Source: an uncultured Alphaproteobacteria bacterium
GTDB taxonomy: Bacteria; Pseudomonadota; Alphaproteobacteria; Rs-D84; CACZYB01
Direction: 5' to 3'
Length of the DNA: 64,000 nt
Assembly: GCA_944390685.1 (NCBI GenBank)
Contig: CALXQL010000006.1
Coordinates: 24,108-88,107 of the forward strand
Shown here: piece after piece, positions 1-64,000 of the stretch
How the letters are laid out: the number at the start of each line of letters is the position of its first letter
How positions within the stretch are numbered: position 1 is the first letter of the stretch
Made by a program: the position numbers and the translations under genes
Notes under the pieces: model-generated
The model's database searches: none
Told to the model about the DNA's origin: nothing
Seen by the model: the letters and a program-made list of their open reading frames with translations, nothing else

Positions 1-786
1 TTTTGGAAAAAAAAAGGTTATGATTTTGGGAAAAGGGTATTAAATAAATTTGATAAAGAATTTTTCATAAAATGTGTTAAAAATTTACCAAATGGACAAT
101 TATGGTTACGTCAGGGATGGATTTCCGATTGTTCTTTTTCTCAAGAATCTTGGAAACTAATAGCTGAAATTAGTTCGTTACTAAATTCTTTTAAAATTAG
201 ATTACTTATAATAACAAAGATTCACTATACTCCTAAAAAATCTACTTTGGTAGAACTGGCTAAAAATAATGTTGAAATTAGAGTGTCTTTGTCTGCTCTT
301 GATACTGAAAAAGAATATAAAAACAGATTAAAATTTTTAAATATGTATAGAGATTTAGGAGGATTATCTATACCTTATATAATGTCATCTAAATATAAAA
401 ATGAAGAATTGAATAAAAATCAACTAGTTTTGGTTAATTATGTTATTGAAAATGATTTTATAGCAGGGGAACATCCTCTGCGGTTTGATAAAGGGAATGA
501 AATAATTAAAGATTTAGAAGAATGTGGATTTTCACATACTAAATTTCCAAATCAATATTGGTTTGGTAGACTTTTTTATAATATTCCAAACTTTATTTTG
601 CCACCACCTACCCATTTGAAAGAAAATTATTTCTTACCTACTTGTTATTTCTCACATTTAGATATGGAACATAAAATTGTTGGGTTAGATGGAAATTTAC
701 CAACATTTGAACAATTATCGAAAGATTCAACTCAAAAAACGGAAGGCTTAATGAAACATGCAGAATATGTTATACAAAAATATTAA
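1..786 (+). CDS. Hypothetical protein, 5'-truncated by the window edge. The reading frame is open from position 1, and the ORF track reports only from the first Met at 247.
   Basis: Frame 1 has no stop between position 1 and the TAA at 784-786. No recognised catalytic motifs. Faint resemblance to TIM-barrel beta strands of radical-SAM/photolyase-like proteins (IRVSLSALD), not supportable without an HMM search. Confidence 0.4.
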   Translation, partial: FWKKKGYDFGKRVLNKFDKEFFIKCVKNLPNGQLWLRQGWISDCSFSQESWKLIAEISSLLNSFKIRLLIITKIHYTPKKSTLVELAKNNVEIRVSLSALDTEKEYKNRLKFLNMYRDLGGLSIPYIMSSKYKNEELNKNQLVLVNYVIENDFIAGEHPLRFDKGNEIIKDLEECGFSHTKFPNQYWFGRLFYNIPNFILPPPTHLKENYFLPTCYFSHLDMEHKIVGLDGNLPTFEQLSKDSTQKTEGLMKHAEYVIQKY

Positions 787-1438
787 CAAGCAATTTTTTA
801 ACAGGATTAATGATGCTTTTAATGCATTAAAAAAAGATGGATATTATATTTTTAATGCAGGTAATTTATCAAAAGAAGACTTCTTAAATTTTTCTTATAG
901 CTTTGGAGAAGTGATTCCATCAGGTAGAGGAAAGGAAATGGTAGATGATATTTTTATAGGAGGTATCCAAAAACAAAGTTCATTACCTCTACATACAGAC
1001 AAAAGTTATTGGCGATTACCTCCTAGTTTTGAAATACTGTATGTTAATGATGTTTATAATATGAAGCATGGAGAAATAATCGTTGGAAATTTATTGGAAG
1101 CATTTAAACAACTGTCACCTGTGGAACAAAAAGAATTACTTGATTTTGAAGCGGTATACAAATCTCCTCAAAATAGAGATGAAGGAACAATAAAAGTAAA
1201 GTTAATTGGAAAAATAGATGATGATATATCTTTTTTTAGGTATAGATTGGATATTTTTGATTCATCAAGTCCTACAATAACTAAATGGAATAATATAATA
1301 AAGGATAACTTAATTTTTGTTCCTTATAGAAAAGGAGATGTTCTCATTCTTGATAATAAATTACACTGTGCAGGAAGAAATAATACTACATGGGGAGAAA
1401 ATGGTTCAAGACATTTATATAGAACATTAGTTATGTAA
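758..1438 (+). CDS. TauD/TfdA-family Fe(II)/2-oxoglutarate dioxygenase-like protein
   Basis: 226 aa. Has LPLHTDKSYW (an HxD iron-binding motif) and a distal His in LHCAGRNNTTW, typical of the TauD/gamma-butyrobetaine hydroxylase fold. Overlaps the upstream ORF by 29 nt in another frame. Confidence 0.5.
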   Translation: MQNMLYKNINKQFFNRINDAFNALKKDGYYIFNAGNLSKEDFLNFSYSFGEVIPSGRGKEMVDDIFIGGIQKQSSLPLHTDKSYWRLPPSFEILYVNDVYNMKHGEIIVGNLLEAFKQLSPVEQKELLDFEAVYKSPQNRDEGTIKVKLIGKIDDDISFFRYRLDIFDSSSPTITKWNNIIKDNLIFVPYRKGDVLILDNKLHCAGRNNTTWGENGSRHLYRTLVM

Positions 1439-1478
1439 AACTATAAAATTATGTAAAACATACAATATATTCTTTCAA

Positions 1479-2330
1479 TTAATGTGTGTTTTGAAATGTT
1501 TTTATAATTGTGTCTTTTGTTATATTGTTTGAATTAAATTTACGAAGTTCTTGTCCACACAAAACAATTGGAAGTTTATTTTTTCTAGCAAAATTATAAA
1601 ATGGTTGTTCGAAAGGGTATCTTTTTTTTTGAATATCTAGTAATACTCCATGAGGATATAATTCTTCTAGAATAATTCCAACAATAGAATATGTTTTGAT
1701 TTGTTTTTGACAAAAATCTTTATCCGCATGAAAATCTACTACTGTGTTTATTAAATTTGCATAATACTGAATTTCTTTATTCATATCAGCAATATTTACA
1801 AATGAAGCTAAGTGTTCATTAATATATTCAAAACAACCAGGTGCTAATTTTGAAAGTCGAATTGTTTCCATTCCAGACATTTCTTCTATATAATCTTTAT
1901 TTTTGTCCCATGCTACATCATATATGGAAAATGGAAATGTTTCATCATAATCAGGTAATATACTAATATATTTAAATTCAACATTTTCTGCTGAAAAAAA
2001 TTCTTTAAGTTGTTCATTTAAAAATTGTACTTTCTTATATTGTGTTTTTTCTCTAAGTACATTAACATTCGATGTTAATGCATTACTATGCAAAGAAAAA
2101 AAAATTAAATCATTTTTTGATAATCCTAATAATAACGAATTTATGAAAGAAAAGTATGTTCTTTTGGAAAGAAATCCGAGTTCTTGTATAAAGGAAACCA
2201 TTCTATATAAAAACTTTATAAATGCATCTGTTTGGAATTTTTGTAAGTTTGTTAAACCTATCGACTTAAATAAATCTGGATTATGATGTTCGATATCAAA
2301 AATTATCTTTCTAATATATTTTTCTTCCAT
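1479..2330 (-). CDS. Hypothetical protein (283 aa), no recognisable domain
   Basis: Long ORF with the lysine/asparagine/isoleucine-rich composition typical of genes in this window. No signal peptide and no family motif identified. Confidence 0.45.
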   Translation of the reverse strand: MEEKYIRKIIFDIEHHNPDLFKSIGLTNLQKFQTDAFIKFLYRMVSFIQELGFLSKRTYFSFINSLLLGLSKNDLIFFSLHSNALTSNVNVLREKTQYKKVQFLNEQLKEFFSAENVEFKYISILPDYDETFPFSIYDVAWDKNKDYIEEMSGMETIRLSKLAPGCFEYINEHLASFVNIADMNKEIQYYANLINTVVDFHADKDFCQKQIKTYSIVGIILEELYPHGVLLDIQKKRYPFEQPFYNFARKNKLPIVLCGQELRKFNSNNITKDTIIKTFQNTH

Positions 2331-2444
2331 TTATAAATACCTAAAATATACCTAACGGTATAATAGTAATCTATTATTGTATTTTGTCAATATTTACTTG
2401 CAACTAATTACAATTTCATATATAATAGTATATATAGTTAGATT

Positions 2445-3125
2445 ATGAGGTATGCTATGCTGTTATTTTTATTAGGAGGAACTAATATTTCAAAAGAAGA
2501 AAAGAATAATTTAAATCCTCCTTTTTCTTCATTGGAATTTGATGTGGAATTTTTGAAACTTGTAAAAAAAAATAAACCAAATATTCTTTTATTACCTACT
2601 GCCAGTGAAATATTAGATAGAGAACATATTTATGAGAAGCGATTTATTAAACAATTTAAGGAATATTTAAATTGTAATGTGGATTCTTTATATTTATCCA
2701 AAATTCGTTCTACAATTAAAATTCAAAAAAAGTTAGATTGGGCAGATTGTTTTTATATATCAGGTGGGGATCCAATTCAACTATTGAATATTTGGAATGA
2801 ATCTAATTTTATAAAATTATTTAAAAAGCAAATACAAACTAAGCCAGTATATGCGGTTAGTGCTGGAGCAATGATTTTTTTTAAATATGCATTGAATGGA
2901 AATAATGAAAAAGCAACTATTAAAAAAAATGGATTAAATTTTATTTCTGGATTATGTGTTCCTCATTTTAATAGACAAGAGTTGCTTCCTTTGAAAAAAA
3001 AATTACTATCAGATAATAAATACAAAATATACGGAATAAATGATGGTGAAATTCTTTTACTAAATGAAAAAGGCTCAATATATTATAGAGATAAAGAATG
3101 GCATATTTCCTCGTTAGAAGAATAG
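2445..3125 (+). CDS. Peptidase S51 family (dipeptidase E / cyanophycinase-like)
   Basis: 226 aa. Has LLLPTAS near the N-terminus, ISGGDP (the GG(N/D) motif of S51 peptidases) and AVSAGAMIF (nucleophile-Ser region). Confidence 0.55.
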   Translation: MRYAMLLFLLGGTNISKEEKNNLNPPFSSLEFDVEFLKLVKKNKPNILLLPTASEILDREHIYEKRFIKQFKEYLNCNVDSLYLSKIRSTIKIQKKLDWADCFYISGGDPIQLLNIWNESNFIKLFKKQIQTKPVYAVSAGAMIFFKYALNGNNEKATIKKNGLNFISGLCVPHFNRQELLPLKKKLLSDNKYKIYGINDGEILLLNEKGSIYYRDKEWHISSLEE

Positions 3126-3802
3126 ATATTTCTAAAAAAGGAAACAATTTTAGACTACTAGATATACTCGTAAACCTTAACATAAGACAGGCTCTATCTT
3201 ACAGAAACGATAAAAAAATTCCATAATTGTAAGTTTGAAATTTATAGTAGCAAAATTAGAAGATATTCGAGTAATTAAGGACTTCAAACAATGGCAAGAA
3301 ACCTATAAAAAGATTGAATATTTCAAGAAAAACTATACGTAAAATCACCAGATAAATATAGCCTATCAAAATATAAAAAATAAACTCACCTAACTTTGTA
3401 ACCCTATGGGAACGAAGTGAAAAATTAATTCTTTAAGATTTTCCAATAACCACTATTATCTGGACCAACTCGTTTAATAAAGCCATTTTGTTAGTTTGTT
3501 AAGATTATACTTTATTCCATCAGGAGAAATACCTATCTTATCATATAACTATTGTCTTGTAATTTTAGGATTTTTAGTTAATAAGTCTAAAATTTTCTGG
3601 GTAGTGTTTTGCTTTTTTGGGGTAGTAGATTTTAAAAATAATTTAATCTGCATTTCTTCATTATTAAGAAGATTTTTCTTACCCAAAAGAATTAAACTTA
3701 AAATATACTAGTGTTAAAAATAAAAATTAACATAAAATATTACTTGAGTTATATCAAAATAAAAACGTATAATAAAAAATTATAACTAAAAGGGTTTATA
3801 AA

Positions 3803-5574
3803 ATGAAGTTATCAAAAATAAGAATAAAGAATTTTCGTGGTCACATTGATACAACTGTAAATATATCAAATTTAAATGTTATAATAGGACCAAATGATAT
3901 TGGAAAATCATCAATAATAGATGCTTTTGATATATATTTTAATGATTATCCAATAGATATTTCAGATGTAAACGTATTTATACCAGAAAATACGCCCAAA
4001 ATTGTTGAAATTTCTTGTTCTTTTATTGTTGATAAAAATGAGGCAGTTACACTAGACGCTAGTGAAAATACAGCAACATCTTTAGCTTCAGAATACTTAT
4101 TAAATAAAGATGGATTTCTTGAAATCTGTAAAAAATATGATTTTAGTACAAATAAAATAAAAAAAAGTATTCAGATTATAACAAAACACCCATCTAATTT
4201 TACACCTGCATTAATATTACAAAAAATAAACGATTTAAAAAAATTAGCTTCTGATAATAATATTACCCCAACTAATAATAATATAAAAAAAGACATAAGA
4301 AAAGCGATTTTTGAACAATATCCTAACTTAAATTGGGATAATGAATTTACTATTGAAGTAGAAGCAAAGGAAAACGATATTACACAAATTTTTAATAAAT
4401 TCAAAGACGATTTTCCAACATATATGGTTTTTCGTGCAGATAGAACAAATACAGATAAAGATAAAGATAAAGAAGTTAGTGAAACCACAAATGCAATTAC
4501 AAAAAGTGTTGTATCAGAACTAGAAAACGAATTTAATAATATAAAAAATAAAATAACAGATCAAATAAATACTTTAGCACAAAAAACACTCGAAAAACTA
4601 AAATTATTCGATGAAAATATATCAAATAGTTTAAAATCAAATATACAAACAAAACAACTATCCTCTTTATTTTCATTTACATTTGATTGTGATAATGGAA
4701 TTTCATTTAATAAAAGAGGAAGTGGTGTAAAAAGATTAATGTTATTAAGTTTTTTTCTTGCTGATGCAGAACAAAAAAATACAAACAAAACATTATATAC
4801 GCAATAGAAGAACCTGAAACATCACAACATCCAGATTATCAAATAATGTTAATAAATTCTTTAAAAGATTTATCAGATAAAAATAACAGACAAATAATAA
4901 TCACTACACATACTCCAGAAATAGTAAAAATTGTAAAAAAAGAAAATCTAATCTTTTTAAATAAAGATAGATCAAATATACTAAAGATACAACAAAATGA
5001 AACTTTAGAAATCAAAAAAATTGTTGATAATTTAGGAATTCTACCATATGTATCTTATAAAGAGGTAATATTTGTAGAAGGAAAAACTGATATAAGTTTT
5101 CTTAAAAATTTAAATCAATTTCAAGACTGTAAGAATATAATTGATATAACGCAATTTTCAATTATAGAATTAAATGGTTGTGCTAATGTTGATACATGGA
5201 TAAAAAATGACTATTTAGAAAATTCAAATATTAAACGTTTATATTTTCGAGATAGGAATAATAATAAAATAGAAACGGAAAATCAAAAAAACAATGTTAT
5301 AATAACAAAAAAAAGAGAAATAGAAAATTATATACCATATAATTTAATTGAAAACTACTTCAATATTGCTTTCACAAAAACAGAAAAAGAAAATTGGAAT
5401 GATATAGATGTTACTAAACATATACGAGGTAAAATAAATAACAAATACAAAAATGAAGATATAAAAAGAATATTAGAATCTCGAGATATATGGAATAATT
5501 TAAAATTACCAGATGATAGTATGAATGAAATAAAAGAATGGTTTAATAAAATAAAAAACTATTTTGATGACTAA
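3803..5574 (+). pseudogene. OLD-family ATP-dependent endonuclease (ABC-type ATPase plus C-terminal Toprim; class-1 OLD or fused PARIS AriAB-like), interrupted by a +1/-1 frameshift in an A7 tract
   Basis: N-terminus MKLSKIRIKNFRGHIDTTVNISNLNVIIGPNDIGKSSIIDAF is the OLD/AAA_15 Walker A. The ABC signature-like KRGSGVKRLMLLSFFLA lies before the break. Part 1 runs 3803..4807 in frame 2 and ends TLYTQ*. A different frame (frame 1) is open from 4765 after an in-frame TGA (4762-4764) and reads IIYAIEEPETSQHPDYQIM...QIIITTHTPE (Walker B and H-loop) up to the ATG at 4846 where the ORF track starts the second ORF. The second part also carries VIFVEGKTDISFLKNL, a Toprim motif. The reading frames swap at acaaaaaaatacaaacaaaa (4771..4790). 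Confidence 0.7.
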
Positions 5575-5798
5575 TTAATAGAATTTATAACGTATTGATT
5601 TTAAGAACTTCCTTTATAAATAAGAAAATAAAAATGAATACAGAAGAAGTAACAAATAAACTTATTAATTATATTCAACAAGCAAGAACATATCCATAAA
5701 AAAACAAATGATAAATCTATATTAGTAGCCAGATCTTTATATAGTGTAATTATTAGTCTAGCAAATAATGTTATATTTTGTATAAAAAACAACGAAAT

Positions 5799-6053
5799 TT
5801 ATTCTGCAAATGCTATAAATTGTAAATGCTTTTTATTCCAATGCCTACCAAGAATATTGCACTCTATCTGCTTCATTATTCGTTTCAGATTGTCTATTGA
5901 TGTGTATAAATTACTACTTTTTATATTCTCATGAAACTGTATTGTTAGCATATAGTTCGGCTTATATGTATCATCTATCCATTTCTTTAGCTCTTCCTTT
6001 ATTCTCATATTATTATGATATTGCTTCCATCTAGTTACCATACTTTCTATCAT
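5799..6053 (-). CDS. Short ORF (84 aa), possible N-terminal remnant of an HUH rolling-circle replication/relaxase-type protein
   Basis: MLTIQFHE resembles Rep motif I (uTuTu). About 40 aa downstream, KKHLQFIAF resembles motif II (an HuQ variant). The ORF stops before any motif III tyrosine. Weak, motif-level only. Confidence 0.3.
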   Translation of the reverse strand: MIESMVTRWKQYHNNMRIKEELKKWIDDTYKPNYMLTIQFHENIKSSNLYTSIDNLKRIMKQIECNILGRHWNKKHLQFIAFAE

Positions 6054-6421
6054 TCATATTATCATTATGCTTAATTGTGACTAGAATTATAACAAACAAA
6101 AATTTAAGGTTTTGCGTTATAAAAGTTATGACAGACTTTCTCCAAACAGAAAGATTTACAGCCTATGTATACAAAAAGTCCTATTATAATTTTCTAGAAC
6201 CGAACAATCTTCTAAAACTAATAACTATTTAACAAAGTACTAAAAAAACGGTTTTACTTAAGTTAGTAACCATATGGTAACGAACTCTATTATAAAAAAA
6301 GGCCCCCATTTAACGAGAGCCTTTTTAGTAAGTTTATCACTAAAAAATTAACAATTTAATACATTACAATGAAAATTTTCTAAATACAAAATATCCTTAC
6401 ATGTAAAAGGGCTTTTTTTAT

Positions 6422-6551
6422 AATTAATGCTTCTCACAAAAATATGAGGTCTTAGCTCTGGATCCACAACTCAGGTCCCCTGTCCCTCCCTAGAGGTAGG
6501 GGCTAGGTTGTTATACCAGTATCCAGGGCTCCCATCATAAAAGCATTAATT
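6422..6551. repeat. GC-rich palindromic structured element of about 130 bp (candidate small RNA, att-site remnant or MITE/RPE-like element)
   Basis: Perfect 11-bp inverted repeats aattaatgctt (6422..6432) and aagcattaatt (6541..6551) flank a GC-rich core (6446..6536), in sharp contrast to the AT-rich surroundings. The inner stem gctctggat (6455..6463) pairs with atccagggc (6521..6529) allowing one G-U pair. Further internal hairpins include CCCUA/UAGGG. Confidence 0.45.
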
Positions 6552-6588
6552 AAGAAAAATTTTCACTGTACAAATTAATAAGACTAAA

Positions 6589-6777
6589 ATGAAAAGTAGT
6601 TTTACAATTTTAGGTGAATATATACAATCTAAATATCCAGATAAAACACTCACAGATTATGAAACAGATGTAATGGTAAATAATATAGTTCAGTTTTTTA
6701 CCATAGGTGCAAAAATGGCTTATAACTATAAGAAAAACGGCGAAAATCTACAAAAAACTGCGTACAAATCAAAATAA
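6589..6777 (+). CDS. Short ORF (62 aa) of unknown function inside the degraded island
   Basis: ORF only. It lies immediately upstream of the recombinase fragments and may be another fragment. Confidence 0.25.
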   Translation: MKSSFTILGEYIQSKYPDKTLTDYETDVMVNNIVQFFTIGAKMAYNYKKNGENLQKTAYKSK

Positions 6778-6809
6778 TCCCTGTATAATATTAATATAAA
6801 GAATATGAA

Positions 6810-7632
6810 ATGATTAAATTTATAAAACAACAAAGAGGTAAAATACTTATTGTTGCTAATACAATTGATCGTATTCAAAGAAGATTTAAAGAATACAGTT
6901 TGTTAGATGATCTTCGTCGTGATAATAAAATTGAAATGTATTTTATAAGAGAACGTTTAACTATTAACTCTAAATCAAACGGTTATGAAATTGGTACATG
7001 GACTCAGGGTATTATGTGAGTTCAACAATATGTTATGCAATCAAGTGATAACATAAAAAGAGCAAATAACGAAAGCCGTGATAAAGGTAGATGGTTGCAT
7101 AAAGCCCTATTTGATACATTAATTATAAAGATTAATCAACTCTTGCAATGGTTAAGATAGATTCAATAAAAGGTTCTCTTTTTGCTCAAATGTTAGAGCA
7201 ATTGCTAACTATGCAAATAAAATAGGTCTTACAACTGGCTCTGGTAGAAAAATAACTAAAAAGAATGCAAATTATATGATACATAATACTTTCTATTATG
7301 GAGTAATGAGAACTATTGATGTATACAGAGCTCATACATGTGGTAATTTAATTACTAAAGAATTGTTTGATAAAATTCAAGAAGTAGCTTCAGGAAAATG
7401 CAAACCTTCATTTACAAAAAGAGCTGATACATTTATTTTTAGTGGACTATTAAGATGTGCTATATGTGGTTGTGCTATAACACCTGAAAGACATACTAAA
7501 AATAATGGAAAAACTTATACATACTTAAGATGCTTTCATTATGATCATAATTGTAAGCAACTATTATTGAATAAAAATGTCGTTTTACAACAAATAAAAG
7601 AAAAAATTTTTGATAAAAAAGAGAGATTTTAA
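6810..7632 (+). pseudogene. Serine recombinase (resolvase-type catalytic domain, recombinase domain and zinc beta-ribbon) broken into at least three frames
   Basis: 6810..7019 encodes GKILIVANTIDRIQRR (the DRLxR motif of the resolvase catalytic domain) and KIEMYFIRERLTINSKSNGYEIG. 7021..7275 in other frames gives ...GLTTGSGRKITKKNANYMIHNTFYYGVM (recombinase domain). 7276..7632 gives FSGLLRCAICGCAITPERH...YTYLRCFHYDHNC, the zinc beta-ribbon of large serine recombinases. In-frame stops lie between the pieces, and no intact N-terminal Ser nucleophile region was found. Confidence 0.65.
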
Positions 7633-7729
7633 AAATCATAAATTCGAACTCTTTGCTTGATGGAAAAAAGATAGTATTTTCAATAGCTAAGCATTTGATT
7701 TGATAATAAAAAATGATGAAAGTGTAAGA

Positions 7730-7806
7730 TGGTGGGTGATGAGAGACTCGAACTCCCGACCCTCTCGGTGTAAACGAGATGCTCTAGCCAACTGAGCTAA
7801 TCACCC
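7730..7806 (-). tRNA. tRNA-Val (anticodon TAC)
   Basis: Minus-strand sequence GGGTGATTAGCTCAGTTGGCTAGAGCATCTCGTTTACACCGAGAGGGTCGGGAGTTCGAGTCTCTCATCACCCACCA. 7-bp acceptor stem, D loop AGCTCAGTTGG, anticodon loop TTTACAC, T loop GGTTCGAGTC, CCA encoded. Confidence 0.9.
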
Positions 7807-7905
7807 GAAAGATGTTATTATTATATAACTCTTTTTTCTTTTTTCAAGTCTTTTTTCTTGTTTTTTACATTTTTTATTTTATAGTCTTATTTAGAGGTAT
7901 TTATT

Positions 7906-8136
7906 ATGAATAATGATGAACTTATAAAAAAGGCTAAATTACTTGGTTTAACAGATCAAGAAATTCAACAATTCATTGAAAATCAAGAAATTGCAAAAAA
8001 GTATGGGATAGATGATGATTGTTATTCTATAAATGTAGAAATAGATGAATCTATATTAAATGAAAATAATCATCATCATTGCGATTGTGATGATGATTGT
8101 TGTGGTGAGTGTTGCTCTGAGTCTCATAATAACTAA
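7906..8136 (+). CDS. Small protein (76 aa) with a helical N-terminal half and an extremely Cys/His/Asp-rich C-terminus (putative metal-binding)
   Basis: An agagg RBS lies 7 nt upstream of the ATG. The C-terminal 25 aa are NNHHHCDCDDDCCGECCSESHNN (6 Cys, 4 His). The gene is convergent with dut, and its stop abuts the dut stop. Confidence 0.55.
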   Translation: MNNDELIKKAKLLGLTDQEIQQFIENQEIAKKYGIDDDCYSINVEIDESILNENNHHHCDCDDDCCGECCSESHNN

Positions 8137-8604
8137 TTAATTTGTTCCACTACTTCCAAAACCTGAAATTCTATTAGCTTTAGGAAGTTCTGTTTCATCT
8201 TTTACTATTTCCATATCAAGTTGATATACTGGTTCAATTACACATTGCCCTATTCTCATACCTCTTTCTATTACTATTGGCTCATTTGAAAGGTTGATTA
8301 CTATCATGTGAACCTCTCCTCTATATTCATTATCAATAGTTCCTACCCCATTTGGCATAGAAAGGCCTTGTTTTAAAGAAAGTCCACTTCGTGATCTTAT
8401 TTGATAACCAAAACCATCTTCCAATGCCAATTTAAAACCAAGTGGAATAAGGCATCTTTCTTTTGGTAATATAGTAATAGAAGGTTCTTTAATACATGCC
8501 CTTACATCAAAACCAGTATCAGAAGGATAAGCATATTTCATCGGTCCCCAATTTTTTAAATCATAATTTTCAAGATATAATATTTTCCCTTTTACTTTTT
8601 GCAT
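8137..8604 (-). CDS. dut: dUTP diphosphatase (dUTPase)
   Basis: 155 aa with the canonical motifs GFDVRA, RSRSGL, GTIDNEYRGE and GFGSSG. Confidence 0.9.
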   Translation of the reverse strand: MQKVKGKILYLENYDLKNWGPMKYAYPSDTGFDVRACIKEPSITILPKERCLIPLGFKLALEDGFGYQIRSRSGLSLKQGLSMPNGVGTIDNEYRGEVHMIVINLSNEPIVIERGMRIGQCVIEPVYQLDMEIVKDETELPKANRISGFGSSGTN

Positions 8605-8657
8605 TTAGATTTCCTTTCGTCTTAAGAAAGTTTAAAATATTTAATAAAAAAAGTAAA

Positions 8658-8690
8658 TTAAAAAAGCCACCATTTAAGGTGACTTTTGAT
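8658..8690 (-). terminator. Rho-independent terminator-like hairpin downstream of the 8707..9120 gene
   Basis: aaaaagccacc/ggtgactttt stem (8661..8687). On the minus-strand RNA a U-run follows the stem. Confidence 0.4.
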
Positions 8691-8706
8691 TTATTTTTTG
8701 AGTGAT

Positions 8707-18153: not shown

Positions 18154-18912
18154 CTTTTTTTTGACTTCTTGCACATCTTCCCATACTTTTTGTTTTACTT
18201 CACGAATACCTTGTTTTGATGTATTTAAAGTATATTGTAGTGAAAATGTAGGCAGAACTGGAATACCTTTAAAATCATACCATTTCCCACGAATGGAAGT
18301 GATAGAATCATTATTATTTAATATTAAAGAAGAAGGCAAACTTCCAAACAATAATATTACCTTTGGTTTTAATAACTCTATCATCTTATATATAAATGGT
18401 TTTATAGTTTGCATTTCTTCCATAGTTGGAATGCGTCCACCAGCAGGTCTATAAAACATAGATGGTGTTGCATACGTATTAGTATCAAGTGAACAATTTA
18501 TAGCGGATAATATACGAATCAAAAGTTCACCCGTATCCCCAACAAATGGTGTGCCTGTTTTATCTTCTTGATTATTTGGAATTTCCGTTATCACAAATAA
18601 ATCTGGATTTATTGAATTTCCCTTTCCGTATATGGTAGAAATACTTTTATCCTTTAATGGACAATGTTGAAAATTTTTTATTACCTCTATCAATGTATTG
18701 AAATCTTTTACCTTTGATGCGGTTTCATTTGCAATTTCATTTATTTCATTTATTGATATTACATGTTTTTCTTTTTTAAAATTTTCATCAAATATTTGTG
18801 AGATGTTTTTATTATTATCTTGATAAAAATTATATGGTTTATCATGGTATGACTCATCTATACCTGATTCAATATATAACTCCAATAAATTTATATCATC
18901 AATTTCATTCAT
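18142..18912 (-). CDS. Uracil-DNA glycosylase, family 4-like, with an N-terminal extension of about 90 aa
   Basis: EIPNNQEDKTGTPFVGDTGELL is family-4 UDG motif A, with the FGSLPSS region. The 4-Cys cluster of classical family 4 is not evident. Confidence 0.6.
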   Translation of the reverse strand: MNEIDDINLLELYIESGIDESYHDKPYNFYQDNNKNISQIFDENFKKEKHVISINEINEIANETASKVKDFNTLIEVIKNFQHCPLKDKSISTIYGKGNSINPDLFVITEIPNNQEDKTGTPFVGDTGELLIRILSAINCSLDTNTYATPSMFYRPAGGRIPTMEEMQTIKPFIYKMIELLKPKVILLFGSLPSSLILNNNDSITSIRGKWYDFKGIPVLPTFSLQYTLNTSKQGIREVKQKVWEDVQEVKKKLTN

Positions 18913-19729
18913 TTATTATTATTGTATCCATAGTATTACAATTTAAGTTATTAAACTCTAATAATGCATTATTTTTTATTATATTATTTGCTTCTTCAGA
19001 ATCTAATATAGTTTTAAATGATTGGCAAGATTCAATTTGGTGGCCTAATTTAGATAAAGATAAACCTAAATAATAAAGACTATTATATAAATTTTCGTCA
19101 TCAGGATAGGTTTTTAGTAATTCAGCAAATTTATTAGTAGATTCTTTGAAATCATTATTGTTATAACTTTTTATACCTTCATCATATAAAATTTGGGCTT
19201 CATTTTTAAATGTAGGTGTGGGTGTAGGTGTGATAAGTAAATTATCACTTGGTTGATTTGGTAAAATATTATTATCAATGTTATTTGTGTCCAAAAGACT
19301 TAATGGTTCCGATGTCGCAATTGTGGACATCGTATCATTTAATTTTAACATATTATCTTGAAGTGTCATCATATCCGCCTTTAATGAAGTAGTCATATCA
19401 TCTTTTAATAATTGCGTGATATTTTTAAGATTTTGCATTTCCAATTCATATTGCGCCATTTTTTTATTATTTTCTTCTTGGCGTTTTTTCAATTCCTCTA
19501 TGTTATAATTTAATTGTTGTATTATAGATGAGGTTTCTCTTCTTAATTGTGCTTGATTATAATTACTTTGTTCTGTTGCATTGGTTATAGATTTTATTGT
19601 ATCTTCCAAATCAGATAATTTCATTTCAATATTTATAAAAGCATCATCATCTTTGCTTGATTGTATTGTTTGTGCAAATGTAGATTCAATACAGAAAAAA
19701 CTTAATACAAAAAATATAATATATTTCAT
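18905..19729 (-). CDS. Tol-Pal system protein CpoB/YbgF-like (signal peptide, coiled coil, C-terminal TPR)
   Basis: Signal peptide MKYIIFFVLSFFCIESTFAQ, coiled-coil heptads, a PTPTPT linker, and C-terminal TPR-like ILYDEGIKSYNNNDFKESTNKFAELLKTYPDDENLYNSLYYLG. Confidence 0.5.
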   Translation of the reverse strand: MKYIIFFVLSFFCIESTFAQTIQSSKDDDAFINIEMKLSDLEDTIKSITNATEQSNYNQAQLRRETSSIIQQLNYNIEELKKRQEENNKKMAQYELEMQNLKNITQLLKDDMTTSLKADMMTLQDNMLKLNDTMSTIATSEPLSLLDTNNIDNNILPNQPSDNLLITPTPTPTFKNEAQILYDEGIKSYNNNDFKESTNKFAELLKTYPDDENLYNSLYYLGLSLSKLGHQIESCQSFKTILDSEEANNIIKNNALLEFNNLNCNTMDTIIINE

Positions 19730-19801
19730 AGGTTCCCCCTTATTTTTATTTAATATTAAAATATTATATTTATATTGGCAATAAAAAATAAGTGGTAAGG
19801 T

Positions 19802-21772
19802 TTAAATATCTAAATCTGTTGTAAATTTGGCTCCTTCTTGTATAAATCTAAATCTATATTCCGGATTTTTTCCCATAAGATTTGAAACAAGTGTTTTTGT
19901 ATTTTGAAGATCTTCCATTCCCTCTTCTGTTTTAGGGGGAATTTCAATTTTCAATAATGTTCTGGTTTTTGGATCCATTGTTGTTTCTTTTAATTGCGAA
20001 GGCATCATTTCCCCTAGCCCTTTAAAACGATTTATTTCAACCTTTTTACCTTTAAACTTTGTTTGGATTATTTTATCCTTTTCTTCATCACTCATTGCAT
20101 AAAAATATGATTTTCCATCCGTAATCTTAAATAATGGAGGAAGTGCAATATATAAATGTCCGTGTTCAATCAATGTTGGCATTTGTTCAAAGAAAAATGT
20201 CATAAGTAATGATGCAATATGCGCCCCATCCACATCAGCATCGGTCATTATTATTATTTTATCATAGCGCAATTTTTCTTCATTATAATCACGACCAGTG
20301 CCGCAACCTATTGCCTCAGTTATATCTTGAATTTCCTTATTGGCATTTAATTTTTCATTGGAAGAACTTGCAACATTTAATATTTTTCCACGAAGTGGTA
20401 GTATCGCTTGAGTTAGACGATTCCTTGCTTGTTTTGCGGAACCGCCAGCGGAATCTCCTTCCACAATAAAGATTTCAGTGCCTTGTCTATCCTTACTTGA
20501 ACAATCCGCAAGTTTTCCAGGTAAGCGAAGTTTTTTTGTTGGTGTTTTTCTTATAGTTTCTTTTAATTTTTTTAATTTCAATCTAGCTTCACTTTTTTCA
20601 ATTATATAATCAAGCAATTGATTAGCACGTGCCGGATTAGATGTTAAGAAATAATCAAAATAATCCTTTATTGCATTATCAACTAAACGAGTAGCTTCAC
20701 TTGATGAAAATTTATCCTTTGTTTGTCCTTGGAATTGTGGATTTTTGAAAAATAATGATAAAATCACAACTGCATCATCAAATATATCTTCATTTATTAT
20801 ATTAGTAAATTTTTTATTACCTATCATATCGGCAAATGACTTTAATGATCTTGATATAGCCGATTTAAAACCAGTTTCATGGGTTCCACCTTCAGGAGTT
20901 GGAATAGTATTACAATAGGAATTAAAAAATCCACCTTCATTCCCATCTTCATGTGGGGTATCAATCCAAGTAATGGCACATTCCACCTTTCCCATATCAT
21001 TTGCAAGATTTGATTCAGTATAAAATATTTCATCAATAACCTTTGGACGGGATTTTATTGTTTCACTTAGAAAATCCTTTATCCCCTCTTTAAAACATAA
21101 AATTGTTTCATGAGGAACATTCATATCGCTAGTTAATAATTCTTCATCACATTTCCAATTTATTTTAACCCCTTTGAACAAAAAAGCCTTTGAACGAATC
21201 ATGCGATAAAGTTTTAATGGCTTAAATAAATTTGTTTGACCCAAAATATCAGCATCAGGTTTGAATGTGATTTTTGTTCCAGTTTTTTTTGTTTTACCAA
21301 TTTGTTCCAATTTGGATGTAGGTATACCCCTTGAATAAGTTTGCTTATAGATACCACCATCCCTTGATACTTCAATATCCATAAATTCGGATAAGGCATT
21401 TACAACACTTGAACCGACACCATGTAATCCACCGGAAGTTTGATAAATTTTATTTGAAAACTTTCCACCACTATGAAGAGTCGTTAAGATAACTTCCAAA
21501 GCCGATTTATCCGGATATTTTGGATGATTATCAACTGGAATACCCCTTCCATTATCGGTAATAGTAATTGTATTATCCCGTTTTAATTCAACCCATATTT
21601 CATCAGCAAAGCCTGCACCAACCTCATCCATTGAATTATCAACTATTTCACTTACAAGATGATGAAGTGCAGTAGAGTCAATTCCCCCTATATACATACC
21701 TGGACGAAGGCGAACCGGCTCCAATCCTTCTAATACTTGAATATCCTTTGCTGAATATGAATTATTTGTCAT
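19802..21772 (-). CDS. parE: Type IIA topoisomerase ATPase subunit B, most likely topoisomerase IV ParE (no GyrB-type insertion)
   Basis: 656 aa. Has GLEPVRLRPGMYIGG, the GHKL ATPase, the Toprim motif EGDSAGGSAKQARNR, and PLRGKILN. This length fits proteobacterial ParE. A short GyrB cannot be excluded. Confidence 0.7.
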   Translation of the reverse strand: MTNNSYSAKDIQVLEGLEPVRLRPGMYIGGIDSTALHHLVSEIVDNSMDEVGAGFADEIWVELKRDNTITITDNGRGIPVDNHPKYPDKSALEVILTTLHSGGKFSNKIYQTSGGLHGVGSSVVNALSEFMDIEVSRDGGIYKQTYSRGIPTSKLEQIGKTKKTGTKITFKPDADILGQTNLFKPLKLYRMIRSKAFLFKGVKINWKCDEELLTSDMNVPHETILCFKEGIKDFLSETIKSRPKVIDEIFYTESNLANDMGKVECAITWIDTPHEDGNEGGFFNSYCNTIPTPEGGTHETGFKSAISRSLKSFADMIGNKKFTNIINEDIFDDAVVILSLFFKNPQFQGQTKDKFSSSEATRLVDNAIKDYFDYFLTSNPARANQLLDYIIEKSEARLKLKKLKETIRKTPTKKLRLPGKLADCSSKDRQGTEIFIVEGDSAGGSAKQARNRLTQAILPLRGKILNVASSSNEKLNANKEIQDITEAIGCGTGRDYNEEKLRYDKIIIMTDADVDGAHIASLLMTFFFEQMPTLIEHGHLYIALPPLFKITDGKSYFYAMSDEEKDKIIQTKFKGKKVEINRFKGLGEMMPSQLKETTMDPKTRTLLKIEIPPKTEEGMEDLQNTKTLVSNLMGKNPEYRFRFIQEGAKFTTDLDI

Positions 21773-21878
21773 AATAGATTTCCTTTTTTCTTCTTTATAA
21801 ACTATAAAATTTTATTTGAAAAAATCAAGTTTTTTAATATAATTTGCTTTATTCTTAATAATTTTAAAGGAGCGTAAA

Positions 21879-23522
21879 ATGAATTTTCAAGAAACTCAAT
21901 CTTTCAATCTTCTTAAAAAACACAAAGTCTTTTTAGATGATTTTTCAATTATGGATTTATTTAATCAAAATCCAGCCAGATTTGAAGAATTTTCGACAAG
22001 TCTTGGGGATATTGTTTTTGATTATTCCAAAAATAAAATTGATAAAAAAGCTTTGGATTTTTTATTTAAAATTGCAAATAATCTTAATTTAAAAGAAAAA
22101 ATTCAAGATATGTTTAATGGTGTAAAAATAAATACTTCCGAAAATAGAGCTGTGCTACATACTTTGCTCAGAGATAATATATCAAAAAATATAATGGTTG
22201 ATGGGGTAAATGTTATTGAATATATCAAACTTAATTATCAAAAAATGATAAATTTTGCAGATGATGTTCAAAAAGGCATTTATAAGGGTATTAAAGGTGA
22301 TAGAATTTTAGATGTCGTAAATATTGGTATTGGTGGATCATATCTTGGCTCTAAAATGGTTATAGAAGCTTTAAAACCTTATAAAACTCCTCTTATCAAT
22401 TTTCATTTTATTTCAAATATTGATTCTACTGATTTAACCGAAGTATTAAAGAAAATTGAACCAGAAACTACTTTATTCATTGTTTCAAGTAAAACTTTTA
22501 CGACAGATGAAACTATGACTAATGCCTTATCCGCGAAAGAATGGCTTGTCAATAAATTAGGGGAAAAAGCTGTCAGTAAACATTTTTGTGCCGTTTCAAC
22601 AAACAAAAAGGAAATTGCTAAATTCGGTATAAATCCCGATAATGTTTTTGAATTTGGTGATTATATAGGGGGAAGGTATTCTTTGTGGTCTCCTATTGGA
22701 CTTCCTATTTGTATTGCAATTGGTAAAAATAATTTTCAAAAATTATTAGATGGGGCAAGTATTGCCGATGAACATTTTAAAAATTGTGATTTTGAACATA
22801 ATATTCCTGTATTAATGGGATTGATTTCCGTTTGGAATGTTAATTTTATGAATGTGGTTGCTGAAGCTGTATTGCCTTATGATAATTATTTGAAATTTTT
22901 ACCTATGTATCTTCAACAGCTTGTTATGGAAAGTAATGGTAAATCAGTTGATAGGCAAGGCAATTTCGTTCAATATCAAACCTCTCCTATCATATTTGGA
23001 GATGAGGGAACCAATGGTCAACATTCATTTTATCAATTATTGCATCAAGGAACTGAAAATATTTCTTGTGATTTCATTTTACCTATATTTTCTCATAATG
23101 AAGTTGGTGAACATCAACTTAAATTACTTGCCAATGGAATTGCCCAAAGTGAAGCATTGATGAAAGGAAAGTCCAAAGAAGAAGCTTTCGATGAAATGGT
23201 AAGTCAAGGTATCTCACAAGATAATATTTCAAAGTTATTACCTTATAAAGAATTTAAAGGTGATAGACCTTCAAATACTTTCTTAATAAAACAAATTACT
23301 CCTGAAACATTAGGTATGTTGGTTGCATTTTATGAACATAAAACTTTTGTAGAAGGTGTGTTATGGGATATCAATTCTTTTGATCAATTTGGAGTTGAAC
23401 TTGGAAAACAACTTGCAAAAAATATTGTAAAGGATTTGAAAAGTGATGAAGGCATTAGTAAACATGATTCTTCTACAACTGGTATCATTACTATGGTAAA
23501 AGCTTTAAGAAATAATAAATAA
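21879..23522 (+). CDS. pgi: Glucose-6-phosphate isomerase
   Basis: 547 aa with IGIGGSYLG, FIVSSKTFTT and GQHSFYQLLHQG. Confidence 0.9.
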   Translation: MNFQETQSFNLLKKHKVFLDDFSIMDLFNQNPARFEEFSTSLGDIVFDYSKNKIDKKALDFLFKIANNLNLKEKIQDMFNGVKINTSENRAVLHTLLRDNISKNIMVDGVNVIEYIKLNYQKMINFADDVQKGIYKGIKGDRILDVVNIGIGGSYLGSKMVIEALKPYKTPLINFHFISNIDSTDLTEVLKKIEPETTLFIVSSKTFTTDETMTNALSAKEWLVNKLGEKAVSKHFCAVSTNKKEIAKFGINPDNVFEFGDYIGGRYSLWSPIGLPICIAIGKNNFQKLLDGASIADEHFKNCDFEHNIPVLMGLISVWNVNFMNVVAEAVLPYDNYLKFLPMYLQQLVMESNGKSVDRQGNFVQYQTSPIIFGDEGTNGQHSFYQLLHQGTENISCDFILPIFSHNEVGEHQLKLLANGIAQSEALMKGKSKEEAFDEMVSQGISQDNISKLLPYKEFKGDRPSNTFLIKQITPETLGMLVAFYEHKTFVEGVLWDINSFDQFGVELGKQLAKNIVKDLKSDEGISKHDSSTTGIITMVKALRNNK

Positions 23523-23546
23523 ACTCCCAATTGGGAGTTTTTTTAT
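23520..23546. terminator. Bidirectional rho-independent terminator between convergent pgi and alr
   Basis: Perfect 18-bp palindrome aactcccaattgggagtt (23522..23539), flanked by A-run and T-run. Confidence 0.65.
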
Positions 23547-24736
23547 ATCAAATATTTTGATTGAAAGACTTTAAATTCATCAACATCTAAATCAATTGCA
23601 TTCATATTATTCCTTGTCAAATCACATATAAGTTCGCATGGAATAAACCCATTTGATGAACGAAAATCCATAATATTGGCATTTTTACCCACAACTTCAA
23701 CAAAATAACGATATTGCAGATAATCATCTGGGATATGTGTTATATCAATTATTGTATTATTCATTGAAATAATGCCAATAACTGGACATTTATATTTGCC
23801 TAAACACATATAAGATTTTGTAAATCCAGCACCAGAATGTAATTTTGCCCTTATCCTATCAAAAAATTTATTGGTTTTAGAAAGAGAACGAGAATAACCA
23901 TCCTTATATCCTATATTGATTACAGCAACTTTCATATTATGAAGGGCCCTATATCCACCAAAATATCCAATGGTTTCACCCATTTTCACTTTTCTTATTT
24001 GTAAAATCTTTGCATATACAGAATAAACACTTTCCATTGATTTTTTCATACCATATAGTCCATATCCCATACGGATTATATCAAAATGATATTCAGATGG
24101 AAGATTAAATGCTCCACCTGTTGCAGAAAGACTTACCTTTGCCTTTGGCAACAATTTCAAGTATGATTTTAAAATTTCCAATTGCTTTTTATTATTTTTA
24201 TCATTTTTATTATATGAACTATGAAGATGACTTATATATAAAACAATTTCCAAATTTGATGTGTATTCATTCCATTTATCGGATAATTCCTTTACATCAT
24301 TTTTACTTAATCCAGTTCTATTCATACCTGTATCAAAATGTATTGCAAATTTTGCCTTACAATTTTGTTTCTTTGCAGTTTGATTATAATATTTTATTTG
24401 ATTAAGACTTATACAAATAGGTATCAATTTATTGTTTATAAATGTTTCCGCTTGATTATTTTGAACCCCAGAAAAGGTATAAATATTTACTTCATCCCTT
24501 ATTATTTTACGGGTTTTTAGCGCCTCTAATATATCTTGGCAAAAATATTCGGTGATACCATTTTCCTTTAAGATAGGTAATACCTTTTTTAATCCTATAC
24601 CATAGGCATCCGCTTTTACAACTACACCCAATTTATCCCCAAATTCTTCCTTTGCCTTTTTCACATTTTTATCAAAGGCAATGTTATCAAATACCCTTAT
24701 TAAATCATAATTATCAAAAGTATCATTTTTTTCCAT
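23543..24736 (-). CDS. alr: Alanine racemase
   Basis: 397 aa. VVKADAYGIG is the PLP-Lys motif. A C-terminal beta domain follows. Confidence 0.8.
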   Translation of the reverse strand: MEKNDTFDNYDLIRVFDNIAFDKNVKKAKEEFGDKLGVVVKADAYGIGLKKVLPILKENGITEYFCQDILEALKTRKIIRDEVNIYTFSGVQNNQAETFINNKLIPICISLNQIKYYNQTAKKQNCKAKFAIHFDTGMNRTGLSKNDVKELSDKWNEYTSNLEIVLYISHLHSSYNKNDKNNKKQLEILKSYLKLLPKAKVSLSATGGAFNLPSEYHFDIIRMGYGLYGMKKSMESVYSVYAKILQIRKVKMGETIGYFGGYRALHNMKVAVINIGYKDGYSRSLSKTNKFFDRIRAKLHSGAGFTKSYMCLGKYKCPVIGIISMNNTIIDITHIPDDYLQYRYFVEVVGKNANIMDFRSSNGFIPCELICDLTRNNMNAIDLDVDEFKVFQSKYLI

Positions 24737-24853
24737 TTTTTACCTCTTTTATTTTATTTAATATTATCCTTTTTTATTAAATATACAAGTCAAAACTTTT
24801 TATTGATATATATTAGTTTTTCTTATACAATAATCTAGTTATAATAAAAGGAT

Positions 24854-27793
24854 TTGAATATGAAACTATCTAATATATTAAGTAATATTGAATACTCTTC
24901 TATAAATTTTAATGATATTGATATAAAAGGTGTAGAAAATAACTCATCTAAAATTAAAGACGGGTATATTTTTCTTGCCATTAAAGGAAATAATTTTAAT
25001 GGTGTAGATTTCATCCAAAATGCAATAGATAATGGTGCTGTTGCTATAATCGTTGAAAAATCAAATTCTTTAAATACTGATTTATATCCAAATACTACAA
25101 TCATTTTTGTTGATAATATAAGGATTGTGGAATTCAAACTTGCAAGTATCTTTTACCCAAATAATATAAAATCTATTGTTGCAGTAACGGGAACCAATGG
25201 TAAAAGTTCGGTCGTAAATTTCGTAAGACAAATGTGGACTTTCCTTAATATAAAATCAGCTTCAATTGGAACTTTGGGTGTGCAAACGGAAAATAATGTA
25301 GGGGGAAAATCTTTAACCACACCAGATGCAATTGAACTTCATAAGCATTTACAAAAACTTGATAATGATGGTATTACAAATGTTGCATTAGAAACTTCTT
25401 CTCATGGCATATCTCAACATAGAGTAGATGGAATTAAAATAACAGCTGCTGCATTCACCAATATTTCAAATGACCATCTTGATTATCATAAAACCATTGA
25501 TGAATATTTTAATGCTAAATTAAGATTATTTTCTCAATTGCTTGATAAAGATGGTGTTGCAGTTATCAATATTGATGATGGATATGGGCTTAAAGTAGTT
25601 GATGTATGTAAAAATAGAGGTATTAAAGTCATAGCCTATGGTAAAAATGATAATGCTGATATAAAATTTATTGATTATAAGATAGAAGATGATTTCCAAA
25701 AGGTGAAAATTTCAGTATTTGGTGAAGAATTTAATCTCACTCTTAATCTTATTACCGAATTCCAAGTATACAATCTGCTTTGTGCTTTGGGCTTATTTAT
25801 GGCATCTGTTGATGATTGGAAAAAAATTCTTCCTTTTTTAAGTTCCATTAAAAATGAAAAAGGTAGAATTGAATATGTTGCTACTACACCAAATGGGGCA
25901 AAAATTTATGTGGATTTTGGCCATAATGGTGATGGACTTAAAAAAGTATTAACTCAATTCAGACCTTATGTAAAACAAAATCTTATTTGTATTGCTGGAT
26001 GTAGTGGCAATAGACCTGAAATTCGCAGAATTGAAATGGGACAAGTTTTAAATCAATATGCAGATAAAGTCGTCATAGTTGATGATAATCCTAGAAATGA
26101 AGATCCAAAAGTCATTAGGGATACTTTATTCAAATATTGCCCAAAAGCTATGGTCATACCTGATAGGTATAAGGCTATTGAAGAAGTAATTGATACTTCA
26201 AGAGTTTGGGATAGCATTATAATTTGTGGAACTTTATTTGAAAAAGATAAGGAATTCATTAGGGAAAAATTAAAACCTCAAATGCGAAAACTTGATGAAT
26301 TATTACATGATGCAAATATCAATATTACAAATGTTCCAAGTATTCCTATATATAATGTATCTTCTGATTCCAATAATATAATTGATGGTAGTATTTTTGT
26401 TGGAATTAAAGGATTTAATCTTGATGGGGCTAATTTCTCATTTGATGCAATAAATAAAGGGGCAAAAGTTATTGTAGTTGCAAAAAACTATAATTTTGAT
26501 GATAAAACTCTTAATTTAATTGATGAAAAAAATGTAATTGTTATAAAAGTGGATAATACAAGAAAAGCTTTTGATGATTTGATGTTTGCCTTTTATAATA
26601 AAACTCAACCTGATACAATTGTCGCTGTAACAGGAAGTAGTGGTAAGTCTTCTGTTGTTGATTTTTGTCGTCAAATTTGGGGCTTGATGAAGCTTCCTGC
26701 AATAAGTTCTGGAACCATTGGAATTATTGCTGAAAATGTTTATTCAAAAAAAGAAATCATTAAATACAATGATGCTGATTATACCACACCTGGAAATGGT
26801 GAAGCATATAAAATGTTTAAATATTTTAAAGAAAAAGGTGTAAATTATGCTGCAATTGAACTTTCATCTCATGGTCTTGATCAACTTCGCATGAATAATC
26901 TTAAAATATCTTCCGCCGGATTTACAAATCTTGGCACTGATCATATGGATTTTTATGGCGGTGCAGAAAAGTATTTGGAATCTAAATCTAAATTATTTAA
27001 GGAAAATTTGGATATAAATGGAACTGCTGTTTTAAATGCTGATATTGATGAATATTCATATTTAAAAAATATTTGTGATGAAAGAGGGGTTAAATCCATA
27101 TCTTATGGTAAAAATGGTAAAGAACTAAAAATCATCTCGCAAGAAGTTTCTTTAAGCGGTCAAAAAGTGGAAATTGAACTTTTCGGTAAAAGGTATAAGT
27201 ATGATTTAAAAATTTTAGGTTCTTTCCAACTTTATAATCTTCTTTGTGCCATTGGTTTGGTCGCATCTTCCACAAATAATTGGCAAAATGTATTACCTAT
27301 GCTTGATAATGTAAGAAATGCTATGGGTAGATTGGAATATATGGGCAAAACAAAAAAAGGTGCCTTCATTTATATTGATTTTGCTTATAAAGGTGATGCT
27401 TTATTCAATACATTAAAAACTCTTCGTTCCATGAGTGATAAAAAAATTATATGTGTATTTTCTACTTGTGGTGATGTATATGAAACTCGTAGAAGACAAG
27501 AATTAGGACAAGCAGCTCAAGAACTTTCCGATATTGCTATATTAACTGATGATAGCCCTAGAAATGAAGATCCTCAAAAAATAAGAAATGAAGTATTGGC
27601 TTATTGTCCAAAAGCAATTGAAATAAAAACTGGTAGAAAAGATGCTATTCGTAAAGCTTTTGAATTAGCAGGTTGTGATGATATCATTTTGATTGCTGGA
27701 AAAGGTCATGAAGATTATATCACTATTAAAGATAAAAACATACCTTATACAGATCAAAATTCTGTTATAGAATTATTAAAAGAAGAGATTTAA
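24854..27793 (+). CDS. murE: Tandem fusion of two complete MurE-type UDP-MurNAc-tripeptide ligase modules (979 aa)
   Basis: Module 1 (about aa 1-475) has VTGTNGKSS, TTPDA, ETSSHGISQHR, FTNISNDHLDYH, DFGHNGD and DDNPRNED. Module 2 (about aa 478-979) has VTGSSGKSS, TTPGN, ELSSHGLDQLR, FTNLGTDHMDFY, DFAYKGD, DDSPRNED and AGKGHEDY. Both N-termini align (MKLSNIL... and MRKLDELL...). The MurF-specific features (NxNNxIG, DDSYNAN) are absent from both. Confidence 0.8.
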   Translation: MNMKLSNILSNIEYSSINFNDIDIKGVENNSSKIKDGYIFLAIKGNNFNGVDFIQNAIDNGAVAIIVEKSNSLNTDLYPNTTIIFVDNIRIVEFKLASIFYPNNIKSIVAVTGTNGKSSVVNFVRQMWTFLNIKSASIGTLGVQTENNVGGKSLTTPDAIELHKHLQKLDNDGITNVALETSSHGISQHRVDGIKITAAAFTNISNDHLDYHKTIDEYFNAKLRLFSQLLDKDGVAVINIDDGYGLKVVDVCKNRGIKVIAYGKNDNADIKFIDYKIEDDFQKVKISVFGEEFNLTLNLITEFQVYNLLCALGLFMASVDDWKKILPFLSSIKNEKGRIEYVATTPNGAKIYVDFGHNGDGLKKVLTQFRPYVKQNLICIAGCSGNRPEIRRIEMGQVLNQYADKVVIVDDNPRNEDPKVIRDTLFKYCPKAMVIPDRYKAIEEVIDTSRVWDSIIICGTLFEKDKEFIREKLKPQMRKLDELLHDANINITNVPSIPIYNVSSDSNNIIDGSIFVGIKGFNLDGANFSFDAINKGAKVIVVAKNYNFDDKTLNLIDEKNVIVIKVDNTRKAFDDLMFAFYNKTQPDTIVAVTGSSGKSSVVDFCRQIWGLMKLPAISSGTIGIIAENVYSKKEIIKYNDADYTTPGNGEAYKMFKYFKEKGVNYAAIELSSHGLDQLRMNNLKISSAGFTNLGTDHMDFYGGAEKYLESKSKLFKENLDINGTAVLNADIDEYSYLKNICDERGVKSISYGKNGKELKIISQEVSLSGQKVEIELFGKRYKYDLKILGSFQLYNLLCAIGLVASSTNNWQNVLPMLDNVRNAMGRLEYMGKTKKGAFIYIDFAYKGDALFNTLKTLRSMSDKKIICVFSTCGDVYETRRRQELGQAAQELSDIAILTDDSPRNEDPQKIRNEVLAYCPKAIEIKTGRKDAIRKAFELAGCDDIILIAGKGHEDYITIKDKNIPYTDQNSVIELLKEEI

Positions 27794-27911
27794 AAAAAGG
27801 GGATATATTTCTATAATCCCCAGTGTCTTTTGTTATTTTGTTATTATTTTACCCCTCTTTAAAAAGGGATAATTTTATTATATATTATTATTCTAATATA
27901 TGCAATATATA

Positions 27912-28469
27912 TTAGAATGTTTTTACATTTTCTTTTAAATATTTTTCCAAAACTTTATTATCTTCTCTACTATATAATATTGCTTTTAAAATATTTGTTG
28001 ATATTAAATATTTAATATCATCTGTAAATTCTTCTCCTTTGAATTTCAATTCTTCATCATGGACAATAGTATTTAAAATCATAGATGCAATAGTATCTAT
28101 CTTTGGCAAATATTTTTTTAATCCATCATATAATTTTATTCTTTTTTCCCTAATATTACTTAAATTGTTTGTTCTCATAACATTTTCTATAGTTGTTATT
28201 ATTTCAGTTATTTCATTTAACACTAATTTATCTGTTTTAGTATTTTGTTCCGTAGAACCAATCATATTTGAAACATTATTTAACATTTCTGATAAATTAT
28301 CTTTGGAAGATTTTGAATTTAATGATTGTTTAACTTTTTTATCGCTTAATAATAATTTTATTTTTTTAAATGGATTTTTTGAATGCATGTCTTGCAAATC
28401 CTCATAAGTAGCATTAAGAGAAGCTTGTTCAGCATCATAAAAATTATCTGGATATTTTATCTTTTTCAT
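27912..28469 (-). CDS. Hypothetical protein (185 aa)
   Basis: ORF with no signal peptide and no recognised motif. Confidence 0.4.
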   Translation of the reverse strand: MKKIKYPDNFYDAEQASLNATYEDLQDMHSKNPFKKIKLLLSDKKVKQSLNSKSSKDNLSEMLNNVSNMIGSTEQNTKTDKLVLNEITEIITTIENVMRTNNLSNIREKRIKLYDGLKKYLPKIDTIASMILNTIVHDEELKFKGEEFTDDIKYLISTNILKAILYSREDNKVLEKYLKENVKTF

Positions 28470-28517
28470 GGCGGTATCCTTTTATTATTTAATATTATCT
28501 ATAATTTATCCACATAT

Positions 28518-28847
28518 TTATATTTTTGTCAAGGTATTTTTACAATTTATTTGCAAACTTCCATCAGATTCAACACAATTATTTTCTACCCACTTATCAC
28601 AAGCATTTTGATCCTTATAATTACAACAATACATTTTATTAAGATTGCATTGTTTCAGATATAATTCATTTTGTATTTGATTAAGGAGTAAATCTACCCT
28701 TTTTTGTTCATTTGATTTTTGAATTATGTTATATGTTATATAGGCAACCAAAATTATACATAGTATTAGTAAAAAGTTAGTTAATTTTTTATTGGCTATA
28801 AATCTTTGTTCTTTGATTTCATCTTCTAATGACATACGTTTTACCAT
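28518..28847 (-). CDS. Small membrane-anchored Cys-rich protein (109 aa)
   Basis: TM anchor FLLILCIILVAYITYNII followed by an 8-Cys tail (CNLNKMYCCNYKDQNACDKWVENNCVESDGSLQINC). Confidence 0.45.
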   Translation of the reverse strand: MVKRMSLEDEIKEQRFIANKKLTNFLLILCIILVAYITYNIIQKSNEQKRVDLLLNQIQNELYLKQCNLNKMYCCNYKDQNACDKWVENNCVESDGSLQINCKNTLTKI

Positions 28848-28941
28848 TTTGCCTCCTATTTACTATTATGAATAAATAGTAATTTTTCAATATATTAAAA
28901 TCAATAGGAAAAAATATGCCGAAAAATGTAGATTTTTTTAG

Positions 28942-29029
28942 TGGCGGAGGGTACAGGACTCGAACCTGTGGACCAGTATTACCGGTCACGGATTAGCAAT
29001 CCGCTGCATTACCGCTCTGCCAACCCTCC
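28942..29029 (-). tRNA. tRNA-Ser (anticodon GCT), long variable arm
   Basis: Minus-strand sequence GGAGGGTTGGCAGAGCGGTAATGCAGCGGATTGCTAATCCGTGACCGGTAATACTGGTCCACAGGTTCGAGTCCTGTACCCTCCGCCA. Anticodon loop TTGCTAA, extended variable arm, CCA encoded. Confidence 0.9.
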
Positions 29030-29084
29030 AATAATGGATATGTTATTTTATACTTTAATTATATTTTTTTTTCAATAAAAATCT

Positions 29085-30554
29085 TTATTTTATATCCAAT
29101 AAGTTTAATAAATTTGAAATTGGAACCAATAACATTTGTGGACGATAAGATATTTCATAATTCACTTCATATAAATTACGTCTTAATATTTCAAGATTAA
29201 ACCATTGTTTATCCAATTTTTGACATTTTAAAAATGTATTTTTTAATTCCATTATTATAGGATTTAACATCTTATAGCCCCATATAATTTTATCCTTATC
29301 AATTTCTCCATTTGTCAGTCTTGCAAATTTATTTATAACTGAGGCCTTTAAATATCCATCAATTGATCTATACATACTTGCAATATCATACATGTTTGGA
29401 TTCTTTGCCTTTCTTTTTATAAATGGGAGATTGGGTTCTCCTGAAAAATCAATGAATTTTATTTCATCATTATTGGTTAGGATTGCTTGACCAAGATGAA
29501 AATCACCATGGACCCGCATCAATGTCCCTTTGTTTTTGCGTCTTTCTATCTTTATGAAGTTTGAGGATATAAACTTATTTATATAATCATCCCAATTATT
29601 TAATAACTCCTTTGTTTTATCCTTTATGAATAAGGGAAGACTATCTATATTTTTTTTTATTGCAAGTTTTGTTTCTTGTAATCTTATTGTTAAATTATCC
29701 CTATATTCTTTTATATATTTTGATGTGATTGGTTCGGGAATTAAATCTTTATCATCGGTAAAAGAAGATAGCGACTTTAATAAAATTGATGTTTTCTTAC
29801 CTAAATCCTTTATGATTTTTTTTAGTGGTTTATAATCTTTATATTCTATTTTCTCATTGTTTAATTTATAATTAGAAGTTAATAAATCTCTTAATTTATT
29901 TGTAAAAATTTCCCATAAATCACCTTTATTGGATAAAAATTCTTGAACTATACCTACAAATGCAGTTTCACCATTTGATGATAGTAAAAATAAATGTCCA
30001 TAGGTTTTAGCCACAACCGGGCAATTAACTTTCATCAAATTATAGTTCATTTCCACTTCTGGATTTGTGAGAGTGGAAAATTCTATTATTCTTTGCTGTT
30101 TAAAAGCTATATCATTATTTCCTATTGATAATGTGGTATTGCTTTGTTCTGCACCAAGGGGGCGAGATGAATCATTTATATGATTTGTTATAAAATTAAA
30201 ATTATCCCATGATTGGTATATCAATTTATAATCTTTTGATATAGTAAAGGAATTTGATAATGATATTGTTTCCATCAATGATGACCAATATTTATTATTT
30301 TTCAAAGCATCATAGACCTTCATCCCCTTATAACTTAATGGAAGTTCATCTTTTAATGTTCCCTTAATTAAAGGCATTATAAAATATTTATCATCTTTTC
30401 CTTTTATCTCAGCTTTTGCCAAAATAAAATATATTTTTTTATCGTTAAAGGGTGCCATTTCCAAAGTGATATTTTTAACTTTATTAGATTTTATATCATC
30501 TTTAAAATTACACCATCTTTGGTTATAAATATATTCCAATAATTTCTTATTCAT
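29085..30554 (-). CDS. Maltokinase (Mak/Pep2)-like protein-kinase-fold phosphotransferase
   Basis: VHGDFHLGQAIL...IKFIDFSGEP...DIASMYRSIDGY matches the maltokinase HGDLHLGQ and DFEGEP signature and its APH-like fold. Adjacent to malQ. Confidence 0.55.
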   Translation of the reverse strand: MNKKLLEYIYNQRWCNFKDDIKSNKVKNITLEMAPFNDKKIYFILAKAEIKGKDDKYFIMPLIKGTLKDELPLSYKGMKVYDALKNNKYWSSLMETISLSNSFTISKDYKLIYQSWDNFNFITNHINDSSRPLGAEQSNTTLSIGNNDIAFKQQRIIEFSTLTNPEVEMNYNLMKVNCPVVAKTYGHLFLLSSNGETAFVGIVQEFLSNKGDLWEIFTNKLRDLLTSNYKLNNEKIEYKDYKPLKKIIKDLGKKTSILLKSLSSFTDDKDLIPEPITSKYIKEYRDNLTIRLQETKLAIKKNIDSLPLFIKDKTKELLNNWDDYINKFISSNFIKIERRKNKGTLMRVHGDFHLGQAILTNNDEIKFIDFSGEPNLPFIKRKAKNPNMYDIASMYRSIDGYLKASVINKFARLTNGEIDKDKIIWGYKMLNPIIMELKNTFLKCQKLDKQWFNLEILRRNLYEVNYEISYRPQMLLVPISNLLNLLDIK

Positions 30555-30637
30555 TTTAAATTTTTCTTTAATACTTTTTCTTATTATTGTATAATAATAC
30601 CATATTTTATGATTTATGTAAAATTAAAAGAGGGGTT

Positions 30638-32773
30638 ATGAATAATATCATAAAATTATGTGAAATACTGGGGCTTTCTTCTTCATTCATTGATAAAATG
30701 GGGGATCTACATAATACCTCTTTTAATGTTAGAAAAAAATTCTTACAATCAATTGGTATAAATGATTTTTCCAGTAAAAATATTAACTCTTTAATACATA
30801 AGTTGGAACATCAAATATTTGTTAATAAATGTAAAAATGTAGTATCTTTTTTTAAAAGCGATATAAAGGAATTTGATATTTATATACCTTTTGATTATAT
30901 GGAAAATACTCTTAATTATACTTGTTTTAAAGATGGATTAAAGTTATTTTCACATAAAATTTTTATAAAAAAAGATATGCAAACTGAATATATTATCGTT
31001 GATAATATTAAAATCGCTCATATAAAAATTATTTTAAAAATGCCAAAGGAGTTTGGTTATTATGATTTATCTTTTTCAATTAAAGATTTAGTGTTTTCAT
31101 CGTTTATTATTTATTCTCCCGATACAGCATATCTTCCCGATTGTATAGAAAAAAAGAAGGAAAAACTCCTTGGAATTGCAATACAACTTTATGCTATATC
31201 TTCATCAAATAATATGGGCGTAGGGGATTTTTCCGATCTTAAAAATATTATGAAATTGGCAAGCGAAAATAATATTGATTTTGTAGGGATAAATCCCTTG
31301 GGAGTTATGTATTATCAAAGTAAAGATGATGTTTCTCCTTATAGAGTGTTTAGTCGTGAATTTATCAATTATCTTTATATTGATTTAAAAAAAGTTTATG
31401 AATTCAAATTTATAAATATCCCTATTAGTATTCAAAAAAAAATAAATACTTTGAAAATTTGTGATAAGGTTGATTATTTCAATATATTAACTATTAAATT
31501 ATCATTACTTTTCAAAATGTATAATGTCTTTATTAAAAATAAAAATTCAAATAGATTTATTAAATTTCAAAACTTTAAAAAGGATAAAGGTGAAAATCTT
31601 TATAATCTTTGTTTATTTGAAACTTTGATTGAAAAAAATAATCCCGATTGGCAAAAATGGCAAAAGGATTTTAAAAACCTAAAATCAAAAAAAATACTTA
31701 ATTTTGCAAATGAAAATAAAAAACGTATTGATTTTTATGCCTATTGTCATTGGATTGCTGAAACTCAACTTAAAAATGTTTATGATTTTGCAAAAAAATT
31801 AAATATGAAAGTAGGCCTTTATCTTGATATGCCAGTAGGGGCTGCATCAAATGGGGTAGAAGTATGGCAAAATCAAGAATTATTTGCTAAAAATATGGAT
31901 ATTGGGACTCCTCCTGATACTATAAGACCAAAAGGGCAAACTTGGGGATTGGTACCTATGATTCCATATAAACTCATTGAAAATAAGTATAAGTTTATTA
32001 TCAATCTTTTTAGAAAAAATATGCTTTATGCCGGTGCTATTAGAATAGATCATGCCTTAGGTTTAATGCGATTATTTTGGGTAAATGATGATAATAAAGG
32101 TGCCTATGTTTATTATGATTTCAAAACTATGATTGCAATTTTATCAATAGAATCTCATCTTAATAAATGTTTAATCATTGGTGAAGATTTAGGTAATGTC
32201 CCAGATGGTTTTAGAGAAATATTAGCTAGTCATCATATTCTTTCCAATAAAATATTATTTAGGCAAAAAGATCATGATGGGGAATTTTTATCTACTAAAA
32301 AATATCCTTATCTTTCTTTATCCCAAGTGAGTACTCATGATCAAGCTACATCTTGTGGATTTTGGGTGGGAGAAGATATTCATACAAACTTTAAATGTAA
32401 ATTATTTCCTAAAATCTCTCAATATAACGATAATTTAAAGTTAAGGCAAAATGAAAGAATTGCTTTTTATAAAGCTCTTAATAAATCAAATTGTTTTTAT
32501 AATAATAAACAACATATAATGAAATTTATTGATGGAGCAGTTCCTCCTTATAATATTGAATATTCCTTTAATATGTATGGGGCAAAAACCAATAGTGCAT
32601 TATTTATTATTAGAATTGAAGATATGGTAAGACAAATAGCCATGGAAAATGTGCCGGGAACAATTTATCAATATCCAAATTGGAAAATAAAACTTCCACG
32701 GGATATTAAACTCATTTTAAAGAAAAACTCCCATTTCATTCGTAAAATATTATATTATAGAAATATGAAATAA
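30638..32773 (+). CDS. malQ: 4-alpha-glucanotransferase (amylomaltase)
   Basis: GH77 motifs GIAIQLYAISS, RIDHALGLMRLFWV and GEDLGNVPDGF. Start moved to the Met at 30638, which has an aagagggg RBS. Confidence 0.8.
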   Translation: MNNIIKLCEILGLSSSFIDKMGDLHNTSFNVRKKFLQSIGINDFSSKNINSLIHKLEHQIFVNKCKNVVSFFKSDIKEFDIYIPFDYMENTLNYTCFKDGLKLFSHKIFIKKDMQTEYIIVDNIKIAHIKIILKMPKEFGYYDLSFSIKDLVFSSFIIYSPDTAYLPDCIEKKKEKLLGIAIQLYAISSSNNMGVGDFSDLKNIMKLASENNIDFVGINPLGVMYYQSKDDVSPYRVFSREFINYLYIDLKKVYEFKFINIPISIQKKINTLKICDKVDYFNILTIKLSLLFKMYNVFIKNKNSNRFIKFQNFKKDKGENLYNLCLFETLIEKNNPDWQKWQKDFKNLKSKKILNFANENKKRIDFYAYCHWIAETQLKNVYDFAKKLNMKVGLYLDMPVGAASNGVEVWQNQELFAKNMDIGTPPDTIRPKGQTWGLVPMIPYKLIENKYKFIINLFRKNMLYAGAIRIDHALGLMRLFWVNDDNKGAYVYYDFKTMIAILSIESHLNKCLIIGEDLGNVPDGFREILASHHILSNKILFRQKDHDGEFLSTKKYPYLSLSQVSTHDQATSCGFWVGEDIHTNFKCKLFPKISQYNDNLKLRQNERIAFYKALNKSNCFYNNKQHIMKFIDGAVPPYNIEYSFNMYGAKTNSALFIIRIEDMVRQIAMENVPGTIYQYPNWKIKLPRDIKLILKKNSHFIRKILYYRNMK

Positions 32774-32774
32774 T

Positions 32775-34580
32775 TTATTGTTCTTGCTTATTTTTAAATT
32801 GCATATTATATAGTTTTGCATATTCTCCATTTTTAGCAAGAAGATCCGTGTGATTGCCGGATTCTATCACTTCACCTTTTTCTATAACATATATCATATC
32901 AGCATTCTTTATGGTGGATAATCTATGTGCTATTACTATTGTTGTGCGATTTTTCATAAGATTATCAAGTGCCATTTGAACTTCAAATTCAGATTCTGTA
33001 TCAAGAGCTGAGGTAGCCTCATCCAATAAAAGAATCGGTGCATTTTTTATTATTGCCCTTGCTATAGAAAGACGTTGTTTTTGTCCCCCTGATAATCTTA
33101 CTCCCTTTTCACCGATTTTAGTATTATAACCATCGCTCATAGCCATTATGAAATCATACGCATTTGCACTTTTAGATGCGGCTATTATTTCACTATCCGA
33201 TACACTGGCATATTCCTTTTCCCCTTTACCATAGGCTATATTATTCCTTATTGTATCATCAAAAAGTATAACATCTTGGCTTACAAGTGATGTATTTTTT
33301 CTAAGTGAATCTTGCGTATATTTATTTATATTTATGCCATCAATTAAAATTTCACCTTTTGTTGGTTCAAAAAATCTTGGGATTAAATTCACTATTGTCG
33401 TTTTTCCACCACCACTTGCCCCAACAAGTGCAATAGTTTTTCCATGAGGAATCTTTATATTTAAATCTTTTATTATTGGTTTTCCAGCATCATATTCAAA
33501 TGATACATTCTTAAACTCTATATCTCCTTTTACATCCTTTAATTCAATTGCATCATCGGCATCTTTTATTTGTGGTTTTGTATCAATTATTTCATAAACT
33601 CTTTCCGCACTTACTATTGCTGTTTGAAGTTGAACACGGAAATTCAATAATGATTTTAATGGTTTATATACGGATACCCAAGCCCCTAAAAATGTAACGA
33701 ATCCTCCAGTAGTTAAATAACCTTTTGATATTTGCCAACCACCAAATATTATTATACCCGCCAAAATAAAACCTGAAAGACTTTCAATTACAGGGGTAGA
33801 CATATTTGTTGTTTTAATTGTTTTCATTTGAAGATTAAACATTGTGTTTAATATATCTTTAATTCTTTTACTTTCAAATTTTTCCATACAATAAGATTTT
33901 ATTATTTTTACATTTTGTAATGATTCTGATAATTGACTTATGAAATCGGCACTTTGTTGGGTGCTTCTTGTCATAACTTCTTTTGCCTTTTTAATGATTA
34001 TTGACATTGCTAAGGCTCCAATTGGGAAAAATACAAAAATTACAAGTGTCATTTGCCAAGAATAATAAATCATTAAAGCAAACATTGATACACAAGTAAT
34101 TAAATCTTTAAATATTATTGTTATGAAATTGATTGCTATATTTGTTATAGCATTACAATCATTTATAACCCTTGATAACATTTGACCACTTGATGTTTTA
34201 TTAAAAAATGAAATATCAAGTGATAAAAGATGGGTAAAAACTTTTTGTTGTATGGCTTGCACAGTTTTTGTACTTATATGTGAAAGTATTAAAGTTTGTG
34301 CAAAATAAAACCAACCCTTTATAAAATATAATCCTAAAATTTGTGCACATAAGAAAAATAATACCTTACCATCTTGGGAAATAAATCCTTTATCAAAAAT
34401 TGGACGTAGCAAAGATACAGAGTATGCTTCAACTCCTGCGGTAATTGATGTTAAAGCCAATGCACCAATCAATGCCCATATATATTTCCTTGTATGTTCA
34501 TGCCAAATTCTTTTTAATATCTTTACATTTAGTTTAGCATTATTATTCTTTTTCTTGTCTTTTCTTTTGAATATTTTCAT
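32775..34580 (-). CDS. msbA: ABC transporter ATP-binding/permease protein, MsbA-like lipid exporter
   Basis: 601 aa. Six N-terminal TM helices plus an NBD with GASGGGKTT (Walker A), LSGGQKQRLSIARA (signature) and ILLLDEATSALD (Walker B). Overlaps the ftsH 3' end by 38 nt. Confidence 0.75.
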   Translation of the reverse strand: MKIFKRKDKKKNNNAKLNVKILKRIWHEHTRKYIWALIGALALTSITAGVEAYSVSLLRPIFDKGFISQDGKVLFFLCAQILGLYFIKGWFYFAQTLILSHISTKTVQAIQQKVFTHLLSLDISFFNKTSSGQMLSRVINDCNAITNIAINFITIIFKDLITCVSMFALMIYYSWQMTLVIFVFFPIGALAMSIIIKKAKEVMTRSTQQSADFISQLSESLQNVKIIKSYCMEKFESKRIKDILNTMFNLQMKTIKTTNMSTPVIESLSGFILAGIIIFGGWQISKGYLTTGGFVTFLGAWVSVYKPLKSLLNFRVQLQTAIVSAERVYEIIDTKPQIKDADDAIELKDVKGDIEFKNVSFEYDAGKPIIKDLNIKIPHGKTIALVGASGGGKTTIVNLIPRFFEPTKGEILIDGININKYTQDSLRKNTSLVSQDVILFDDTIRNNIAYGKGEKEYASVSDSEIIAASKSANAYDFIMAMSDGYNTKIGEKGVRLSGGQKQRLSIARAIIKNAPILLLDEATSALDTESEFEVQMALDNLMKNRTTIVIAHRLSTIKNADMIYVIEKGEVIESGNHTDLLAKNGEYAKLYNMQFKNKQEQ

Positions 34581-36486
34581 TTGTTTTCTTTTCTTCGTTT
34601 TTTGTTGTTTTTGTTAATGGTAGGGTAAATTTTCTTTCTATCCTATTTTTAGCAACATCCATCTTTTTAGTCAACTTTATTTTTTCACCTTTTACTATTG
34701 CTCTTACCTCATCTCCTGTTAAGGTTTCATATTCAAGCAATGCTTGTGCTAATTTTTCAAGTGTCGCTTTATGTTTTGTAATAGTAGACTTGGCTAATTT
34801 ATAACCATTATCTATCATCTTTTTGACTTCTTCATCAATTTCCCTTGCTGTTGCTTCGGATATTGGATATTTATCACGTTCACCATAGTATATGGTTCCT
34901 ATTTTATCAGATAAGCCCCAGAAATTTACAGAATTTCTTGCATATTTTGTAGCCGCTTGGATATCAGAGGAGGCTCCTGTTGTAATTTTATCTTTACCAA
35001 AAAATAATTCCTCTGTTATACGACCTGCTAATGCAACAGCTATATTTGATCTTATTTCGGTTATATTTACACTTACCTTATCCCTTTCTGGTAATTGTTG
35101 AACCAATCCAAGAGCTTGCCCCCTTGGAATAATAGTAGCTTTATGTATTGGATCTACACCAGGTAATAATACAGAACAAAGGGCATGCCCAGCCTCATGA
35201 TAAGCAGTATTTTTTATTTCATCAGGGGACATAGTCTTTGTTTTATGTTCCAATCCCATTAAGATTTTATCCCTTGCGTATTCTATATCCTCTTGTGTAA
35301 TTTTTTTTCTATTTTGACGGGCAGCAATTATTGCAGATTCATTTACAAGATTTGATAATTCTGCCCCACTAAAGCCTGGAGTGCCTCGTGCAATGGCATT
35401 TATATCTATATTAGATAATATATTAACTTCACTTATATATTTTCTTAAAATTGCCTCCCTACCCTTTAAATCAGGCAAATCTATATAAACTTGTCTATCA
35501 AATCTACCTGGACGAAGAAGAGCATCATCTAAAACATCAACTCTATTAGTTGCGGCAATTACTATTATACCATTGTTTGTTTCAAATCCATCCATTTCAA
35601 CAAGTAATTGATTAAGTGTTTGCTCTCTTTCATCATTACCACCACCATAACCAGAACCTCTGTGTCTTCCTACCGCATCAATTTCATCAATGAAAACTAA
35701 ACAAGGTGCAGACTTTTTTGCTTGTTCAAAAAGAGTTCTAACTCTACTGGCTCCAACACCTACAAACATTTCTACAAATTCTGAACCAGAGGTAGAGAAA
35801 AATGGAACTCCTGCTTCTCCTGCAATTGCCTTGGCAAGTAATGTTTTTCCAGTTCCAGGGGCTCCTATTAACAATACTCCTTTTGGAATTTTGGCTCCTA
35901 ATCTTGAATATTTATGTGGATCAGAAAGGAAATCTACTATCTCACTTACTTCTTGTTTTGCTTCATCTACACCTAAAACATCTGTAAATCTAACACGTTG
36001 CATATTAGGTGTGAACATTTTTATATTACTTTTACCTATACCAAATTTATCTCCTTTCATACTTTTGAAGATAAGTATCAATATAAATACCCATAAAAGA
36101 GATGAGAAAATATCAATAAGCCCCATAAAACTTAATTTTGATTGAGGTTCTTCTACCACTTCCATTGGAACTTTATTTTCTTCTAACAATTCAAAAAGAC
36201 GAGGATAGAAAATAACCTTTGTTTTAAATTCATTTTCATTATTTTCATTATCTTTGATTGATATTTTTTCATCAGTTTTTTTTGATGTGGTAGACTTTAA
36301 CGTTCCTTCTATACTATCGTTTTTGATTTTGACAGATTCTATTTGTTTAGTTTTTACCTTTTCAATAAAGTCAGAAAATTTGATTTCATTGATATTTTTT
36401 TGATTTTTTGATGTATCATTTGTTATAATATTAAAAAATATAACTATCAATCCCAATATATATACATATTTAAAATATTTACGCAT
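34543..36486 (-). CDS. ftsH: ATP-dependent zinc metalloprotease FtsH
   Basis: 647 aa with GAPGTGKT, the AAA SRH (ATNRVDVLD), and HEAGHA zinc site. Confidence 0.9.
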
Positions 36487-37488
36487 TTATTTTTCCTTAA
36501 CTTTATTTGAATGTTGTTTTCTGGTCATTTCTTTTTCTATGATAATTTTATTATCTTTATTATAAATTTTATTATTGAAAAGGGTTATACCTTTTTTTAA
36601 ATCGTTATGTATTATTTTATAATAAATATTTTCCAAATTTTCAAGACGAGGTGGATAGATTTTTTTTGAAAAATCCTTTAATATTTTTGATAAAGCGCGA
36701 ATCACTATTTCCTTTGGATAATTAAGGATATCTTCTATATTTATTAAAACTTTATCATTAATTATGACATTTTGTTTTATAAATTCATTCACATAAAATT
36801 CAATTGTATCCCTGGTGCGTTGCATATTATCTATGATTTTTGAAATTCTTTCATTTGATAATTCAAGTGTATTTAATAATTTTTTTATTTTACGAATGCG
36901 AACGCGTTTATATTTTGTATCCTTATTACTTGGATCTTCAACCCATTTTTGTTTTTCATCTTTTAGATATGATTTTATTTCTTCTTTTGAAAAAAGTAGC
37001 ATAGGTCTTATAATTTTAATATCATTTTTATTTTGAATATCTGGCATACAAGAAAGTCCATACACACCACTTCCTCTTGATAAATTTAGAAAAAAAGTTT
37101 CCGTTTGCTCATCTGCATTATGTGCAATAAGCAAATATTCTATATCGTGTTTTTTGCAATAATCAAACAACATATCATAACGATATTGACGGGCGACTGC
37201 TTCTATATTTGAAGTTGGAATAATTCCTTTATAGGTTAAAATAGTATGATTGATTTTTCTTTTTTGCATCCAAGATGCTACTTTCAAAGCTTCCTTTGCT
37301 GAATTTTTTCTTAAATTATGATCTATGGTAATTGCAATTAAATCTATATTCTTTTTTTTAGCCCAATTGTTTGATAAAAGCGTCAATGCCATACTATCGC
37401 TTCCTCCCGAAAGGGCAATAGCTATTCTTTTTACATTAGATGCTAATAATCTATCTATATTTTTATTAAAAAGTTCCTGTGTTATCAT
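36487..37488 (-). CDS. tilS: tRNA(Ile)-lysidine synthase
   Basis: IAIALSGGSDSMAL (PP-loop SGGxDS). Conserved tilS-ftsH adjacency. Confidence 0.8.
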   Translation of the reverse strand: MITQELFNKNIDRLLASNVKRIAIALSGGSDSMALTLLSNNWAKKKNIDLIAITIDHNLRKNSAKEALKVASWMQKRKINHTILTYKGIIPTSNIEAVARQYRYDMLFDYCKKHDIEYLLIAHNADEQTETFFLNLSRGSGVYGLSCMPDIQNKNDIKIIRPMLLFSKEEIKSYLKDEKQKWVEDPSNKDTKYKRVRIRKIKKLLNTLELSNERISKIIDNMQRTRDTIEFYVNEFIKQNVIINDKVLINIEDILNYPKEIVIRALSKILKDFSKKIYPPRLENLENIYYKIIHNDLKKGITLFNNKIYNKDNKIIIEKEMTRKQHSNKVKEK

Positions 37489-37497
37489 ATTGTCATA

Positions 37498-38022
37498 CTA
37501 TTTTGCTGGAGATACCAACATTATCATTTGACGTCCTTCCATCAATGGTTCCTTATCAACCTTGATGATATCACCTAACTCTTCTTTAACTCTATTTAAT
37601 AATTGCAATCCAGAATCTTGATTTGTTATTTCACGTCCCTTAAAACGAACGGTGAATTTAACTTTATCACCATCCTCAATAAAACGTTTTGCGGATTTCA
37701 TTTTAACTTGGAAATCATGTGTATCAATATTAGGGCGAATCTTTAATTCTTTTGTTTCAACAATCTTTTGATTGGATTTCGCTTCTTTTAATTTTTTTTG
37801 TTCCTCATATTTCCATTTACCATAATCCATAATTTTACATACAGGAGGATTGGATTGTGGTGCAATTTCCAATAAATCAAGTCCGGATTCACGTGCCATA
37901 TTTAATGCAGTTGAAATAGATACAACACCAACATTTTCACCATTTGCATCAATTAATCTTACTTCTCTTGAACGAATTTTTTCATTTACATTTAATGAAA
38001 CTAAATTTTCTTTGTTTGCCAA
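37498..38022 (-). CDS. infC: Translation initiation factor IF-3
   Basis: 174 aa with EVRLIDANGENVGV and the IF3 C-terminal domain. Confidence 0.9.
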   Translation of the reverse strand: MANKENLVSLNVNEKIRSREVRLIDANGENVGVVSISTALNMARESGLDLLEIAPQSNPPVCKIMDYGKWKYEEQKKLKEAKSNQKIVETKELKIRPNIDTHDFQVKMKSAKRFIEDGDKVKFTVRFKGREITNQDSGLQLLNRVKEELGDIIKVDKEPLMEGRQMIMLVSPAK

Positions 38023-38044
38023 AAATCACTCCTTTATTTTATTA

Positions 38045-38118
38045 TGGAGGTCGGTACCGGAATTGAACCAGTGTACAAGGATTTGCAGTCCTCTGCATAG
38101 CCACTCTGCCAACCGACC
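38045..38118 (-). tRNA. tRNA-Cys (anticodon GCA)
   Basis: Minus-strand sequence GGTCGGTTGGCAGAGTGGCTATGCAGAGGACTGCAAATCCTTGTACACTGGTTCAATTCCGGTACCGACCTCCA. Anticodon loop CTGCAAA, CCA encoded. Confidence 0.9.
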
Positions 38119-38225
38119 AATGCAAACTATTATAAACATTTATTTTTGAATTGCAATATATTTATAGTTGAATCTATCTTATTTTTAAGATATAGTATTT
38201 TTTGAATAATTGAAAGGGAGAAATT

Positions 38226-38831
38226 ATGGCTTTGTTTAAAAAAAATAAAAAAATTTCTGTTAGTGTTTTTTGTGGATCCAGAAATGGAAAAAGTAAGGAA
38301 TATTTAAATCTTGCAAAACATACTGGTGAACTTCTTGCTAAAAATAATATGCGTTTGGTTTATGGTGCAGGTGGTAAAGGTTTAATGGGGGCCGTTGCAA
38401 ATGGAGTGATTGAAAATAATGGTGAAATTTATGGTGTGACAACAGAAGTTATTGCCGCATTTGAACAGCCAATTGCCGGAACAAAAACAAAAATCGTTAA
38501 AACTTTACAAGATAGAAAGGAACTTTTTATTAAAAATTCTAATGCCTTTATAATACTTCCTGGTGGATTTGGAACTTTTGATGAATTGTTTGATTTATTA
38601 GTAGGAAAAGAAATTTATGATAAACATAAAGAAGTAGTGCCAGGTAGCCGTCTTTCGGAAACAAGACCTATCATACTCATAAATAAAAATAAATTTTTTA
38701 CTCCTTTTGTTAATCTTGTTGATTCAATAATTAAAGAAGGTTTTATGCATCAACAAAATAAAAAAATGTATAAATTAGTTGATACACCTGAAGAGGCTAT
38801 CAAAATTATTAAAAATTATATGAAAAAATAA
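38226..38831 (+). CDS. LOG-family cytokinin riboside 5'-monophosphate phosphoribohydrolase-like protein
   Basis: VYGAGGKGLMGAV and LPGGFGTFDELFD match the PGGxGTxxE LOG motif. Confidence 0.8.
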   Translation: MALFKKNKKISVSVFCGSRNGKSKEYLNLAKHTGELLAKNNMRLVYGAGGKGLMGAVANGVIENNGEIYGVTTEVIAAFEQPIAGTKTKIVKTLQDRKELFIKNSNAFIILPGGFGTFDELFDLLVGKEIYDKHKEVVPGSRLSETRPIILINKNKFFTPFVNLVDSIIKEGFMHQQNKKMYKLVDTPEEAIKIIKNYMKK

Positions 38832-38926
38832 TAATAAATTATTGATTTTTATTATTACCTATTATATCATTTAATAAGTCTGTAATAAAAAAACAGCGGT
38901 TAACTTAATAAATTAGGGGTTATCAA

Positions 38927-40090
38927 ATGAAAATAAAAAACTTAATTGCTTTATTATCTGTAATAGTATTGGGGGCTTGTTCTTCTTCAAATACCCTTTT
39001 AGGTGATGAAGGTAAGGCACAAACTGCTCAACCTAAACAATCTTCTGGTTTTGATGGAAATTTCGTGAAAAATAAAATCTCAAATTTCAAATCTGAACAA
39101 GAACAAATGAAACAAATGATTGATTCTAGAAAAGTGGCTCTTCAACAAATGAGAAATGACACAAATAATGCCGTTTCTGATTATAGAACTACTCTCGCTC
39201 AAATCAATTCTAAATTACAACTTGGAACAACTCCTGGAAATCCAGAATTGATGGATCAATGGAAAGATGCAAGAGCAAAACTTGAAAAAGTAAATGACAT
39301 TGCTTTTGATATTAAACGTCTTGTCGCAGATGTAGAATCTGATCAATCCATGGTTGATTATATGGTTGGTTCAATCCAAGCTTCTTATAAAATTCGTGGT
39401 GCAACAGAAGATGATCACAAACAATTAAAAGCTTTGGAAGAACAAGCTAAACAAATTGGTTCAAGTATTTCTGTATTTGCTCGTCAATTAAATCAAGAAT
39501 CTGAAAGACAACAAGCTTATGTTGATAGAGAAAAATTTAACTTGAATGATGTTGCTCTTAATATTAAAAATGGAAAACTTTATGGTTTTGGTGGTTCTTC
39601 TGATTATTTTGCAGATGGCGGTTCAATGTTTTCAAGTGATGAATCTTTTGAAGCTTTCATTGAAGAAACAAACCAAGATTATGGCAATATGCAAAGAAGA
39701 TCTTCTTCCCGCATGAATAATCGTAGAGGAAATTTAGTTGAAGATAATTCTCTTCGTGCAATGTCATCTAAATCAACTCCTGTTCAAAGATTTGATGCAA
39801 ATGTTGTAAAGTCTAATAGACCTTTAATTGTAATCAAATTTGATTCTGCTTCTGTTGATTTTGAAGAACCTCTTTATCAATCTTTAAGTCGTGCATTAGA
39901 AAGAAATCCTTCCGCAACATTTGAAATTGCTGGTGTTGCTCCTCAAGGAAAATCAAATGCATCTATTAAAACAAATGTTAAAAATGTTATGAATTCATTA
40001 ACTGAAATGGGTCTTCCTGCATCAAGAGTTGCTTTGACCATGCAAACTGATGATGTAATGTTTGATGAAGTTCGTGTTTATGAAAAATAA
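38927..40090 (+). CDS. Lipoprotein with a C-terminal OmpA-like domain (possible Pal-like peptidoglycan-associated protein)
   Basis: Lipobox LGAC, coiled-coil middle, and C-terminal FEIAGVAPQGKSNASIKTNVKNVMNSLTEMGLPASRV, which resembles the OmpA_C pattern. Confidence 0.45.
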   Translation: MKIKNLIALLSVIVLGACSSSNTLLGDEGKAQTAQPKQSSGFDGNFVKNKISNFKSEQEQMKQMIDSRKVALQQMRNDTNNAVSDYRTTLAQINSKLQLGTTPGNPELMDQWKDARAKLEKVNDIAFDIKRLVADVESDQSMVDYMVGSIQASYKIRGATEDDHKQLKALEEQAKQIGSSISVFARQLNQESERQQAYVDREKFNLNDVALNIKNGKLYGFGGSSDYFADGGSMFSSDESFEAFIEETNQDYGNMQRRSSSRMNNRRGNLVEDNSLRAMSSKSTPVQRFDANVVKSNRPLIVIKFDSASVDFEEPLYQSLSRALERNPSATFEIAGVAPQGKSNASIKTNVKNVMNSLTEMGLPASRVALTMQTDDVMFDEVRVYEK

Positions 40091-40468
40091 TATTTTATAA
40101 TATGAATTTGAACTCCCTTTTTTAAGGGAGTTTTTTATTTTTCAATTTACTTTCTTTAAATTATTTGTTATATTTTTTATTAGATATGATTTTTTCATAT
40201 TTAGTATCAGAGATGATACGGAGCTTAACAACTCTTTTATACATCAACGGTGAAGTAGCATCGTTATGTTGCTATTTTTTTTATACCCTTTTGGGTTTTA
40301 ATGGCAACTCTATTTAGCCCCAATCCTTTGCGGTTGGGGAGTCGTAGGAATATAATAGAAGTATATTTTTATAAAATATGCTTTAAATACTACGAGATCA
40401 TTGTTGATGTGTGATTTGTTAACTGCCCGGCCATATCTGATATGCAGGTTAATAAAAAGGGGGTAGTT

Positions 40469-40855
40469 ATGAAAAAGATACTTTTTACTTTTATATTCAT
40501 TTTTTATAATAGTGTTGTATTTTCCGCCACAACAGTGCAATTGGAATCTGTGCTTCAAAAATATGGCGTGCCAAAGGCAAGTGATTGCGGAACAATCAAT
40601 GAGGCTCATTATAATGGATCAGATCCAGAATGCCAAGAATGGGGTATGTTTTATGATACACAAAATCGTAGATGTGATTATTGTGAAATTGGTTATGCGA
40701 CAGATAGTAAAACCGATACAGAATGTAAACCTATAGTTTGTCCCGCAGGTTTCGGTGGTGTCATTATTCGTGATGGATTATGTCCCGCAGGTTATGGATT
40801 GTTTCAAATTACAGGTGGCAATTGTCCAGCCGGAACTATTTTAACTAAAACTTAG
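40469..40855 (+). CDS. Secreted Cys-rich protein (CxxC...CPAG repeats)
   Basis: Signal peptide MKKILFTFIFIFYNSVVFSA. 13 Cys, including CPAGFGG, CPAGYG and CPAGTI. Start moved to the Met at 40469, which has an aaggggg RBS. Confidence 0.55.
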   Translation: MKKILFTFIFIFYNSVVFSATTVQLESVLQKYGVPKASDCGTINEAHYNGSDPECQEWGMFYDTQNRRCDYCEIGYATDSKTDTECKPIVCPAGFGGVIIRDGLCPAGYGLFQITGGNCPAGTILTKT

Positions 40856-40948
40856 AAAAAATTTATGGGGAAAGTCATATTGTCCGATTACCTTCACTTT
40901 CCCCTCCCTATTTTACATTATGTGAACGAACAAAGAAAGGAGAAAAAT

Positions 40949-41734
40949 ATGAAATTAAATAAAAAACTGCTCATGCTTGGGTTGGGGATTACAGCCTCAA
41001 CGGGAGCATTAGCACAAACATTTTATCAATGTTTGCCGTGTACTGCTGGAACTTATTCCAGTAGTGGTAAGTGTATTAATTGTCCGGCTGGAAAATATCA
41101 AAATTTAACAGGGCAATTAAGTTGTAAGGCATGTCCGGCGGGAAGTTATTGTCCGGCGGGAAGTGTTGAACCGAAACCTTGTTTACCAGGACAATATCAA
41201 GATGCAACAGGGCAAGGAAGTTGTAAATCATGTCCGGCTGGACAAGTATCAAATAGTGGAGCAACATTTTGTAGGACATTTGGAAGTGGTGGAACATTGA
41301 TAGGAGTAAGTGGAGGAAGAGGAACATTGGCACCAGGAGCATATAGAGTTGAACTTTCTGGTGGTAAAGGTGGAAAAGGACAAGATAATTGGTGTTATGC
41401 AACAAATTGTAATGGTTGTTATGGTGGAAATGGTTATACAAATTCAAAAGTATTTGTAGTTACAAAAGATACAAATTATACATATTCTATTGGAAGTATT
41501 GGAGCAAATGGAAGTGGGGGACCTAGTAGTTGTAATAATAGAACACAAACACCAGGTAAACAAGGCGGAACAACCACATTTACACTTAGTGGAGTATTTA
41601 GTATATCCGCCCAAGGAGGACCTGGTGGACCAGGAGGTAGAACAGTTAATTTAGGTTGTGGTGGTGGATGTTCAAATGCTGTAGGTGGTAATGGTAGTAA
41701 TGGCAATGGTTGGCTTAAAATTTATAAAATGTAG
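40949..41734 (+). CDS. Secreted protein with eukaryote-like Cys-rich repeats (GCC2/GCC3- or TNFR/furin-like CxxCPAGxY) and a C-terminal glycine-rich domain
   Basis: Signal peptide MKLNKKLLMLGLGITASTGALAQ. Repeats CLPCTAGTYSSSGKCINCPAGKYQ, CKACPAGSYCPAGS and CKSCPAGQVS. Then GAYRVELSGGKGGKG...GGNGYTN...GGPGGPGG, which resembles the Gly-rich domain family. Start moved to the Met at 40949. Confidence 0.6.
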   Translation: MKLNKKLLMLGLGITASTGALAQTFYQCLPCTAGTYSSSGKCINCPAGKYQNLTGQLSCKACPAGSYCPAGSVEPKPCLPGQYQDATGQGSCKSCPAGQVSNSGATFCRTFGSGGTLIGVSGGRGTLAPGAYRVELSGGKGGKGQDNWCYATNCNGCYGGNGYTNSKVFVVTKDTNYTYSIGSIGANGSGGPSSCNNRTQTPGKQGGTTTFTLSGVFSISAQGGPGGPGGRTVNLGCGGGCSNAVGGNGSNGNGWLKIYKM

Positions 41735-41742
41735 TTTTAAAA

Positions 41743-41770
41743 AAATCCCCCTATAAAAAGGGGGATTTAA
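41743..41770. terminator. Bidirectional terminator between the Gly-rich protein gene and rpsA
   Basis: atccccc-tataaaaa-gggggat hairpin flanked by A-run and T-run. Confidence 0.55.
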
Positions 41771-41784
41771 AATTCAAAATCAAT

Positions 41785-43497
41785 TTATTTTTTTGATTTC
41801 TTTTCTTTTTCTTCAAGGCTTGCACCAAGAATATCGCCCAATAAAGCACCTGTATCGGTTGAGCCATATTCTTTCATTATCTTTTTTTCTTCATCAATTT
41901 CGTATGCCTTGATAGATAATGTTATTTGACGTGATTTCATATCAACATTTGTTATCTTTGCATCAACCTTTTCATCAACTGCAAAACGTTCTGGTTTTTG
42001 CTCTGATTTTGTTTTGGAAAGATCATTTGTCTTTATGAAACCTGGAAGTCCGTTAACATCTACTACAATTCCATCTTCCTTGATTTCCTTTACAACACAT
42101 GTTACAACTTCACCTTTTTTAACTTTATCAAGAGAAGAAGCAACTCTATCTTCTTTTAATTGTTTAATACCAAGTGAAATTCTTTCCTTATCAGCATCAA
42201 TTTCAAGAATCTTTGTTTTTATTACCATTGATTTTTGGTAATCTTTTACAGCTTCTTCTGGATTTTTATCCCAATCAATGTCAGATAGGTGAACCATTCC
42301 ATCAAGATCATTTCCCAAACTTACAAAAATACCAAATTCTGTAATGTTTTTGATTTCTCCTTCAATTTCATCACCAACATTATGACTTTCTGCAAATTCT
42401 TTCCATGGATTTGGTGTACATTGTTTCAAGCCCAATGATATACGGCGTTTTTCTTTATCTATTTCAAGAACCATTACATCAACTTCACTTGATACTGATA
42501 AAAATTTTGATGGTTGTAAATTCTTTTTAGTCCAGCTTATTTCACTTACATGAACTAAACCTTCTATACCATCTTCTAAATCAATAAATGCACCGTAATC
42601 AGTTAAGTTTGTAACTATACCTTTATAAATTTTTCCAACTTCAAATTTATCAATATTTTGCCATGGGTCATTTTCAAGTTGTTTCATTCCCAATGATACA
42701 CGGCTTGTTTCAGGATCAAAGTTTATAACTTTCACTTTGATTTTTTGACCTATTGTAAATAATTCGTTTGGATTTGATACTCTTTTCCATGAAATATCAG
42801 TGATGTGAAGAAGTCCATCAACTCCTCCTAAATCAATGAATACTCCATAATCTGTGATATTTTTTATAATACCTTCCATTGTATCACCGATTTTAATGTT
42901 TTTGATGATTTCATCTCTTTTTTCCGCTCTATCACCTTCTAAAATAGCTCTATGTGATACTATCAAATTTGAGCGAAGTTTATCCATCTTTATTATTTTA
43001 AATTCCATTGGTTTATTCATTATAGAGTTCATATCCTTTATTGGATTCATATCCAATTGTGATGATGGCATAAATGCCAATACTCCGTTTAAATCAACGG
43101 TATAACCACCACGAACTCTTTCAATGATTTCACCTGTGATAGTTTTATTATCTGCTACTTGTTGTTCTAATTCTTTCCATACTTCTTCTTTTCTTGCTTT
43201 TTCACGAGAAGCAACAAGAGTGCCATCAAAACCTTCATATCTTTCAACATATACATCAACTATATCGCCAACTTTTATGTCATCATTTCTAAATTCTTTT
43301 TTTTCAATATGTCCTTCTGATTTTAGGCCTACATTAACAATAACATAGTCATTTCTTATATCAACTATAGTTCCTTTTGTTACGTAACCTTCTAATTTAG
43401 AATCGGAAGAATACATTTGATTGAATAATTCGGCAAAATTTTCGCCAGTTGAAAATTGTTCTACATCAGGGGTAAAATGTGATTTATTTTTTTTCAT
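41785..43497 (-). CDS. rpsA: 30S ribosomal protein S1
   Basis: 570 aa with six S1 repeats (for example GDTMEGIIKNITDYGVFIDLGGVDGLLHITDISW). Confidence 0.9.
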   Translation of the reverse strand: MKKNKSHFTPDVEQFSTGENFAELFNQMYSSDSKLEGYVTKGTIVDIRNDYVIVNVGLKSEGHIEKKEFRNDDIKVGDIVDVYVERYEGFDGTLVASREKARKEEVWKELEQQVADNKTITGEIIERVRGGYTVDLNGVLAFMPSSQLDMNPIKDMNSIMNKPMEFKIIKMDKLRSNLIVSHRAILEGDRAEKRDEIIKNIKIGDTMEGIIKNITDYGVFIDLGGVDGLLHITDISWKRVSNPNELFTIGQKIKVKVINFDPETSRVSLGMKQLENDPWQNIDKFEVGKIYKGIVTNLTDYGAFIDLEDGIEGLVHVSEISWTKKNLQPSKFLSVSSEVDVMVLEIDKEKRRISLGLKQCTPNPWKEFAESHNVGDEIEGEIKNITEFGIFVSLGNDLDGMVHLSDIDWDKNPEEAVKDYQKSMVIKTKILEIDADKERISLGIKQLKEDRVASSLDKVKKGEVVTCVVKEIKEDGIVVDVNGLPGFIKTNDLSKTKSEQKPERFAVDEKVDAKITNVDMKSRQITLSIKAYEIDEEKKIMKEYGSTDTGALLGDILGASLEEKEKKSKK

Positions 43498-43637
43498 ATT
43501 TTCACTTTGATGTTGGCCTTACCTTACGGCTTGGACTTGTATGAGTTAATATGTATGAAATAGTTAGCATACCCTTGACTATTTCATAAGTTTCGTCGTA
43601 TTATAACTTTTATTGATTACAGAGTCAAGGGAGAAAA

Positions 43638-45956
43638 TTACTTCTTTATTTGGGATTTTACTTCTTGTTTTGTTTTATTTATATTTTTTTTAGTTGCTTC
43701 ATTTAATTTCAATTTTTCTTCCTGTATTTGTTGATTTAATTGTTCCCTTAATATAATTTGATCATCATAATCTTCCTTTGGTTGACCCTTTGCTCCACCT
43801 TCAAATGCAGTATAACAAGGATTTTTATCTTCCCTTATATTTGTTATCCATGATTTTGTTAAAACCCCTATACCAGCAGTTATAAGTGTTACTCCTCCTG
43901 TTAAAGCTCCCACTAAAGCTGTTGTAAATGCTGTTTTTGCAACATTATTGATAACCCCATCTTTACTTATTATTATTGATGGACGGGCCATTGGACCTTC
44001 TATTTTTATCATTTCAGCGAGGCTATTTGACATTTGTAAGCCTTCTTTCACTATGGTGATAATTGATACATCAAGGTATTCATCCCCTAAATTTACAAGT
44101 CCATCTATAATAATATTGGCAGCTTTGGTTTGAACTGCAATACCTCTATTACTTGTTGTTTGACCATCTTTTATATTTAAATTGACTACGGCACATTCTA
44201 TTGTGCTTTTTTCGTCTTTTGCCTCCTTACCTGTAAGAGTGCCTACTATATCATCACTTATAAATCTAAATATGGAAGAAACTAAATCTGTGGCAAGTAG
44301 CAATTTTTCTATCCTATATCCAACTAAATTACTTGTTGTATAAACCTTTACATAACCGTTTAAATTTTTCATAAATTCCGCTAGATTTTTACCATAGCCC
44401 TTTAATACTATATCAACATTTGCATTTCCTCCGGTAAATATATCTTTATAACCTGTACTTGATATAATTTTACCTATATTAACATCGGTTGCCTTTATTG
44501 ATACATCACCATTAAAGCGATTATTTTTATTGCTTGATATTGCTTCAAGTAAAACTTTTCCACCCATATAATCAAAAGAAAGAGGTGATATAGTCGCTGT
44601 GCCATTATTTAAATTTGCATTTAATCTTATATTATTTACTTCCATTTCCGGCATAGCTTTTAATTTATCTATTTTAACATTTAAAATGATATTGGCTAAA
44701 TTGAATTCCTTTATTGGTAATGGAACTCCACGAAAAGCCTTTGGATCCTCTATATATTTATGTTCTTTATGAGGTTTAGATGCACCAGTTTTCAATCTTT
44801 CAAAATAGGCAGGTTCCCATAATGGAAAGAACAATTTTGGTATATCAAATAATGGTATATGAACATTCAATTTTATATTAGGTTTTTTATTAAGTGTTGT
44901 TTCCAAATTACCATTTATTTTGGAACCTTCATAATTAAGAGCAAAATTCTTTATTGATATTATTTTTGGTGTAGCAATTATATCAATTTCCCCATCAATT
45001 GCCTTTATATTTGGAAAATCTGGAATTATATTATTTAATGATTTTTGTAAATCCTTTGAACTTACTTGCAAATTACCAGAAAATGAAGAAAAGTTATTTA
45101 TATCTTCAATTTTTGATACAAAGTTAACGTCAAGTCCGTTTATATTTGCAATCCCAATAAAAGGTGTTGTTTTGGTTTGATTTATTATGTCTTCAAAGGA
45201 ATATGTTTTAAAACTTCCCTTATATTTTTCATTTTTATATATGAAATCCGTATCTATAAATATTGGATCGGTGAAACTTTTTGAATAAAGAAAAAAGTCA
45301 TTGATTTTTATTGTATCCTTATATTTTATTTTACGATTATCATAATTTATTGTTGCATTTTCTATTTTTATACTTTTAATTGCTATTTCAAATTTTGGAC
45401 TATTTATCACTTGGGTAAGTTTTTGTTCATCTTGTCTTATTTTCTCAGCAATGTTTTTTATTGTTGGTTGTTTATCTTTTAATAATTTCTTAAAATCCCA
45501 ATTGGTATTACCCTTTGTAGAAATTTCCAAATTCAATATAGGATTTTCAATATAAATTGTATCAATTGATATTTTGCGTGTAATTAAATGTTTTAAAGAT
45601 AATAGAACAAATACATCATTGGCTTCAAATATATTAGAAGCCTTTCCCCATTTTGTATTTGATATAGATATTTTTTCTATTTTAATTGCTGGTTCAAAAG
45701 AAACAAGACGCCATGATATATCCCCTTCTATTTTAACTTTCCTTTGAAGTGTGGTTTCAAGGGTTTGTGTCAATATAGGTTTATAATCATTTGGATCTAC
45801 ATTTTTTAATAGGATAAATATACCTATCACACCGGCTACTATAATTATAAATAAAAGTCGTAATAAAAATTTTATGTTAACGAAGATAAATGAAAATACT
45901 TTTAATATTTTATTATATAAATGTAATGTAGATTTATCTTGTTTTTTATTTTTCAT
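43638..45956 (-). CDS. AsmA-family outer-membrane biogenesis protein
   Basis: 772 aa. N-terminal TM anchor and a long beta-rich body typical of the AsmA/TamB family. Ends GASKPHKE... Motif-level only. Confidence 0.6.
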   Translation of the reverse strand: MKNKKQDKSTLHLYNKILKVFSFIFVNIKFLLRLLFIIIVAGVIGIFILLKNVDPNDYKPILTQTLETTLQRKVKIEGDISWRLVSFEPAIKIEKISISNTKWGKASNIFEANDVFVLLSLKHLITRKISIDTIYIENPILNLEISTKGNTNWDFKKLLKDKQPTIKNIAEKIRQDEQKLTQVINSPKFEIAIKSIKIENATINYDNRKIKYKDTIKINDFFLYSKSFTDPIFIDTDFIYKNEKYKGSFKTYSFEDIINQTKTTPFIGIANINGLDVNFVSKIEDINNFSSFSGNLQVSSKDLQKSLNNIIPDFPNIKAIDGEIDIIATPKIISIKNFALNYEGSKINGNLETTLNKKPNIKLNVHIPLFDIPKLFFPLWEPAYFERLKTGASKPHKEHKYIEDPKAFRGVPLPIKEFNLANIILNVKIDKLKAMPEMEVNNIRLNANLNNGTATISPLSFDYMGGKVLLEAISSNKNNRFNGDVSIKATDVNIGKIISSTGYKDIFTGGNANVDIVLKGYGKNLAEFMKNLNGYVKVYTTSNLVGYRIEKLLLATDLVSSIFRFISDDIVGTLTGKEAKDEKSTIECAVVNLNIKDGQTTSNRGIAVQTKAANIIIDGLVNLGDEYLDVSIITIVKEGLQMSNSLAEMIKIEGPMARPSIIISKDGVINNVAKTAFTTALVGALTGGVTLITAGIGVLTKSWITNIREDKNPCYTAFEGGAKGQPKEDYDDQIILREQLNQQIQEEKLKLNEATKKNINKTKQEVKSQIKK

Positions 45957-45966
45957 TTCATATACC

Positions 45967-46851
45967 TTAAAAATTTAAATATTTACAAATTTTTTCAAAA
46001 TAGTCAGGTAGGGGAGCTATAATTTTTGGTTTCCCTTCAATTTCAATTTGATACGCATGAAGGTATAGTTTTCTTTCTATATTTATATCAAATGCTTCTT
46101 TTATTTTCTTAAAACTATCATCATTTGAATATTTAAAATCACCTAAAATTGCATGATTTAATTTTTGCATATGTATCCTTAATTGATGTTTACGACCAGT
46201 TAAAGGTGATAATTCAACAAGAGATAACATATTATATGCTTCATCCTTTACCTTATATAAAGAAATAGCGGTTTTCAATTTTGTTTCATCCTTTTCATCG
46301 GGAAGTGGTATTTTTATTGTGCCTGACTTTTCCTTATCATCAAAGTTTCCATATACTAATGCAAGGTAAGTTTTCTTTATTTTTTTATCCTTAAACATAT
46401 TTGTATATTTAACCGCTGAATCATAATTTTTTGCAATTAACAAAATTCCACTTGTTTCTTTATCAATTCTATGGGTTAAACGTAAATTATTATTATATTG
46501 AGGCAAAGCCATATTTATCAAACTATCAATATGTTTTGTAATACCACTTCCCCCTTGGGTGGCAAGACCTGATTGTTTATTTAAAACTATTATTTCATCA
46601 TCTTCATATATAATTGATTTTAAGATATTTTCTATATCATTATTAGTATAATTTGTATGTGTTGATTTCAAAGGTAATTTATCACCTTTATATTCATTTA
46701 TAAATGGTGGAAGTCTTACTTCATCATTTTCTTTTAATATAGTATTATAAGTTATTCTTTTACCATTTACCCTTATTTGTCCCGTCCTACATAATTTATG
46801 AAGATGAGATAAGGTTAATTGTGGATATGTTTTTTTTATCCATAAATTCAA
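45967..46851 (-). CDS. RluA-family 23S rRNA pseudouridine synthase (RluC/RluD-like) with an N-terminal S4 domain
   Basis: S4-like region LHKLCRTGQIRVNGKRI. Catalytic motif HRIDKETSGILLIAKN. Confidence 0.8.
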   Translation of the reverse strand: MNLWIKKTYPQLTLSHLHKLCRTGQIRVNGKRITYNTILKENDEVRLPPFINEYKGDKLPLKSTHTNYTNNDIENILKSIIYEDDEIIVLNKQSGLATQGGSGITKHIDSLINMALPQYNNNLRLTHRIDKETSGILLIAKNYDSAVKYTNMFKDKKIKKTYLALVYGNFDDKEKSGTIKIPLPDEKDETKLKTAISLYKVKDEAYNMLSLVELSPLTGRKHQLRIHMQKLNHAILGDFKYSNDDSFKKIKEAFDINIERKLYLHAYQIEIEGKPKIIAPLPDYFEKICKYLNF

Positions 46852-46889
46852 TTTTATTTTATCTTGTTTTATTATTTCTTTTATAATTT

Positions 46890-47699
46890 TTAAAACTCCA
46901 TATCAAAATCATAATTTTCATAAGTTTTGGTTAGACTTTCTGAAACTTCTTTTTGTTTATTTCCAAAGATTGTATATTCTTTGATGAAATTCTCTCTATA
47001 TTGTAAATACATAGTCTTGAATGTCGTATAAGAATCAATTGCTGTTTTATCAGTTGCGATTATGAAATCATAATTATTATACATACTCATCAAAGCACTT
47101 GATACATCTATGAATAATCCTGTTGCCCATCCCCAAATATAATTAAATGGATTGAAGAATGTATCAACTATTAATCCAGCGAAATCACGTGTTGTTGTTT
47201 GGGCAAAAACCGGTGCCACAAAGAAACCTCCCATAGGGACTCCCCACACTCCTAATGTTTGACCAAAATCACGCTCATCTCGCTTTATACCCATTGCCCC
47301 TGCTACATCCATTACTCCAAACATACCTGCGGTGGTATTTATCACAAATCTTCCCAATATCTTTACTCCACCAACTATATCAAGTTGTAAAAATGCATTA
47401 GCTGCAAATGTTGGCTCTTGTAAATTTTTTAAAAAATTTGAAACTCCGGTATGTATTACAGAAATTTTTTGTTCCTTATATTCATCAAATGATGGTTTTA
47501 ATATATATATCAATTTCATATTAAAATCATGCATAGCTCTACTTGTTCTTGGGAATAAGTCCGGTGTGATTTCATTATCTTGTTTTATAAGTATTTCATC
47601 TTCTTTTTGTTCTTGTAATGTTAAACCAGCCTTTGGCTCTGGTTTTGAACAGCCAAAAGAAAAAAATGCAATACTTATCAATATAAATATTTTTTTCAT
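46890..47699 (-). CDS. mlaA: MlaA/VacJ-family outer-membrane lipoprotein
   Basis: Lipobox FSFGCS. DFGQTLGVWGVPMGGFFVAPVFAQTTTRDFAGLIVD matches the MlaA core. Confidence 0.75.
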   Translation of the reverse strand: MKKIFILISIAFFSFGCSKPEPKAGLTLQEQKEDEILIKQDNEITPDLFPRTSRAMHDFNMKLIYILKPSFDEYKEQKISVIHTGVSNFLKNLQEPTFAANAFLQLDIVGGVKILGRFVINTTAGMFGVMDVAGAMGIKRDERDFGQTLGVWGVPMGGFFVAPVFAQTTTRDFAGLIVDTFFNPFNYIWGWATGLFIDVSSALMSMYNNYDFIIATDKTAIDSYTTFKTMYLQYRENFIKEYTIFGNKQKEVSESLTKTYENYDFDMEF

Positions 47700-47768
47700 A
47701 TATAATCTTTTGTTTTTACTTATTATATGATAATATATAAATATTATACTTTTGACAAGAGGAAAAAA

Positions 47769-48467
47769 ATGTTATCATTTAATGTAGATAAAAATGTGTC
47801 GCATCATATAAATCTTTATTCAAATCAAAATGATAATGATGATTTTTCTATGATAAGGCTTTGTAAAACCGCTATTGAACATAAATTTAATTCCATCTCC
47901 GTAGATATAAATCAAGTGGAAAATGTATGGAAATGGCTTGAATTTAGCAATGTAAAATTAGTCGGTATTATCAATATGTTATATAAACCTTTAAATACAA
48001 ATGATTTATTTAGGGTAATTAAGAAAACTTTTGAATCCGGAGCCGATATTGTAGAGGTGATAATGCCTTTACAATTTTGTGATATAGATACAGAAAATAT
48101 ACCTTATATATTTAAAGAATATTTAAATGTCATTAGTGAAGCAAAAGCTTTTAATCCTATTAAAATTACAATTGAAACTGCATATATTCCTTATATATCT
48201 CAAATAAATAATTTAATAGATTTAATTAGTCAATATAATATTGATTATATTAAAACTTCATCTTCATTTTATACTAAATCATCATCTATCAATCATTTAA
48301 ATTTATTTTTGAAAAAAAATATGATTAAAAACTATAATATAGACTTTTTATTTGATTATAATTCTTCATATCCTTTGATTATAAATGATGCTTTCAGATT
48401 GGCAAAAAATTATAATATTCCATCTATTGATAATTTTATTATTAGTTGTCCTATTCAATTCTTTTAA
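47769..48467 (+). CDS. Divergent DeoC/LacD-type class I aldolase-like protein (possible deoxyribose-phosphate aldolase)
   Basis: YIKTSSSF resembles the DeoC Schiff-base lysine region (FVKTSTGF), and ESGADIVEVIMPL resembles the TIM-barrel phosphate site. Start moved to the Met at 47769, which has an aagagga RBS. Confidence 0.35.
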   Translation: MLSFNVDKNVSHHINLYSNQNDNDDFSMIRLCKTAIEHKFNSISVDINQVENVWKWLEFSNVKLVGIINMLYKPLNTNDLFRVIKKTFESGADIVEVIMPLQFCDIDTENIPYIFKEYLNVISEAKAFNPIKITIETAYIPYISQINNLIDLISQYNIDYIKTSSSFYTKSSSINHLNLFLKKNMIKNYNIDFLFDYNSSYPLIINDAFRLAKNYNIPSIDNFIISCPIQFF

Positions 48468-48576
48468 TTTAGGAAAATTTACTCATTGATTTAATACTTT
48501 TTTCTAGTTATAGTTGTAATCAAGCAATTCTACAAAAGAGGGTTGTGAATTTTAACACAAAGAAAGGAAAATAATT

Positions 48577-49479
48577 ATGAGAAAAGTAAGTCTTTTAACT
48601 TTGGCTTCTGTTATCGCTCTTTCTTCTGCTGTTTCTGCTCAAACAGCCGGAGAAATGAATAATAACTCTGGTAATATGATGAGATCTACATTTAATATGC
48701 AAAGCCCATTATATAAACCAACAGAAGGTATGTTTTATTCTAAAACAAACTTCAACTATCAACCTGTAAAAGATATAGATGATAGTATGGAAATAACTGA
48801 AGAATTTGGATATGGATTTAATGATAAATTAAGCATGTCTGCTTCTATCGGTTATGGTTGGATGGATAAAGCTGCTAACCCTTTTGATAAAGATGCTCAA
48901 TTATCAAATTTAGCATTAGCTGCTGAATATAGAGCAATGCAATCTAAAACTTGGGTTTGGGATATCATGGCTGGTGTTAGCATAGATACTGCTGATGATA
49001 TGGTTAACCAATATTCTCTTAACTTACCTATAAATGATTATGGTAAAAAAGATACAGCAATATTCCTTGCTACTCAAGTAGGTTTCAACATCTATGATAT
49101 GTTTGATATCGCTGTTGATCTTGGTTATTCTTTGGATCTTGATGATAAAAAAGATTATGCCAACAAAGAACTTGGTGATACTTCATACTATCATGCAGGT
49201 GTAGAAGGTCAATTCGAATTTAATGATGATTGGTCTATGAACCTTGCTTACAAATTCAAAAAATTCGCTAACGAAGATGGATTTGATAAAGCTACTCAAC
49301 AAAACGTTGTAGTATCTGGTAACTGGCAAGCAACTGATATGACATTATTATCTTTATATGCTGATTATGATGTATCAGGTAAGTCAGACAGAAAGGATAT
49401 GTTAGGAACTGGTATCGCAGGTGATGATGGCGATGATAATCGTTGGTCAATGGGTGCCAGAGTTGGTGTTCAATTCTAA
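48577..49479 (+). CDS. Outer-membrane beta-barrel protein (porin-like)
   Basis: Signal peptide MRKVSLLTLASVIALSSAVSAQ, alternating amphipathic strands, and a C-terminal Phe (GVQF). Confidence 0.55.
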   Translation: MRKVSLLTLASVIALSSAVSAQTAGEMNNNSGNMMRSTFNMQSPLYKPTEGMFYSKTNFNYQPVKDIDDSMEITEEFGYGFNDKLSMSASIGYGWMDKAANPFDKDAQLSNLALAAEYRAMQSKTWVWDIMAGVSIDTADDMVNQYSLNLPINDYGKKDTAIFLATQVGFNIYDMFDIAVDLGYSLDLDDKKDYANKELGDTSYYHAGVEGQFEFNDDWSMNLAYKFKKFANEDGFDKATQQNVVVSGNWQATDMTLLSLYADYDVSGKSDRKDMLGTGIAGDDGDDNRWSMGARVGVQF

Positions 49480-49542
49480 CATTCCTGACTATTTAAAATT
49501 ACATTGTAAAGTATGAAAAACAAAGGTGAATATGGCAACAAG

Positions 49543-49572
49543 AAAACCACTTCTTTATGAAGTGGTTTTTTT
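49543..49572. terminator. Bidirectional terminator between the OMP gene and the 49589..50551 gene
   Basis: aaaaccacttc-tttat-gaagtggtttt hairpin followed by ttttgggttt. Confidence 0.55.
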
Positions 49573-49588
49573 GGGTTTATTTCATAAT

Positions 49589-50551
49589 TTAAAATTTCAT
49601 TAAGATATTTTCACAACTATCTGCTTTATCTTTATCTTTATTGATACCTGCAATAGTTACTCCACTTAATATAGAGCTTGTAGCAGATGTAGCACTTGAA
49701 ACACCAGTTGTAATTTTGGTTGCCAAATCCAATTTATCATTTGTGCCATCTGTATTTTTAGCATTAGTAATTGTTCCTGCTATACCTGTTGCAGTTCCTA
49801 TACCAGATGAAATAGTTGTTCCCCAAAGTTGAGCCTTTACACTTTCCATATTATTTATATCATAATTTTTACATGATGAGGTAATAGCATTTATTTGTTG
49901 CATAATTTTATCACTTGGTTCAACTTCCTCATCTTGTAATTCTAATTTTATTACAGAAATTTCATTTATATTTTTATTACAAGTTTTCATTTTATTTATC
50001 AAATCATCCATCTTGGATAATGATATTGCAGAAGTTATAACACTTGCCCCTGATGTGGCACTAGATGCAACAAGTAATCCTGTTTCCAATGCTTGTCTAT
50101 CATCTTTTTCTCCAACAAATTGTGAAGTTAATGCACCTCCTGAGGTTAATGCCCCTACCCCTGATGTGGCAGTAGTTGCAATTGTTAAACCTTGAAGTGT
50201 TTTTAATGTATCAGCTATACCAATACAATTTAATTGAGCGTTATTTAATCTTTCTTGATATTTCTTTTTGATTGCAATTATACGCTCATTTCTTTCAATT
50301 GCATCATTATCTATTGTTGGAGGGGTTGGTTCTTCTGGATTTGTAGGTTCTTCCGGATTTGTAGGTGGAAGTATTGGAATTTCACCAGGTTTATCAGGTG
50401 TAATTGTTGGCATATTTGGTGTTATCAATGTTCCATTTGCAACATTACCCCTTTTCATAGTTCTTTCAGTTCTACGTGCAGAAAAACATATATTTGTATT
50501 TGTAAATAATAAACTTGTTAATACCAATAATGAAATTTTTGTTTTATACAT
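49589..50551 (-). CDS. Secreted protein (320 aa) with PTNPEE repeats, third member of the paralogous family
   Basis: Signal peptide. PTNPEEPTNPEEPTPP repeats. Two Gly/Thr/Ser-rich modules, one with SLSKMDDLINKMKTC matching the family motif. Confidence 0.6.
   Translation of the reverse strand: MYKTKISLLVLTSLLFTNTNICFSARRTERTMKRGNVANGTLITPNMPTITPDKPGEIPILPPTNPEEPTNPEEPTPPTIDNDAIERNERIIAIKKKYQERLNNAQLNCIGIADTLKTLQGLTIATTATSGVGALTSGGALTSQFVGEKDDRQALETGLLVASSATSGASVITSAISLSKMDDLINKMKTCNKNINEISVIKLELQDEEVEPSDKIMQQINAITSSCKNYDINNMESVKAQLWGTTISSGIGTATGIAGTITNAKNTDGTNDKLDLATKITTGVSSATSATSSILSGVTIAGINKDKDKADSCENILMKF
50328..50363. repeat. Perfect-to-near-perfect 18-bp tandem repeat (2 units) encoding PTNPEE
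   Basis: ggttcttctggatttgta followed by ggttcttccggatttgta. Confidence 0.7.
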
Positions 50552-50610
50552 AGTTTTATCCTTATATATTTTTTATATATTATACTATATTTTATATTAT
50601 CTTTCAATAT

Positions 50611-50955
50611 TTAGTTATTTTTATATAAAGATTTCATTTCAGGTGCATTATAAAGTGCATTTATAAGTTCATCTATGGTTTCAATTTTAAATTTTTCCGT
50701 GGTGGCAGTTAAATCTTTACTGAATTTAGCCTCTAAATTAGCAAGCAAATCCATCCATTGCCAATAATCAAAACCAACTTGGCTATATTTTTTATTTTTA
50801 AGCGAATCGTAATCAAATGTATCATTAGCATAAAGGTCTTCTGTGATAACCTTTTGTATTTCCTTTGATATCATTTGTTTTTTATTAAACATTTTTGTCC
50901 TTTTTATACTCATAATAATTATATTATAGACAATGTTTTTATATTTTGTCAACAT
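50611..50955 (-). CDS. Small hypothetical protein with weak acyl-carrier-protein-like pattern
   Basis: [13 protein letters not shown]...FDYDSL...[11 protein letters not shown]...[12 protein letters not shown] loosely follows the ACP helix pattern, with an insertion after DSL. Not convincing without a profile search. Confidence 0.3.
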
Positions 50956-51042
50956 AATTATTTTTTCCTTTCCTTTATTTATAAAGTATCTATTGCAAAT
51001 ATAAATATTTCAAGTAAATTATATAGTATAGGAGAAAAGATT

Positions 51043-52362
51043 ATGAAAAATTTTAAATTTATATTGATTATACTAGCTTTTTTATTTACAGGAATAAATA
51101 CTTCTTATGCGGAAATCTTTGTTGATATTGACAGTGGTAATGTAAAACCTTTACCAATTGCAATTATGGATTTTGATTCAAATGATAAAGAACTAAATGA
51201 TTTAGGTAAAAAAATCACATCTGTTATCACAAATGATCTTAAAAGAAGTGGTTTATTTGCCCCTATATCTCATGATGCTTTTGTGGATAAAAAACAAGAT
51301 ATTGCAAAAAATCCAAATTTTGAAAACTGGATGGTAATAAATGCTATGGCTTTGGCATATGGTAATCTAAAATATAATGAAGATAAAAAAATTCGTGTTG
51401 AATTTTATCTTTGGGATATCCCAGGACAAATGAAATTAGAAGGACAAATTCTTTTAACCGAAAAATCAAATTGGCGAAGAATCGCCCATATCATTGCTGA
51501 TTATATTTATAAAAGAATGACTGGTGATAATGGATATTTTGATACAAGAATAGTTTATGTCGCTGAAAGTGGTTCAAAACTCAATAGAACAAAACGTCTT
51601 GCAATTATGGATCAAGATGGTGCAAATCATAAGTATTTAACAGATGGTAAAATACAAGTAACTACTCCTGTTTTTTCTCCTAATTCACAAAAAATTGCAT
51701 ATGTTACTTATTATAAAAAAGTACCTCGCGTTTATATTTTTGATATTGAAACAGGAGAACAAGAATTACTTGGCAATTTCCCTGGTATGTCTTTTGCTCC
51801 TCGTTTTTCTCCTGATGGTAAAAAAATAGTTATGAGCATTGCTAAAGATGGTAATACAGATATTTATGAAATGGATTTAAAGTCCAAAAAACTTTCTCAA
51901 CTTACCAAAAATGTAGCAATTGATACTGCTCCATCTTATTCTCCTGATGGTAAAAGAATAGCTTTTGTTTCAGATAGAAGCGGTATACCTCAAATATATA
52001 TTATGGATAATGATGGTGATAATGTTGAAAGAATTTCTTTTGGTAAAGGTCAATATGGTGATGTAAATTGGTCACCTCGCGGGGATTATTTGGCTTTCGT
52101 TAAAATACAAGATTCTAATTTTTATATTGGCGTTATGTTTGATGATGGAACAGGCGAAAGAATGATTGCAAAAGGTCATATTGTAGAATCACCTACTTGG
52201 TCAACAAATGGTAGAAGAATTATTTTTTATGAACAAAGTCCAACAAAAGATGGTAATGATAAATTAACATTACAACGCGTTGATATTACTGGATATAATC
52301 ATGAGGTAATAAAAACCCCTACCGGTGCTTCGGATCCGGCATGGTCGCCTAGTTTACCTTAA
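51043..52362 (+). CDS. tolB: Tol-Pal system beta-propeller protein TolB
   Basis: Signal peptide [23 protein letters not shown] and the repeated [20 protein letters not shown] propeller motifs. Start moved to 51043, which has a ggagaaaag RBS. Confidence 0.85.
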
Positions 52363-52435
52363 AAAAATTATTTTCTTGACTTTTATGGACTTTATGATAT
52401 ATTTGTCCATATTATAAAATAGAAAGGATATAATT

Positions 52436-52810
52436 ATGGCTTTTAAGCGTTGTCATAAATGTGATGAACAATTTATGGTTCAAGAATATAATACAATTAT
52501 ACATGATTCTCACAAAGTTATAAAAGATGTTAATAAGCAGTTATTAGAACAGGTCTATAATTCAATAGAATATATTACTGATAGATTAAGTAGCTTATTA
52601 CGTTTAAAAAATATTTTAGAAGAAAAACTTGCAAATCCAAACTTGTCTGTTGCTGAAAGATATAAACTTAATAAAAATTTAGAGTATTGTAAAGAAAATA
52701 TTAAAACTTGGGAAGCAAAAAAACAAGAATATGAAGAAAAACAAAAAGTTGAAAAGTTAAAAAAGAGTTATGCAAAATATCTACAAAAACAAAAAAATAA
52801 TGGTAGATAA
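52436..52810 (+). CDS. Hypothetical coiled-coil protein (124 aa)
   Basis: N-terminal CHKCD pair, then a Lys/Glu-rich helix. Sits where pal normally follows tolB but has no OmpA-like domain. Confidence 0.4.
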   Translation: MAFKRCHKCDEQFMVQEYNTIIHDSHKVIKDVNKQLLEQVYNSIEYITDRLSSLLRLKNILEEKLANPNLSVAERYKLNKNLEYCKENIKTWEAKKQEYEEKQKVEKLKKSYAKYLQKQKNNGR

Positions 52811-52813
52811 AAA

Positions 52814-52842
52814 TTAATCCCCTTTAAAAGGGGATTTTTTAA
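52814..52842. terminator. Bidirectional terminator-like hairpin, overlapping the stop of the oxidoreductase gene
   Basis: aatcccc-tttaaaa-ggggatt hairpin, then tttttt. Confidence 0.5.
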
Positions 52843-53921
52843 AATTTAACTATTTTCTTTTTATCTATAGAATCAACAATTGAACAAAGAAGTTGTAATG
52901 ATTGCATTGCATCTTCACTACTTATCAAAAACTCTTTTTTATTTATCAAAGTATCAACTACACTTTTATAATATGGTGTATGCCCGAATCCGTATACGGA
53001 ATCCACATCATAGGAAACCTCACAAAAATGATCAACTTTGTTATCAAATTTCCAATCTATTATTTTATTTAGGGCTATACCCCCTATTTTCACTAAACCT
53101 TTTTCCCCTAAAATTGTTATACTACCTTCATAATTTTCTTTATATGCCAAAACAGATAGGTTAACATTACCTATTATTCCATTTTTCCATTCTATGATAG
53201 CAGAGCCACAATCTTCTGTTTCTATATTTCTTTCCAATGTTTTACCAACAGCATAAACAGATTTTAATTTATCTCCAGCAAACCAATTCATTATATCGGT
53301 ATAATGAGACCCTTGAGTAATAAAGGCTCCTCCATCAATTTTTTTTGAACCATGCCAAGATGGATTTTTATAATAATCATCATTTCTATGCCAAAAAATA
53401 TTTGATGTTATCATATATATTTTACCAAATGCACCTTCATCCAATGCTTTTTTCACACATTGTATTGTTGGATTGAAACGATTTTGATGAATTAAAAATA
53501 TATGCAAACCTTTTTTATTTGCTATTTTCATCAATTTTTTACCCTCTTTATAGGACAATGTTAATGGTTTTTCAATTATAACATTTACATTATGATTTAG
53601 TATTTTTACTGCATTTTCATAATGATAGCCATTTGGTGTGCATATTGAAACTGCATCTAAATCTTCATTATTTAACATTTCATCCAGGTTCAAATATCCC
53701 CTTGCTCCAGTTTGTTTTGTGGCATTTGATAAATTTGTTTCATTCCTATCACACACAGCAACAAAATCAATCTCATTTGCATTGTTTTTTATAGCATCAA
53801 AGTGGCATTGACTTACCCTTCCACATCCGACAAGTCCTATTTTCAATTTGTTCATAAGAATTTTCTCCTTTATATTTTTATTTAAGTTTAACATATTTTT
53901 TATAAATAGCAAGTTATCCAT
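52839..53921 (-). CDS. Gfo/Idh/MocA-family NAD(P)-dependent oxidoreductase
   Basis: KIGLVGCGRVSQCHFDAI (Rossmann GxGxxG) and the EKPL motif. Confidence 0.8.
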   Translation of the reverse strand: MDNLLFIKNMLNLNKNIKEKILMNKLKIGLVGCGRVSQCHFDAIKNNANEIDFVAVCDRNETNLSNATKQTGARGYLNLDEMLNNEDLDAVSICTPNGYHYENAVKILNHNVNVIIEKPLTLSYKEGKKLMKIANKKGLHIFLIHQNRFNPTIQCVKKALDEGAFGKIYMITSNIFWHRNDDYYKNPSWHGSKKIDGGAFITQGSHYTDIMNWFAGDKLKSVYAVGKTLERNIETEDCGSAIIEWKNGIIGNVNLSVLAYKENYEGSITILGEKGLVKIGGIALNKIIDWKFDNKVDHFCEVSYDVDSVYGFGHTPYYKSVVDTLINKKEFLISSEDAMQSLQLLCSIVDSIDKKKIVKF

Positions 53922-54023
53922 TTTTTATTTATTCTTGACATTTTGTTTCAAAAATTGTAAATTTTCTTTATTCGGTTATAAATTAAACTGAAAAATAACA
54001 TTAACAAACAAAAGGATATAAAA

Positions 54024-54266
54024 ATGAGCGATCAAGTAAATGTTCTTGAAAAAGTAAAAAAAATAGTTGTTGAAAATCTTGGTGTTGAACCAGAAAAAGT
54101 AACTGAAAAATCTAGTTTCATTGATGATTTAGGTGCTGATTCTTTGGATACAGTTGAATTAGTTATGGCTTTTGAAGAAGAATTCGGTTGTGAAATTCCT
54201 GATAATGAAGCTGAAAAAATCTTAACTGTTGAAGATGCTGTTAAATATATTGAAGCTCACATCTAA
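54024..54266 (+). CDS. acpP: Acyl carrier protein
   Basis: 80 aa with [21 protein letters not shown]. Confidence 0.9.
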
Positions 54267-54284
54267 TTTCAGTTAATAATTATT

Positions 54285-54310
54285 AAAGGTCTTCCTTGGA
54301 AGGCCTTTTT
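54285..54310 (+). terminator. Rho-independent terminator after acpP
   Basis: aaaggtcttcc/ggaaggccttt hairpin with one G-U pair, followed by ttttttt. Confidence 0.5.
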
Positions 54311-54371
54311 TTATCTTGTAAAAACTTATTATTTATATTATCATTCTTTTGTTAATAAAAAGGATTTTGTT

Positions 54372-55343
54372 ATGGATAAAATTTTACTTACCGGTGTTAA
54401 ACCTACAGGTAATCCTCATATTGGAAATTTATTTGGGGCAATTTTGCCAATGATAAATTTAATAAATGAAAATAAAAATGATTCTTTTGTCTTCATTGCA
54501 AATATTCATGCTTTAAATGCTATAAAGGATAAAAACTTTTTAAAAGATAAAACCTATGAAATTGCCGCAACTTTTTTAACTTTTGGACTTAATCCAAATA
54601 AAACAATTTTTTATAAGCAATCTGATATTCCAGAAATTTTTGAACTTAATTCTCTTTTATTAAACTTCACTCCAAAAGGTTTAATGAATAGAGCTCATGC
54701 TTATAAAGCTATTTTGGAACGTGATGGAAATGATGATAATGTAAATATGGGACTTTTTACCTATCCTATTTTAATGGCATGTGATATATTGATTATGAAT
54801 GCTGATATTGTGCCTGTTGGTTTGGATCAAAAACAACATATTGAAATAGCAAGGGATATCGCAAACGCTTTTAATTCAATATATAAATCCAATACCCTTA
54901 AACTTCCAGAAGAGTTTATTCAATATCAAGATTCTATTTTAGGGCTTGATGGAAGAAAAATGAGTAAATCTTATAATAATACTATTGAACTTTTTGCATC
55001 AAGTGATGATACATATAAAAAAATTATGAAAATACCTACTGATAGTTTATTACCTCAAGATAAAAAATCTTCCGATTCTACTTTATTCAAACTTATGAAA
55101 ATGTTTAATGTAGAGGATAGTTATCTTCAACAATATCTTGATGGGGGAATAGGTTATGGTGATGCAAAAAAACAATTAGCTTTATATGTTAATGATTATC
55201 TATCTCCTTATAGAGAGAAATATAACAAACTTATCAATGATAAAGTTTATATTGATGAAGTTCTTAAAAATGGTGCAGAAAAAGCAAGAAATGTTGCAAA
55301 TAAAACACTTAATGATGTAAAAAAAATTTTGGGATTGATTTAA
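54372..55343 (+). CDS. trpS: Tryptophan--tRNA ligase
   Basis: TGNPHIGNLFGAI (HIGH-class motif) and KMSKS. Confidence 0.9.
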   Translation: MDKILLTGVKPTGNPHIGNLFGAILPMINLINENKNDSFVFIANIHALNAIKDKNFLKDKTYEIAATFLTFGLNPNKTIFYKQSDIPEIFELNSLLLNFTPKGLMNRAHAYKAILERDGNDDNVNMGLFTYPILMACDILIMNADIVPVGLDQKQHIEIARDIANAFNSIYKSNTLKLPEEFIQYQDSILGLDGRKMSKSYNNTIELFASSDDTYKKIMKIPTDSLLPQDKKSSDSTLFKLMKMFNVEDSYLQQYLDGGIGYGDAKKQLALYVNDYLSPYREKYNKLINDKVYIDEVLKNGAEKARNVANKTLNDVKKILGLI

Positions 55344-57056
55344 ATGGATTTTATTAAAAATAATTTGGAACAAATTGTTAGAAATGCTTTATCTTCTTTA
55401 AATTTTCCAATTGATGAAAATTTAGAAATTATACGTGATTCAGATAGACCTGATTTATCGGATTTTCAATCAAATATTGCTTTATCTCTTGCAAAAAGTT
55501 TGAAACAAAATCCTAGAAATATTGCTCAAAATATTGTTGATAATATTCATGTAGATGGTTTAATTCTTTCCATAGATGGACCGGGATTTATCAATTTTGT
55601 TTTGGATTTTAAACTTGTTGAAAAATTTTTATCGCAGTTTATAAATAATAATCCGTTTAATCAAAAGTGTATTGATAATCCTCCTAAAATTATTGTAGAT
55701 TATGGTGGTCCTAATGTCGCAAAATCATTACATGTTGGTCATCTTAGGGCTAGTATCATTGGAGAGGCCTTAAAAAATCTTGCAAAATTTAAAGGTTATA
55801 ATGTCGTAGGTGATATACATCTTGGCGATTGGGGACTTCCTATGGGACTTATTATTGCTTCTATAAAGGAAAAGGGCTTAAAACTTCCTATTGATATTGA
55901 TACTCTTAATACTATTTATCCAGAGGCATCAAAAAAATCAAAGGAAGATAAAGCTTTTATGCAAATTGCACAAGATGAAACAAAAAAACTTCAAAATAAA
56001 GATGAAACAAATTTCAATATGTGGAAAAGTTTTAGGCAAACTTCATTAAATGAAATTAAAAAGACTCTTGATATACTAAATATAGATTTTGATCTTTGGC
56101 TTGGTGAAAGTGATGCAAATGATGATGTAAATATGCTTGTGTCTTATCTTCATAATAAGGGATTTACTTCTCCTTCCCAGGGGGCGGAAATTATTGATTT
56201 AGCAAATAATCCCATGGGAAATACACAAGTTCCTCCTTTCATAGTAGTAAAATCTAATGGTGCAATTATGTATGGAATGACAGATCTTGCTACCATTTAT
56301 GATAGAGTTGAACGACAAAATGCCGACTTTATTTGGTATGTAGTAGACAGTAGACAAGCACTTCATTTCCATCAAGTTTTTAGTGTCGCAAAACTTACCT
56401 CAATTGCAAAACATTGTAAATTGGAACATCTTGGCTTTGGTGCAGTATTGGGAAGTGATGCAAAACCTCTTAAAACAAGAAGTGGGGATAATGTAAGTTT
56501 AAATGAACTTATTGATGAAACATTGAAATCTGCAAAAATAAAAATTGATGAAAATGAAAAATCTAATTTAATCCCAGAGGAAGAAAAAAATATCATTGCA
56601 AAAGATGTGGCCATTTCCGCACTTAAATTTGCTGATTTAATAAATCCTAGAACTAGTGATTATATATTCAATGTAGATAAGTTCGTAAGTTTTGAAGGAA
56701 AAACTGGACCTTATATTCTTTATAGTGCTGTTAGAATAAAATCCTTACTTAAAGATATTGATGTTAAACCTTCTAACATAATAATTGATAATGAATGGAT
56801 TAAAAAACTTGCTTTGTTCATTTGTAAATTTGATGATGTCATTGATAAGGCTTTTGATAATAGAGCTATAAACATATTGGCTCAATATATTTATGATTTG
56901 GCTGTGATTTATAATAATTTTTATCATAATGTTAAAATATTATCCCAAGAAAATTTGGAATTGAAAAATTCTTATTTATATATTTCAAAAATAACTTTGA
57001 ATATTTTCCAAATTTTTGCTAATATTATTAAAATAAATATACCTGAAAGGATGTAA
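55344..57056 (+). CDS. argS: Arginine--tRNA ligase
   Basis: 570 aa. NVAKSLHVGHLRASIIGEAL (HIGH) and the DALR anticodon-binding C-terminus. Confidence 0.9.
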   Translation: MDFIKNNLEQIVRNALSSLNFPIDENLEIIRDSDRPDLSDFQSNIALSLAKSLKQNPRNIAQNIVDNIHVDGLILSIDGPGFINFVLDFKLVEKFLSQFINNNPFNQKCIDNPPKIIVDYGGPNVAKSLHVGHLRASIIGEALKNLAKFKGYNVVGDIHLGDWGLPMGLIIASIKEKGLKLPIDIDTLNTIYPEASKKSKEDKAFMQIAQDETKKLQNKDETNFNMWKSFRQTSLNEIKKTLDILNIDFDLWLGESDANDDVNMLVSYLHNKGFTSPSQGAEIIDLANNPMGNTQVPPFIVVKSNGAIMYGMTDLATIYDRVERQNADFIWYVVDSRQALHFHQVFSVAKLTSIAKHCKLEHLGFGAVLGSDAKPLKTRSGDNVSLNELIDETLKSAKIKIDENEKSNLIPEEEKNIIAKDVAISALKFADLINPRTSDYIFNVDKFVSFEGKTGPYILYSAVRIKSLLKDIDVKPSNIIIDNEWIKKLALFICKFDDVIDKAFDNRAINILAQYIYDLAVIYNNFYHNVKILSQENLELKNSYLYISKITLNIFQIFANIIKINIPERM

Positions 57057-57058
57057 AA

Positions 57059-57730
57059 ATGATGTATCTTTATAGTTTCTTATTAATTTGTTCCGTTTAT
57101 TTGATTGGTGCTATACCTTTTGGTTTAGTATTAACAAAAATATTTTTAAAACAAGATATCCGCAAAATTGGAAGTGGAAATATTGGGGCTACTAATGTAT
57201 TGAGAACTGGAAGCAAAATTCTTGCCCTTTTAACTATTATTTTAGATGCATTAAAACCATTTATTGCTTATTATGTCGCAAAATATTTAATGATTTTATT
57301 TTTTGGTTCAATAGTAGTAGAAACTTTATTCTTCCTTTATGATGTATATATAAAAATGGTGGTAGTCGCTATTGTAATAATTGCTCATTGCTTCCCTATA
57401 TATCTTAATTTCAAAGGGGGCAAAGGTGTGGCATCTGTTTTCGGTTCATTATTCCTTTTTTCAAATATTATTCCTTTTATGGCTTTGGCAACATGGATAG
57501 TAGTTGCAATATTATTTAAAAAATCTTCATTAGCTGCATTAACAACTGCTATTGTTTTACCTATATATATTTATTATTTTTCAGGTTATAAATCTTTGAT
57601 CGTTGAATATTTAACTTTATTTTTTGTAGGTGTTTCTTTATTCGTTATACTTCGTCATATTTCCAATATTAAAAGACTTATAAAAGGTGAAGAGTCTAAT
57701 ATAACTTTTAAAAAGAAAAATAATGAATAA
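57059..57730 (+). CDS. plsY: Glycerol-3-phosphate acyltransferase PlsY
   Basis: GSGNIGATNVLRTGSK motif and multiple TM helices. Confidence 0.85.
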   Translation: MMYLYSFLLICSVYLIGAIPFGLVLTKIFLKQDIRKIGSGNIGATNVLRTGSKILALLTIILDALKPFIAYYVAKYLMILFFGSIVVETLFFLYDVYIKMVVVAIVIIAHCFPIYLNFKGGKGVASVFGSLFLFSNIIPFMALATWIVVAILFKKSSLAALTTAIVLPIYIYYFSGYKSLIVEYLTLFFVGVSLFVILRHISNIKRLIKGEESNITFKKKNNE

Positions 57731-58853
57731 AATTGATGAAGATAAAATTAACTATATAAGACTTATCAATACCGATGGTGTTGGTAGTGTATTGTTTTTT
57801 AATCTTCTTAAAAAATATAAAACGCCTCAAAATGTTTTGGATTTTTTACAATATGAAAGAAAATTAAATATTTTCCCTAAAAACCTTGCCGAAGAACAAT
57901 TTGAATTGGCGGAAAAAATAGGCGCTAAAATCATATTTTTTTGTGATGAAGATTATCCATTCCTTTTAAAACAGATTTATGATGTGCCTCCTCTTATTTA
58001 TGTCAGAGGAAATATTGATACTCTTAATACTAAATCTATTGCAGTGGTTGGATCAAGAAATGCATCCATAAATAGTAAACATTTTACAACTTCTTTATCA
58101 CGCCAACTTGTGGATAATGGGTTTTGTGTGGTATCTGGTATGGCTATTGGTATTGATACGGAAGCTCATTTGGGTGCATTGTCTTCCATTTTTAATAAAG
58201 GTAAACAAACTATTGCTGTATTGGCGGGAGGTGTAGATAATATCTATCCTTTATCAAATAGAAATCTTTATAATCAAATAATTGATAATGGCGCTGTAAT
58301 TTCAGAAATGAGAATTGGAACTCAACCTCAAGCAAATTTGTTTCCTAAACGAAATAGAATTATTTCTGGATTATCTCTTGGAACATTAGTTATGGAGGCA
58401 AGTCTTAAATCTGGTAGTTTGATTACTGCAAGATTTGCTATGGAACAAGCAAGAGAGGTTTTCGCTGTTCCAAACTTCCCTATGGATCCAAGAAGTTCTG
58501 GAACAAATGATTTAATTAGAAATGGGGCTACATTAGTTACAAATGTTGATGATATTCTTGATACATTAAATAAAATAAAAGAGGAAAATATCATAAAAAC
58601 TGAAAACCGTGATTTATTTTTAAATGAAGAATTTAATGATGCCTTCGTGGAAGATGATTTTGATTTTGATAATATGGACTTGGATAATAAAATTTTATCA
58701 CTTCTTAATAATACCCCTATTTCAATTGATAGTTTAATTAGGGAATTATCCCCTCAATTTTCACAAGCAAAAATATCAAATGCTTTATTAAAATTGGAAT
58801 TAGATGATAAAATTTCTTATCCATCAACGGGAAAAATTATTTTAAAATTATAG
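57723..58853 (+). CDS. dprA: DNA-processing protein DprA
   Basis: VVSGMAIGIDTEAHLGAL, the Rossmann-like DprA core, and a C-terminal winged-helix-like tail. Confidence 0.8.
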   Translation: MNKIDEDKINYIRLINTDGVGSVLFFNLLKKYKTPQNVLDFLQYERKLNIFPKNLAEEQFELAEKIGAKIIFFCDEDYPFLLKQIYDVPPLIYVRGNIDTLNTKSIAVVGSRNASINSKHFTTSLSRQLVDNGFCVVSGMAIGIDTEAHLGALSSIFNKGKQTIAVLAGGVDNIYPLSNRNLYNQIIDNGAVISEMRIGTQPQANLFPKRNRIISGLSLGTLVMEASLKSGSLITARFAMEQAREVFAVPNFPMDPRSSGTNDLIRNGATLVTNVDDILDTLNKIKEENIIKTENRDLFLNEEFNDAFVEDDFDFDNMDLDNKILSLLNNTPISIDSLIRELSPQFSQAKISNALLKLELDDKISYPSTGKIILKL

Positions 58854-58863
58854 AGGTGTTAAA

Positions 58864-61125
58864 TTGAAAAGTGTTGAATTATTGGCTCCGGCTGGAAACT
58901 TTGAATGTGCAATTGCTGGATTTACCTATGGTGCAGATGCTATATATTTAGGACTTAAAAATTTTTCTGCAAGGGCTGATGCATTTAATTTTTCCAATGA
59001 TGAATTGATTGCGATTGTAAATTTTGCTCATAAAAATAATAAAAAAGTTTATGTCGCTATAAATACTCTTATACAAAATGATGAAATAGATGAACTAATT
59101 GAAAAATTATATTGGGTTGATAAAGCAAATGCCGATGCTGTCATTGTTCAAGATTTTGGTGTGGTAAATATAATTAAAACTTATTTTCCTAATATTCAAT
59201 TACATGCAAGCACTCAAATGGCTGTACATAATTTAGATGGTGCAATCGCACTTAAAAATTTAGGTTTTTCTCGTTGTGTGTTGGCAAGGGAACTTTCTTT
59301 TGATGAAATTCTTTATATAACAAAAAATTGTGGCATTGAAACAGAAGTATTTATACATGGCGCTTTATGTTATTCTTATAGTGGACTTTGTATGTATTCT
59401 TCTTTTATAAAAGGCGAATCGGCAAATAGAGGAAAGTGTACTTATCCTTGTCGTAAATTATATGATGGGGTGCATCCTTATTCTATGAAAGATTTATGTC
59501 TTTCAGATGATGTGAAAAAATTATGTGAAATAGGTGTGGCTTCCCTTAAAATTGAAGGAAGAAAAAAAACTCCTTTATATGTCGCATCTACAACTGATTA
59601 TTATAGAAAAATTATTGATGGAAAAAATACAAAAGGTTTAATTGAAAATATAAAACGAATCTTTGCTCGTCCTTTCACAAATCTTCATTTTTATGGTAAA
59701 AATAAAGATGTCATTGATAGAGATTTTTCAGGTCCTCGTGGGCTTTTTATTGGGAAAGTTTTATCTTATAAAAATAACTCCATTAAATTTAAGACTTTAT
59801 TTCCTATTGCAAAACACGATGGTCTTTTAATTACTATTGAAAATGTGGAAAAACCTTTTGGATTTGCTCTTGATAATATGAGAGTTAAAGGTAAATATGT
59901 TTTCGAAGCAAATAAAGGTGATATAGTGGAAGTCAAACTTCCTAAAAATTCTCCTATGATTAAAGAAAATTATGATGTATATTGCGCTTCTTCTATGAGT
60001 GTAAAGGGAAGTTATCCATACAATGTTCCTTCAATAGATTCTTTACTGGAAAAAGAAAAAATTGATATAACTTGTATTTTAACTAAAAATAATATCTCTG
60101 CTTTTTCTATTTATAATAATCAAAAAGTAGCAGTTCAAATTGATGGTGATTTTCAAAAGGCAAATGATATTGAAAAAATGAAAATATCAACTTTTAATGC
60201 TTTTTCAAAATTGGGGGATTCTTCTTTCATTCTTAATGATTTTAATTATCAAAATGATGATGGGATATTTGCTTCTATTTCCATATTAAATGATATAAGA
60301 AGACAACTTATTGTCAAATTGGAGGCATTAAAATCTACTATAAAACCTATATTGCCTAATGTTAAAAAATTTGATGATGTTATAAATAAATCGTCCAATT
60401 ATATTATTAAGATTGATGATGCTTCTTATTTAGATTTATTTGATAAAAATGATATTCAAAATATTTATGAAGTAATTATTGATGTATTTAATGATATTGA
60501 AAAACTAAATCCTTTAATTGATAAAAATAAGGTAAGAATTTCTATACCTGTTGTTATAAGAGATAAAATGATATTAAAAGTAAAAGAAAAAATTAAATAT
60601 TTAATCAATAAAGGTTTTTATAAATTTCAAATATCTAATATATTTGGATTAAATATTGTAAAAGAATTTAATATCACTGATTGGTCTGTTGATTATTTCA
60701 TGTATAATTTAAATCTTTATGCCTTTGATTTTTGGAAAAATTTAGGTGCAAAACGAATCACTTTAAGTGTAGAAGATAATAAAAAAAATATGAATCTATC
60801 ACTTAAAAAAAATGCAAATATTTCCGAGGTTATTGTATATCAAGATACACCTTTATTCATTGCTGATAATTGTATGGGGGATTGTAAAAATTGTAAATCA
60901 TCAGCGTCTACTATAATTAAAAATTGCAGGAATTTTATTTTGTCACCAAAGCCTTTTTGTATTGTTGAATATGAAAAGGAATTGATTGCTCCTTTTGCTT
61001 TTCGTTTTGATTTTTGTTTCAAAAAATATAATGCTCAAGAAGTTAAAAATTTATTTAATAATTTAATGAAAAATAAAAAGCCCCTATCTTATACTATTGC
61101 TAATTTTGATAGAGGCTTTAAGTAA
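58864..61125 (+). CDS. Peptidase U32-family protein (753 aa, long form), TTG start
   Basis: EVFIHGALCYSYSGLCMYSSFIKGESANRGKCTYPCR is the U32 signature. There is a C-terminal extension of about 300 aa with CMGDCKNC. The ORF opens at TTG (58864). Confidence 0.75.
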   Translation: MKSVELLAPAGNFECAIAGFTYGADAIYLGLKNFSARADAFNFSNDELIAIVNFAHKNNKKVYVAINTLIQNDEIDELIEKLYWVDKANADAVIVQDFGVVNIIKTYFPNIQLHASTQMAVHNLDGAIALKNLGFSRCVLARELSFDEILYITKNCGIETEVFIHGALCYSYSGLCMYSSFIKGESANRGKCTYPCRKLYDGVHPYSMKDLCLSDDVKKLCEIGVASLKIEGRKKTPLYVASTTDYYRKIIDGKNTKGLIENIKRIFARPFTNLHFYGKNKDVIDRDFSGPRGLFIGKVLSYKNNSIKFKTLFPIAKHDGLLITIENVEKPFGFALDNMRVKGKYVFEANKGDIVEVKLPKNSPMIKENYDVYCASSMSVKGSYPYNVPSIDSLLEKEKIDITCILTKNNISAFSIYNNQKVAVQIDGDFQKANDIEKMKISTFNAFSKLGDSSFILNDFNYQNDDGIFASISILNDIRRQLIVKLEALKSTIKPILPNVKKFDDVINKSSNYIIKIDDASYLDLFDKNDIQNIYEVIIDVFNDIEKLNPLIDKNKVRISIPVVIRDKMILKVKEKIKYLINKGFYKFQISNIFGLNIVKEFNITDWSVDYFMYNLNLYAFDFWKNLGAKRITLSVEDNKKNMNLSLKKNANISEVIVYQDTPLFIADNCMGDCKNCKSSASTIIKNCRNFILSPKPFCIVEYEKELIAPFAFRFDFCFKKYNAQEVKNLFNNLMKNKKPLSYTIANFDRGFK

Positions 61126-61136
61126 CATTGCAAATA

Positions 61137-61874
61137 TTATACTCTTAACATACCACCATTTACATGTATTGTTTGTCCTGTAATATATGATGCTTCATCA
61201 CTGGATAAAAATACAGCTGAATTTGCAACATCATCTGGGGTTCCAAAACGTTTAAGTGGAATTTGTTCCATCATTTTATTTTTTACATCTTCTGATAATA
61301 CATCAGTCATAGGTGTAGAAATAAATCCAGGTGCAATACAATTTATTGTAATGCCACGACTTGCTACCTCCATAGAAAGAGCTTTACTCATACCTGTTAA
61401 ACCTGCTTTTGTAGCACAATAATTTGCTTGACCGGCATTTCCCATCCAACCAACAATAGATGTTATATTTATAACTCTTCCATATCTGTTTTTCATCATT
61501 GGTGTTAAAACTTCCCTTGTCAATTTAAAACATGCTGTAAGGTTAACATCTATTACACTTTGCCAATCTTCATCCTTCATTCTCATCATCAAAGTATCCC
61601 TTGTTAATCCTGCATTATTTACCAAGATATCAATTTTACCTGTAATTTTTAATGCTTCATTTACAAGTTCCTTTATTTTTTCAGAATCAGATAAGTCGGC
61701 TGGGATAATATGTGCACGTTCACCCAATTTATTTTTTAATGCTTCTAGAACTTCAACCTTTCTTCCGGTTAATATTACATTTGCACCTTGTTCATAAAAT
61801 TTTGTTGCAATTGCTTCACCTATACCACCGGTTGCTCCTGTAATCAATGCTGTTTTTCCTGTTAAATCAAACAT
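61137..61874 (-). CDS. fabG: 3-oxoacyl-[ACP] reductase
   Basis: TGATGGIGEAIA and the SDR catalytic region ...YCATKAG... (YxxxK). Confidence 0.9.
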   Translation of the reverse strand: MFDLTGKTALITGATGGIGEAIATKFYEQGANVILTGRKVEVLEALKNKLGERAHIIPADLSDSEKIKELVNEALKITGKIDILVNNAGLTRDTLMMRMKDEDWQSVIDVNLTACFKLTREVLTPMMKNRYGRVINITSIVGWMGNAGQANYCATKAGLTGMSKALSMEVASRGITINCIAPGFISTPMTDVLSEDVKNKMMEQIPLKRFGTPDDVANSAVFLSSDEASYITGQTIHVNGGMLRV

Positions 61875-61884
61875 AGCTTTCTCC

Positions 61885-64000: not shown

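Follow-up and report, generated by a model that had tools for sequence, protein, structure and literature searches.

What is the sparse stretch of DNA between a peptidase S51 gene and a tRNA-Val gene in this alphaproteobacterial genome, and how did it come to lie there? The window, i.e., the whole analysed stretch of 64 kb from contig CALXQL010000006.1, is densely coding elsewhere. A sequence-only reading had interpreted positions 3126-7806 as a decayed integrative element, low in coding density and free of housekeeping genes. The low density is borne out: counted on ORFs of at least 100 aa, it is 0.45 in this interval and 0.92 in the rest of the 64 kb, and it is the lowest of 119 sliding windows. 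Each feature listed in that reading was also found at or near its assigned position. The interval contains an OLD-family pseudogene, the stub of a HUH-type Rep protein, a GC-rich palindrome, a 62-aa ORF, a broken large serine recombinase (LSR) gene, and tRNA-Val(tac), arranged as follows.

2445-3125: peptidase S51 gene (Pfam, E 3.9e-28).
3126..3802, no strand: left side of the variable region, largely non-coding; strain L185 diverges here.
~3437-3686, minus strand: winged-helix (HTH_24) pseudogene remnant with 4 internal stop codons (HTH_24, E 8e-8).
3803..5574, plus strand: OLD-family ABC-ATPase and TOPRIM nuclease pseudogene (Pfam, PADLOC, phrog_4747, homology to L037).
5799..6053, minus strand: HUH-type Rep-like N-terminus of 84 codons (alignment with seven family members, tblastn).
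6292..6327, minus strand: stem-loop with a U-run behind it, resembling a terminator and located upstream of the Rep remnant (fold).
6421..6553, no strand: unique GC-rich imperfect palindrome of 133 nt (folding, homology searches).
6589..6777, plus strand: conserved 62-aa ORF (homologues directly upstream of LSR genes).
6798..7729, plus strand: LSR pseudogene (tblastn pieces, Pfam, alignment).
7730..7806, minus strand: intact tRNA-Val(tac), putative attachment target (ARAGORN; Rfam, 67.3 bits; synteny with dut).

We consider it very probable that ~3156-7729 is what remains of one small integrative element, now dead, of an LSR family inserting at the 3' ends of tRNA genes. The region is 99.9-100% identical in three independent metagenome assemblies (L001-L003); therefore, the breaks described below are not assembly noise. 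Both borders are visible in relatives. On the right, the genomes L005, L009, L010, and L014 retain dut, a small ORF, and tRNA-Val, and in the first three of them similarity stops immediately past the CCA end of the tRNA. On the left, strain L185 is 93% identical at the nucleotide level over 1696-3122, which covers the S51 gene, and diverges at ~3156. As the earlier reading had it, the tRNA 3' end points into the region and faces the LSR. The possibility that the tRNA was carried in by the element, which would also produce this adjacency, is contradicted for tRNA-Val by the conserved dut/tRNA-Val synteny. None of the genes of the interval was found in the flanks of the relatives. The proposed alignment of related genomes at the locus recovered the adjacency of dut and tRNA-Val, but no contiguous empty site: a truly empty junction between S51 and tRNA-Val was found in no relative, and in every one synteny breaks down past the tRNA. 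In L010, metK lies ~300 nt past tRNA-Val and the site looks empty, and L009 carries the family's small resolvase (83% identity) past the tRNA.

The comparison of GC content with the flanks, also proposed earlier, shows little difference (0.247 in 3126-7806 and 0.282 in the rest), which counts against the one-element reading. Together with the lack of an att repeat, such a near-genomic GC content would suit an interval of ancestral chromosomal DNA, never part of a mobile element, that eroded at its original site in the course of genome reduction. This explanation is scarcely credible, since unrelated genomes have homologous modules at different tRNA genes and the interval is missing from relatives that share the flanking gene sets (L005, L009, and L010 on the right and L185 on the left).

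The fragmented serine recombinase that had been noticed against the tRNA is present, and its last conserved residues end at 7729, adjoining position 7730, where the tRNA-Val begins. On the reconstructed protein the match to the Pfam Resolvase profile is limited to profile positions 55-103 of 145; Recombinase (PF07508, E 1.1e-7) and Zn_ribbon_recom (PF13408, E 6.9e-8) then follow. The gene is in pieces, as was said, but the damage is greater than that description implied. Approximately 68-72 N-terminal codons, including that of the catalytic serine, are deleted (relatives carry 'ARVSS' within residues 1-68), and a second, internal deletion has removed ~114 codons (residues ~354-467 of relatives) where characterised LSRs have their coiled coil. 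The remnant has three frame changes and consists of at least four pieces, matched by tblastn as q69-172, q175-208, q214-353, and q468-492 in frames 0, 2, 1, and 0, and TGA replaces a Trp codon at 7017-7019. This copy is a dead descendant and not a working member of the large serine recombinases.

The possible HUH-Rep remnant of the first reading is confirmed by homology to a family of 155-204-aa proteins that carry the motifs FISIQF (motif 1), WHFHLL (HUH), and Y-x-T-K-x-I-K (Tyr). The remnant shares 57% identity with the N-terminal part of this family (56.5% by tblastn against the L021 Rep) and ends 'FIAFAE*', 5-6 residues short of the HUH motif; motif 1 is kept and the catalytic Tyr motif is absent. 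Full-length relatives match Pfam REP_ORF2-G2P weakly, with E-values of 6e-5 and 7e-4 (20-24 bits against a cut-off of 27.8). The stem-loop at 6292..6327, which a simple terminator scan did not call, accounts for a spurious Phe_leader match in Rfam. The GC-rich palindrome is present as described, bounded by 13-bp perfect terminal inverted repeats, and reaches ~58% GC in 60-nt windows against a background of 25%. Its predicted fold has an energy of -51.7 kcal/mol (z -4.3; 0 of 200 shuffles fold as well), with a further fold at z -3.3. No copy was found in the 64-kb window, in L001-L012, or among plasmids, phages, and viral contigs, and it belongs to no Rfam family; blastn of 3126-6810 against L001-L183 (word size 11) gave no match over it, and the regions checked of four related elements (L017, L021, L037, L104) hold no counterpart. 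The 62-aa ORF has no Pfam or PHROG match. In this element family it always precedes the LSR directly, with homologues (33-56% identity) at that place in L017-L022, L024, L025, L037, L104, L113-L120, and others. A small ORF beside an LSR is where directionality factors often sit, and the 62-aa ORF may be regarded as a candidate accessory or directionality factor.

The OLD-family nuclease is frameshifted, as stated earlier, one frame change separating an AAA_15 half from a TOPRIM-type half. The first (3803-4807) matches AAA_15 with E 3e-37, and the second (4795-5574) contains the end of AAA_15 (E 5e-17) and a weak OLD-like TOPRIM (E 4e-4, 21.2 bits against a cut-off of 23.2). PADLOC assigns the gene to AriA/Old/GajA, phrog_4747 covers both halves, and these are 66% and 56% identical to the intact 596-aa OLD gene of L037. 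The ATPase motifs are still readable (Walker A 'GPNDIGKSS', Walker B 'IYAIEEPE'), as is the TOPRIM motif 'VEGKTD', and DxD reads DRN where L037 has DRD. It could be argued that such a gene still functions, if slippage of the ribosome or of transcription on an A-rich tract bypasses the frameshift or if the frameshift acts as a phase-variable switch. The frame changes just once in ~590 codons, the halves are otherwise open, A-runs are found at the site (A7 at 4773-4779 and A4 at 4787-4790), and the sequence, including the change between ~4787 and 4795, is identical in three assemblies. However, alignment with the intact protein of L037 shows the break as the loss of 1 nt behind 'KNTNK' and not in a long homopolymer, no variation of tract length is seen among L001-L003, the DxD motif is altered, and all other element genes around it are dead. 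A functional OLD gene is therefore improbable. With regard to the 'defence-island decay' proposed for this locus, the decay is evident, but 'defence island' is generous, since no defence cargo is recognisable apart from one OLD-family gene.

How these pieces belong together is indicated by L037, in which an intact element lies at tRNA-Gln. It encodes a Rep of 204 aa, DUF3768, a resolvase, the OLD protein, a homologue of the 62-aa ORF, and an LSR of 519 aa with Resolvase, Recombinase, and zinc-ribbon domains in this order (E 4e-17, 3e-12, and 1e-9). Rep, OLD, the 62-aa ORF, and LSR are thus genes of the element and not core genes. Because these four co-occur in L037, at least 3803-7729 is explained by one element. 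This arrangement, the relatives diverging at the CCA end, and L185 diverging after S51 support the decayed element at a tRNA as originally proposed. Counting against a single element is the orientation of OLD and Rep, which is inverted relative to L037. The winged-helix remnant and the palindrome, without counterpart in related elements, may each stem from other events. It has to be considered whether several independent insertions and deletions past tRNA-Val made the interval a mosaic hot spot, with the winged-helix remnant, the palindrome, and possibly OLD as unrelated fragments next to an LSR element. The cargo past tRNA-Val does differ in each relative (in L005 HNH, RloB with AAA_21, and RelB; in L009 a MORN lipoprotein besides the resolvase), L121 and L127 contain tandem arrays, and the two orphan fragments fit such a history. 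Nevertheless, the co-occurrence of the four genes in L037 argues against it, as does the lack of a second integrase remnant in the window, and we regard the mosaic as possible but rather unlikely.

The one-element reading gains weight from the wider LSR family. In the nearest homologues (L017-L022, 52-86% identity), the order is small ORF, LSR, and a convergent tRNA-Arg(acg) or tRNA-Lys(ctt), and the LSR ORF overlaps the tRNA by 30-42 nt. A search of 149 scorable related loci found a convergent tRNA at most 120 nt away from the predicted C-terminus of the LSR in 116. The offset is exactly 0 nt in 92 of these 116 and, with two exceptions, at most 3 nt in the other 24. Where the tRNA begins at the very next nucleotide, the LSR frame reads its CCA end as TGG, a codon for Trp. 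Eight LSR-tRNA junctions were read directly. At least 15 tRNA amino-acid types and 22 anticodon species are used by the family. Relatives (L037, L104, L017, L021) have the Resolvase catalytic domain with its nucleophilic serine, and in intact LSRs a ~115-residue segment follows the zinc ribbon, at the coiled-coil position of characterised LSRs. At the distal end, the tRNA 3' end recurs as a direct repeat in L109 (20 nt, 10.2 kb away), L127 (19 nt, 6.6 kb), and L121 (15 nt), and an att-type repeat of this segment is also present in L179; intact relatives span ~6.6-10 kb, judging from two loci with both att ends. The hosts of the clade are gut and rumen Alphaproteobacteria, Rickettsia endosymbionts, Patescibacteria, Elusimicrobia, and Babeliales.

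Since textbooks assign tRNA 3' ends to tyrosine integrases as targets and no att repeat remains to reveal the mechanism, one could suppose that a tyrosine integrase, since lost, brought the element to tRNA-Val, the serine recombinase being only a passenger or resolvase. We consider this very unlikely: a tyrosine-recombinase remnant is seen in no frame, no Phage_integrase domain occurs anywhere in the interval, and the LSR ORF abuts a tRNA in 116 loci, to the nucleotide in 92, a geometry expected only if attP of the LSR itself overlaps the 3' end of the LSR gene. The arrangement had been called classic for integration at a tRNA. Its geometry is as described, but the classic case belongs to tyrosine integrases, and here the recombinase is, unusually, of the serine type.

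The mechanism proposed for the family assumes that the LSR would insert the element at the 3' end of a tRNA gene. The LSR gene lies at the element edge, convergent with the tRNA, its frame running into the tRNA in antisense, with CCA as TGG. Integration would replace the last ~15-20 nt of the tRNA by an element-borne copy, so that the tRNA remains intact, and would leave a short direct repeat at the far end of the element. The backbone comprises the LSR, a 54-62-aa ORF just upstream, a HUH-type Rep-like protein of ~155-200 aa, DUF3768, and a small resolvase or invertase, with variable cargo that includes an OLD-family nuclease. The crossover is probably located at or just 3' of the T-loop, at the dyad centre of the T-arm DNA.

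The direct repeat of the tRNA-Val 3' half suggested as a mark of the attachment sites was not found in the 64 kb, either with the window's own or with the relatives' version of the tRNA 3' end. No copy occurs at up to 3 mismatches in 26, up to 40% in 41 nt, or up to 30% in 17-25 nt, and no exact 10-mer of it occurs in window positions 1-16000. The distal att site is lost, the left border is placed by comparison only, and the missing repeat counts against a single precise integration. The resolvase and DUF3768 genes are likewise missing. With these losses and the lesions in LSR, Rep, and OLD, the element in CALXQL010000006.1 is dead, and the earlier view of it as immobile and eroding holds. From the homology, gene order, junction geometry, lesions, and both borders, which are directly observed, we infer that one integration event produced the whole stretch and that the element's own LSR would have catalysed it.

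The broken integrase belongs to a large LSR group found nearly always against tRNA genes and apparently undescribed; in the literature searched, tRNA targeting by serine integrases is essentially unreported. On balance, we lean towards a widespread, undescribed clade whose natural attB would be the tRNA 3' end, probably the palindromic T-arm DNA with crossover at the T-loop, and which would have switched among at least 15 amino-acid types while keeping the exact in-frame junction of C-terminus and CCA. If this is true, then it constitutes a large exception to the rule that tyrosine integrases take tRNAs and serine integrases take protein genes, and would supply, ready for use, a natural set of LSR/attB pairs whose sites are conserved.

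Similarities to known systems are found for the OLD, Rep, and LSR proteins. The OLD gene shares the ABC-ATPase and, going by its weak TOPRIM match, probably the TOPRIM architecture of P2 Old, class 1 OLD, GajA of Gabija, and AriA of PARIS; among solved structures it comes nearest to GajA (E 3.5e-12) and the OLD-family endonuclease 6p74. In contrast to Gabija and PARIS, it is a single gene with no adjoining GajB helicase or AriB partner, both here and in L037, and the present copy is frameshifted, with an altered DxD. Full-length Rep relatives share motif 1, HUH, and the Tyr motif with inovirus G2P/ORF2-type Reps (PF23343), but are short and score below the curated cut-off, and the copy at 5799-6053 retains motif 1 only. 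Intact LSR relatives have the domain order of Bxb1, phiC31, A118/LI Int, TP901-1, and CcrAB and, like these, a gene at the element edge beside att. They differ in targeting tRNA 3' ends instead of protein-coding genes, in an ORF entering the tRNA in antisense, and in direct repeats of 15-20 nt, more than the 2-bp crossover; the copy at 6798-7729 additionally lacks the catalytic serine and the coiled-coil segment. The family is very remote from solved structures, its sole PDB sequence match being the resolvase catalytic domain 3guv (E 4e-4). With tyrosine-integrase islands (P4-like, Islander-type, and RAGE in Rickettsiales), it has in common insertion at the tRNA 3' end, an integrase gene beside the tRNA, a restored tRNA 3' end, a short tRNA-derived far repeat, and variable defence-type cargo, although the recombinase families are unrelated and the nucleophile is serine instead of tyrosine. 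In SSV-type archaeal integrases, the int coding sequence overlaps the attachment site, a tRNA gene. This overlap is shared with the LSR family; however, the SSV enzymes are tyrosine recombinases whose gene is split by integration, whereas in the LSR family only the last few codons overlap the tRNA and the ORF stays whole.

In a window of approximately 28% GC in which genes are tightly packed, the coding density falls to 0.45 between the peptidase S51 gene and tRNA-Val(tac), compared with 0.92 elsewhere, which is the lowest value among 119 sliding windows. This drop and the features named for the interval in an earlier, sequence-only reading were confirmed, and the contents are as follows:

2445-3125, peptidase S51 gene (Pfam E 3.9e-28)
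~3437-3686, minus strand, winged-helix remnant with four stop codons (HTH_24, E 8e-8)
split at ~4787-4795, OLD-family ATPase-TOPRIM gene
5799-6053, minus strand, 84-codon ORF
6292-6327, terminator-like stem-loop
6421-6553, GC-rich palindrome of 133 nt
6589-6777, 62-codon ORF (orf62)
6798-7729, large serine recombinase (LSR) fragments in frames 0, 2, 1 and 0, with an in-frame TGA
7730-7806, minus strand, tRNA-Val(tac)

The lesions in the interval are identical in three independent assemblies (99.9-100% identity); because these assemblies share them, the lesions are real mutations and sequencing error is excluded. A 12-nt "indel" between the window and one of its metagenome copies (L001; L-numbers denote contig loci fetched for comparison) was rejected, as the scaffold reads N at these positions. 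Reading TGA as a sense codon in the LSR copies was also ruled out, since translation table 11 leaves reading frames as long as 979 aa open across the window. The description of the interval as a defence island holds for one defence gene, of the OLD family, and for no more than that one. To the left of the interval (window 247-3125) lie genes for a 329-aa unknown protein, a TauD-like dioxygenase, a 283-aa unknown protein, and peptidase S51; these genes (window 247-3125; L001 9651-11304) are also non-housekeeping and have few homologues, and RecA and LexA are encoded just outside the window start.

The borders of the interval were obtained by comparison with relatives, whose contigs were found via dut homologues of 57-68% identity. 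The order of dut, a small ORF, and tRNA-Val(tac) is kept in L005, L009, L010, and L014. On the right, the similarity of the window to L005, L009, and L010 stops at the tRNA CCA end (alignment A1), and beyond tRNA-Val the gene content of these three contigs differs lineage by lineage. In L005 (10958-15536; dut 68% identical), HNH_2, an Omp85/ShlB fragment, RloB with AAA_21, and RelB follow the tRNA; in L010, metK lies ~300 nt past it. None of the post-tRNA genes of L005, L009, and L010 was found in the window, and none of the interval genes in those contigs. In this lineage, the tRNA-Val site acts as a hot spot for recurrent islands, the defence-type gene set of L005 being a different one. In L009 (12582-14523), no LSR is present; the genes there encode a MORN-repeat lipoprotein and a small resolvase of 195 aa that is 83% identical to the resolvase of the L021 element. 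This site probably holds a second copy of the element family, which decayed independently at the same tRNA. For the left border, synteny failed because gene order beyond tRNA-Val is rearranged in all relatives; the sole more distant S51 homologue, in L184 (59% identity), adjoins a type I R-M system and is uninformative. However, L185, a contig of 1.6 kb from a strain with 93% identity to the window (S51 94%), matches it through S51 and diverges at ~3156. Together with the end of similarity at the CCA, this places the variable interval at ~3156-7729, so that the coordinates proposed from sequence alone (3126-7806) were essentially right. On the other side of the tRNA, two adjacent secreted-looking proteins of 137 and 399 aa (window 8707-10334), the longer with a Thr/Glu-rich low-complexity stretch, are encoded between dut and HU. 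They show 38-39% identity to their positional counterparts in L005, where the neighbouring HU is 99% identical, and look like rapidly evolving surface proteins.

An intact element of the family was found at tRNA-Gln(ctg) in L037. It encodes a 204-aa Rep-like protein, DUF3768, a small resolvase, a 596-aa OLD protein, a small ORF, and a 519-aa LSR. The two halves of the window OLD gene are 66% and 56% identical to the L037 gene, from which the window copy differs by a 1-nt loss after "KNTNK" and by DRN in place of DRD in the TOPRIM motif. An A7 run had been considered as the frameshift site and was rejected, as alignment to the L037 protein puts the break a few codons later. The 84-aa ORF aligns with the N-terminus of the Rep-like family, which is characterized by the motifs FISIQF, WHFHLL (HUH), and Y-x-T-K and weakly supported by Pfam REP_ORF2-G2P; the ORF ends 5-6 residues short of the HUH motif (alignment A3). 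On these homologies, most of the interval (3803-7729) is explained by one element of known architecture, in which every function has been lost. Both the homology to L037 and the borders set by comparison support the interpretation of a decayed integrative element at tRNA-Val. The relic is ordinary genome erosion, and a clean case of a small AT-rich genome dismantling a mobile element while the tRNA is kept intact.

The reconstructed window recombinase comprises a partial Resolvase domain that covers only profile positions 55-103, followed by Recombinase and Zn_ribbon_recom. According to alignment A2, residues 1-68 are missing, the catalytic serine among them, a TGA replaces a conserved Trp (7017-7019), three frame changes are present, and ~114 residues are missing at the coiled-coil position; the final conserved residues "NSLLDGKKIVFSI" are retained directly before the tRNA. 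In the contigs of its nearest homologues (52-86% identity), the order is constant: a 54-55-aa homologue of orf62, the LSR, and a tRNA gene on the opposite strand, which is tRNA-Arg(acg) in L017-L020 and tRNA-Lys(ctt) in L021. In these contigs, the LSR ORF and the tRNA 3' end overlap by 30-42 nt. Each group of these nearest relatives is inactivated by its own single lesion, recurring in several assemblies: a short deletion at the linker "NKGRWLH", at the boundary of the catalytic and recombinase domains, in L017-L020 (L017 10440-10540), and a GGA to TGA change at the same linker in L021-L023 (L021 8560-8610). The TGG to TGA change of the window lies ~25 codons upstream of this linker, and in L104, a close relative, the LSR is intact. 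The clustering of lesions may be a coincidence, or it may mark a mutational or selective hot spot.

The direct repeat of the tRNA-Val 3' half that the sequence-only reading had suggested searching for was not found. No copy of the tRNA 3' end occurs in the 64 kb, whether the version of the window or those of relatives was used (17-, 25-, and 41-mers, mismatch up to 30-40%), and window positions 1-16000 contain no further exact match to any 10-mer of the tRNA; the att site of the window element is lost. A trace of integration may be present in the tRNA itself. The tRNA-Val sequence is identical among three mutually divergent relatives (L005 10861-10937, L009 12373-12449, and L010 10850-10926), and the window copy departs from it at six positions, which fall in the last 34 nt of its 3' end and include two compensated T-stem pairs. 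These differences may be the trace of an element replacing the tRNA 3' end, although the att repeats of the family are just 15-20 nt long and the differences are spread over 34 nt. The palindrome at 6421-6553 is imperfect, with ~58% GC against a 25% GC background and 13-bp perfect terminal inverted repeats (TTAATTAATGCTT/AAGCATTAATTAA), and folds far better than shuffled sequences (z -4.3). It had no match in Rfam (E up to 1), in plasmids or phages, or in a pattern scan of viral contigs; no second copy was detected by blastn against the window and L001-L012, and in four related elements the regions profiled for GC content contained no GC-rich counterpart. It could be a Rep origin, the leader of an orf62-LSR operon, or an RPE-like miniature element.

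The LSR alignment was scanned against metagenome and genome collections; ~285 relatives were confirmed per scan, and the best 80 of each were kept, with 28-73% identity to the query. Their hosts include gut and rumen Alphaproteobacteria (among them Candidatus Enterousia), Rickettsia endosymbionts, Patescibacteria, Elusimicrobia, and Babeliales. Among the 149 loci with the predicted LSR C-terminus inside the contig, a convergent tRNA was located within 120 nt of that C-terminus in 116, and in 92 of these the tRNA 3' end is exactly the next nucleotide after the LSR; of the remaining 24, 22 are offset by at most 3 nt. The 33 loci without a called tRNA mostly show tRNA 3' fragments or the contig end. 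In some loci (L081, L085, L083, L174, L074, and L176), a tRNA-like 3' sequence of just 9-25 nt (e.g., TGGCTGGCCAGAGAGGATTCGAACC) follows the LSR, and then unrelated DNA; these short ends could be non-integrated attP or outer junctions of tandem arrays, and would be of use in mapping the crossover. The loci use 22 anticodon species. In eight junctions read directly, CCA is read in frame as TGG; the exception is a tRNA from Elusimicrobia in which CCA is not encoded. Where the sequence covers both ends of an element, the far end carries a direct repeat of the initial 15-20 nt of the tRNA 3' end: 20 nt at 10.2 kb in L109, 19 nt at 6.6 kb in L127, and 15 nt in L121, where a 31-nt fragment marks a tandem array. 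The identity blocks of these repeats stop at the T-loop. It is proposed that the dyad symmetry of T-arm DNA is exploited by the enzyme and that strand exchange would occur at or just 3' of the T-loop, with the element supplying the acceptor 3' strand and half of the T-stem.

The best identity of the window dUTPase to any named protein is 58% (a "Rickettsiales bacterium" MAG), and exact copies occur in metagenome assemblies only. With dut as single query against a collection of genome contigs, no relative was found, and the lineage has no representative genome there. Contigs of the LSR family and those identical to the window come mostly from human or animal gut or rumen metagenomes (L019; L131; L127 and L136), with the sample labels Hadza, "BRZ", rumen RUG, deer, and horse. 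Since their origin is largely gut or rumen, the window organism may be a gut-associated AT-rich alphaproteobacterium and not a classical arthropod endosymbiont.

Serine integrases, the main tools for engineering genomes with large payloads, are considered to target protein-coding genes in nature. Here, one clade presents more than 110 loci in which the LSR abuts a tRNA, to the nucleotide in 92 of them, and these loci span many tRNA species and phyla, which makes the reading of a tRNA gene by an LSR, and the re-targeting of LSR specificity, testable; the clade, more than the relic, is worth follow-up. Only 14 of 297 serine-integrase islands were assigned t(m)RNA targets, compared with 44.5% for tyrosine integrases, and such serine-integrase islands were called previously unreported and needing proof (Mageeney 2020, PMC7192596). 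A large survey analysed LSR targets solely as protein-coding genes, with no mention of tRNA (Durrant 2022, PMC10083194). No description of the clade was found in the literature searched, which was covered in part, and it is provisionally regarded as undescribed. The sequence-only reading had called the arrangement at tRNA-Val classic; the LSR remnant does abut the tRNA 3' end, but because the integrase is of the serine type, this arrangement is unusual. The clade shares its domain architecture with large serine recombinases, yet it is remote from solved LSR structures, the only PDB match being a resolvase catalytic domain (E 4e-4). Its elements insert at the tRNA 3' end and restore the tRNA, which is the hallmark of tyrosine-integrase islands.

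Follow-up and report, generated by a model that had tools for sequence, protein, structure and literature searches.

A frameshifted Class 1 OLD-family nuclease gene, probably inactivated recently, on a strain-specific decaying island of an uncultured alphaproteobacterium

The OLD-family nucleases are divided into classes by their gene context (PMC7049728, PMC10568477, PMC12392090). Class 1 proteins are encoded by a single gene, in Class 2 a UvrD-like helicase (GajB) is encoded downstream, Class 3 genes are located within a retron, and Class 4 consists of the separate proteins AriA and AriB (PMC7049728, PMC10568477, PMC12392090). In the Class 1 protein of Thermus scotoductus (TsOLD, 6P74) the residues D431/D433 and E377 bind metal A, and their mutation reduces cleavage 12- to 15-fold (PMC7049728). 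The locus described here shares with the Class 1 OLD genes (P2 Old, TsOLD and the OLD of Vibrio cholerae) the absence of a conserved partner gene, and differs from them in being frameshifted and in carrying the replacement D486N. It is very probably an OLD-family nuclease gene of Class 1 (single-gene) whose inactivation is recent, situated on a strain-specific and decaying island. The window, as the term is used below, is the whole stretch of 64,000 nucleotides that was analysed.

The locus comprises two open reading frames in different frames of the forward strand (Table 1). The upstream ORF is preceded by an SD-like sequence, AAGGG, visible at 3790..3794, and codes for the Walker A motif (GPNDIGKS), the dimerisation/helical insert and the ABC signature (GSG); no SD-like sequence is present before the ATG of the downstream ORF. 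The stretch acaaaaaaatacaaacaaaa, which contains the A7 run, occupies 4771..4790. Translation of the upstream frame gives NKRGSGVKRLMLLSFFLADAEQKNTNKTLYTQ up to the stop codon, and translation of the -1 frame gives KKYKQNIIYAIEEPETSQHPDYQIMLINS, followed further downstream by TTHTPE and by VIFVEGKTDISFL. The signature motif NKRGSGVKRL is located upstream of the break, and Walker B and the H-loop downstream of it in the -1 frame, on opposite sides of the frame change as the preliminary description had read them; the change can be placed within 4773..4791, inside the stretch of 4771..4790 named there. The Toprim motif VIFVEGKTDISFL lies within the second ORF, likewise as described. Walker B is encoded by neither ORF, and positions 324-347 of the Pfam model AAA_15 are missing from both. 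The G+C content of the window is 28% and is lowest (21-23%) across the OLD gene. Genetic code 4 was rejected, the stop codon of the first ORF being TAG and the housekeeping genes reading normally in table 11. A scan for promoters and terminators yielded counts at chance level.

Table 1. Location of the features of the OLD locus and its surroundings in the window
Feature	Position	Strand	Remarks
5' part of the broken OLD gene	3803..4807	+	frame 2, 334 aa; stop is the out-of-frame TAG at 4805-4807
A7 tract	4773..4779	+	CAA AAA AAT = Q-K-N in the upstream frame; alternative lesion site
A4 run	4787..4790	+	best-fit site of the missing base; putative ancestral AAA AAC = K-N
Walker B stretch IIYAIEEPE	4792..4818	+	-1 frame; 5' of the second ORF's first start codon
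3' part of the broken OLD gene	4846..5574	+	frame 1, 242 aa; H-loop (TTHTPE), Toprim domain, C-terminal helices
Toprim E426-G-K-T-D430	5077..5091	+	E426 = GajA IEG glutamate by profile alignment
Toprim DxD, degenerated to D484-R-N486	5251..5259	+	gat agg aat
Large serine recombinase (integrase) remnants, fragmented and truncated	6810..7632	+	profile matches
tRNA-Val(TAC)	7730..7806	-	CCA end at 7730; sister-strain synteny starts there

The two ORFs are one gene, as had been proposed, and their coordinates, frames and stop codon are those given before. Repair by one base yields a protein of 590 aa that matches AAA_15 from end to end (1-374/374, E 1.1e-60), a single domain which in the unrepaired sequence is divided between the N-terminal ORF (1-323/374, E 3e-37) and the C-terminal ORF (348-374). 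The HMM search of the corrected translation, a check suggested in the preliminary description, thus recovered the complete ATPase domain; the Pfam model OLD-like_TOPRIM matched the C-terminal ORF with E 3.6e-4 and 21.5 bits, below its cut-off of 23.2 bits. A protein-database search retrieved hundreds of single homologues of 583-606 aa that cover 100% of the repaired protein, the closest clade showing 57-62% identity to it, and no split occurs at this position in any of the 81 aligned relatives. In the one-base-repaired ORF the ATPase residues G29/G34/K35/S36, G306-S-G308, E336-E337 and H370 occupy positions that are invariant in the 81 homologues; the ABC-type ATPase domain typical of the OLD family is complete in the repaired ORF and interrupted in the sequence as found. 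Disrupted copies of the family also occur in other species representatives, three of them frameshifted (L009, L029, L049) and one with an in-frame stop (L006).

Membership in the OLD family is supported by three independent kinds of evidence. The PADLOC matches of the repaired protein are AriA (essentially its AAA_15 module), Old and many GajA models, one of which spans residues 230-587; the C-terminal ORF alone matches GajA (297-537/570, E 3e-13), a retron ATPase-Toprim model and Old (307-529/578). The top match of the single sequence in the PDB is TsOLD (6p74, E 1.7e-10), and that of the family profile is GajA (E 5e-16), the Toprim IEG glutamate of which aligns with E426. An AlphaFold model built from 82 sequences has a mean pLDDT of 82.8, and in a Foldseek comparison with the PDB the full-length model is closest to 6p74 (E 2e-19), followed by GajA and the Retron-Eco8 OLD. 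The Toprim fold of the family is recognised by the Old and GajA models of PADLOC, by the fold matches and by the alignment of E426, and the designation as an OLD-family ATPase-Toprim gene stands.

The acidic Toprim residues are of the E, D, D..D type known from TsOLD (PMC7049728). E426 is invariant in 81 homologues and D430 is present in 80 of 81; judged by the E..D spacing, they would correspond to TsOLD E377/D381. Position 486 is D in 80 of the 81 homologues and N in the window copy, so that of the acidic metal-binding set (E, DxD) the residues E426, D430 and D484 are present and N486 replaces the second Asp. From its place in the motif, the D484/N486 site is probably the metal-A ligand position (TsOLD D431/D433). 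A micropublication describes the Toprim domain of another Class 1 OLD, E. coli YbjD, as dispensable for the phenotypes treated there (PMC13261556), and D486N alone therefore need not mean the loss of all function. The window protein differs from TsOLD in that only about 15% of the residues are identical in the structural alignment, and in having a clear GSG signature, whereas TsOLD was reported without the defining ABC signature (PMC7049728). It further differs from Class 1 proteins in its C-terminal region, which is helical, contains an invariant Lys (K555) and is reminiscent of the helical domain of Class 2.

By its context the gene belongs to Class 1 of the OLD family and is neither a Gabija gene nor a retron effector nor PARIS. 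The upstream neighbour encodes an S51 peptidase, and within 1 kb downstream of the OLD gene there is no ORF of more than 84 aa. The neighbours of 50 relatives are heterogeneous, and no conserved partner is found among them. With Gabija GajA (Class 2) the window protein has in common the two-domain architecture and, as noted above, the top PDB match of the family profile and the aligned Toprim glutamate. However, a helicase of the UvrD/PcrA/Rep type (GajB), the gene that defines Class 2, is absent downstream in the window and is not consistently present in the relatives. The gene is not flanked by an RT-sized ORF, as a Class 3 gene within a retron would be, next to the non-coding msr/msd RNA. 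In the Rfam search only tRNAs were detected in the window at the gathering score, and nothing relevant was detected at E<=1 in 5575..7750.

In PARIS (Class 4) the ATPase (AriA) and the Toprim (AriB) are two distinct proteins (PMC12392090). The locus recalls this arrangement superficially in its two adjacent ATPase/Toprim ORFs and in the AAA_15-type ABC ATPase, and the AriA model is the top PADLOC match of the N-terminal region. A genuine two-protein system, be it a PARIS-like pair of ATPase and Toprim proteins or a split ABC ATPase that reassembles, can nevertheless be given almost no probability. The split is a frameshift that interrupts the ATPase fold after the signature motif and before Walker B, and it does not coincide with a domain boundary. 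As the translation of neither ORF includes Walker B, a functional ATPase cannot be assembled from the two pieces; the second ORF moreover lacks an SD-like sequence, and all close relatives are single fused proteins. The PADLOC matches listed for the C-terminal ORF, which scores highest with the GajA model, are mainly GajA, retron ATPase-Toprim_I-B, PtuA, a fused AriAB model and Old, and no AriB model is among them. The name 'PARIS/Gabija-like' used in the preliminary description was consequently abandoned, as there is no GajB and the break, inside the ATPase and before Walker B, does not coincide with the AriA/AriB boundary.

The genes downstream of the relatives encode HsdR, type III Mod/Res, Dcm with a restriction enzyme, a resolvase, or unrelated proteins. 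Among the relatives with identified neighbours, one (L014) shows the order HsdM-HsdS-(OLD)-HsdR, two others (L018, L025) have HsdR downstream, and the remaining ones contain type III Mod/Res (L010), Dcm with an NgoFVII-like enzyme (L004), a DpnII system (L002 and L005) or a resolvase (L003). In this frequent embedding in R-M operons the relatives depart from the description of Class 1 in a review as not proximal to other defence genes (PMC10568477). Members of the family were found on 359 plasmid records, 293 of which are conjugative, and are rare among phage records.

The frameshift is genuine. ENA assembly ERZ24773515 (L001) is 100% identical to positions 1145..10807 of the window (9.7 kb) and ENA assembly ERZ28614407 (L083) is 100% identical to positions 4152..8574 (4.4 kb), the junction being included in both, and records of the 242-aa ORF as an ORF of its own exist for four contigs. 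Apart from the window's own fragments, the protein search revealed no near-identical intact allele, that is, none above 62% identity. Exact look-ups retrieved only the split ORFs and no intact allele, and a pattern scan of JGI metagenomes allowing A7/A8 and A4/A5 gave no match. The GTDB scan covered species representatives, among which this genome is not included. The search of sister strains yielded no second allele of the junction: one strain (L086) was without the whole region and the sequence of another (L089) ended at 4771, 2 nt before the A7 tract.

A sequencing or assembly error in a gene that is in reality intact was one of the three causes considered in the preliminary description. 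Homopolymers are classic error sites, and L001, which has the same sequence, has a coverage of only about 3.9x according to its contig name. However, the two assemblies come from different ENA analyses and are independent, and since both are identical across the site an artefact is very unlikely; this cause was discarded. Contig names of the types NODE_... and scaffold_... also suggest short-read assemblers, which would rarely miscall runs such as A4 and A7. The other long A-runs of the same gene are in frame, and the nearby housekeeping genes are intact.

The missing base can be assigned to either of two A-runs. Codon comparison with three relatives (L003-L005) shows that the upstream frame is collinear with theirs through the A7 tract, up to the Lys codon 4787..4789. 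The codons of L005 are GAA AGG AAA AAT ATA AGT AAA AAT ATA ATT TAT (E R K N I S K N I I Y), and those of the window, aligned to them, are GAA CAA AAA AAT ACA AAC AAA A-C ATT ATA TAC. Restoration of an A in the A4 run gives AEQKNTNKNIIYAIEEPE, with a linker KNTNKNIIY that resembles those of the closest clade (KNTNNKNVIY, KNTSKNIIY and KNTTKNIIY; pattern KN-T[SNT]-KN-IIY); the repair of A7 to A8 yields the linker KKYKQ. Scored with a profile of 19 homologues, the A4 repair ranks first of all single-base repairs in 4760-4805, with 880.5 bits versus 876.4 bits for A7 to A8, and with a profile of the 23 closest homologues the values are 921.1 versus 915.2 bits. The margins of 4.1 and 5.9 bits in favour of A4 are equivalent to a 17- to 60-fold difference. 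Indel rates climb steeply with run length, which by a rough estimate favours the loss of a base from A8 to A7 by a comparable factor. On balance, these sequence comparisons make the A4 run somewhat more likely than the A7 tract as the site of the lesion. The preliminary description was right to place the frameshift inside the 20-nt stretch; that the gene is split at the A7 tract is unproven, the alignment of homologues and the profile scores favouring the A4 run.

The A7 run itself is unremarkable. The gene contains eight A-runs of at least 7, two of which are A8, and all the others are in frame; about 16% of its length is no more than 15 nt away from such a run. In the window as a whole, A/T runs of at least 7 number 124, about one every 500 nt. 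An 18-nt quasi-repeat (4639-4656 / 4775-4792) was examined as a possible deletion template and rejected, such a repeat being expected at about this frequency by chance in an A-rich gene.

Apart from the frameshift, the 1770-nt frame is open, and a leave-one-out comparison identified only L42F and D486N as departures from positions otherwise invariant among 19 homologues. As 5.4% of random substitutions would create a stop codon, the open frame would imply a neutral divergence since inactivation of less than about 3% at 95% confidence. It speaks on the other hand against a pseudogene that a gene still in use would also show a frame pristine except for the frameshift and D486N.

The surroundings of the gene show decay as well. 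In the remnants of the serine recombinase, 6810..7019 matches Resolvase (55-104/145, E 0.003) and 7276..7632 matches Zn_ribbon_recom (E 1e-8) and the integrase of PHROG 95 (307-441/651, E 3e-14). Fmt and the S51 peptidase were used as anchors to find relatives with 99.5% and 93% identity. Rightwards from 7730, the window shows 99.5% identity to the sister strain L086 (163-kb scaffold), and this match begins exactly at the CCA (3') end of tRNA-Val. To the left of its tRNA-Val, L086 carries RecA and LexA in place of the OLD region. Positions 1..7729 of the window are thus strain-specific DNA abutting a tRNA gene. The 93% identical strain (L085) also has the S51 peptidase and diverges about 30 nt downstream of that gene. 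No att-type direct repeat of the tRNA-Val 3' end of at least 14 nt was found, as is expected for a serine recombinase; either the left boundary of the island lies outside the window or the region has been rearranged. Since the strain-specific DNA abuts tRNA-Val and a fragmented serine integrase is nearby, the OLD gene probably belongs to the cargo of an integrated element undergoing decay in place. By Fmt and other core genes the organism is an uncultured alphaproteobacterium, the nearest named relatives being 'Alphaproteobacteria bacterium' MAGs at about 61% identity, and the closest OLD homologues are from MAGs of Alphaproteobacteria or proteobacteria, one of them named as from sheep rectum.

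Expression of the full-length protein by slippage deserves separate consideration. The A7 tract, 8-14 nt upstream of the lesion, is the sole site in the vicinity at which the frame could be restored by a +1 slip, and such a slip would change only four residues in a linker that is variable in length and sequence among the homologues. Insertion of an A in the tract gives an uninterrupted ORF of 590 aa that keeps every invariant residue except N486, and the remainder of the ORF is undamaged. The gene might thus still be used, with DNA phase variation (A7 to A8) or the addition of an A by RNA polymerase yielding full-length OLD with the slightly altered linker KKYKQ in some cells or transcripts, so that a potentially toxic nuclease would be expressed switchably or at a low level. 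Rescue of frameshifted genes by poly(A) slippage is established in AT-rich endosymbionts. The locus resembles those genes, and R-M and defence genes with homopolymer phase variation, in its low G+C content, in a frameshift beside an A-run and in being a defence-type gene.

It differs from them, however, in having a tract of only 7 nt with no observed variation in length, a lesion that is probably not within this tract, and further signs of decay; altogether, continued use of the gene by slippage is unlikely. Phase-variable genes have a long tract with a length that varies between strains or samples; here all assemblies that cover the site (window, L001 and L083) have the same A7; being consensus sequences, they would not reveal tract lengths present in a minority. 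On each of the four contigs the 242-aa ORF is called as an ORF of its own, A7 is short for efficient slippage, and the seven other A7-A8 runs of the gene are all in frame, so that nothing singles out this tract. No relative is frameshifted at this position. Further points against slippage are the profile scores, which locate the lesion elsewhere than in the tract, the loss of the catalytic D486 and the decay of the integrase nearby. The 100 nt downstream of the shift fold no better than shuffled sequence (z 0.12), and a stimulatory RNA structure was not found there. Programmed -1 ribosomal frameshifting was rejected on account of this missing structure and of relatives without a frameshift; A_AAA_AAT is not known as a strong slippery motif. 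Slippage-prone phase variation, the second of the three causes considered, accordingly gained no support: the tract is short and was observed in a single state, and the arrangement was not found in relatives. The more specific proposal that A7 slippage keeps a toxic OLD nuclease mostly off, with a minority of transcripts or cells making the full-length enzyme with the four-residue linker change, is a shade less likely still. If this were true, a Class 1 OLD gene of an uncultured low-GC gut alphaproteobacterium would act as a bet-hedging switch for defence.

Genuine pseudogenisation is the favoured cause of the three, in view of the absence of an intact allele from the databases searched, the identity of the assemblies across the site, the loss of Walker B and the replacement D486N. 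The intact ancestor of the pseudogene encoded a protein of about 590 aa, in which an N-terminal ABC-type ATPase with an inserted helical dimerisation region was joined to a C-terminal Toprim nuclease. To judge from the analogous P2 Old, TsOLD and the OLD of Vibrio cholerae, this protein may have served as an ATP-dependent and metal-dependent defence effector that nicks or degrades DNA. The loss of one A, most likely from A5 to A4 at 4787..4790 or alternatively from A8 to A7 at 4773..4779, would have shifted the frame just before Walker B. The 334-aa product would thereby have lost Walker B together with the D-loop, H-loop and nuclease. The downstream ORF has neither a ribosome-binding site nor Walker B, and a presumed catalytic aspartate of the Toprim domain is replaced in addition.

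The two ORFs should be annotated as one Class 1 OLD pseudogene, and not as two proteins, PARIS or Gabija; such an annotation keeps defence-system finders from counting the locus as active. The locus shows in clear form the decay in place of a strain-specific island at a tRNA gene: the integrase lies in fragments, and the nuclease carried as cargo has a frameshift. The gene also draws attention to an uncharacterised subfamily of OLD proteins, the members of which bear no label beyond 'ATP-binding protein' or 'AAA family ATPase'. This subfamily is common on plasmids and is often found inside type I, II and III R-M operons, which qualifies the textbook view of Class 1 OLD genes as isolated.

The start of identity between the window and the 99.5%-identical sister strain (scaffold L086) coincides exactly with the 3' end of tRNA-Val(TAC), at position 7730. 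On the other side of this tRNA the sister strain carries RecA and LexA instead, and window positions 1..7729 are therefore strain-specific; the left end of this region lies beyond the window. The features of the junction and of the surroundings of the OLD gene are summarized in the table below.

Features around the OLD gene and the tRNA-Val junction
Feature	Location	Strand	Remarks
ORF	window 247..786	+	no significant Pfam or PHROG match
ORF	window 1479..2330	-	no significant Pfam or PHROG match
ORF	window 5799..6053	-	no significant Pfam or PHROG match
Long imperfect hairpin, approximately 146 nt	window 6414..6559		G+C-rich; intergenic in AT-rich surroundings, OLD pseudogene on one side, integrase remnants on the other
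ORF	window 6589..6777	+	no significant Pfam or PHROG match
Large serine recombinase gene, in fragments	window 6810..7632		adjoins tRNA-Val(TAC)
tRNA-Val(TAC)	window 7730..7806		beside the recombinase fragments
ORF, 76 aa	window 7906..8136	+	no significant Pfam or PHROG match
Sister-strain counterpart region	L086 4300..4460		sister-strain side of the tRNA-Val junction

The S51 peptidase gene upstream of the OLD gene, together with its own upstream neighbour, is common to the window and the 93%-identical strain L085. Because L085 keeps the peptidase gene and is unrelated in sequence from about 30 nt 3' of it (L085 1427..1618 compared with window 3123..3330), the segment 3155..7729, with the OLD gene and the integrase remnants, may represent a separate insertion inside the variable region. 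The hairpin, present in one copy in the window, has a predicted RNA folding energy of -51.7 kcal/mol (z = -4.3) and matched no Rfam family; a small RNA, a palindromic mobile element and a recombination site are all candidate explanations for it. Among the five small to medium-sized unassigned ORFs near the OLD gene, the 76-aa ORF has a tail rich in Cys, His and Asp and is kept in the sister strain.

A contig of ENA analysis ERZ28614407 (L088), matching window 772..4005, differs from the window at seven positions (3842..3929), which cluster near the start of the OLD gene, within its first 130 nt. Every one of these differences is nonsynonymous, most are G to T/A, and three of them (G29E, D32Y and G34V) each abolish an invariant Walker A residue. 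They could mark a further decayed allele or be low-coverage errors; they lie 76-163 nt from a contig end, and the assembly of that sample breaks within the OLD gene, between 4005 and 4152. The frameshift site is overlapped by one copy of an 18-nt quasi-repeat (4639..4656 and 4775..4792; 17 of 18 positions identical, 136 nt apart). If the ancestral run was A5, dropping one A would have extended the exact match, as expected of a templated mutation, but a quasi-repeat of this size is close to chance expectation in this A-rich gene.

Class 1 OLD genes are usually described as isolated, whereas members of the subfamily studied here are frequently found within restriction-modification operons and on plasmids (359 plasmid records, 293 of them conjugative). 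Intact homologues often occupy such operons: at L014 the HsdS and HsdR genes of a type I system flank the homologue, HsdR was also identified 3' of those at L018 and L025, and those at L010, L004 and L002/L005 adjoin type III Mod/Res, Dcm or DpnII systems. Other species representatives carry disrupted copies (L009, L029, L049 and L006), which are frameshifted in Helicobacter, Campylobacter and Cloacibacillus MAGs and interrupted by an in-frame stop in a Helicobacteraceae MAG; some of the disruptions are close to short A/T runs. These disrupted copies suggest that the gene is often lost.

Follow-up and report, generated by a model that had tools for sequence, protein, structure and literature searches.

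Bacterial MITEs are recognized by a common signature: they are small, end in inverted repeats, duplicate their target, fold into a long hairpin and are co-transcribed with their neighbors (PMC3184786). Correia/NEMIS elements are co-transcribed in this way, and their RNA hairpins affect the expression of neighboring genes (PMC3184786). REP sequences are GC-rich and hairpin-forming extragenic elements (PMC3733652), a description that would also suit the element considered here. In the following we describe an apparent GC-rich foldback insertion within a window of AT-rich DNA (the window being the whole stretch analyzed, 64 kb in length), examine the island in which it lies together with related loci that are free of it, and weigh the explanations that might account for its presence.

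The element resides in a decayed defense island at tRNA-Val, roughly 8.5 kb in length, in which a TauD-like ORF, an S51 peptidase, a split OLD nuclease, an 84-aa ORF, the element, a 62-aa ORF, the wreck of a recombinase gene and tRNA-Val(tac) follow one another in that order (Table 1). The heptamer TGGTGGG, which is the complement of the tRNA-Val 3' end CCCACCA, is found at 7730-7736 and a second time at L028:4424-4431, ~730 nt to the left of window position 1 and just past the recA terminator; its recurrence beyond that terminator suggests an island of ~8.5 kb stretching from recA to tRNA-Val, with crossover exactly at the tRNA's 3' terminus. The recombinase pseudogene has lost residues 1-68, including the catalytic serine, and residues ~353-466 (~114) are deleted; a TGA replaces Trp and two frameshifts are also present, and the operon formed by the small ORF and the recombinase is dead. 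An alternative genetic code, in which TGA would encode Trp in the broken recombinase, was considered and rejected, as long ORFs add up to 58 kb under table 11 and 5 of the 55 terminate in TGA; the standard code is in use.

Decay extends to other genes of the island. The OLD-family nuclease, composed of an AAA_15 ATPase and an OLD-like TOPRIM domain, is split into ORFs at 3803-4807 (334 aa) and 4846-5574 (242 aa) in different frames, and since the AAA_15 profile is divided between both ORFs, the region 3803-5574 is one more pseudogene of this decaying island. The 84-aa ORF (5799-6053, minus strand) is an orphan without Pfam, PHROG or NCBIfam match, although by eye its motifs YMLTIQF ... FIAFAE may recall the N-terminus of an HUH-type Rep protein. 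Elsewhere in the window, genes for ParE (Gram-negative type), MsbA and AsmA mark the host as Gram-negative and proteobacterium-like, and there is a 979-aa ORF (24854-27793, plus strand) whose N-terminal half (16-468) matches MurE and whose C-terminal half (about 490-975) matches related Mur-ligase-family models. Against the bifunctional MurE/MurF model this ORF scores 724 bits, below the 1,023-bit cut-off, with only residues 23-468 aligned; MurE appears to be fused here to another ligase of the Mur type, possibly MurF.

Table 1. Positions in the window of the element, its parts and the neighboring island features
Feature	Position	Strand	Basis
Bidirectional terminator-like hairpin	6293..6326		aligns with the palindrome of relatives; Rfam hits at E<=10 fall here
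Promoter-like hexamers CTTACA-17-TATAAT	6396..6424	+	10/12 match; ends 4 nt before the insert
Left TAATTAA, putative target-site duplication	6421..6427		single TAATTAA at the homologous position of L005
Left arm of the 11-bp inverted repeat (aattaatgctt)	6422..6432		6 bases of duplicated target plus 5 (TGCTT) of the insert terminus
Inserted segment TGCTT...AAGCAT	6428..6546		missing from all related loci; blastn and junction alignment
GC-rich inner hairpin, loop CCTA	6454..6530		MFE pair list
Stems of the inner hairpin	6454-6463/6521-6530, 6466-6471/6506-6511, 6477-6482/6497-6502, 6485-6488/6493-6496		MFE pair list
Right arm of the 11-bp inverted repeat (aagcattaatt)	6541..6551		sequence and MFE pair list
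Right TAATTAA, putative target-site duplication	6547..6553		sequence, junction alignment and L005 blastn
62-aa ORF, conserved small partner (55 aa in relatives)	6589..6777	+	homologues precede a large serine recombinase
Large serine recombinase pseudogene	6798..7691	+	tblastn with intact relatives; Pfam Resolvase and Zn_ribbon_recom fragments; translation
tRNA-Val(tac), integration target and right edge of the island	7730..7806	-	tRNA searches; recombinase genes of relatives overlap the tRNA 3' end

The sequence of the element is as the original prediction had described it, with perfect 11-bp inverted repeats placed around a GC-rich core in an AT-rich genome: GC content is 56% in the core (6446-6536) and 28% in the whole window. 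The repeats lengthen to 19 nt at 89% complementarity (6414-6432 / 6541-6559), the 119-nt insert is 49% GC overall, and of all 60-nt stretches in the 64 kb the one highest in GC falls within the element (0.60, compared to 0.52-0.57 in the three tRNA genes). A 9-bp inner stem that had likewise been proposed (gctctggat/atccagggc, 6455-6463 / 6521-6529) does exist, but is made up of eight Watson-Crick pairs and one T-G wobble. Stops occur in all six frames, and the longest open stretch, of 30 codons, is without a start. A scan of the window and of related loci for other GC-rich hairpins returned only tRNAs and coding regions.

Folded as RNA, 6422-6551 reaches -45.4 kcal/mol on the plus strand (z -4.74, 0/200 shuffles as good) and -44.7 kcal/mol on the minus strand (z -3.36), and its folding energy per nucleotide is the strongest among the 17 GC peaks of the window, exceeding that of the tRNA genes. 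The MFE structure is a single extended, interrupted hairpin of 47 pairs, 43 Watson-Crick and four G-U, with the latter divided two per orientation so that neither strand is favored; the hairpin is imperfect, with bulges of up to 7 nt, and in the centroid fold its GC-rich inner part persists even without the outer arm. Under DNA energy parameters the fold of the 119-nt insert comes to -15.6 kcal/mol (z -1.66), and when the element is aligned strictly against its own reverse complement, the 11-bp arms are all that is recovered (score 22 vs 17.5 +/- 4.3 shuffled), which together mark it as unexceptional as a DNA palindrome. What sets the element apart is its GC content together with its folding energy as RNA; it is not a near-perfect palindrome at the DNA level. 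In this latter respect it is outscored by far by long AT-rich palindromes that lie within or next to gene ends, at 19706-19823, 23515-23546, 38806-38877 and 31446-31522; the second of these, placed between genes that converge, is clearly a bidirectional terminator.

Comparison with related loci was made possible by the genes 3' of the element. Four homologous clusters of the 62-aa ORF (P0002-P0005) share 60-77% identity with it, and in their contigs we find a constant module consisting of a 55-aa ORF, a 57-nt spacer and an intact 513-aa Resolvase+Recombinase+Zn_ribbon protein, which was seen in at least five distinct sequence contexts. A genome scan added the rumen MAG 'uncultured proteobacterium RUG13061' (recombinase 91%) and a Bacteroidales MAG (54%), while recombinase-based locus searches of JGI metagenomes and IMG/VR returned distant relatives only, or nothing. 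Among all related loci examined, none has the GC-rich element 5' of the small ORF.

The module has several features of its own. Its 55-aa partner ORF (MKSSFTQLKE...FFTIGAKMAYN), which always precedes the 513-aa large serine recombinase, is possibly a directionality factor or regulator. The module occupies 6589-7806 in the window and L016:8001-9814, L020:295-2108, L022:3785-5589 and L023:140-1969 in relatives, where the 3' end of the recombinase gene overlaps the 3' end of an opposite-strand tRNA, which is tRNA-Arg(acg) in three of the loci and, in L023, tRNA-Val(tac); in the window, tRNA-Val(tac) correspondingly adjoins the recombinase pseudogene. The cargo of this island family is interchangeable and defensive (OLD nuclease, MmeI-type RM, KAP NTPase, PLD and C5-methyltransferase), and the loci of the relatives are tRNA-targeting serine-recombinase islands with such interchangeable defense cargo.

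The closest relative, L005, whose recombinase shares 78-90% amino acid identity with the window pseudogene (tblastn), offers the one closely alignable empty site. By blastn, L005:504-758 matches window 6547-6803 at 78% identity, the match starting at the first base past the right end of the element. When 6428-6553 is cut out, the junction aligns to L005 with a score of 42 (23 +/- 3.8 in shuffles, z 5.0, 0/300), compared to just 31 when the element is retained; homology of the left flank taken alone is modest (z 2.3). The junction alignment reads ...AAAGGGC.TTTTT.TA..TAATTAA.AAAAATTT..., in which ...AAAGGGC-TTTTTTTA-TAATTAAGAAAAATTT on the window side faces ...AAAGGGCATTTTTATACTAATTAA-AAAAATTT in L005. 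TAATTAA thus stands on both sides of the insert in the window (TAATTAA[TGCTT...119 nt...AAGCAT]TAATTAA) and once in L005, as expected of a target-site duplication. Since the target is AT-rich and nearly palindromic, the length of this duplication is ambiguous (TA, TTAA, 7 or 8 bp, a range of 2-8 bp), and the 11-bp inverted repeat is mostly duplicated target with five bases of true terminus, leaving TGCTT/AAGCA (5-6 bp) as the inverted repeats of the insert proper. Farther upstream, the terminator-like hairpin of the window lines up with the palindrome/terminator of L005, which indicates that the region is collinear and that the element is extra; this hairpin is probably the decayed counterpart of the palindrome/terminator that relatives have 5' of the small ORF. 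Given the empty site in L005 and the flanking duplication, the segment 6428-6546 is, to judge by these alignments, an insertion relative to all relatives.

The original prediction proposed to check for a dispersed multicopy palindrome; searches for further copies showed the element to be single-copy in about 69 kb of its genome and gave no other copy in related loci or in exact-word scans. In the 64-kb window, neither blastn-short nor a scan that allowed 3 mismatches per 35 nt revealed a second copy, and none was present in 5 kb of additional genome on the left flank or in 115 kb of related loci. An exact 22-mer from the core had no match in 185,579 species genomes, JGI metagenomes and IMG/VR, a type of scan that diverged copies would escape, and four further exact 19-21-mers, sought in IMG/VR only, gave nothing apart from one 19-nt match. 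The latter, on a 1.2-kb GC-rich contig (L027:224-244), can be extended to 21 nt identical to part of the element's right arm, GGCTAGGTTGTTATACCAGTA, and, in view of its unrelated flanks, is probably due to chance. Blastn in distant mode returned no match to the element among plasmids and phages, and its concatenated six-frame translation matched none of 5.8 billion protein clusters, which disfavors a gene-invading element of the RPE type. As to a partner, no transposase bounded by similar ends came to light, the ends of the element have no counterpart elsewhere in the window, and no Y1 transposase was detected among the 10 island ORFs scanned. The element is present in at least six independent metagenome assemblies, with the exact 130-nt string in L001-L004, the 119-nt insert in L028 and the same gene spacing in L029; it is therefore fixed in the population and not an assembly artefact.

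Taking these results together, we conclude with moderate confidence that 6428-6546 is a non-autonomous foldback insertion of MITE type, either an orphan or of low copy number. This interpretation is ranked first because the segment, at 119 nt, is well under the ~200-400 bp limit of bacterial MITEs and, with stops in all six frames, has no transposase ORF, because it has terminal inverted repeats, if weakly so given their length, because its duplication is backed by an empty site, and because it folds into a long hairpin (47 pairs, z -4.7). The earlier suggestion of a MITE-like element is hence upheld in that the segment is an insertion with a TAATTAA duplication, but neither a second copy nor a partner transposase was found, and for this reason a one-off insertion is a serious rival.

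As a MITE-type element, the segment would have entered the window lineage after its split from the L005 lineage, at a point ~35 nt 5' of the start codon of the small ORF and just past a promoter-like -10 box, presumably mobilized in trans by a transposase cutting AT-rich targets with a stagger of 7-8 bp (or TA/TTAA). If the promoter-like site is active, transcription would run across the insert before reaching the small ORF, giving the transcript a highly stable hairpin (about -39 kcal/mol) in its 5' leader, one that would hinder expression of the recombinase module. The insertion may thereby have helped to silence the module, or may have been tolerated once the module was dead, and the element would now be neutral passenger DNA. 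Its GC-rich stems might reflect a need of such elements to fold, or else a recent foreign origin. The symmetric distribution of G-U pairs fits a foldback acting at the DNA level rather than a strand-specific RNA.

The strongest competitor to a MITE-type origin, rather doubtful although deserving of serious consideration, is a structural insertion that took place once and without transposition, whether through capture of templated or foreign DNA at repair, through a template-switch foldback, or as the footprint of a larger element since deleted. The short flanking repeat would then represent microhomology and not the product of a transposase, a role for which TAATTAA, as a low-complexity AT-rich word, could be suited. 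Such an event would agree with the one copy present in everything searched, with the very short terminal repeats of the insert itself, and with the frequency of indels in this decaying neighborhood, as seen in the losses from the recombinase and the split of the OLD nuclease. However, neither the surrounding genome, at 28% GC, nor any of the related loci offers a visible donor for a segment of 56% GC, and template-switch foldbacks begin as perfect palindromes, whereas bulges in the element reach 7 nt. Moreover, a clean 7-bp duplication in combination with terminal inverted repeats is the classic signature of transposition (PMC3184786).

A functional structured RNA carried on the insert, either as a small RNA gene or as a cis-acting 5'-leader hairpin that controls or stabilizes the transcript of the small ORF, appears improbable. 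What commends it are a GC content and a folding energy per nucleotide above those of the tRNA genes of the window, the fold z-score of -4.7, the promoter-like site (10/12) immediately before the insert, and the identity of the element in at least six independent assemblies. The promoter-like site is, however, no better than chance for an AT-rich region (9 such sites found vs 9.1 expected in shuffles), no intrinsic terminator follows the element, and the operon that would be regulated is a pseudogene. At gathering score, Rfam reported only the three tRNAs in the whole window, and at E<=10 across 6250-6700 nothing on the element but a noise-level match to rliB of 14 bits. With no Rfam family matched, be it SRP, 6S, tRNA, tmRNA, riboswitches, ribozymes or mobile-element RNAs, with the element missing from every homologous locus, and hence not a conserved leader, and with G-U pairs symmetric between strands, the proposal of a candidate structured RNA was not sustained.

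Specific RNA and recombination-site identities were also considered. The original prediction had placed the element in no obvious RNA class and called it not tRNA-like, with which the negative results of Rfam, ARAGORN (no tRNA or tmRNA in the element) and tRNA alignments agree; a tRNA-derived att fragment was rejected as alignment to 8 tRNAs of the window and related loci gave z<2. SRP RNA, suggested by the rod shape and a shared UCAGGUCC, was discarded for want of a GNRA-type apical loop, an AGCA motif and a covariance-model match, and because the segment is an insertion. A retron msr-msd/ncRNA would account for the inverted repeats, but no RT domain is found in neighboring ORFs, and the genes 3' of the element (small ORF and recombinase) are conserved in relatives that do not have it, which also counts against a retron. 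The core consensus of an integron attC site is RYYYAAC ... GTTRRRY; CCACAAC and GTTGTTA in the element each break it at 2-3 positions, and no integron integrase lies nearby.

Slightly less probable again than a functional RNA, we suspect, is that the segment represents the first example of a group of mobile, GC-rich hairpins peculiar to very AT-rich uncultured rumen or gut proteobacteria, be it a bacterial counterpart of mitochondrial GC clusters or a hairpin-recognized HUH-type element, or that it is a mobile structured RNA gene with a function of its own. Other copies of such a mobile hairpin would be too diverged, or the genomes that hold them too poorly sampled, to be detected by exact-word scans.

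Upstream of the small ORF, relatives share a conserved 28-bp palindrome, composed of AACCTTGTGnCCAC and GTGGnCACAAGGTT, which is located at L007:~345-400, L006:~2027-2054, L005:409-436, L022:3637-3664, L020:~189-216 and, in L016, at both 1373-1400 and ~7866-7893. In L005 it has symmetric (compensatory) changes (CCTCGTG/CACGAGG) and is followed by a T-run; in L007, L020 and L022 it lies directly 3' of the stop codon of a small resolvase-type gene. Its left flank is wholly different between loci and its right flank conserved, its central asymmetric positions are inverted in L006 relative to L007, and the two copies in L016, 6.5 kb apart, bracket a cassette of KAP-NTPase, 548-aa and MmeI genes. 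The palindrome could be a site of cassette exchange or inversion, or just a terminator.

That the element is itself a recombination or operator site of the serine recombinase, as an expanded form of this 28-bp palindrome or as an att remnant, is very unlikely. Its general position 5' of the small ORF is similar, CATCATAAAA..GCA and a loose TGCT..ACA.AAA are common to the element and the flanks of the L007-type site, and its arms, with CTGGATnC...ACAAC, vaguely resemble the half-site GTGGAyACAAGG. When the element is aligned locally to the site in six variants, the best z is nonetheless only 2.8, with 7-10 of 300 shuffles as good, and no half-site GTGGnCACAAGGTT is found within 3 mismatches anywhere in the window. 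An expanded palindrome, considered on account of the shared CATCATAAAA..GCA, was rejected since this alignment is not significant and the arrangement is not collinear with the closest relative, the palindrome of relatives aligning instead with the hairpin at 6293-6326, ~100 nt 5' of the insert. Nor did the idea of an att remnant fare better: likeness to the palindromic site of relatives is confined to a 10-mer, there is no resemblance to any tRNA, and the recombinases of this family cross over at the island edge, in the 3' end of a tRNA gene. Finally, it is equally hard to credit that the element was ancestral to the module and precisely deleted through TAATTAA recombination in L005 and other relatives; palindromes between short direct repeats are deletion-prone and only L005 is a closely alignable empty site, but at least five independent losses (L005, the L006/L007 group, L016, L020 and L022) would be required as opposed to one gain.

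Taken alone, the element matters little, being a single small insertion in the dead recombinase operon of a decaying island. It does provide a worked example in which a GC-rich folded segment of an AT-rich genome need not be a functional RNA, and in which comparison with an empty site can settle the matter. Should further copies be found, the element would represent a new small mobile element in poorly known AT-rich rumen proteobacteria, as well as a marker of recent insertion. The island family may be of greater interest than the element, combining as it does a tRNA-targeting recombinase, a 55-aa partner, a palindromic site and interchangeable defense cargo.

Among described systems, the mobile GC clusters of yeast mitochondria are likewise short GC-rich palindromic insertions in an AT-rich genome, accompanied by short AT-rich duplications. 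They are organellar and eukaryotic, 30-60 bp in length and highly repeated, and the resemblance is one of description only, with no sign of relationship. REPINs, which are REP doublets of about 70-120 nt forming a long hairpin, are mobilized by RAYT. Unlike the element, REP sequences are high-copy, have a terminal GTAG or CGTC tag and a RAYT gene, and insert without target duplication; a REP/REPIN identity was rejected in light of the single copy, a GTAG that is only internal (6496-6499), the apparent 7-bp duplication and the lack of a Y1 match in the scanned ORFs.

Rickettsia palindromic elements (RPE, about 105-146 bp) are palindromic elements of similar size (PMC3184786). They differ in being multicopy and often in-frame within genes, with translations that are common in protein databases, whereas the translation of the element matches nothing. 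RPE are also GC-richer than their AT-rich host genome, a likeness to the element. The Correia/NEMIS elements of Neisseria, MITEs of about 104-157 bp, are comparable in that they are small, possess terminal inverted repeats and are inserted near genes (PMC3184786); their 26-bp terminal repeats, TA duplication, IHF site, promoters and hundreds of copies are features of their own, none of which was seen for the element. ERIC/IRU sequences of Enterobacteriaceae are present in tens to hundreds of copies with a consensus, as opposed to the one known copy of the element, with which they share no sequence similarity, and their duplication is TA, where that of the element is apparently 7-8 bp. In architecture, however, these MITE-type imperfect palindromes of about 127 bp are alike in size (119-130 nt for the element), in a whole-length imperfect hairpin, in having terminal inverted repeats with an AT duplication at the flanks, in lying next to a gene in intergenic DNA that is transcribed, and in the lack of an ORF (PMC3184786). 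On the basis of size and whole-length hairpin, the nearest analogues of the element would therefore appear to be ERIC (~127 bp), Correia and RPE.

Follow-up and report, generated by a model that had tools for sequence, protein, structure and literature searches.

The left-hand end of the 64,000-nt stretch of DNA analysed here (the window), which comes from an uncultured alphaproteobacterium, is occupied by part of a small genomic island that abuts the 3' end of an intact tRNA-Val(TAC) gene (Table 1). From left to right, this part carries a split OLD-family nuclease, a fragment of a Rep-like gene, an intact 62-aa open reading frame (ORF) and, immediately before the tRNA gene, the wreck of a large serine recombinase (LSR, or serine integrase) gene, while an S51 peptidase, a TauD-like protein and unassigned ORFs make up the other cargo. 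The GC content is 22–26% in positions 1–6000, compared to about 28% window-wide. The window reads in genetic code 11: long table-11 ORFs tile it, and the stop codons of 45 long ORFs are TAA (37), TAG (6) and TGA (2).

Table 1. Features of the island, its tRNA target and the integrase remnant. Positions refer to the window unless a relative is named; percentages are identities.
Feature	Position	Strand (frame)	Evidence or remark
Part of the island within the window	1–7729		distal end ~730 bp left of position 1
OLD-family ATPase + TOPRIM nuclease (AriA/GajA-like), two ORFs (3803–4807 and 4846–5574)	3803–5574	+
Rep-like gene fragment, 84 aa	5799–6053	−	tblastn: 56% to L001 458–670, 52% to L017, 36% to L016
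Intact 62-aa ORF directly upstream of the integrase	6589–6777	+	55% identical to a 55-aa ORF, L004 9776–9943
Catalytic (resolvase) remnant, with DRxxR	6798–7109	+ (+3)	L001 residues 69–172, 83% (tblastn)
Start of the recombinase domain	7115–7216	+ (+2)	L001 residues 175–208, 56% (tblastn)
Remainder of the recombinase domain and zinc beta-ribbon (C-x2-C ... C-x7-C)	7210–7617	+ (+1)	L001 residues 217–353, 64%
C-terminal tail, first part	7617–7691	+ (+3)	L001 residues 468–492, 60% (tblastn)
C-terminal tail, last part, antisense through tRNA-Val	7697–7765	+ (+2)	L001 residues 495–517, 52%
7-bp core TGGTGGG (CCCACCA on the tRNA strand, the last 7 nt of the tRNA)	7730–7736		attB (L094) against both L090 junctions
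Intact tRNA-Val(TAC), integration target	7730–7806	−	ARAGORN; Rfam RF00005, 67.3 bits
Lesion 1: 5' deletion of ~221 nt			start codon and codons 1–70 gone, including the invariant RVS(Ser24) nucleophile motif
Lesion 2: in-frame TGA for Trp141	7017–7019	+	TGG in L001 and L004
Lesion 3: 1-nt deletion (GCC C-T), frame shift −1	near 7105 (hinge 7100–7135)	+
Lesion 4: TGA for invariant Gly174	7112–7114	+	three-frame comparison with L001 and L004
Lesion 5: TAA for Glu181	7133–7135	+
Lesion 6: out-of-frame deletion of ~20–31 nt	near 7200	+	alignment gap; Tyr204 and Gly207 lost
Lesion 7: ~343-nt deletion, frame shifted	junction 7606–7617	+	residues 354–467 lost
Lesion 8: 1-nt deletion	near 7692–7696	+	tblastn HSPs 7617–7691 and 7697–7765
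Hinge break in the window: 1-nt loss at about residue 172	7100–7114
Hinge break in L001: TGA at invariant Gly165	L001 8572–8574
Hinge break in L004: out-of-frame 5-nt loss, residues 170–172	L004 10500–10520

A serine integrase gene in five frame segments

Only five of the 5.8 billion proteins searched matched the integrase, namely two resolvase-domain halves (P0003 and P0004) with 84–87% identity to the window, two C-terminal halves (P0001 and P0002) with 58–66% identity, and a distant fragment. Full-length reconstructions of 518 and 512 aa were obtained from the contigs bearing these homologues; the contig of P0002 (L179) shows the C-terminal half and is too short to span the N-terminal half. 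Divergence from the two relatives that served for comparison, L001 and L004, gave dN/dS values of 0.08–0.25 with saturated dS, and most of it arose under purifying selection.

When the L001 reconstruction was aligned to the window by tblastn, the integrase wreck extended from position 6798 to about 7765 in five collinear frame segments of 52–83% identity. The initial annotation, made from the letters and their ORF translations, had described a dead LSR with a zinc ribbon, encoded by three segments in different frames and ending at 7632. All the peptides that it quoted are indeed present at 6810–7632: IDRIQRRF, with the DRxxR motif, is located in ORF 6810–7019, and both MIHNTFYYGVM and the zinc-ribbon peptide LLRCAICGCA...YLRCFHYDHNC are located in ORF 7276–7632. 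Several frames are therefore in use, as had been claimed, but the latter two peptides share one frame and one ORF; a third frame exists, in the form of a short piece that holds the start of the recombinase domain and not the zinc ribbon. The proposed end proved too early, with the tail running about 130 nt further and entering tRNA-Val antisense.

The identification as an LSR was borne out by profile searches. The frame of ORF 7276–7632 matched the Pfam families PF07508 (Recombinase; 33.6 bits, cut-off 21.1) and PF13408 (Zn_ribbon_recom; 34.7 bits, cut-off 25.3), with the N-terminal part of the recombinase domain lying in another frame, with stops, and with all four cysteines of the zinc beta-ribbon in place (CAICGC...C-x7-C). 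Among the three profiles that had been proposed as a check, PF00239 (Resolvase) alone stayed below its threshold, reaching 17.1 bits against 23.3 over profile positions 55–106 in ORF 6810–7019 and its read-through. Even so, the homology of the catalytic piece is secure, because it is 83% identical to L001 residues 69–172 and 87% identical to P0003, both of which carry PF00239.

A profile built from 27 family members matched the catalytic domain of the TP901-1 integrase (3bvp, E = 1.3e-14) and, over profile positions 177–470, the RD/ZD/CC part of the A118 serine integrase (4kis, E = 4.2e-14), and the L001 reconstruction matched PHROG 95 'integrase' at 3.9e-55; the ancestor was therefore a bona fide large serine recombinase. 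A single-sequence PDB search (phmmer) did not find the A118 and TP901-1 structures, identity being too low for it, and a 5-sequence profile was uninformative; the 27-sequence profile found them. The family shares its domain order (resolvase catalytic domain, recombinase domain, zinc beta-ribbon with a long insert) with phage-type LSRs such as Listeria A118 Int and lactococcal TP901-1 Int, and also phiC31 and Bxb1, the profile matches to TP901-1 (3bvp) and A118 (4kis, 6dnw) being at about 1e-14. It differs from these phage-type enzymes in that its members are predicted to target the tRNA 3' end with an ORF that reads across the junction; the copy in the window, moreover, no longer functions.

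Comparison with L001 and L004 revealed eight disabling lesions, five of which are indels (Table 1). Frameshifts and stops had been noted before, but this account of the damage was incomplete, as it lacked the 5' deletion and the large deletion in the C-terminal part. The former was evident from L004 9986–10210, which has no counterpart in the window (blastn), and it removed the ARVSS region with the nucleophile Ser24, which, like Arg22 and Gln28, is invariant in 27 relatives. For the latter, L001 8299–9147 matched window 6804–7617 and L001 9479–9731 matched window 7606–7856 (blastn); the missing residues correspond to the region aligned to the coiled-coil/ZD insert of A118, which is kept in the relatives, aligned to A118 Int 39–319, so the window copy lacks the coiled-coil insert of the zinc-ribbon domain, through which LSRs control directionality, as well as an uninterrupted frame. 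Gly174 and its neighbour Tyr175 are invariant columns of the family alignment. All three nonsense changes are G-to-A or G-to-T, the direction expected under AT-biased mutation. Given eight disabling lesions, the gene has been non-functional for a long time. On its sequence, the window copy is clear in ancestry and not a functional member of the LSRs, and we put the probability that 6798–7765 is the non-functional remnant of an LSR gene, lying at the tRNA-proximal end of an 8.45-kb island, at roughly 0.9.

Some of the lesions could in principle be read through, if TGA encoded Trp or Gly (code 4 or 25) and/or if a programmed frameshift at the hinge, where the catalytic domain meets the recombinase domain, kept the gene functional. 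Indeed, the TGA at 7017 stands where the relatives have Trp and that at 7112 where they have Gly, and L001 and L004 are interrupted at the hinge too. However, the two TGAs would need two different meanings, a TAA stop is present as well, and long table-11 ORFs tile the window and its host genome. As for frameshifting, the three hinge lesions differ in kind (nonsense, 5-nt loss and 1-nt loss) and have no slippery motif in common across the three lineages, which led us to reject both an alternative code and a programmed frameshift. Moreover, the gene has physically lost its start codon, its catalytic Ser and, in the C-terminal domain, about 114 codons, and because of these deletions recoding is effectively refuted for the window copy, its probability being next to nil.

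A further possibility is that the 118-aa ORF 7276–7632, which spans the last part of the recombinase domain plus the zinc ribbon, has been kept as a stand-alone DNA-binding protein, which might, for instance, bind att-like sites or block related incoming elements. This ORF is intact with an ATG start, preserves the zinc-ribbon cysteines, and was predicted as a gene on four contigs of the same species. These contigs are, however, at least 99.87% identical to the window overall, which makes the conservation uninformative; furthermore, the ORF is devoid of the N-terminal two-thirds of the recombinase domain and of the coiled coil, its stop codon was created by a deletion junction, and the neighbouring island genes are decaying too. 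We consider such a retained function improbable.

The hinge is broken within about eight codons in all three of the closest lineages, that is, in the window, L001 and L004. For L001 and L004 the hinge break is the sole lesion, and each of the two breaks was seen on 3–6 independent contigs from different samples. The chance of two lesions falling within eight of 518 codons is roughly 0.03, and it is possible that the shared position is due to chance. Alternatively, a mutational hotspot or selection may lie behind these breaks, and such selection could act either to ground the island or in favour of a separately made DNA-binding half.

Boundaries, target and content of the island

The distal end of the island lies outside the window, and contig L090 was the sole source for it. 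L090 is 99.87% identical to window 1–11088 and reaches 1.85 kb beyond the left edge to recA and lexA; on this contig the island measures 8,454 bp (L090 3360–11813) and is inserted exactly at the 3' end of tRNA-Val. The same integrase wreck occurs on four contigs from other metagenomes, L090 among them, each with at least 99.87% identity to the window. Three further contigs of the same species (L094, L095 and L097) represent the empty site, in which dUTPase, tRNA-Val and recA follow each other with nothing between the tRNA and recA, and the island that had been suggested on the grounds of an integrase beside a tRNA is thereby seen directly. On the dUTPase side, L094 and the window align over 10,875 nt without a gap and with 48 mismatches (99.56% identity), and on the recA side all three empty-site contigs are 99.3–99.5% identical over 1.1 kb. 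L094 also encodes LpxK, which points to a Gram-negative bacterium.

The alignment of L094 to the window stops exactly at 7730, and on L090 the same contig aligns to 1485–3359 and 11814–12952 with a 7-nt overlap. CCCACCA is the only sequence common to both island ends, with its distal copy at L090 11814–11820, and the crossover must, judging from these junctions, have occurred within this core. We searched for the distal repeat of the tRNA end inside the window and found none, because that end of the island lies ~730 bp to the left of it. The tRNA-Val sequence is identical in occupied and empty strains, and the insertion parted the tRNA from a hairpin terminator that it shares with recA in the empty strains. 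The locus hence combines the features of a genomic island: a preserved tRNA, an empty site in relatives, a distal direct repeat, and an integrase at the boundary together with cargo. We also considered whether the tRNA had been carried by the element and rejected this, since the alignment of L001 to the window over 50 nt past the tRNA is accounted for by the general structure of tRNAs and a −10-like promoter box alone, and since the empty site has the tRNA as well. An acidic ORF of 76 aa, whose tail is rich in Cys and His (HHHCDCDDDCCGECCSESH), was noted at 7906–8136, between the genes for tRNA-Val and dUTPase; it is 100% conserved in carrier and empty strains and therefore belongs to the core genome, not to the island.

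Serine integrases leave a short identity at the element's ends, for example 7 bp, and tyrosine integrases acting at tRNA genes usually leave longer repeats. The 7-bp identity is consistent with attP × attB recombination by a serine recombinase, in which the crossover spans 2 bp. The island might nevertheless have been inserted by a different enzyme, for instance a transposase or a tyrosine integrase, that has since disappeared, in which case the LSR would be mere cargo or would belong to a nested element. Tyrosine integrases classically target tRNA genes, a tyrosine integrase gene adjoins the LSR island on contig L179, and tandem elements occupy one tRNA on contig L018. Against this, there is no remnant of a tyrosine integrase or transposase among the island ORFs of at least 62 aa scanned in 1–7729, the integrase abuts the junction at constant spacing in the window, L001 and L004, this abutment recurs in 53 of 80 relatives (see below), and the end repeat is of 7 bp only. 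An insertion by a lost enzyme of another type thus appears very improbable, and we infer that it was catalysed by the serine integrase now wrecked at 6798–7765.

Regarding the island's other genes, homologues of the intact 62-aa ORF also lie upstream of the integrase in L001, L004, L016 and L017. This ORF had no Pfam, PHROG or PADLOC match and is, from its position, a candidate recombination directionality factor or regulator. In L001 (7860–8024), by comparison with the window and L004, a frameshift affects the C-terminal third of the small ORF, the alternative frame matching window 6707–6799. The full-length form of the Rep-like gene encodes 155 aa in L001 (464–931), and the gene is shared by the islands L001, L016 and L017. 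The L001 protein weakly matched PF23343 REP_ORF2-G2P (rolling-circle Rep; E = 6e-5), below the cut-off. The presence of a Rep-like gene in islands of this integrase family suggests that the excised element may replicate. The nuclease is broken within its AAA_15 domain, of which positions 1–323 are found in the first ORF and 348–374 in the second, which also holds the OLD-like_TOPRIM domain. Its best PADLOC matches were AriA (2.5e-33) and GajA (3.2e-13), and this split OLD-family defence nuclease is probably a pseudogene.

Two structured elements were observed in the AT-rich spacer between the Rep-like fragment and the 62-aa ORF. The first is a strong hairpin followed by a T-run at 6292–6330, apparently a bidirectional intrinsic terminator; terminator look-alikes at 6290–6380 gave spurious sub-threshold Rfam matches to leaders and sRNAs. 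The second, at 6415–6560, is a GC-rich imperfect hairpin of 146 nt that is closed by an inverted repeat of ~11 bp (AATTAATGCTT) and has a minimum free energy of −49.6 kcal/mol (z = −4.9). It is single-copy across the window and all loci, and the equivalent spacers of ~130 nt in L001 and L004 are without it. Rfam returned no match to this hairpin at gathering or E-value thresholds, and an exact 36-mer from it was absent from the metagenome and viral collections. It may have arrived as a MITE-like insertion, or it could serve the adjoining Rep-like gene as an origin.

History and age of the insertion

We propose that the ancestral island would have entered the chromosome by LSR-mediated site-specific recombination, in which the extreme 3' end of tRNA-Val(TAC) served as attB, with the core inside CCCACCA, and in which attP spanned the last codons of the integrase gene. 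The tRNA would have stayed intact while being parted from its own terminator and from recA. The integration module would then have decayed, the Rep-like gene and the OLD-family nuclease breaking as well, as the integrase lost its catalytic Ser and coiled-coil regions and gained three stops and three further frame-shifting indels. Owing to these losses, stops and frameshifts, the island would be unable to excise itself and would be 'grounded', and since the integrase, the Rep-like gene and the nuclease are all broken, the whole island looks grounded and decaying.

The insertion had been dated as old on account of its dead integrase. This holds for the gene, which is long dead, but not for the age of the island, whose presence or absence varies among strains that are only ~0.44% diverged and which therefore does not predate the species. 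Indeed, the integrase carries eight lesions, among them five indels, compared to no indel and 0.44% substitutions in 10.9 kb of flank between carrier and non-carrier, and its decay looks older than the split between these strains. As the decay looks greater than the divergence of the flank would allow, the dead island may have been spread by homologous recombination of its flanks, or the empty allele may have been regained. From this mismatch we infer the relative timing of insertion and decay: likeliest is that an already dead island was passed around by homologous recombination of the flanks, as eight lesions otherwise fit awkwardly with the ~0.44% strain divergence, while the island may, alternatively, have been lost later in the empty strains.

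Similar endpoints have been described. In so far as the accessible text of an article on 'grounded' prophages and islands (Front Genet 2019, PMC6379469) describes them, these elements become fixed after decay of the integration/excision machinery, as here; compared to the examples in that text, the window island is small, non-phage and still polymorphic in the species. The tycheposons and cryptic elements of Prochlorococcus (Hackl et al., bioRxiv 10.1101/2020.12.28.424599) are likewise small cargo-carrying integrative elements, many of them with replication genes, and complete and partial tRNA genes appear on the element maps. Of 937 such elements, 27 have a large serine recombinase; tycheposons are overwhelmingly of the tyrosine-recombinase type. 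The hosts here are gut and host-associated low-GC bacteria, and the two kinds of element are likened by description and not by LSR sequence. The object in the window is real but ordinary, a serine integrase that is dead and marks a small grounded island at tRNA-Val. This island, which varies in presence from strain to strain and carries decaying defence cargo, is mapped as to insertion point, size, core and empty-site control, and the interest lies mainly in the family of its integrase, which is large and apparently little-described.

A wider family of serine integrases at tRNA 3' ends

A scan of one genome per GTDB species identified at least 483 relatives of the integrase. The best 80 of these (L010–L089) are intact ORFs of ~500 aa that are 25–38% identical to the L001 reconstruction, and their hosts comprise Candidatus Enterousia, other Alphaproteobacteria, Rickettsiales, many CPR/Patescibacteria, Dependentiae, Elusimicrobia and others. 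In 53 of the best 80 the stop codon lies 12–291 nt inside a convergent tRNA gene (for example at 11474–11550 in both L013 and L067). Enough 3' sequence to judge such an overlap was available for 71 of the 80, and 18 of these 71 are without an overlapping tRNA, although one of the 18 has a tRNA 43 nt downstream and another ends on a 47-nt tRNA fragment in a tandem array. The target tRNAs of the 53 are those for Pro, Leu, Gln, Arg, Asn, Glu, Trp, Asp, Ser and Tyr; counting tRNA-Lys (L001), tRNA-Arg (L004) and tRNA-Val (window), this amounts to twelve amino-acid specificities in all.

The arrangement of small ORF, integrase and convergent tRNA is conserved in L001, with tRNA-Lys, and in L004–L008, with tRNA-Arg. 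Direct repeats derived from the tRNA 3' end were found 7.6–10.2 kb upstream in L013 (20 nt), L067 (30 nt) and L047 (17 nt), a spacing that agrees with the 8.45 kb of the window island. About 12–13 codons separate the VFSITKP motif from the tRNA end in the window, L001 and L004, and given this constant spacing one attP arm would overlap the last integrase codons. No stop codon belonging to the integrase ORF itself occurs ahead of the junction. As the ORF reads across the junction into the tRNA antisense, the C-terminus would differ between the integrated and the excised form, and such a form-dependent C-terminus could feed into directionality control.

Based on these patterns, judged from sequence, we tentatively raise the possibility that the remnant is a dead member of a large, uncharacterised, multi-phylum clade of serine integrases that would insert elements of ~8–10 kb at tRNA 3' (CCA) ends. 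Recombination at tRNA ends by the enzymes of this clade is a prediction. To our knowledge, the characterised phage-type LSRs integrate into protein-coding or intergenic sites and not into tRNA genes. In a TIGER/Islander survey, 14 of 297 S-Int islands were located at t(m)RNA genes, a use by S-Int of which the authors write that it 'has not been reported previously' and has yet to be proven by experiment (Mageeney et al. 2020, PMC7192596). Those islands likewise join an integrative element with a serine integrase to a tRNA gene; the clade described here differs in comprising at least 53 tRNA-abutting members among 80, mostly from uncultured small-genome lineages outside that data set. We found no description of a tRNA-end serine integrase clade in the searchable literature library, a gap that would not in itself make the clade novel.

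For genome engineering with large cargo, serine integrases are the tools of choice, and they are regarded as avoiding tRNA genes. A clade with predictable and highly conserved targets could provide new integrases for hard-to-engineer CPR, Dependentiae and gut Alphaproteobacteria, and it could mark islands in metagenome-assembled genomes.

Viral contigs gave no evidence for a phage nature of the element: only six short ones (4–8 kb, L099–L104) matched at about 29–35% identity over most of the protein, and the remaining matches were weaker. Tandem arrangements were observed at two loci. The integrase of L018 ends on a 47-nt 3' fragment of tRNA-Gln (11474–11520), and a complete tRNA-Gln follows 5.4 kb further on (16881–16954). 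On L179, a tyrosine integrase gene (1139–2347) lies after the LSR gene, which illustrates that tRNA sites can hold tandem elements.

Follow-up and report, generated by a model that had tools for sequence, protein, structure and literature searches.

A lineage-restricted family of small proteins with a conserved helical head and an acidic, Cys- and His-rich tail in uncultured Alphaproteobacteria

Introduction

It is well established that small proteins or domains can carry a metal-binding tail rich in Cys and His. In SlyD, a C-terminus with many His and Cys residues binds Ni2+ and Zn2+ (PMC3292732). Hpn and Hpn-2 from gastric Helicobacter are small, lineage-restricted, Ni-binding proteins that act as a store or buffer for nickel (PMC4671568). 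In a recently described thioredoxin-metallothionein chimera (bacterial TrxA), a folded domain is fused to a metallothionein module (PMC13578184).

We analyzed a small open reading frame (ORF) that encodes a conserved helical head followed by an acidic tail rich in Cys and His, and this head-plus-tail combination is new. The ORF lies in a 64,000-nucleotide stretch of DNA, called the window here at its full length. Its tail is a predicted disordered terminal segment of His, Cys, Asp, and Glu of the kind that marks SlyD, HspA, and Hpn-type proteins, and it also has the composition by which metallothioneins are recognized, with high Cys in CxC, CC, or CxxC motifs and few aromatic residues.

Results

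Position and local signals of the small gene

A 76-aa protein (full translation MNNDELIKKAKLLGLTDQEIQQFIENQEIAKKYGIDDDCYSINVEIDESILNENNHHHCDCDDDCCGECCSESHNN) is encoded on the plus strand at 7906..8136, stop codon included, in a frame from the ORF list that starts with ATG. Its position between tRNA-Val and dut and its sequence are exactly those given in the first-pass annotation, which had also credited it with a good ribosome-binding site. That site is present as a Shine-Dalgarno-like AGAGG, read from the sequence on the plus strand at 7893..7897, 8 nt 5' of the ATG, and homologues carry AAGG, GGAG, or GAGG at equal spacing from the start. A putative sigma-70-type promoter of the small gene was likewise read from the sequence at 7858..7885 (plus strand), with TTGTTT at 7858-7863, a 16-nt spacer, and TATAGT at 7880-7885; the -35 hexamer TTGTTT is too weak to reach the threshold of the promoter tool. 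The equivalent upstream site in five other species has TTGATT followed after 16–17 nt by TAAAAT, TATCAT, or TAGAAT. A promoter-like element 20–45 nt before the start thus has a position shared by six species, and this conserved placement suggests that the small gene would be transcribed alone, from its predicted promoter and divergently from tRNA-Val. The tRNA has a strong promoter of its own on the opposite strand (TTGAAA-16-TATAAT).

The divergent upstream neighbor, tRNA-Val (anticodon TAC; 7730..7806, minus strand), was identified with ARAGORN, scores 67.3 bits against the Rfam tRNA model, is the sole Rfam match near the 76-aa ORF, and provides a synteny anchor. The convergent downstream neighbor is dut (dUTPase; 8137..8604, minus strand; Pfam dUTPase E = 1.8e-19). 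The stop codons of the small gene and dut abut at 8134-8139 (TAA directly followed by TTA) with 0 intergenic bases, and no terminator is predicted between the two genes, so each transcript would end inside the other gene or run antisense through it. The spacing between the small gene and dut in most homologous loci ranges from an 8-bp overlap to a 27-bp gap. The window has a GC content of 28% and is full of spurious ORFs of 60–150 codons; ORF length alone is therefore not evidence of a gene.

Extent and conservation of the family

The protein had been labeled an orphan in the first-pass annotation, a label that is no longer tenable given the existence of 35 homologous clusters. A single-sequence word-index search returned solely the identical protein, on 12 metagenome contigs. 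An exhaustive phmmer search of 1.84 billion representatives yielded six true relatives, and the profile that was built from them recovered 36 clusters of 60–114 aa, including the window protein. A profile search with the N-terminal domain alone added zero members. Pattern scans of genome contigs and of metagenome contigs each found at least one locus. A scan of viral contigs found no relatives, and there is thus no sign of a phage origin. All family clusters come from metagenomes or metagenome-assembled genomes (MAGs) and are labeled only "Alphaproteobacteria bacterium" or "bacterium". No significant family emerged when Pfam, NCBIfam, and PDB sequences were searched with the protein, with the family profile, or with tails in isolation; a "hit" to succinyl-CoA ligase was rejected as a His-tag artifact. 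What appeared to be an orphan is now a defined family of about 36 clusters for which Pfam and NCBIfam have no model, an undescribed small-protein family confined to an uncultured, AT-rich lineage of Alphaproteobacteria.

Comparisons among and within species indicate that the 76-codon ORF is a genuine conserved gene, and one that is presumably expressed. The N-terminal domain (residues 1-50) of homologues has 52–60% identity to the window protein, and the dUTPases of those genomes have 55–75%, a similarly slow divergence. Values of dN/dS for codons 1-50 range from 0.05 to 0.65 (Nei-Gojobori; 25 of 28 pairs computable, with the other three saturated and synonymous sites near saturation overall). 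Within the species, the window and ten contigs with the identical protein represent three DNA haplotypes that differ at four variable sites. All four polymorphisms are synonymous third positions and three of them lie inside the tail, a synonymous-only result that is biased by the choice of contigs for their identical protein. No near-identical variant protein was found in the database. The reading frame is preserved through the repeat-prone tail. Two checks had been proposed in the first-pass annotation, one asking whether relatives lack the ORF or carry it in disrupted form and one for conservation and dN/dS; the former came out in favor of a real gene, and the latter found conservation, with dN/dS below 1 in every computable pair.

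Gene order around the homologues

The order tRNA-Val(tac) (minus strand), small gene (plus strand), an optional extra gene, and dut (minus strand) was observed in eight of nine distinct contexts. tRNA-Val is upstream of the homologue in L001, L006, L011, L012, L014, L015, L018, and L020. In the remaining context, L016, the small gene adjoins dut, and tRNA-Val is found elsewhere, beside a serine recombinase. The dut gene is adjacent to the homologue, or one gene away from it, in all nine contexts. It is a synteny partner; the neighborhood reflects common descent within one lineage and gives no evidence that the genes work together.

The extra gene occurs between the small gene and dut in three of the nine contexts (L011 8297-9694, L012 8536-9819, and L020 5274-6590). 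Its product has 427–465 aa, no assigned function, and an invariant SHCHG(S/T)FVACEL motif. The single Pfam match for this protein is faint (LANC_like, E = 0.048, 12.7 bits vs a cutoff of 23.2 bits) and was not reproduced in PDB and NCBIfam searches. The gene is not present in the 64-kb window, and the LanC-like lead was dropped on both grounds.

Genes for metal homeostasis (regulators, transporters, or Ni/Zn enzymes) do not occur consistently near the small gene; a CorA gene is upstream of it in L018 only. Genes for metalloenzyme maturation (urease, [NiFe] hydrogenase, and others) were seen neither in the window nor in the homologue contexts. Inspection of the upstream alignment by eye revealed no operator for a metal regulator.

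Strain-variable DNA and other features of the window

The first 7,729 nucleotides of the window (1-7729) are strain-variable DNA whose insertion point coincides exactly with the tRNA-Val(tac) 3' end, with the junction at 7730. L001-type strains of the same species have lexA-recA-tRNA-Val at this place, and their match to the window (99.55%) does not begin until 7730. The small gene is on the 5' side of tRNA-Val and outside the inserted island. Beside tRNA-Val is what remains of a large serine recombinase (118 aa, 7276-7632, Zn_ribbon_recom). A similar recombinase remnant is found at the equivalent tRNA end in another species (L015), and in L016 an intact 523-aa serine recombinase adjoins tRNA-Val. 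No second copy of the tRNA-Val 3' end (att repeat) was found in the window, and the far end of the island lies beyond it. The inserted DNA also carries an OLD-family, defense-type nuclease that appears to be split into two adjacent ORFs (3803-4807 and 4846-5574). The first contains the AAA_15 ATPase part (E = 3e-37), and the second, of 242 aa, contains the end of AAA_15 and an OLD-like TOPRIM domain; the pair could represent either a pseudogene broken by a frameshift or a true arrangement of two genes.

One contig, L006 (524-3418), has an identical small gene and tRNA-Val and departs from the window inside dut (8137-8215) after about 26 codons. Past this break, it continues in frame as a 964-aa SNF2/SWIM helicase and then with genes for a four-subunit PFOR, and the sequence upstream of the tRNA also differs. 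Either the DNA was truly rearranged or the contig is a chimera of the assembly.

Downstream of dut, at 8707-10334 and 10872-11534, are three consecutive lineage-specific genes (137, 399, and 220 aa) whose products match no Pfam family and begin with signal-peptide-like sequences. A Thr/Glu-rich, low-complexity stretch is present in the 399-aa protein, and the closest relatives (L012, L017, and L018) retain the trio downstream of dut. A 979-aa ORF at 24854-27793 matches Mur_ligase, Mur_ligase_M, and Mur_ligase_C twice each and is apparently a fusion of two peptidoglycan-precursor ligases. At 40865-41734 is a 289-aa protein with Ephrin_rec_like/TNFR-like Cys-rich repeats (E = 6e-13), a eukaryote-type extracellular module, and the L016 relative encodes an ankyrin-repeat protein. 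These two proteins together are hints of a host-associated lifestyle.

The conserved head

The conserved N-terminal domain comprises residues 1-50 (7906..8055, plus strand) and was delimited with alignments A2 and A3, AlphaFold2, Pfam SinI, and hhalign. The N-terminal half had been described as helical in the first-pass annotation, and AlphaFold2 bears this out, with helices predicted at residues 3-12 and 17-32 at pLDDT values of 85–95. The helices are separated by a turn and followed by a conserved KYG(F/I)..(S)(I)NV.ID segment. Residues K9, A10, G14, E19, I20, F23, A30, Y33, I46, and D47 are invariant in A2 and A3, and the consensus from A2 is MxxEEIIKKAKELGLSEEEIxxFIENQxIAxKYGFxDEYSSINVKIDK.

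The 28-residue Pfam SinI model (PF08671) matched 33 of the 36 members at E <= 0.1, with a best value of 2.4e-6 and all scores below the gathering score. The window protein itself has 16.6 bits (E = 0.007), below the gathering threshold of 31.4 bits. Comparison of the family with Bacillus subtilis SinI using hhalign gave a probability of 64% over 22 columns. The head motif also matches the carbamoyl-phosphate synthetase oligomerization domain in 20 members. From these matches, the head would be a generic helix-GLS-helix hairpin for oligomerization or interaction that works like the one in SinI; membership in SinI is not established. The island-free L001 strain encodes two HTH_3 (Xre-type) proteins 2–3 kb upstream, neither of which has a matching hairpin (hhalign probability < 1%). 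A SinR-like partner among these neighboring HTH proteins was rejected, as they did not match the family profile. The head is retained in members that have no tail, and it therefore has a function of its own.

The acidic Cys/His tail

A short polar linker (A2) joins the head to an acidic tail that comprises residues 52-76 (8059..8133, plus strand; NENNHHHCDCDDDCCGECCSESHNN) and is putatively metal-chelating, as judged from its composition, and disordered, as judged from pLDDT values below 50 (AlphaFold2, residues 55-76). The first-pass annotation had counted six Cys and four His in the final 25 residues, and the count was confirmed. Among the 18,502 residues that the window encodes, 1.13% are Cys and 1.25% are His. 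Relative to this proteome, the probability of at least six Cys in 25 residues is 3e-7, and that of at least ten Cys plus His is 1.4e-10; other window proteins have at most five Cys plus His in any 25-residue stretch. The six Cys residues (24% of the tail) occur in CDC, CC, and CC motifs, and the tail has zero aromatic residues.

A tail of this type is present in 33 of the 36 members, with 6–13 Cys, 3–9 His, 7–25 Asp/Glu, and hardly any hydrophobic residue, and it frequently ends in CCCHHHH(N/E). The window protein has the shortest Cys-bearing tail of the family. Three close relatives (P0003, P0009, and P0010) have CE or CD dipeptide indels, and a tandem-repeat finder detected no array in the tail DNA. 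The tail drifts by indels of short units and stays within a frame of Cys, Asp, Glu, and His. Composition is thus kept and sequence and length are not, as would be expected if selection acted on ligand content rather than on a fold. For three representative tails, Pfam searches at E <= 10 and PDB sequence searches gave no match. The tail is likewise unmatched by metallothionein, SlyD, and Hpn models, and its resemblance to those proteins is compositional only.

Three members, P0002 (L017), P0004 (L016), and P0033, retain the head but are devoid of a Cys tail. The dut gene lies 0–15 bp beyond the small gene in L016 and L017, so the tail is truly absent there and not frameshifted. Since three of the 36 members have no tail, metal binding would not be the only or the essential function of the family.

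Discussion

On balance, and with moderate confidence, we think that the family probably consists of cytoplasmic, metallochaperone-like proteins for metal buffering, storage, or delivery, by analogy with the described systems. The first-pass annotation had offered two roles, a metal-binding or metallochaperone-like protein and a precursor of a ribosomally synthesized and post-translationally modified peptide (RiPP). The former is favored by a tail composition conserved in 33 of 36 members and by predicted disorder, and the latter is unsupported. The small gene would be transcribed separately and encode a two-part protein of the cytoplasm. Its N-terminus is hydrophilic, and no signal peptide is apparent in the sequence, so the thiols of the tail should be reduced. 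The head, a hairpin of the xxLIxKAKELGLSxEEIxxFI type with its KYGF...SINVKIDK segment, would be the conserved functional core and probably mediates self-association or binding of a partner. Thiolate, imidazole, and carboxylate ligands of the tail most likely coordinate divalent or soft metal ions (Zn, Ni, Co, Cu(I), or Cd) in the reducing cytoplasm, and the protein may in this way buffer metal, store it, or deliver it. The tail evolves as short Cys-X units are gained and lost, and some species dispense with it; it therefore looks like an accessory module that would add capacity to the conserved head.

A plausible alternative, though on our assessment an unlikely one, is a SinI-like regulatory adaptor, a sensor or anti-repressor rather than a buffer. 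Its hairpin would heterodimerize with a transcription factor or other partner, and the tail would add a response to metal or redox state. Sub-threshold similarity to SinI in 33 of 36 members, the hhalign probability, and a promoter-like element belonging to the small gene are consistent with such an adaptor, as is the persistence of the conserved head without the tail, since the function of the head is then not metal storage as such. Against these points, no member reaches the Pfam SinI threshold, the Xre-type HTH proteins of the island-free strain have no matching hairpin, none of the nine contexts has a conserved regulator beside the small gene, and the motif is generic enough to match the carbamoyl-phosphate synthetase domain as well. 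The adaptor and the metal buffer are inseparable on present data.

A further proposal, which we regard as speculative and quite unlikely, is a new kind of switch protein, in which a SinI-like hairpin would titrate a partner protein, for instance an enzyme or regulator, and the level of metal or oxidant that triggers the switch would be set by an evolvable tail resembling metallothionein. In a less probable version of this proposal, the protein would be the substrate of a Cys maturase encoded in trans and would represent a new RiPP class with an unusually long conserved leader.

As a RiPP precursor in the ordinary sense, the protein would consist of a 50-residue leader and a core rich in Cys, Asp, and Glu, with the maturase encoded elsewhere and modifications such as ranthipeptide-like Cys-Asp/Glu thioethers or other thiol chemistry. 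A conserved head with a variable Cys-rich C-terminus is suggestive of this organization, and Cys beside Asp or Glu recalls the substrates of radical-SAM thioether enzymes. The 427–465-aa neighbor in three of nine contexts, with its faint LANC_like match, points in the same direction, but that match is below the cutoff and unreproduced, and the gene is missing from the window. The likeness of the N-terminal half to Nif11/NHLP-type leaders, proposed in the first-pass annotation, did not survive: the window protein has no such family in Pfam (E <= 1) or NCBIfam (E <= 10), Nif11 and NHLP are absent from the top families of the 36 members, and no other precursor model matches. A Gly-Gly-type cleavage site is missing, with no GG, GA, or GS motif between the head and the Cys-rich tail in alignment A2. 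The same annotation had remarked on a lack of neighboring maturases, and this is the case. A Pfam scan of essentially all window ORFs of at least 100 aa found housekeeping genes only, and radical-SAM, LanB/C/M, YcaO, MbnB, and peptidase-ABC exporter genes were all unseen in the 64-kb window; no maturase or exporter gene was found beside any homologue in the nine contexts. The tail is nearly devoid of Ser and Thr for dehydration and lanthionine chemistry, its CCCHHHH end is conserved like a ligand set and is not hypervariable, and a leader peptide would be pointless in the tail-less members that keep it. We consider a RiPP precursor very unlikely.

Less probable still is a tail that works without metal, as a polyanionic or thiol-rich mimic of DNA or another nucleic acid, a redox buffer, or a chaperone-like solubility tail, with Cys and His secondary. 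The 7–25 acidic residues and the predicted disorder would suit this role, and genes of DNA metabolism are nearby (dut, HU, and rmuC, with recA and lexA upstream in L001). Acidity alone, however, fails to explain the 6–13 Cys, the 3–9 His, and the CCCHHHH terminus; the neighborhood reflects shared ancestry; and known DNA mimics are not Cys-rich. A chance ORF, or one from which no protein is expressed, could be suspected among the many spurious ORFs of this AT-rich window, but comparative data effectively exclude it, given a protein conserved in 36 or more clusters at dN/dS values well under 1, synonymous-only variation within the species, a frame kept through the tail, and conserved synteny, ribosome-binding site, and promoter.

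The family overturns no established view. The practical gain is modest: small ORFs in MAGs could be annotated more accurately, and the tail is a natural and compact candidate for a metal-binding tag of Cys, His, and acidic residues.

Comparison with known systems

The family has partial likenesses to several described groups of proteins. It shares with Nif11/NHLP leaders and with SCIFF/ranthipeptide precursors a small size, N-terminal conservation, and a C-terminus rich in Cys. It differs from them in that it has no model match, cleavage motif, or adjacent maturase or exporter, and in that tail-less orthologues exist. The hairpin of the SinI/SinR family (PF08671) has a helix-turn-helix motif of the same form, ...L(I/V)xxAKxxG(L/I)SxEEIxxF(L/I)..., as the head described here. 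SinI, however, is from Bacillota and has neither the KYGF..SINVKIDK segment nor a Cys/His tail, and no SinR-like partner was found for the family.

The closer likenesses are to metal-binding proteins. SlyD and Helicobacter HspA (GroES) have the same plan of a folded domain followed by a disordered tail of His, Cys pairs, and Asp/Glu, in a similar style of CC pairs and His runs. The head of the family differs from theirs, being a helical module of 50 residues with no relation to FKBP or GroES, and the family's tail is richer in Cys and acidic residues, with metal binding predicted here from composition. Hpn and Hpn-2 are likewise small, lineage-restricted, cytoplasmic proteins made up largely of metal-ligand residues. 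Unlike the family, Hpn is mostly His (and Gln) with few Cys and no conserved folded head, and the two have no sequence similarity. Metallothioneins are resembled in the CxC and CC motifs of the tail, its roughly 24% Cys, and the near absence of aromatic and hydrophobic residues. They differ in that no Pfam model matches the tail, which is strongly acidic and His-rich and, in the window protein, short, with six Cys. If the tail binds metal, as the preferred reading of a metal buffer, store, or delivery protein would have it, the family would add a new head-plus-tail architecture to the few bacterial cytoplasmic metal buffers, one in which ligand capacity would be tuned, and even lost, by slippage-type Cys-X indels.

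Follow-up and report, generated by a model that had tools for sequence, protein, structure and literature searches.

MurE is the ligase that sets the residue at position 3 of the stem peptide, a residue that governs the cross-linking of peptidoglycan. In the Escherichia coli enzyme (PDB 1E8C; profile TIGR01085), whose numbering is used here for all pocket residues (e.g., E. coli R389), the D-centre of diaminopimelate is bound by G464, E468, D413, and N414 and its L-centre by R389, while R416 binds both of the substrate's carboxylates (PMC9434261). A different solution is found in Thermotoga maritima, where MurE inserts both D-Lys and L-Lys, the D-Lys comes from a lysine racemase, and L-Ala-D-Glu-D-Lys stems occur in the wall. 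In the PDB alignment this enzyme has no equivalent of R389 (the sequence there is GGNSD), and its variant of the DNPR motif is DDPR. Mur ligases also occur as chimeras: in that of Bordetella pertussis (PDB 8F5D; profile NF008896), two three-domain ligases of about 950–980 residues in all follow each other head-to-tail, with MurE in first position and MurF in second, and the nearest alphaproteobacterial relatives of the locus described below share this layout. Who would look for a MurE fused to another MurE? The original prediction, made from the DNA letters, knew of no canonical fusion of this kind, which holds for the published survey of Mur chimeras but not for the databases, where a family of at least 37 sequences and one further protein, P0139, are to be found.

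P0139 is a metagenomic protein of 979 aa that also carries tandem MurE modules in one ORF, one of them with a DNPR motif and the other with DNAE. It arose separately, its two halves being mutual closest relatives (100% bootstrap). Its modules are otherwise canonical, it has no adjacent racemase, and its gene lies in the cluster ftsI-murEE-murF-mraY-murD-ftsW-murG, directly upstream of a normal murF.

The fusion studied here is encoded in a 64,000-nucleotide stretch of DNA (the window) from an uncultured Alphaproteobacteria bacterium. The murE-murE′ gene occupies positions 24860..27793 of the forward strand, as do all features of the protein given below, and it encodes 977 aa plus a stop codon; a database protein of 977 aa (P0001) is 100% identical. 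It sits outside any dcw cluster. An ORF of 979 aa had been claimed, and the frame is indeed uninterrupted from a TTG at 24854 to 27793. However, database orthologues and gene callers begin at the ATG at 24860 (MKLSNIL...), which makes 24860–27793 the better coordinate and 977 aa the better length, and use of the TTG at 24854 as an alternative start is unlikely.

The protein contains each of the Pfam domains Mur_ligase, Mur_ligase_M, and Mur_ligase_C twice. Module 1 (24860..26269; aa 1–470) is a full MurE in which the canonical diaminopimelate ligands are all present, and module 2 (26291..27790; aa 478–977) is a complete MurE-type ligase whose amino-acid pocket is remodelled. Between them, a short linker, LKPQMRK (26270..26290), joins the last helix of module 1 to the first of module 2. 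The modules align from end to end with 38% identity (E = 4e-105). The AlphaFold model of the fusion (pLDDT 89.6, pTM 0.79) shows two complete MurE folds with good confidence across the linker and junction, the sole low-confidence stretch being a loop of module 2 (26732..26782). Its best full-length structural match is the B. pertussis chimera 8F5D, although the global superposition is poor (TM 0.41–0.50, rmsd 16.7 Å). The fusion differs from that chimera in that its second module is a MurE by descent, its gene lies away from any dcw cluster, and the C-terminal hairpin is missing from module 1.

That both halves are of the MurE type, as first proposed, is clear from the profiles. Against TIGR01085 (murE; cut-off 257.3) they score 381 and 349 bits, respectively, whereas TIGR01143 (murF; cut-off 288.6) gives only 106.5 and 106.3 bits; the tree agrees that neither half is a MurF, and a module 2 that is MurF by profile is ruled out. 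The bifunctional MurE/MurF profile NF008896 yields 723.8 bits, below its cut-off of 1023, and both stretches of the protein match the MurE half of that profile. In a neighbor-joining (NJ) tree, the distance from the modules to MurF is about twice that to other MurE. Module 1 and module 2 each form a clade in this tree (100% bootstrap); these clades are sisters (95%) and branch internally along broadly parallel lines, a topology that points to a single duplication predating the diversification of the clade. When more outgroups are added in a second tree, support for the sister relationship goes down to 19%, because P0262, a standalone protein on a long branch, falls into the group; modules 1 and 2 together with P0262 have 62% support. 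Horizontal acquisition of module 2 was considered as well and rejected: among 1.84 billion representative proteins, none other than its own orthologues clearly surpasses module 1 in similarity to module 2, the best outside match reaching 43% identity against 38% for module 1.

Could the architecture nevertheless be an artefact, either a collapsed or mis-joined repeat or the read-through of two adjacent genes? Nothing speaks in favor of this except the oddness of the architecture itself, and we consider it extremely improbable. The modules share only 38% of their residues, and a long DNA repeat is absent from the ORF; the longest diverged repeats measure 52–79 nt, occupy homologous sites in both modules, and are 71–75% identical, so the duplication is neither recent nor made by assembly. 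The original prediction had also argued against a recent duplication, and its view is borne out by the low identity, the missing long repeat, and the sister clades of the tree. Moreover, independent contigs from ENA, JGI, NCBI, and Logan encode this two-module protein, a finding that together with the low identity and the missing repeat rules out both mis-assembly and recent duplication. The at least 37 sequences of this architecture come from independent assemblies and from genomes of 28–58% GC. The in-frame junction and the conserved short linker recur in no fewer than 23 full-length orthologues, which stem from independent assemblies and different assemblers, and the structural model is confident over the junction. 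Fusion orthologues range down to 52% identity. Across 23 of them, again from genomes of 28–58% GC, 168 positions of module 1 and 171 of module 2 are at least 95% conserved: the two modules are equally constrained. The fusion is thus real and ancient: murE was duplicated in tandem, the copies were joined in frame, and the product is fixed in one uncultured clade of Alphaproteobacteria.

The motifs quoted in the original prediction are all present where it had located them. The P-loop reads TGTNGKS in module 1 (25187..25207; invariant in 23/23 orthologues) and TGSSGKS in module 2 (26630..26650). Both modules have the whole catalytic set, invariant in 18–23 orthologues: the P-loop Lys, the Mg-binding Glu, the DH motif, the Lys known to be carbamylated in MurD/E/F, the GR.E motif, and the Asp of DYAH. 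The MurE-specific SSHG..Q.R is kept too, as SSHGISQHR and SSHGLDQLR, respectively; we take it to be the acceptor motif, with its arginine presumably serving in that role. With these residues in place, modules 1 and 2 are both predicted to be working ATP-dependent Mur ligases.

Fold and catalytic residues are thus shared with E. coli MurE, and the departures from it, besides the fused duplicate, lie elsewhere. Module 1 has 6/6 of the diaminopimelate ligands (R389, D413, N414, R416, G464, and E468), as a meso-DAP-specific MurE does. Its GCSGNR motif (25997..26014) retains the Arg equivalent to R389, the ligand of the L-centre carboxylate, and its diaminopimelate motif DNPR is intact (DDNPR, 26081..26095). 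However, CGTLFE (26225..26242) replaces AGKGHE, with K465, G466, and H467 lost but G464 and E468 kept, and just after it the 12-residue C-terminal hairpin of MurE is deleted. Module 2 does not have the full meso-DAP set. There, STCGDVYE (27461..27484) replaces GCGGDRD, with a two-residue insertion and, in 23/23 orthologues, the loss of R389, an arginine invariant in all 14 canonical MurE compared, and DDSPR (27548..27562) changes N414 to Ser in 23/23 orthologues; D413, R416, G464, and E468 are kept. In addition, FAYKGD (27380..27397) replaces YAHTPD, turning H359 into Tyr (23/23 orthologues), and a module 2-specific loop, ENVYSKKEIIKYNDADY (26732..26782), which is eight residues longer than in MurE and has a conserved ENVYS, directly precedes the TTP substrate motif. 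AGKGHEDY (27695..27718), on the other hand, is canonical, and the C-terminal hairpin is retained after it. Altogether, 20 positions are fixed yet different between the modules, and half of these (10/20) lie in three substrate loops of domain 3 (positions 359, 360, 363, 382, 384, 386, 389, 414, 463, and 465). The idea of a complementary motif decay therefore needs amending: each module does lack a different part of the amino-acid-binding apparatus, but since the differences are fixed across 23 orthologues, this is a conserved remodelling and not an ongoing decay.

The fusion gene has a divergent, conserved partner. On the reverse strand (23543..24736) lies the gene of a PLP racemase of the alanine-racemase family whose pocket is remodelled; it is adjacent and divergent in 11/11 clade loci, while the remaining neighbors vary. 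The two genes are separated by 123 bp (24737..24859), in which TTGATA-17-TACAAT (24803–24831) looks like a promoter, although promoter and terminator matches are no commoner here than by chance. The racemase scores 176.1 bits against TIGR00492 (alanine racemase), barely over the cut-off of 168, and its nearest solved relative is the Bartonella alanine racemase. Residues K39, Y43, R136, H166, R219, Y265, and M312 are conserved, of which K39, R136, H166, R219, and Y265 are catalytic. The canonical Y354-E motif is gone, most members have Asn in place of D313, and about 19 residues are inserted; going by the Geobacillus Alr literature, we take Y354-E and D313 to be substrate-gate residues of Alr. 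These altered traits occur only in racemases encoded on the same contigs as the fusion, whereas ordinary alphaproteobacterial Alr keep YE and SMD. Still, the racemase may simply be the Alr of the cell, and its pairing with the fusion may reflect a general co-regulation of genes for cell-wall precursors.

What would two such modules do? We tentatively favor a division of labor in which module 1 would be the housekeeping mDAP ligase and module 2 a neofunctionalised position-3 ligase. With its altered pocket, module 2 would most likely attach a different residue to the same presumed UDP-MurNAc-dipeptide acceptor, and the cell would then produce two kinds of nucleotide tripeptide, with the ratio of the enzymes fixed at 1:1. 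A non-standard second wall residue is probable because the pocket of module 2 is rebuilt and an unusual racemase is always adjacent. As for the nature of that residue, it is read from the ligands kept and lost: module 2 keeps the residues that bind the amine and carboxylate of the D-centre, it has lost the one for the L-centre carboxylate, and a racemase with an altered pocket is always paired with the fusion, from which we infer a D-configured substrate, probably a diamino acid joined via its side-chain amine. The best candidate may be N-epsilon-linked D-lysine (or D-ornithine), supplied by the racemase, as in T. maritima. Use of D-Lys is established for T. maritima and proposed for the fusion; in the former, one single-module enzyme performs both additions, whereas in the latter two specialised modules and an Alr-derived racemase would share the task.

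Some of the substitutions are to be read with care. N414S alone need not alter specificity, because P0190, a standalone and otherwise canonical MurE, also carries DSPR. Nor is it certain that module 1 is the “normal” module, since it lacks K465/G466/H467 and the hairpin, and since the N407A variant of Staphylococcus aureus MurE, in which an Asn-Lys-Glu network is broken, is inactive. Finally, the Tyr of module 2 at the position of H359, as in MurF, and its extra loop would also suit a longer acceptor.

Module 2 could then be an analogue of MurF, extending the tripeptide from module 1 with D-Ala-D-Ala in a lineage that has lost the canonical murF. Fusions usually unite consecutive steps, and the next-best database matches are MurE-MurF chimeras from related Alphaproteobacteria that equal the fusion in length and order. 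The Tyr in place of H359 is the MurF consensus at that position, the extra loop adjoins the acceptor-binding TTP motif, and the loss of R389 fits a substrate whose first carbon bears no carboxylate. A pairing with an alanine-racemase-family enzyme also recalls the bifunctional MurF/alanine racemase family NF008897, and the presence of PBP2/RodA suggests that a supply of pentapeptide, and hence MurF activity, is presumably needed. Searches for murF, murC, and murD found none in the 64-kb window and none up to 10 kb from the fusion gene in 11 clade loci, and no murF was seen in the gene contexts of the relatives P0137 and P0262; among the matches listed, clade contigs hold no additional MurE-like protein. 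Yet the absence of murF nearby says little, because the mur genes of the group are scattered, the single murE of P0137 likewise lying outside a dcw cluster. Displacement of an essential and near-universal enzyme is moreover unlikely a priori, and P0139, which became a MurE-MurE fusion independently, has a murF beside it. Module 2 scores 349 bits as a MurE against 106 as a MurF and branches deep within MurE. Its SSHG..Q.R, a motif of the central domain, is invariant, and this domain makes most of the contacts with the UDP-MurNAc-peptide, while the retained D413 and E468 bind a D-centre amine that D-Ala-D-Ala lacks. Because this motif and the D-centre amine and carboxylate ligands are kept, module 2 suits a substrate resembling diaminopimelate or D-lysine better than D-Ala-D-Ala, and a role as MurF analogue appears improbable.

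Alternatively, the chemistry may not have changed at all: both modules would add meso-diaminopimelate, or one of them would be a catalytically weak, structural, or regulatory partner, the fusion serving dosage, stability, or scaffolding. The catalytic core is present in both modules, as are R416, D413, G464, and E468; DSPR is found in the otherwise canonical P0190; and Mur chimeras are thought to help complex assembly. Plant MurE-like proteins even retain DNPR though they are no longer ligases. We nonetheless find an unchanged chemistry rather unlikely, though less so than a replacement of MurF. Intact redundant copies rarely persist over genomes of such different composition and down to such low identity, and conserved positions are as numerous in module 2 as in module 1. 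What sets module 2 apart is fixed and clustered in the amino-acid-binding loops, the loss of an otherwise invariant Arg among them, and the partner racemase is altered in step. A second position-3 ligase is the reading that we continue to prefer.

The E-E′ fusion is a new type of chimera relative to the published survey of Mur fusions, and a natural experiment in how few substitutions re-target a Mur ligase. The residue at position 3 feeds host innate-immune signaling through NOD1/NOD2. Insect receptors sense DAP-type walls. If module 2 has replaced MurF, a whole alphaproteobacterial clade would have undergone the non-orthologous displacement of an essential and near-universal step in making peptidoglycan; MurF could then no longer be assumed to be indispensable, which would matter for antibiotics directed against it. 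If the preferred reading is true, a fused pair of MurE modules with differing pockets and a co-evolving racemase would provide uncultured Alphaproteobacteria with a compact genetic route to a mixed or modified cell wall.

The forward strand carries a single open reading frame at 24854-27793 of the window. An identical database protein (P0001) and all of its orthologues start with MKLS..., that is, at the ATG at 24860, and the gene is therefore best stated as 24860-27793 (977 aa). As the original prediction held, it joins two MurE-type modules (aa 1-470 and 478-977). The halves align over their whole length (38% identity, E = 4e-105), the three Pfam Mur-ligase domains each occur twice, and the NCBIfam murE model TIGR01085 gives 381 bits for the first half and 349 bits for the second, both above its cut-off of 257. 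The murF model TIGR01143 reaches just 106 bits per half, below its cut-off of 289, and matches to the NCBIfam bifunctional MurE/MurF model are limited to its MurE half. All of the motifs first quoted for the two halves were found where they had been placed.

The duplication had been considered old rather than recent, and this is borne out by the divergence of the halves, by the lack of any long DNA repeat (only 52-79 nt repeats of 71-75% identity, at homologous module positions) and by orthologues in independent assemblies. Among 5.8 billion proteins, 28 clusters were recovered (52-100% identity, complete members of 953-984 residues), all with a module 1 orthologue as N-terminal half and a module 2 orthologue as C-terminal half, and an additional metagenome scan gave eight further loci. 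These orthologues come from ENA, JGI, NCBI and Logan assemblies, carry the NCBI labels “Rickettsiales bacterium,” “Alphaproteobacteria bacterium” or “bacterium,” and lie on contigs of 28% to 58% G+C. Given such short, diverged repeats and such varied sources, an artefact behind the duplicated architecture was dismissed as having a negligible probability. Next in rank, at roughly 30% identity, come ordinary alphaproteobacterial MurE-MurF chimeras; their C-terminal half shares only some 25% identity with either module.

In a neighbour-joining tree rooted on MurF halves, modules 1 and 2 are each monophyletic (100% bootstrap for both), form sister groups (95%) nested within MurE, and have roughly parallel internal branching orders. 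Adding outgroups brings in the long-branch standalone MurE P0262, which groups with both modules without resolving the order among the three (62% for the three-way group). Among 1.84 billion representative proteins, and setting aside the orthologues of module 2 themselves, the top match to this module is the standalone MurE P0137 at 43% identity; module 1 stands at 38%, so nothing among the outside proteins is clearly closer to module 2. We conclude that murE was duplicated in tandem and fused once, in the ancestor of the clade, the uncultured Alphaproteobacteria having this protein.

Over 23 orthologues (E. coli MurE numbering), both modules keep the P-loop Lys, the Mg-binding Glu, the DH motif, the Lys carbamylated in MurD/E/F, GR.E, the Asp of DYAH and the MurE-specific SSHG..Q.R motif. 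Constraint is equal, with 168 positions at least 95% conserved in module 1 and 171 in module 2. Twenty positions are fixed in each module yet differ between them, and half of these (359, 360, 363, 382, 384, 386, 389, 414, 463 and 465) fall in three substrate loops of the C-terminal domain. In diaminopimelate, the D-centre is bound by G464, E468, D413 and N414, R389 is the L-centre ligand, and R416 contacts both carboxylates (PMC9434261). Module 1 retains all six ligands; its AGKGHE has become CGT(M/L)(Y/F)E, and it has lost the C-terminal hairpin of 12 residues. Module 2 retains AGKGHEDY, the hairpin, D413, R416, G464 and E468. In 23/23 orthologues, however, its GCGGDRD is replaced by STCGD-x-YE, and hence R389 is lost, N414 has become Ser (DDSPR), H359 is Tyr, and a loop immediately ahead of the TTP motif, with a conserved ENVYS, is eight residues longer than in MurE. 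The counterparts of N414, K465 and E468 in S. aureus MurE (Asn, Lys and Glu) belong to a single hydrogen-bond network, and changing the Asn to Ala abolishes activity; in the fusion, this network is broken in both modules, through a different residue in each. The “complementary decay” originally noted is real but not ongoing, as the differences are fixed and conserved across the 23 orthologues. An AlphaFold model of the fusion is confident (pLDDT 89.6, pTM 0.79), with a well-ordered short linker and a module 2 loop (aa 627-641) as its sole poorly defined part; single MurE structures fit one module with target-normalised TM-scores of 0.79-0.85.

No other Mur ligase was found in the 64-kb window, nor within 10 kb of the fusion gene in 11 clade loci, and the gene is outside dcw clusters at every locus inspected. 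Its sole constant neighbour, adjacent in 11/11 loci, is a divergently transcribed alanine-racemase-family gene (23543-24736, reverse strand, in the window), while outer neighbours vary (PGI in the window; lpxK, SufE and others elsewhere). On TIGR00492 this racemase reaches 176 bits (cut-off 168); its closest solved relative is the Bartonella alanine racemase, and it retains K39, Y43, R136, H166, R219, Y265 and M312. Compared with ordinary Alr, clade racemases lack the canonical Y354-E motif, mostly have Asn for D313 and are lengthened by an insert of some 19 residues. Their contigs correspond in length, one for one, to those bearing the fusion gene; the next matches, ordinary alphaproteobacterial Alr, have YE and SMD intact and no insert. 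Clade organisms are diderms that encode LpxK, KdtA, MlaA, AsmA and TolB, and on one clade contig MreC, PBP2, RodA, an M23 peptidase and a glucosaminidase are encoded near the fusion gene, implying that these organisms make peptidoglycan.

What, then, would the second module do? Fixed differences clustered in amino-acid-binding loops, under equal constraint, argue for two active ligases that would differ in incoming substrate. Redundant copies, or a non-catalytic partner module, seem unlikely: DSPR does occur in a standalone MurE that is canonical in other respects (P0190), but the conservation pattern of the modules speaks otherwise. Module 1, with its six diaminopimelate ligands, is likely the housekeeping enzyme. 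In module 2, SSHG..Q.R lies in the central domain, which makes most contacts to UDP-MurNAc-peptide; its Arg presumably binds the D-Glu carboxylate. The ligands of the distal D-centre amine and carboxylate are retained and that of the proximal carboxylate is missing, a pocket whose exact match would be a D-diamino acid joined through its side-chain amine. N-epsilon-linked D-lysine would have as many bonds between nucleophilic nitrogen and D-centre as meso-diaminopimelate, only the L-centre carboxylate being absent. T. maritima MurE, also without an R389 equivalent, adds both D-Lys and L-Lys, the former supplied by a Lys racemase, and L-Ala-D-Glu-D-Lys stems are present in the wall: a precedent for module 2 and its neighbouring racemase, whose co-evolution would fit the D-diamino-acid picture. 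We tentatively favour module 2 as a second position-3 ligase of new specificity, at somewhat under an even chance; D-Lys or D-Orn as its substrate is a rather doubtful detail.

Takeover of the MurF role by module 2 would suit its position in the protein, the E-F chimeras of relatives, the association with a gene of the Alr family and the Tyr in place of H359, but it is improbable given how the profiles score module 2, where the tree places it, its retention of D413 and E468, and the precedent of P0139. This metagenomic protein (979 aa) is an unrelated second MurE-MurE fusion, its own halves being mutually closest (100% bootstrap), with DNPR in the first module and DNAE in the second. Its locus (L059, 2369-6663) is a classic ftsI-murEE-murF-mraY-murD-ftsW-murG cluster in which a normal murF directly follows the fusion. 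It suggests that fused dual-specificity position-3 ligases evolved independently in another lineage. P0137, the single MurE of a relative whose locus (L062, gene at 9587-11065) shares plsY-dprA synteny with the window, is also outside dcw clusters and has EEH where the catalytic DH motif is expected and TGTDGKT as P-loop.

Elsewhere in the window, a glucose-6-phosphate isomerase gene (21879-23522) and a maltokinase-like gene (of the C-terminal type seen fused to TreS) back to back with a long MalQ/GH77 4-alpha-glucanotransferase gene (29085-32773) form an alpha-glucan metabolism set; the alphaproteobacterial genome is small and AT-rich and has the NCBI label “Rickettsiales.” The DNA of a near-identical strain (scaffold_41, locus L005) aligns with the window at 99.5% identity between 22768 and 7730, and tRNA-Val (7730-7806) marks the exact point of divergence. 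On the far side of this tRNA, the other strain carries recA, lexA and two HTH genes, and the window has very AT-rich DNA (GC 0.23-0.24, 2 to 6 kb) with TauD-like, S51 peptidase and OLD-like ORFs; positions 1-7806 may represent a tRNA-associated island that varies between strains, or may have been rearranged. Adjacent ORFs at 3803-4807 (AAA_15 positions 1-323) and 4846-5574 (the last 27 AAA_15 positions and an OLD-like TOPRIM domain) jointly resemble one split OLD-family ATPase/nuclease, and may be a disrupted defence gene within this stretch. A 289-aa ORF (40865-41734), with cysteine-rich Ephrin_rec_like/NCD3G-type repeats typical of eukaryotes, lies within the most GC-rich patch of the window (0.35 versus about 0.28). 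Next to tRNA-Cys, 38226-38831 encodes a protein of the LOG family (“possible lysine decarboxylase”/SLOG); members of this family are usually classed as cytokinin-type nucleotide phosphoribohydrolases.

A published survey of Mur chimeras, which excluded unnamed organisms, lists E-F, G-C, C-B, C-Ddl, D-FtsW and MraY-MurG fusions and no E-E. The initial impression that no MurE-MurE fusion was known agrees with that survey but not with the databases, which hold the clade orthologues and the independent P0139. The clade fusion bears only a generic MurE name there, and no description of it was found. The MurE-MurE' fusion is real, ancient and conserved; its second pocket is remodelled, it has a racemase as dedicated partner, and it is an addition to the known Mur-ligase chimeras.
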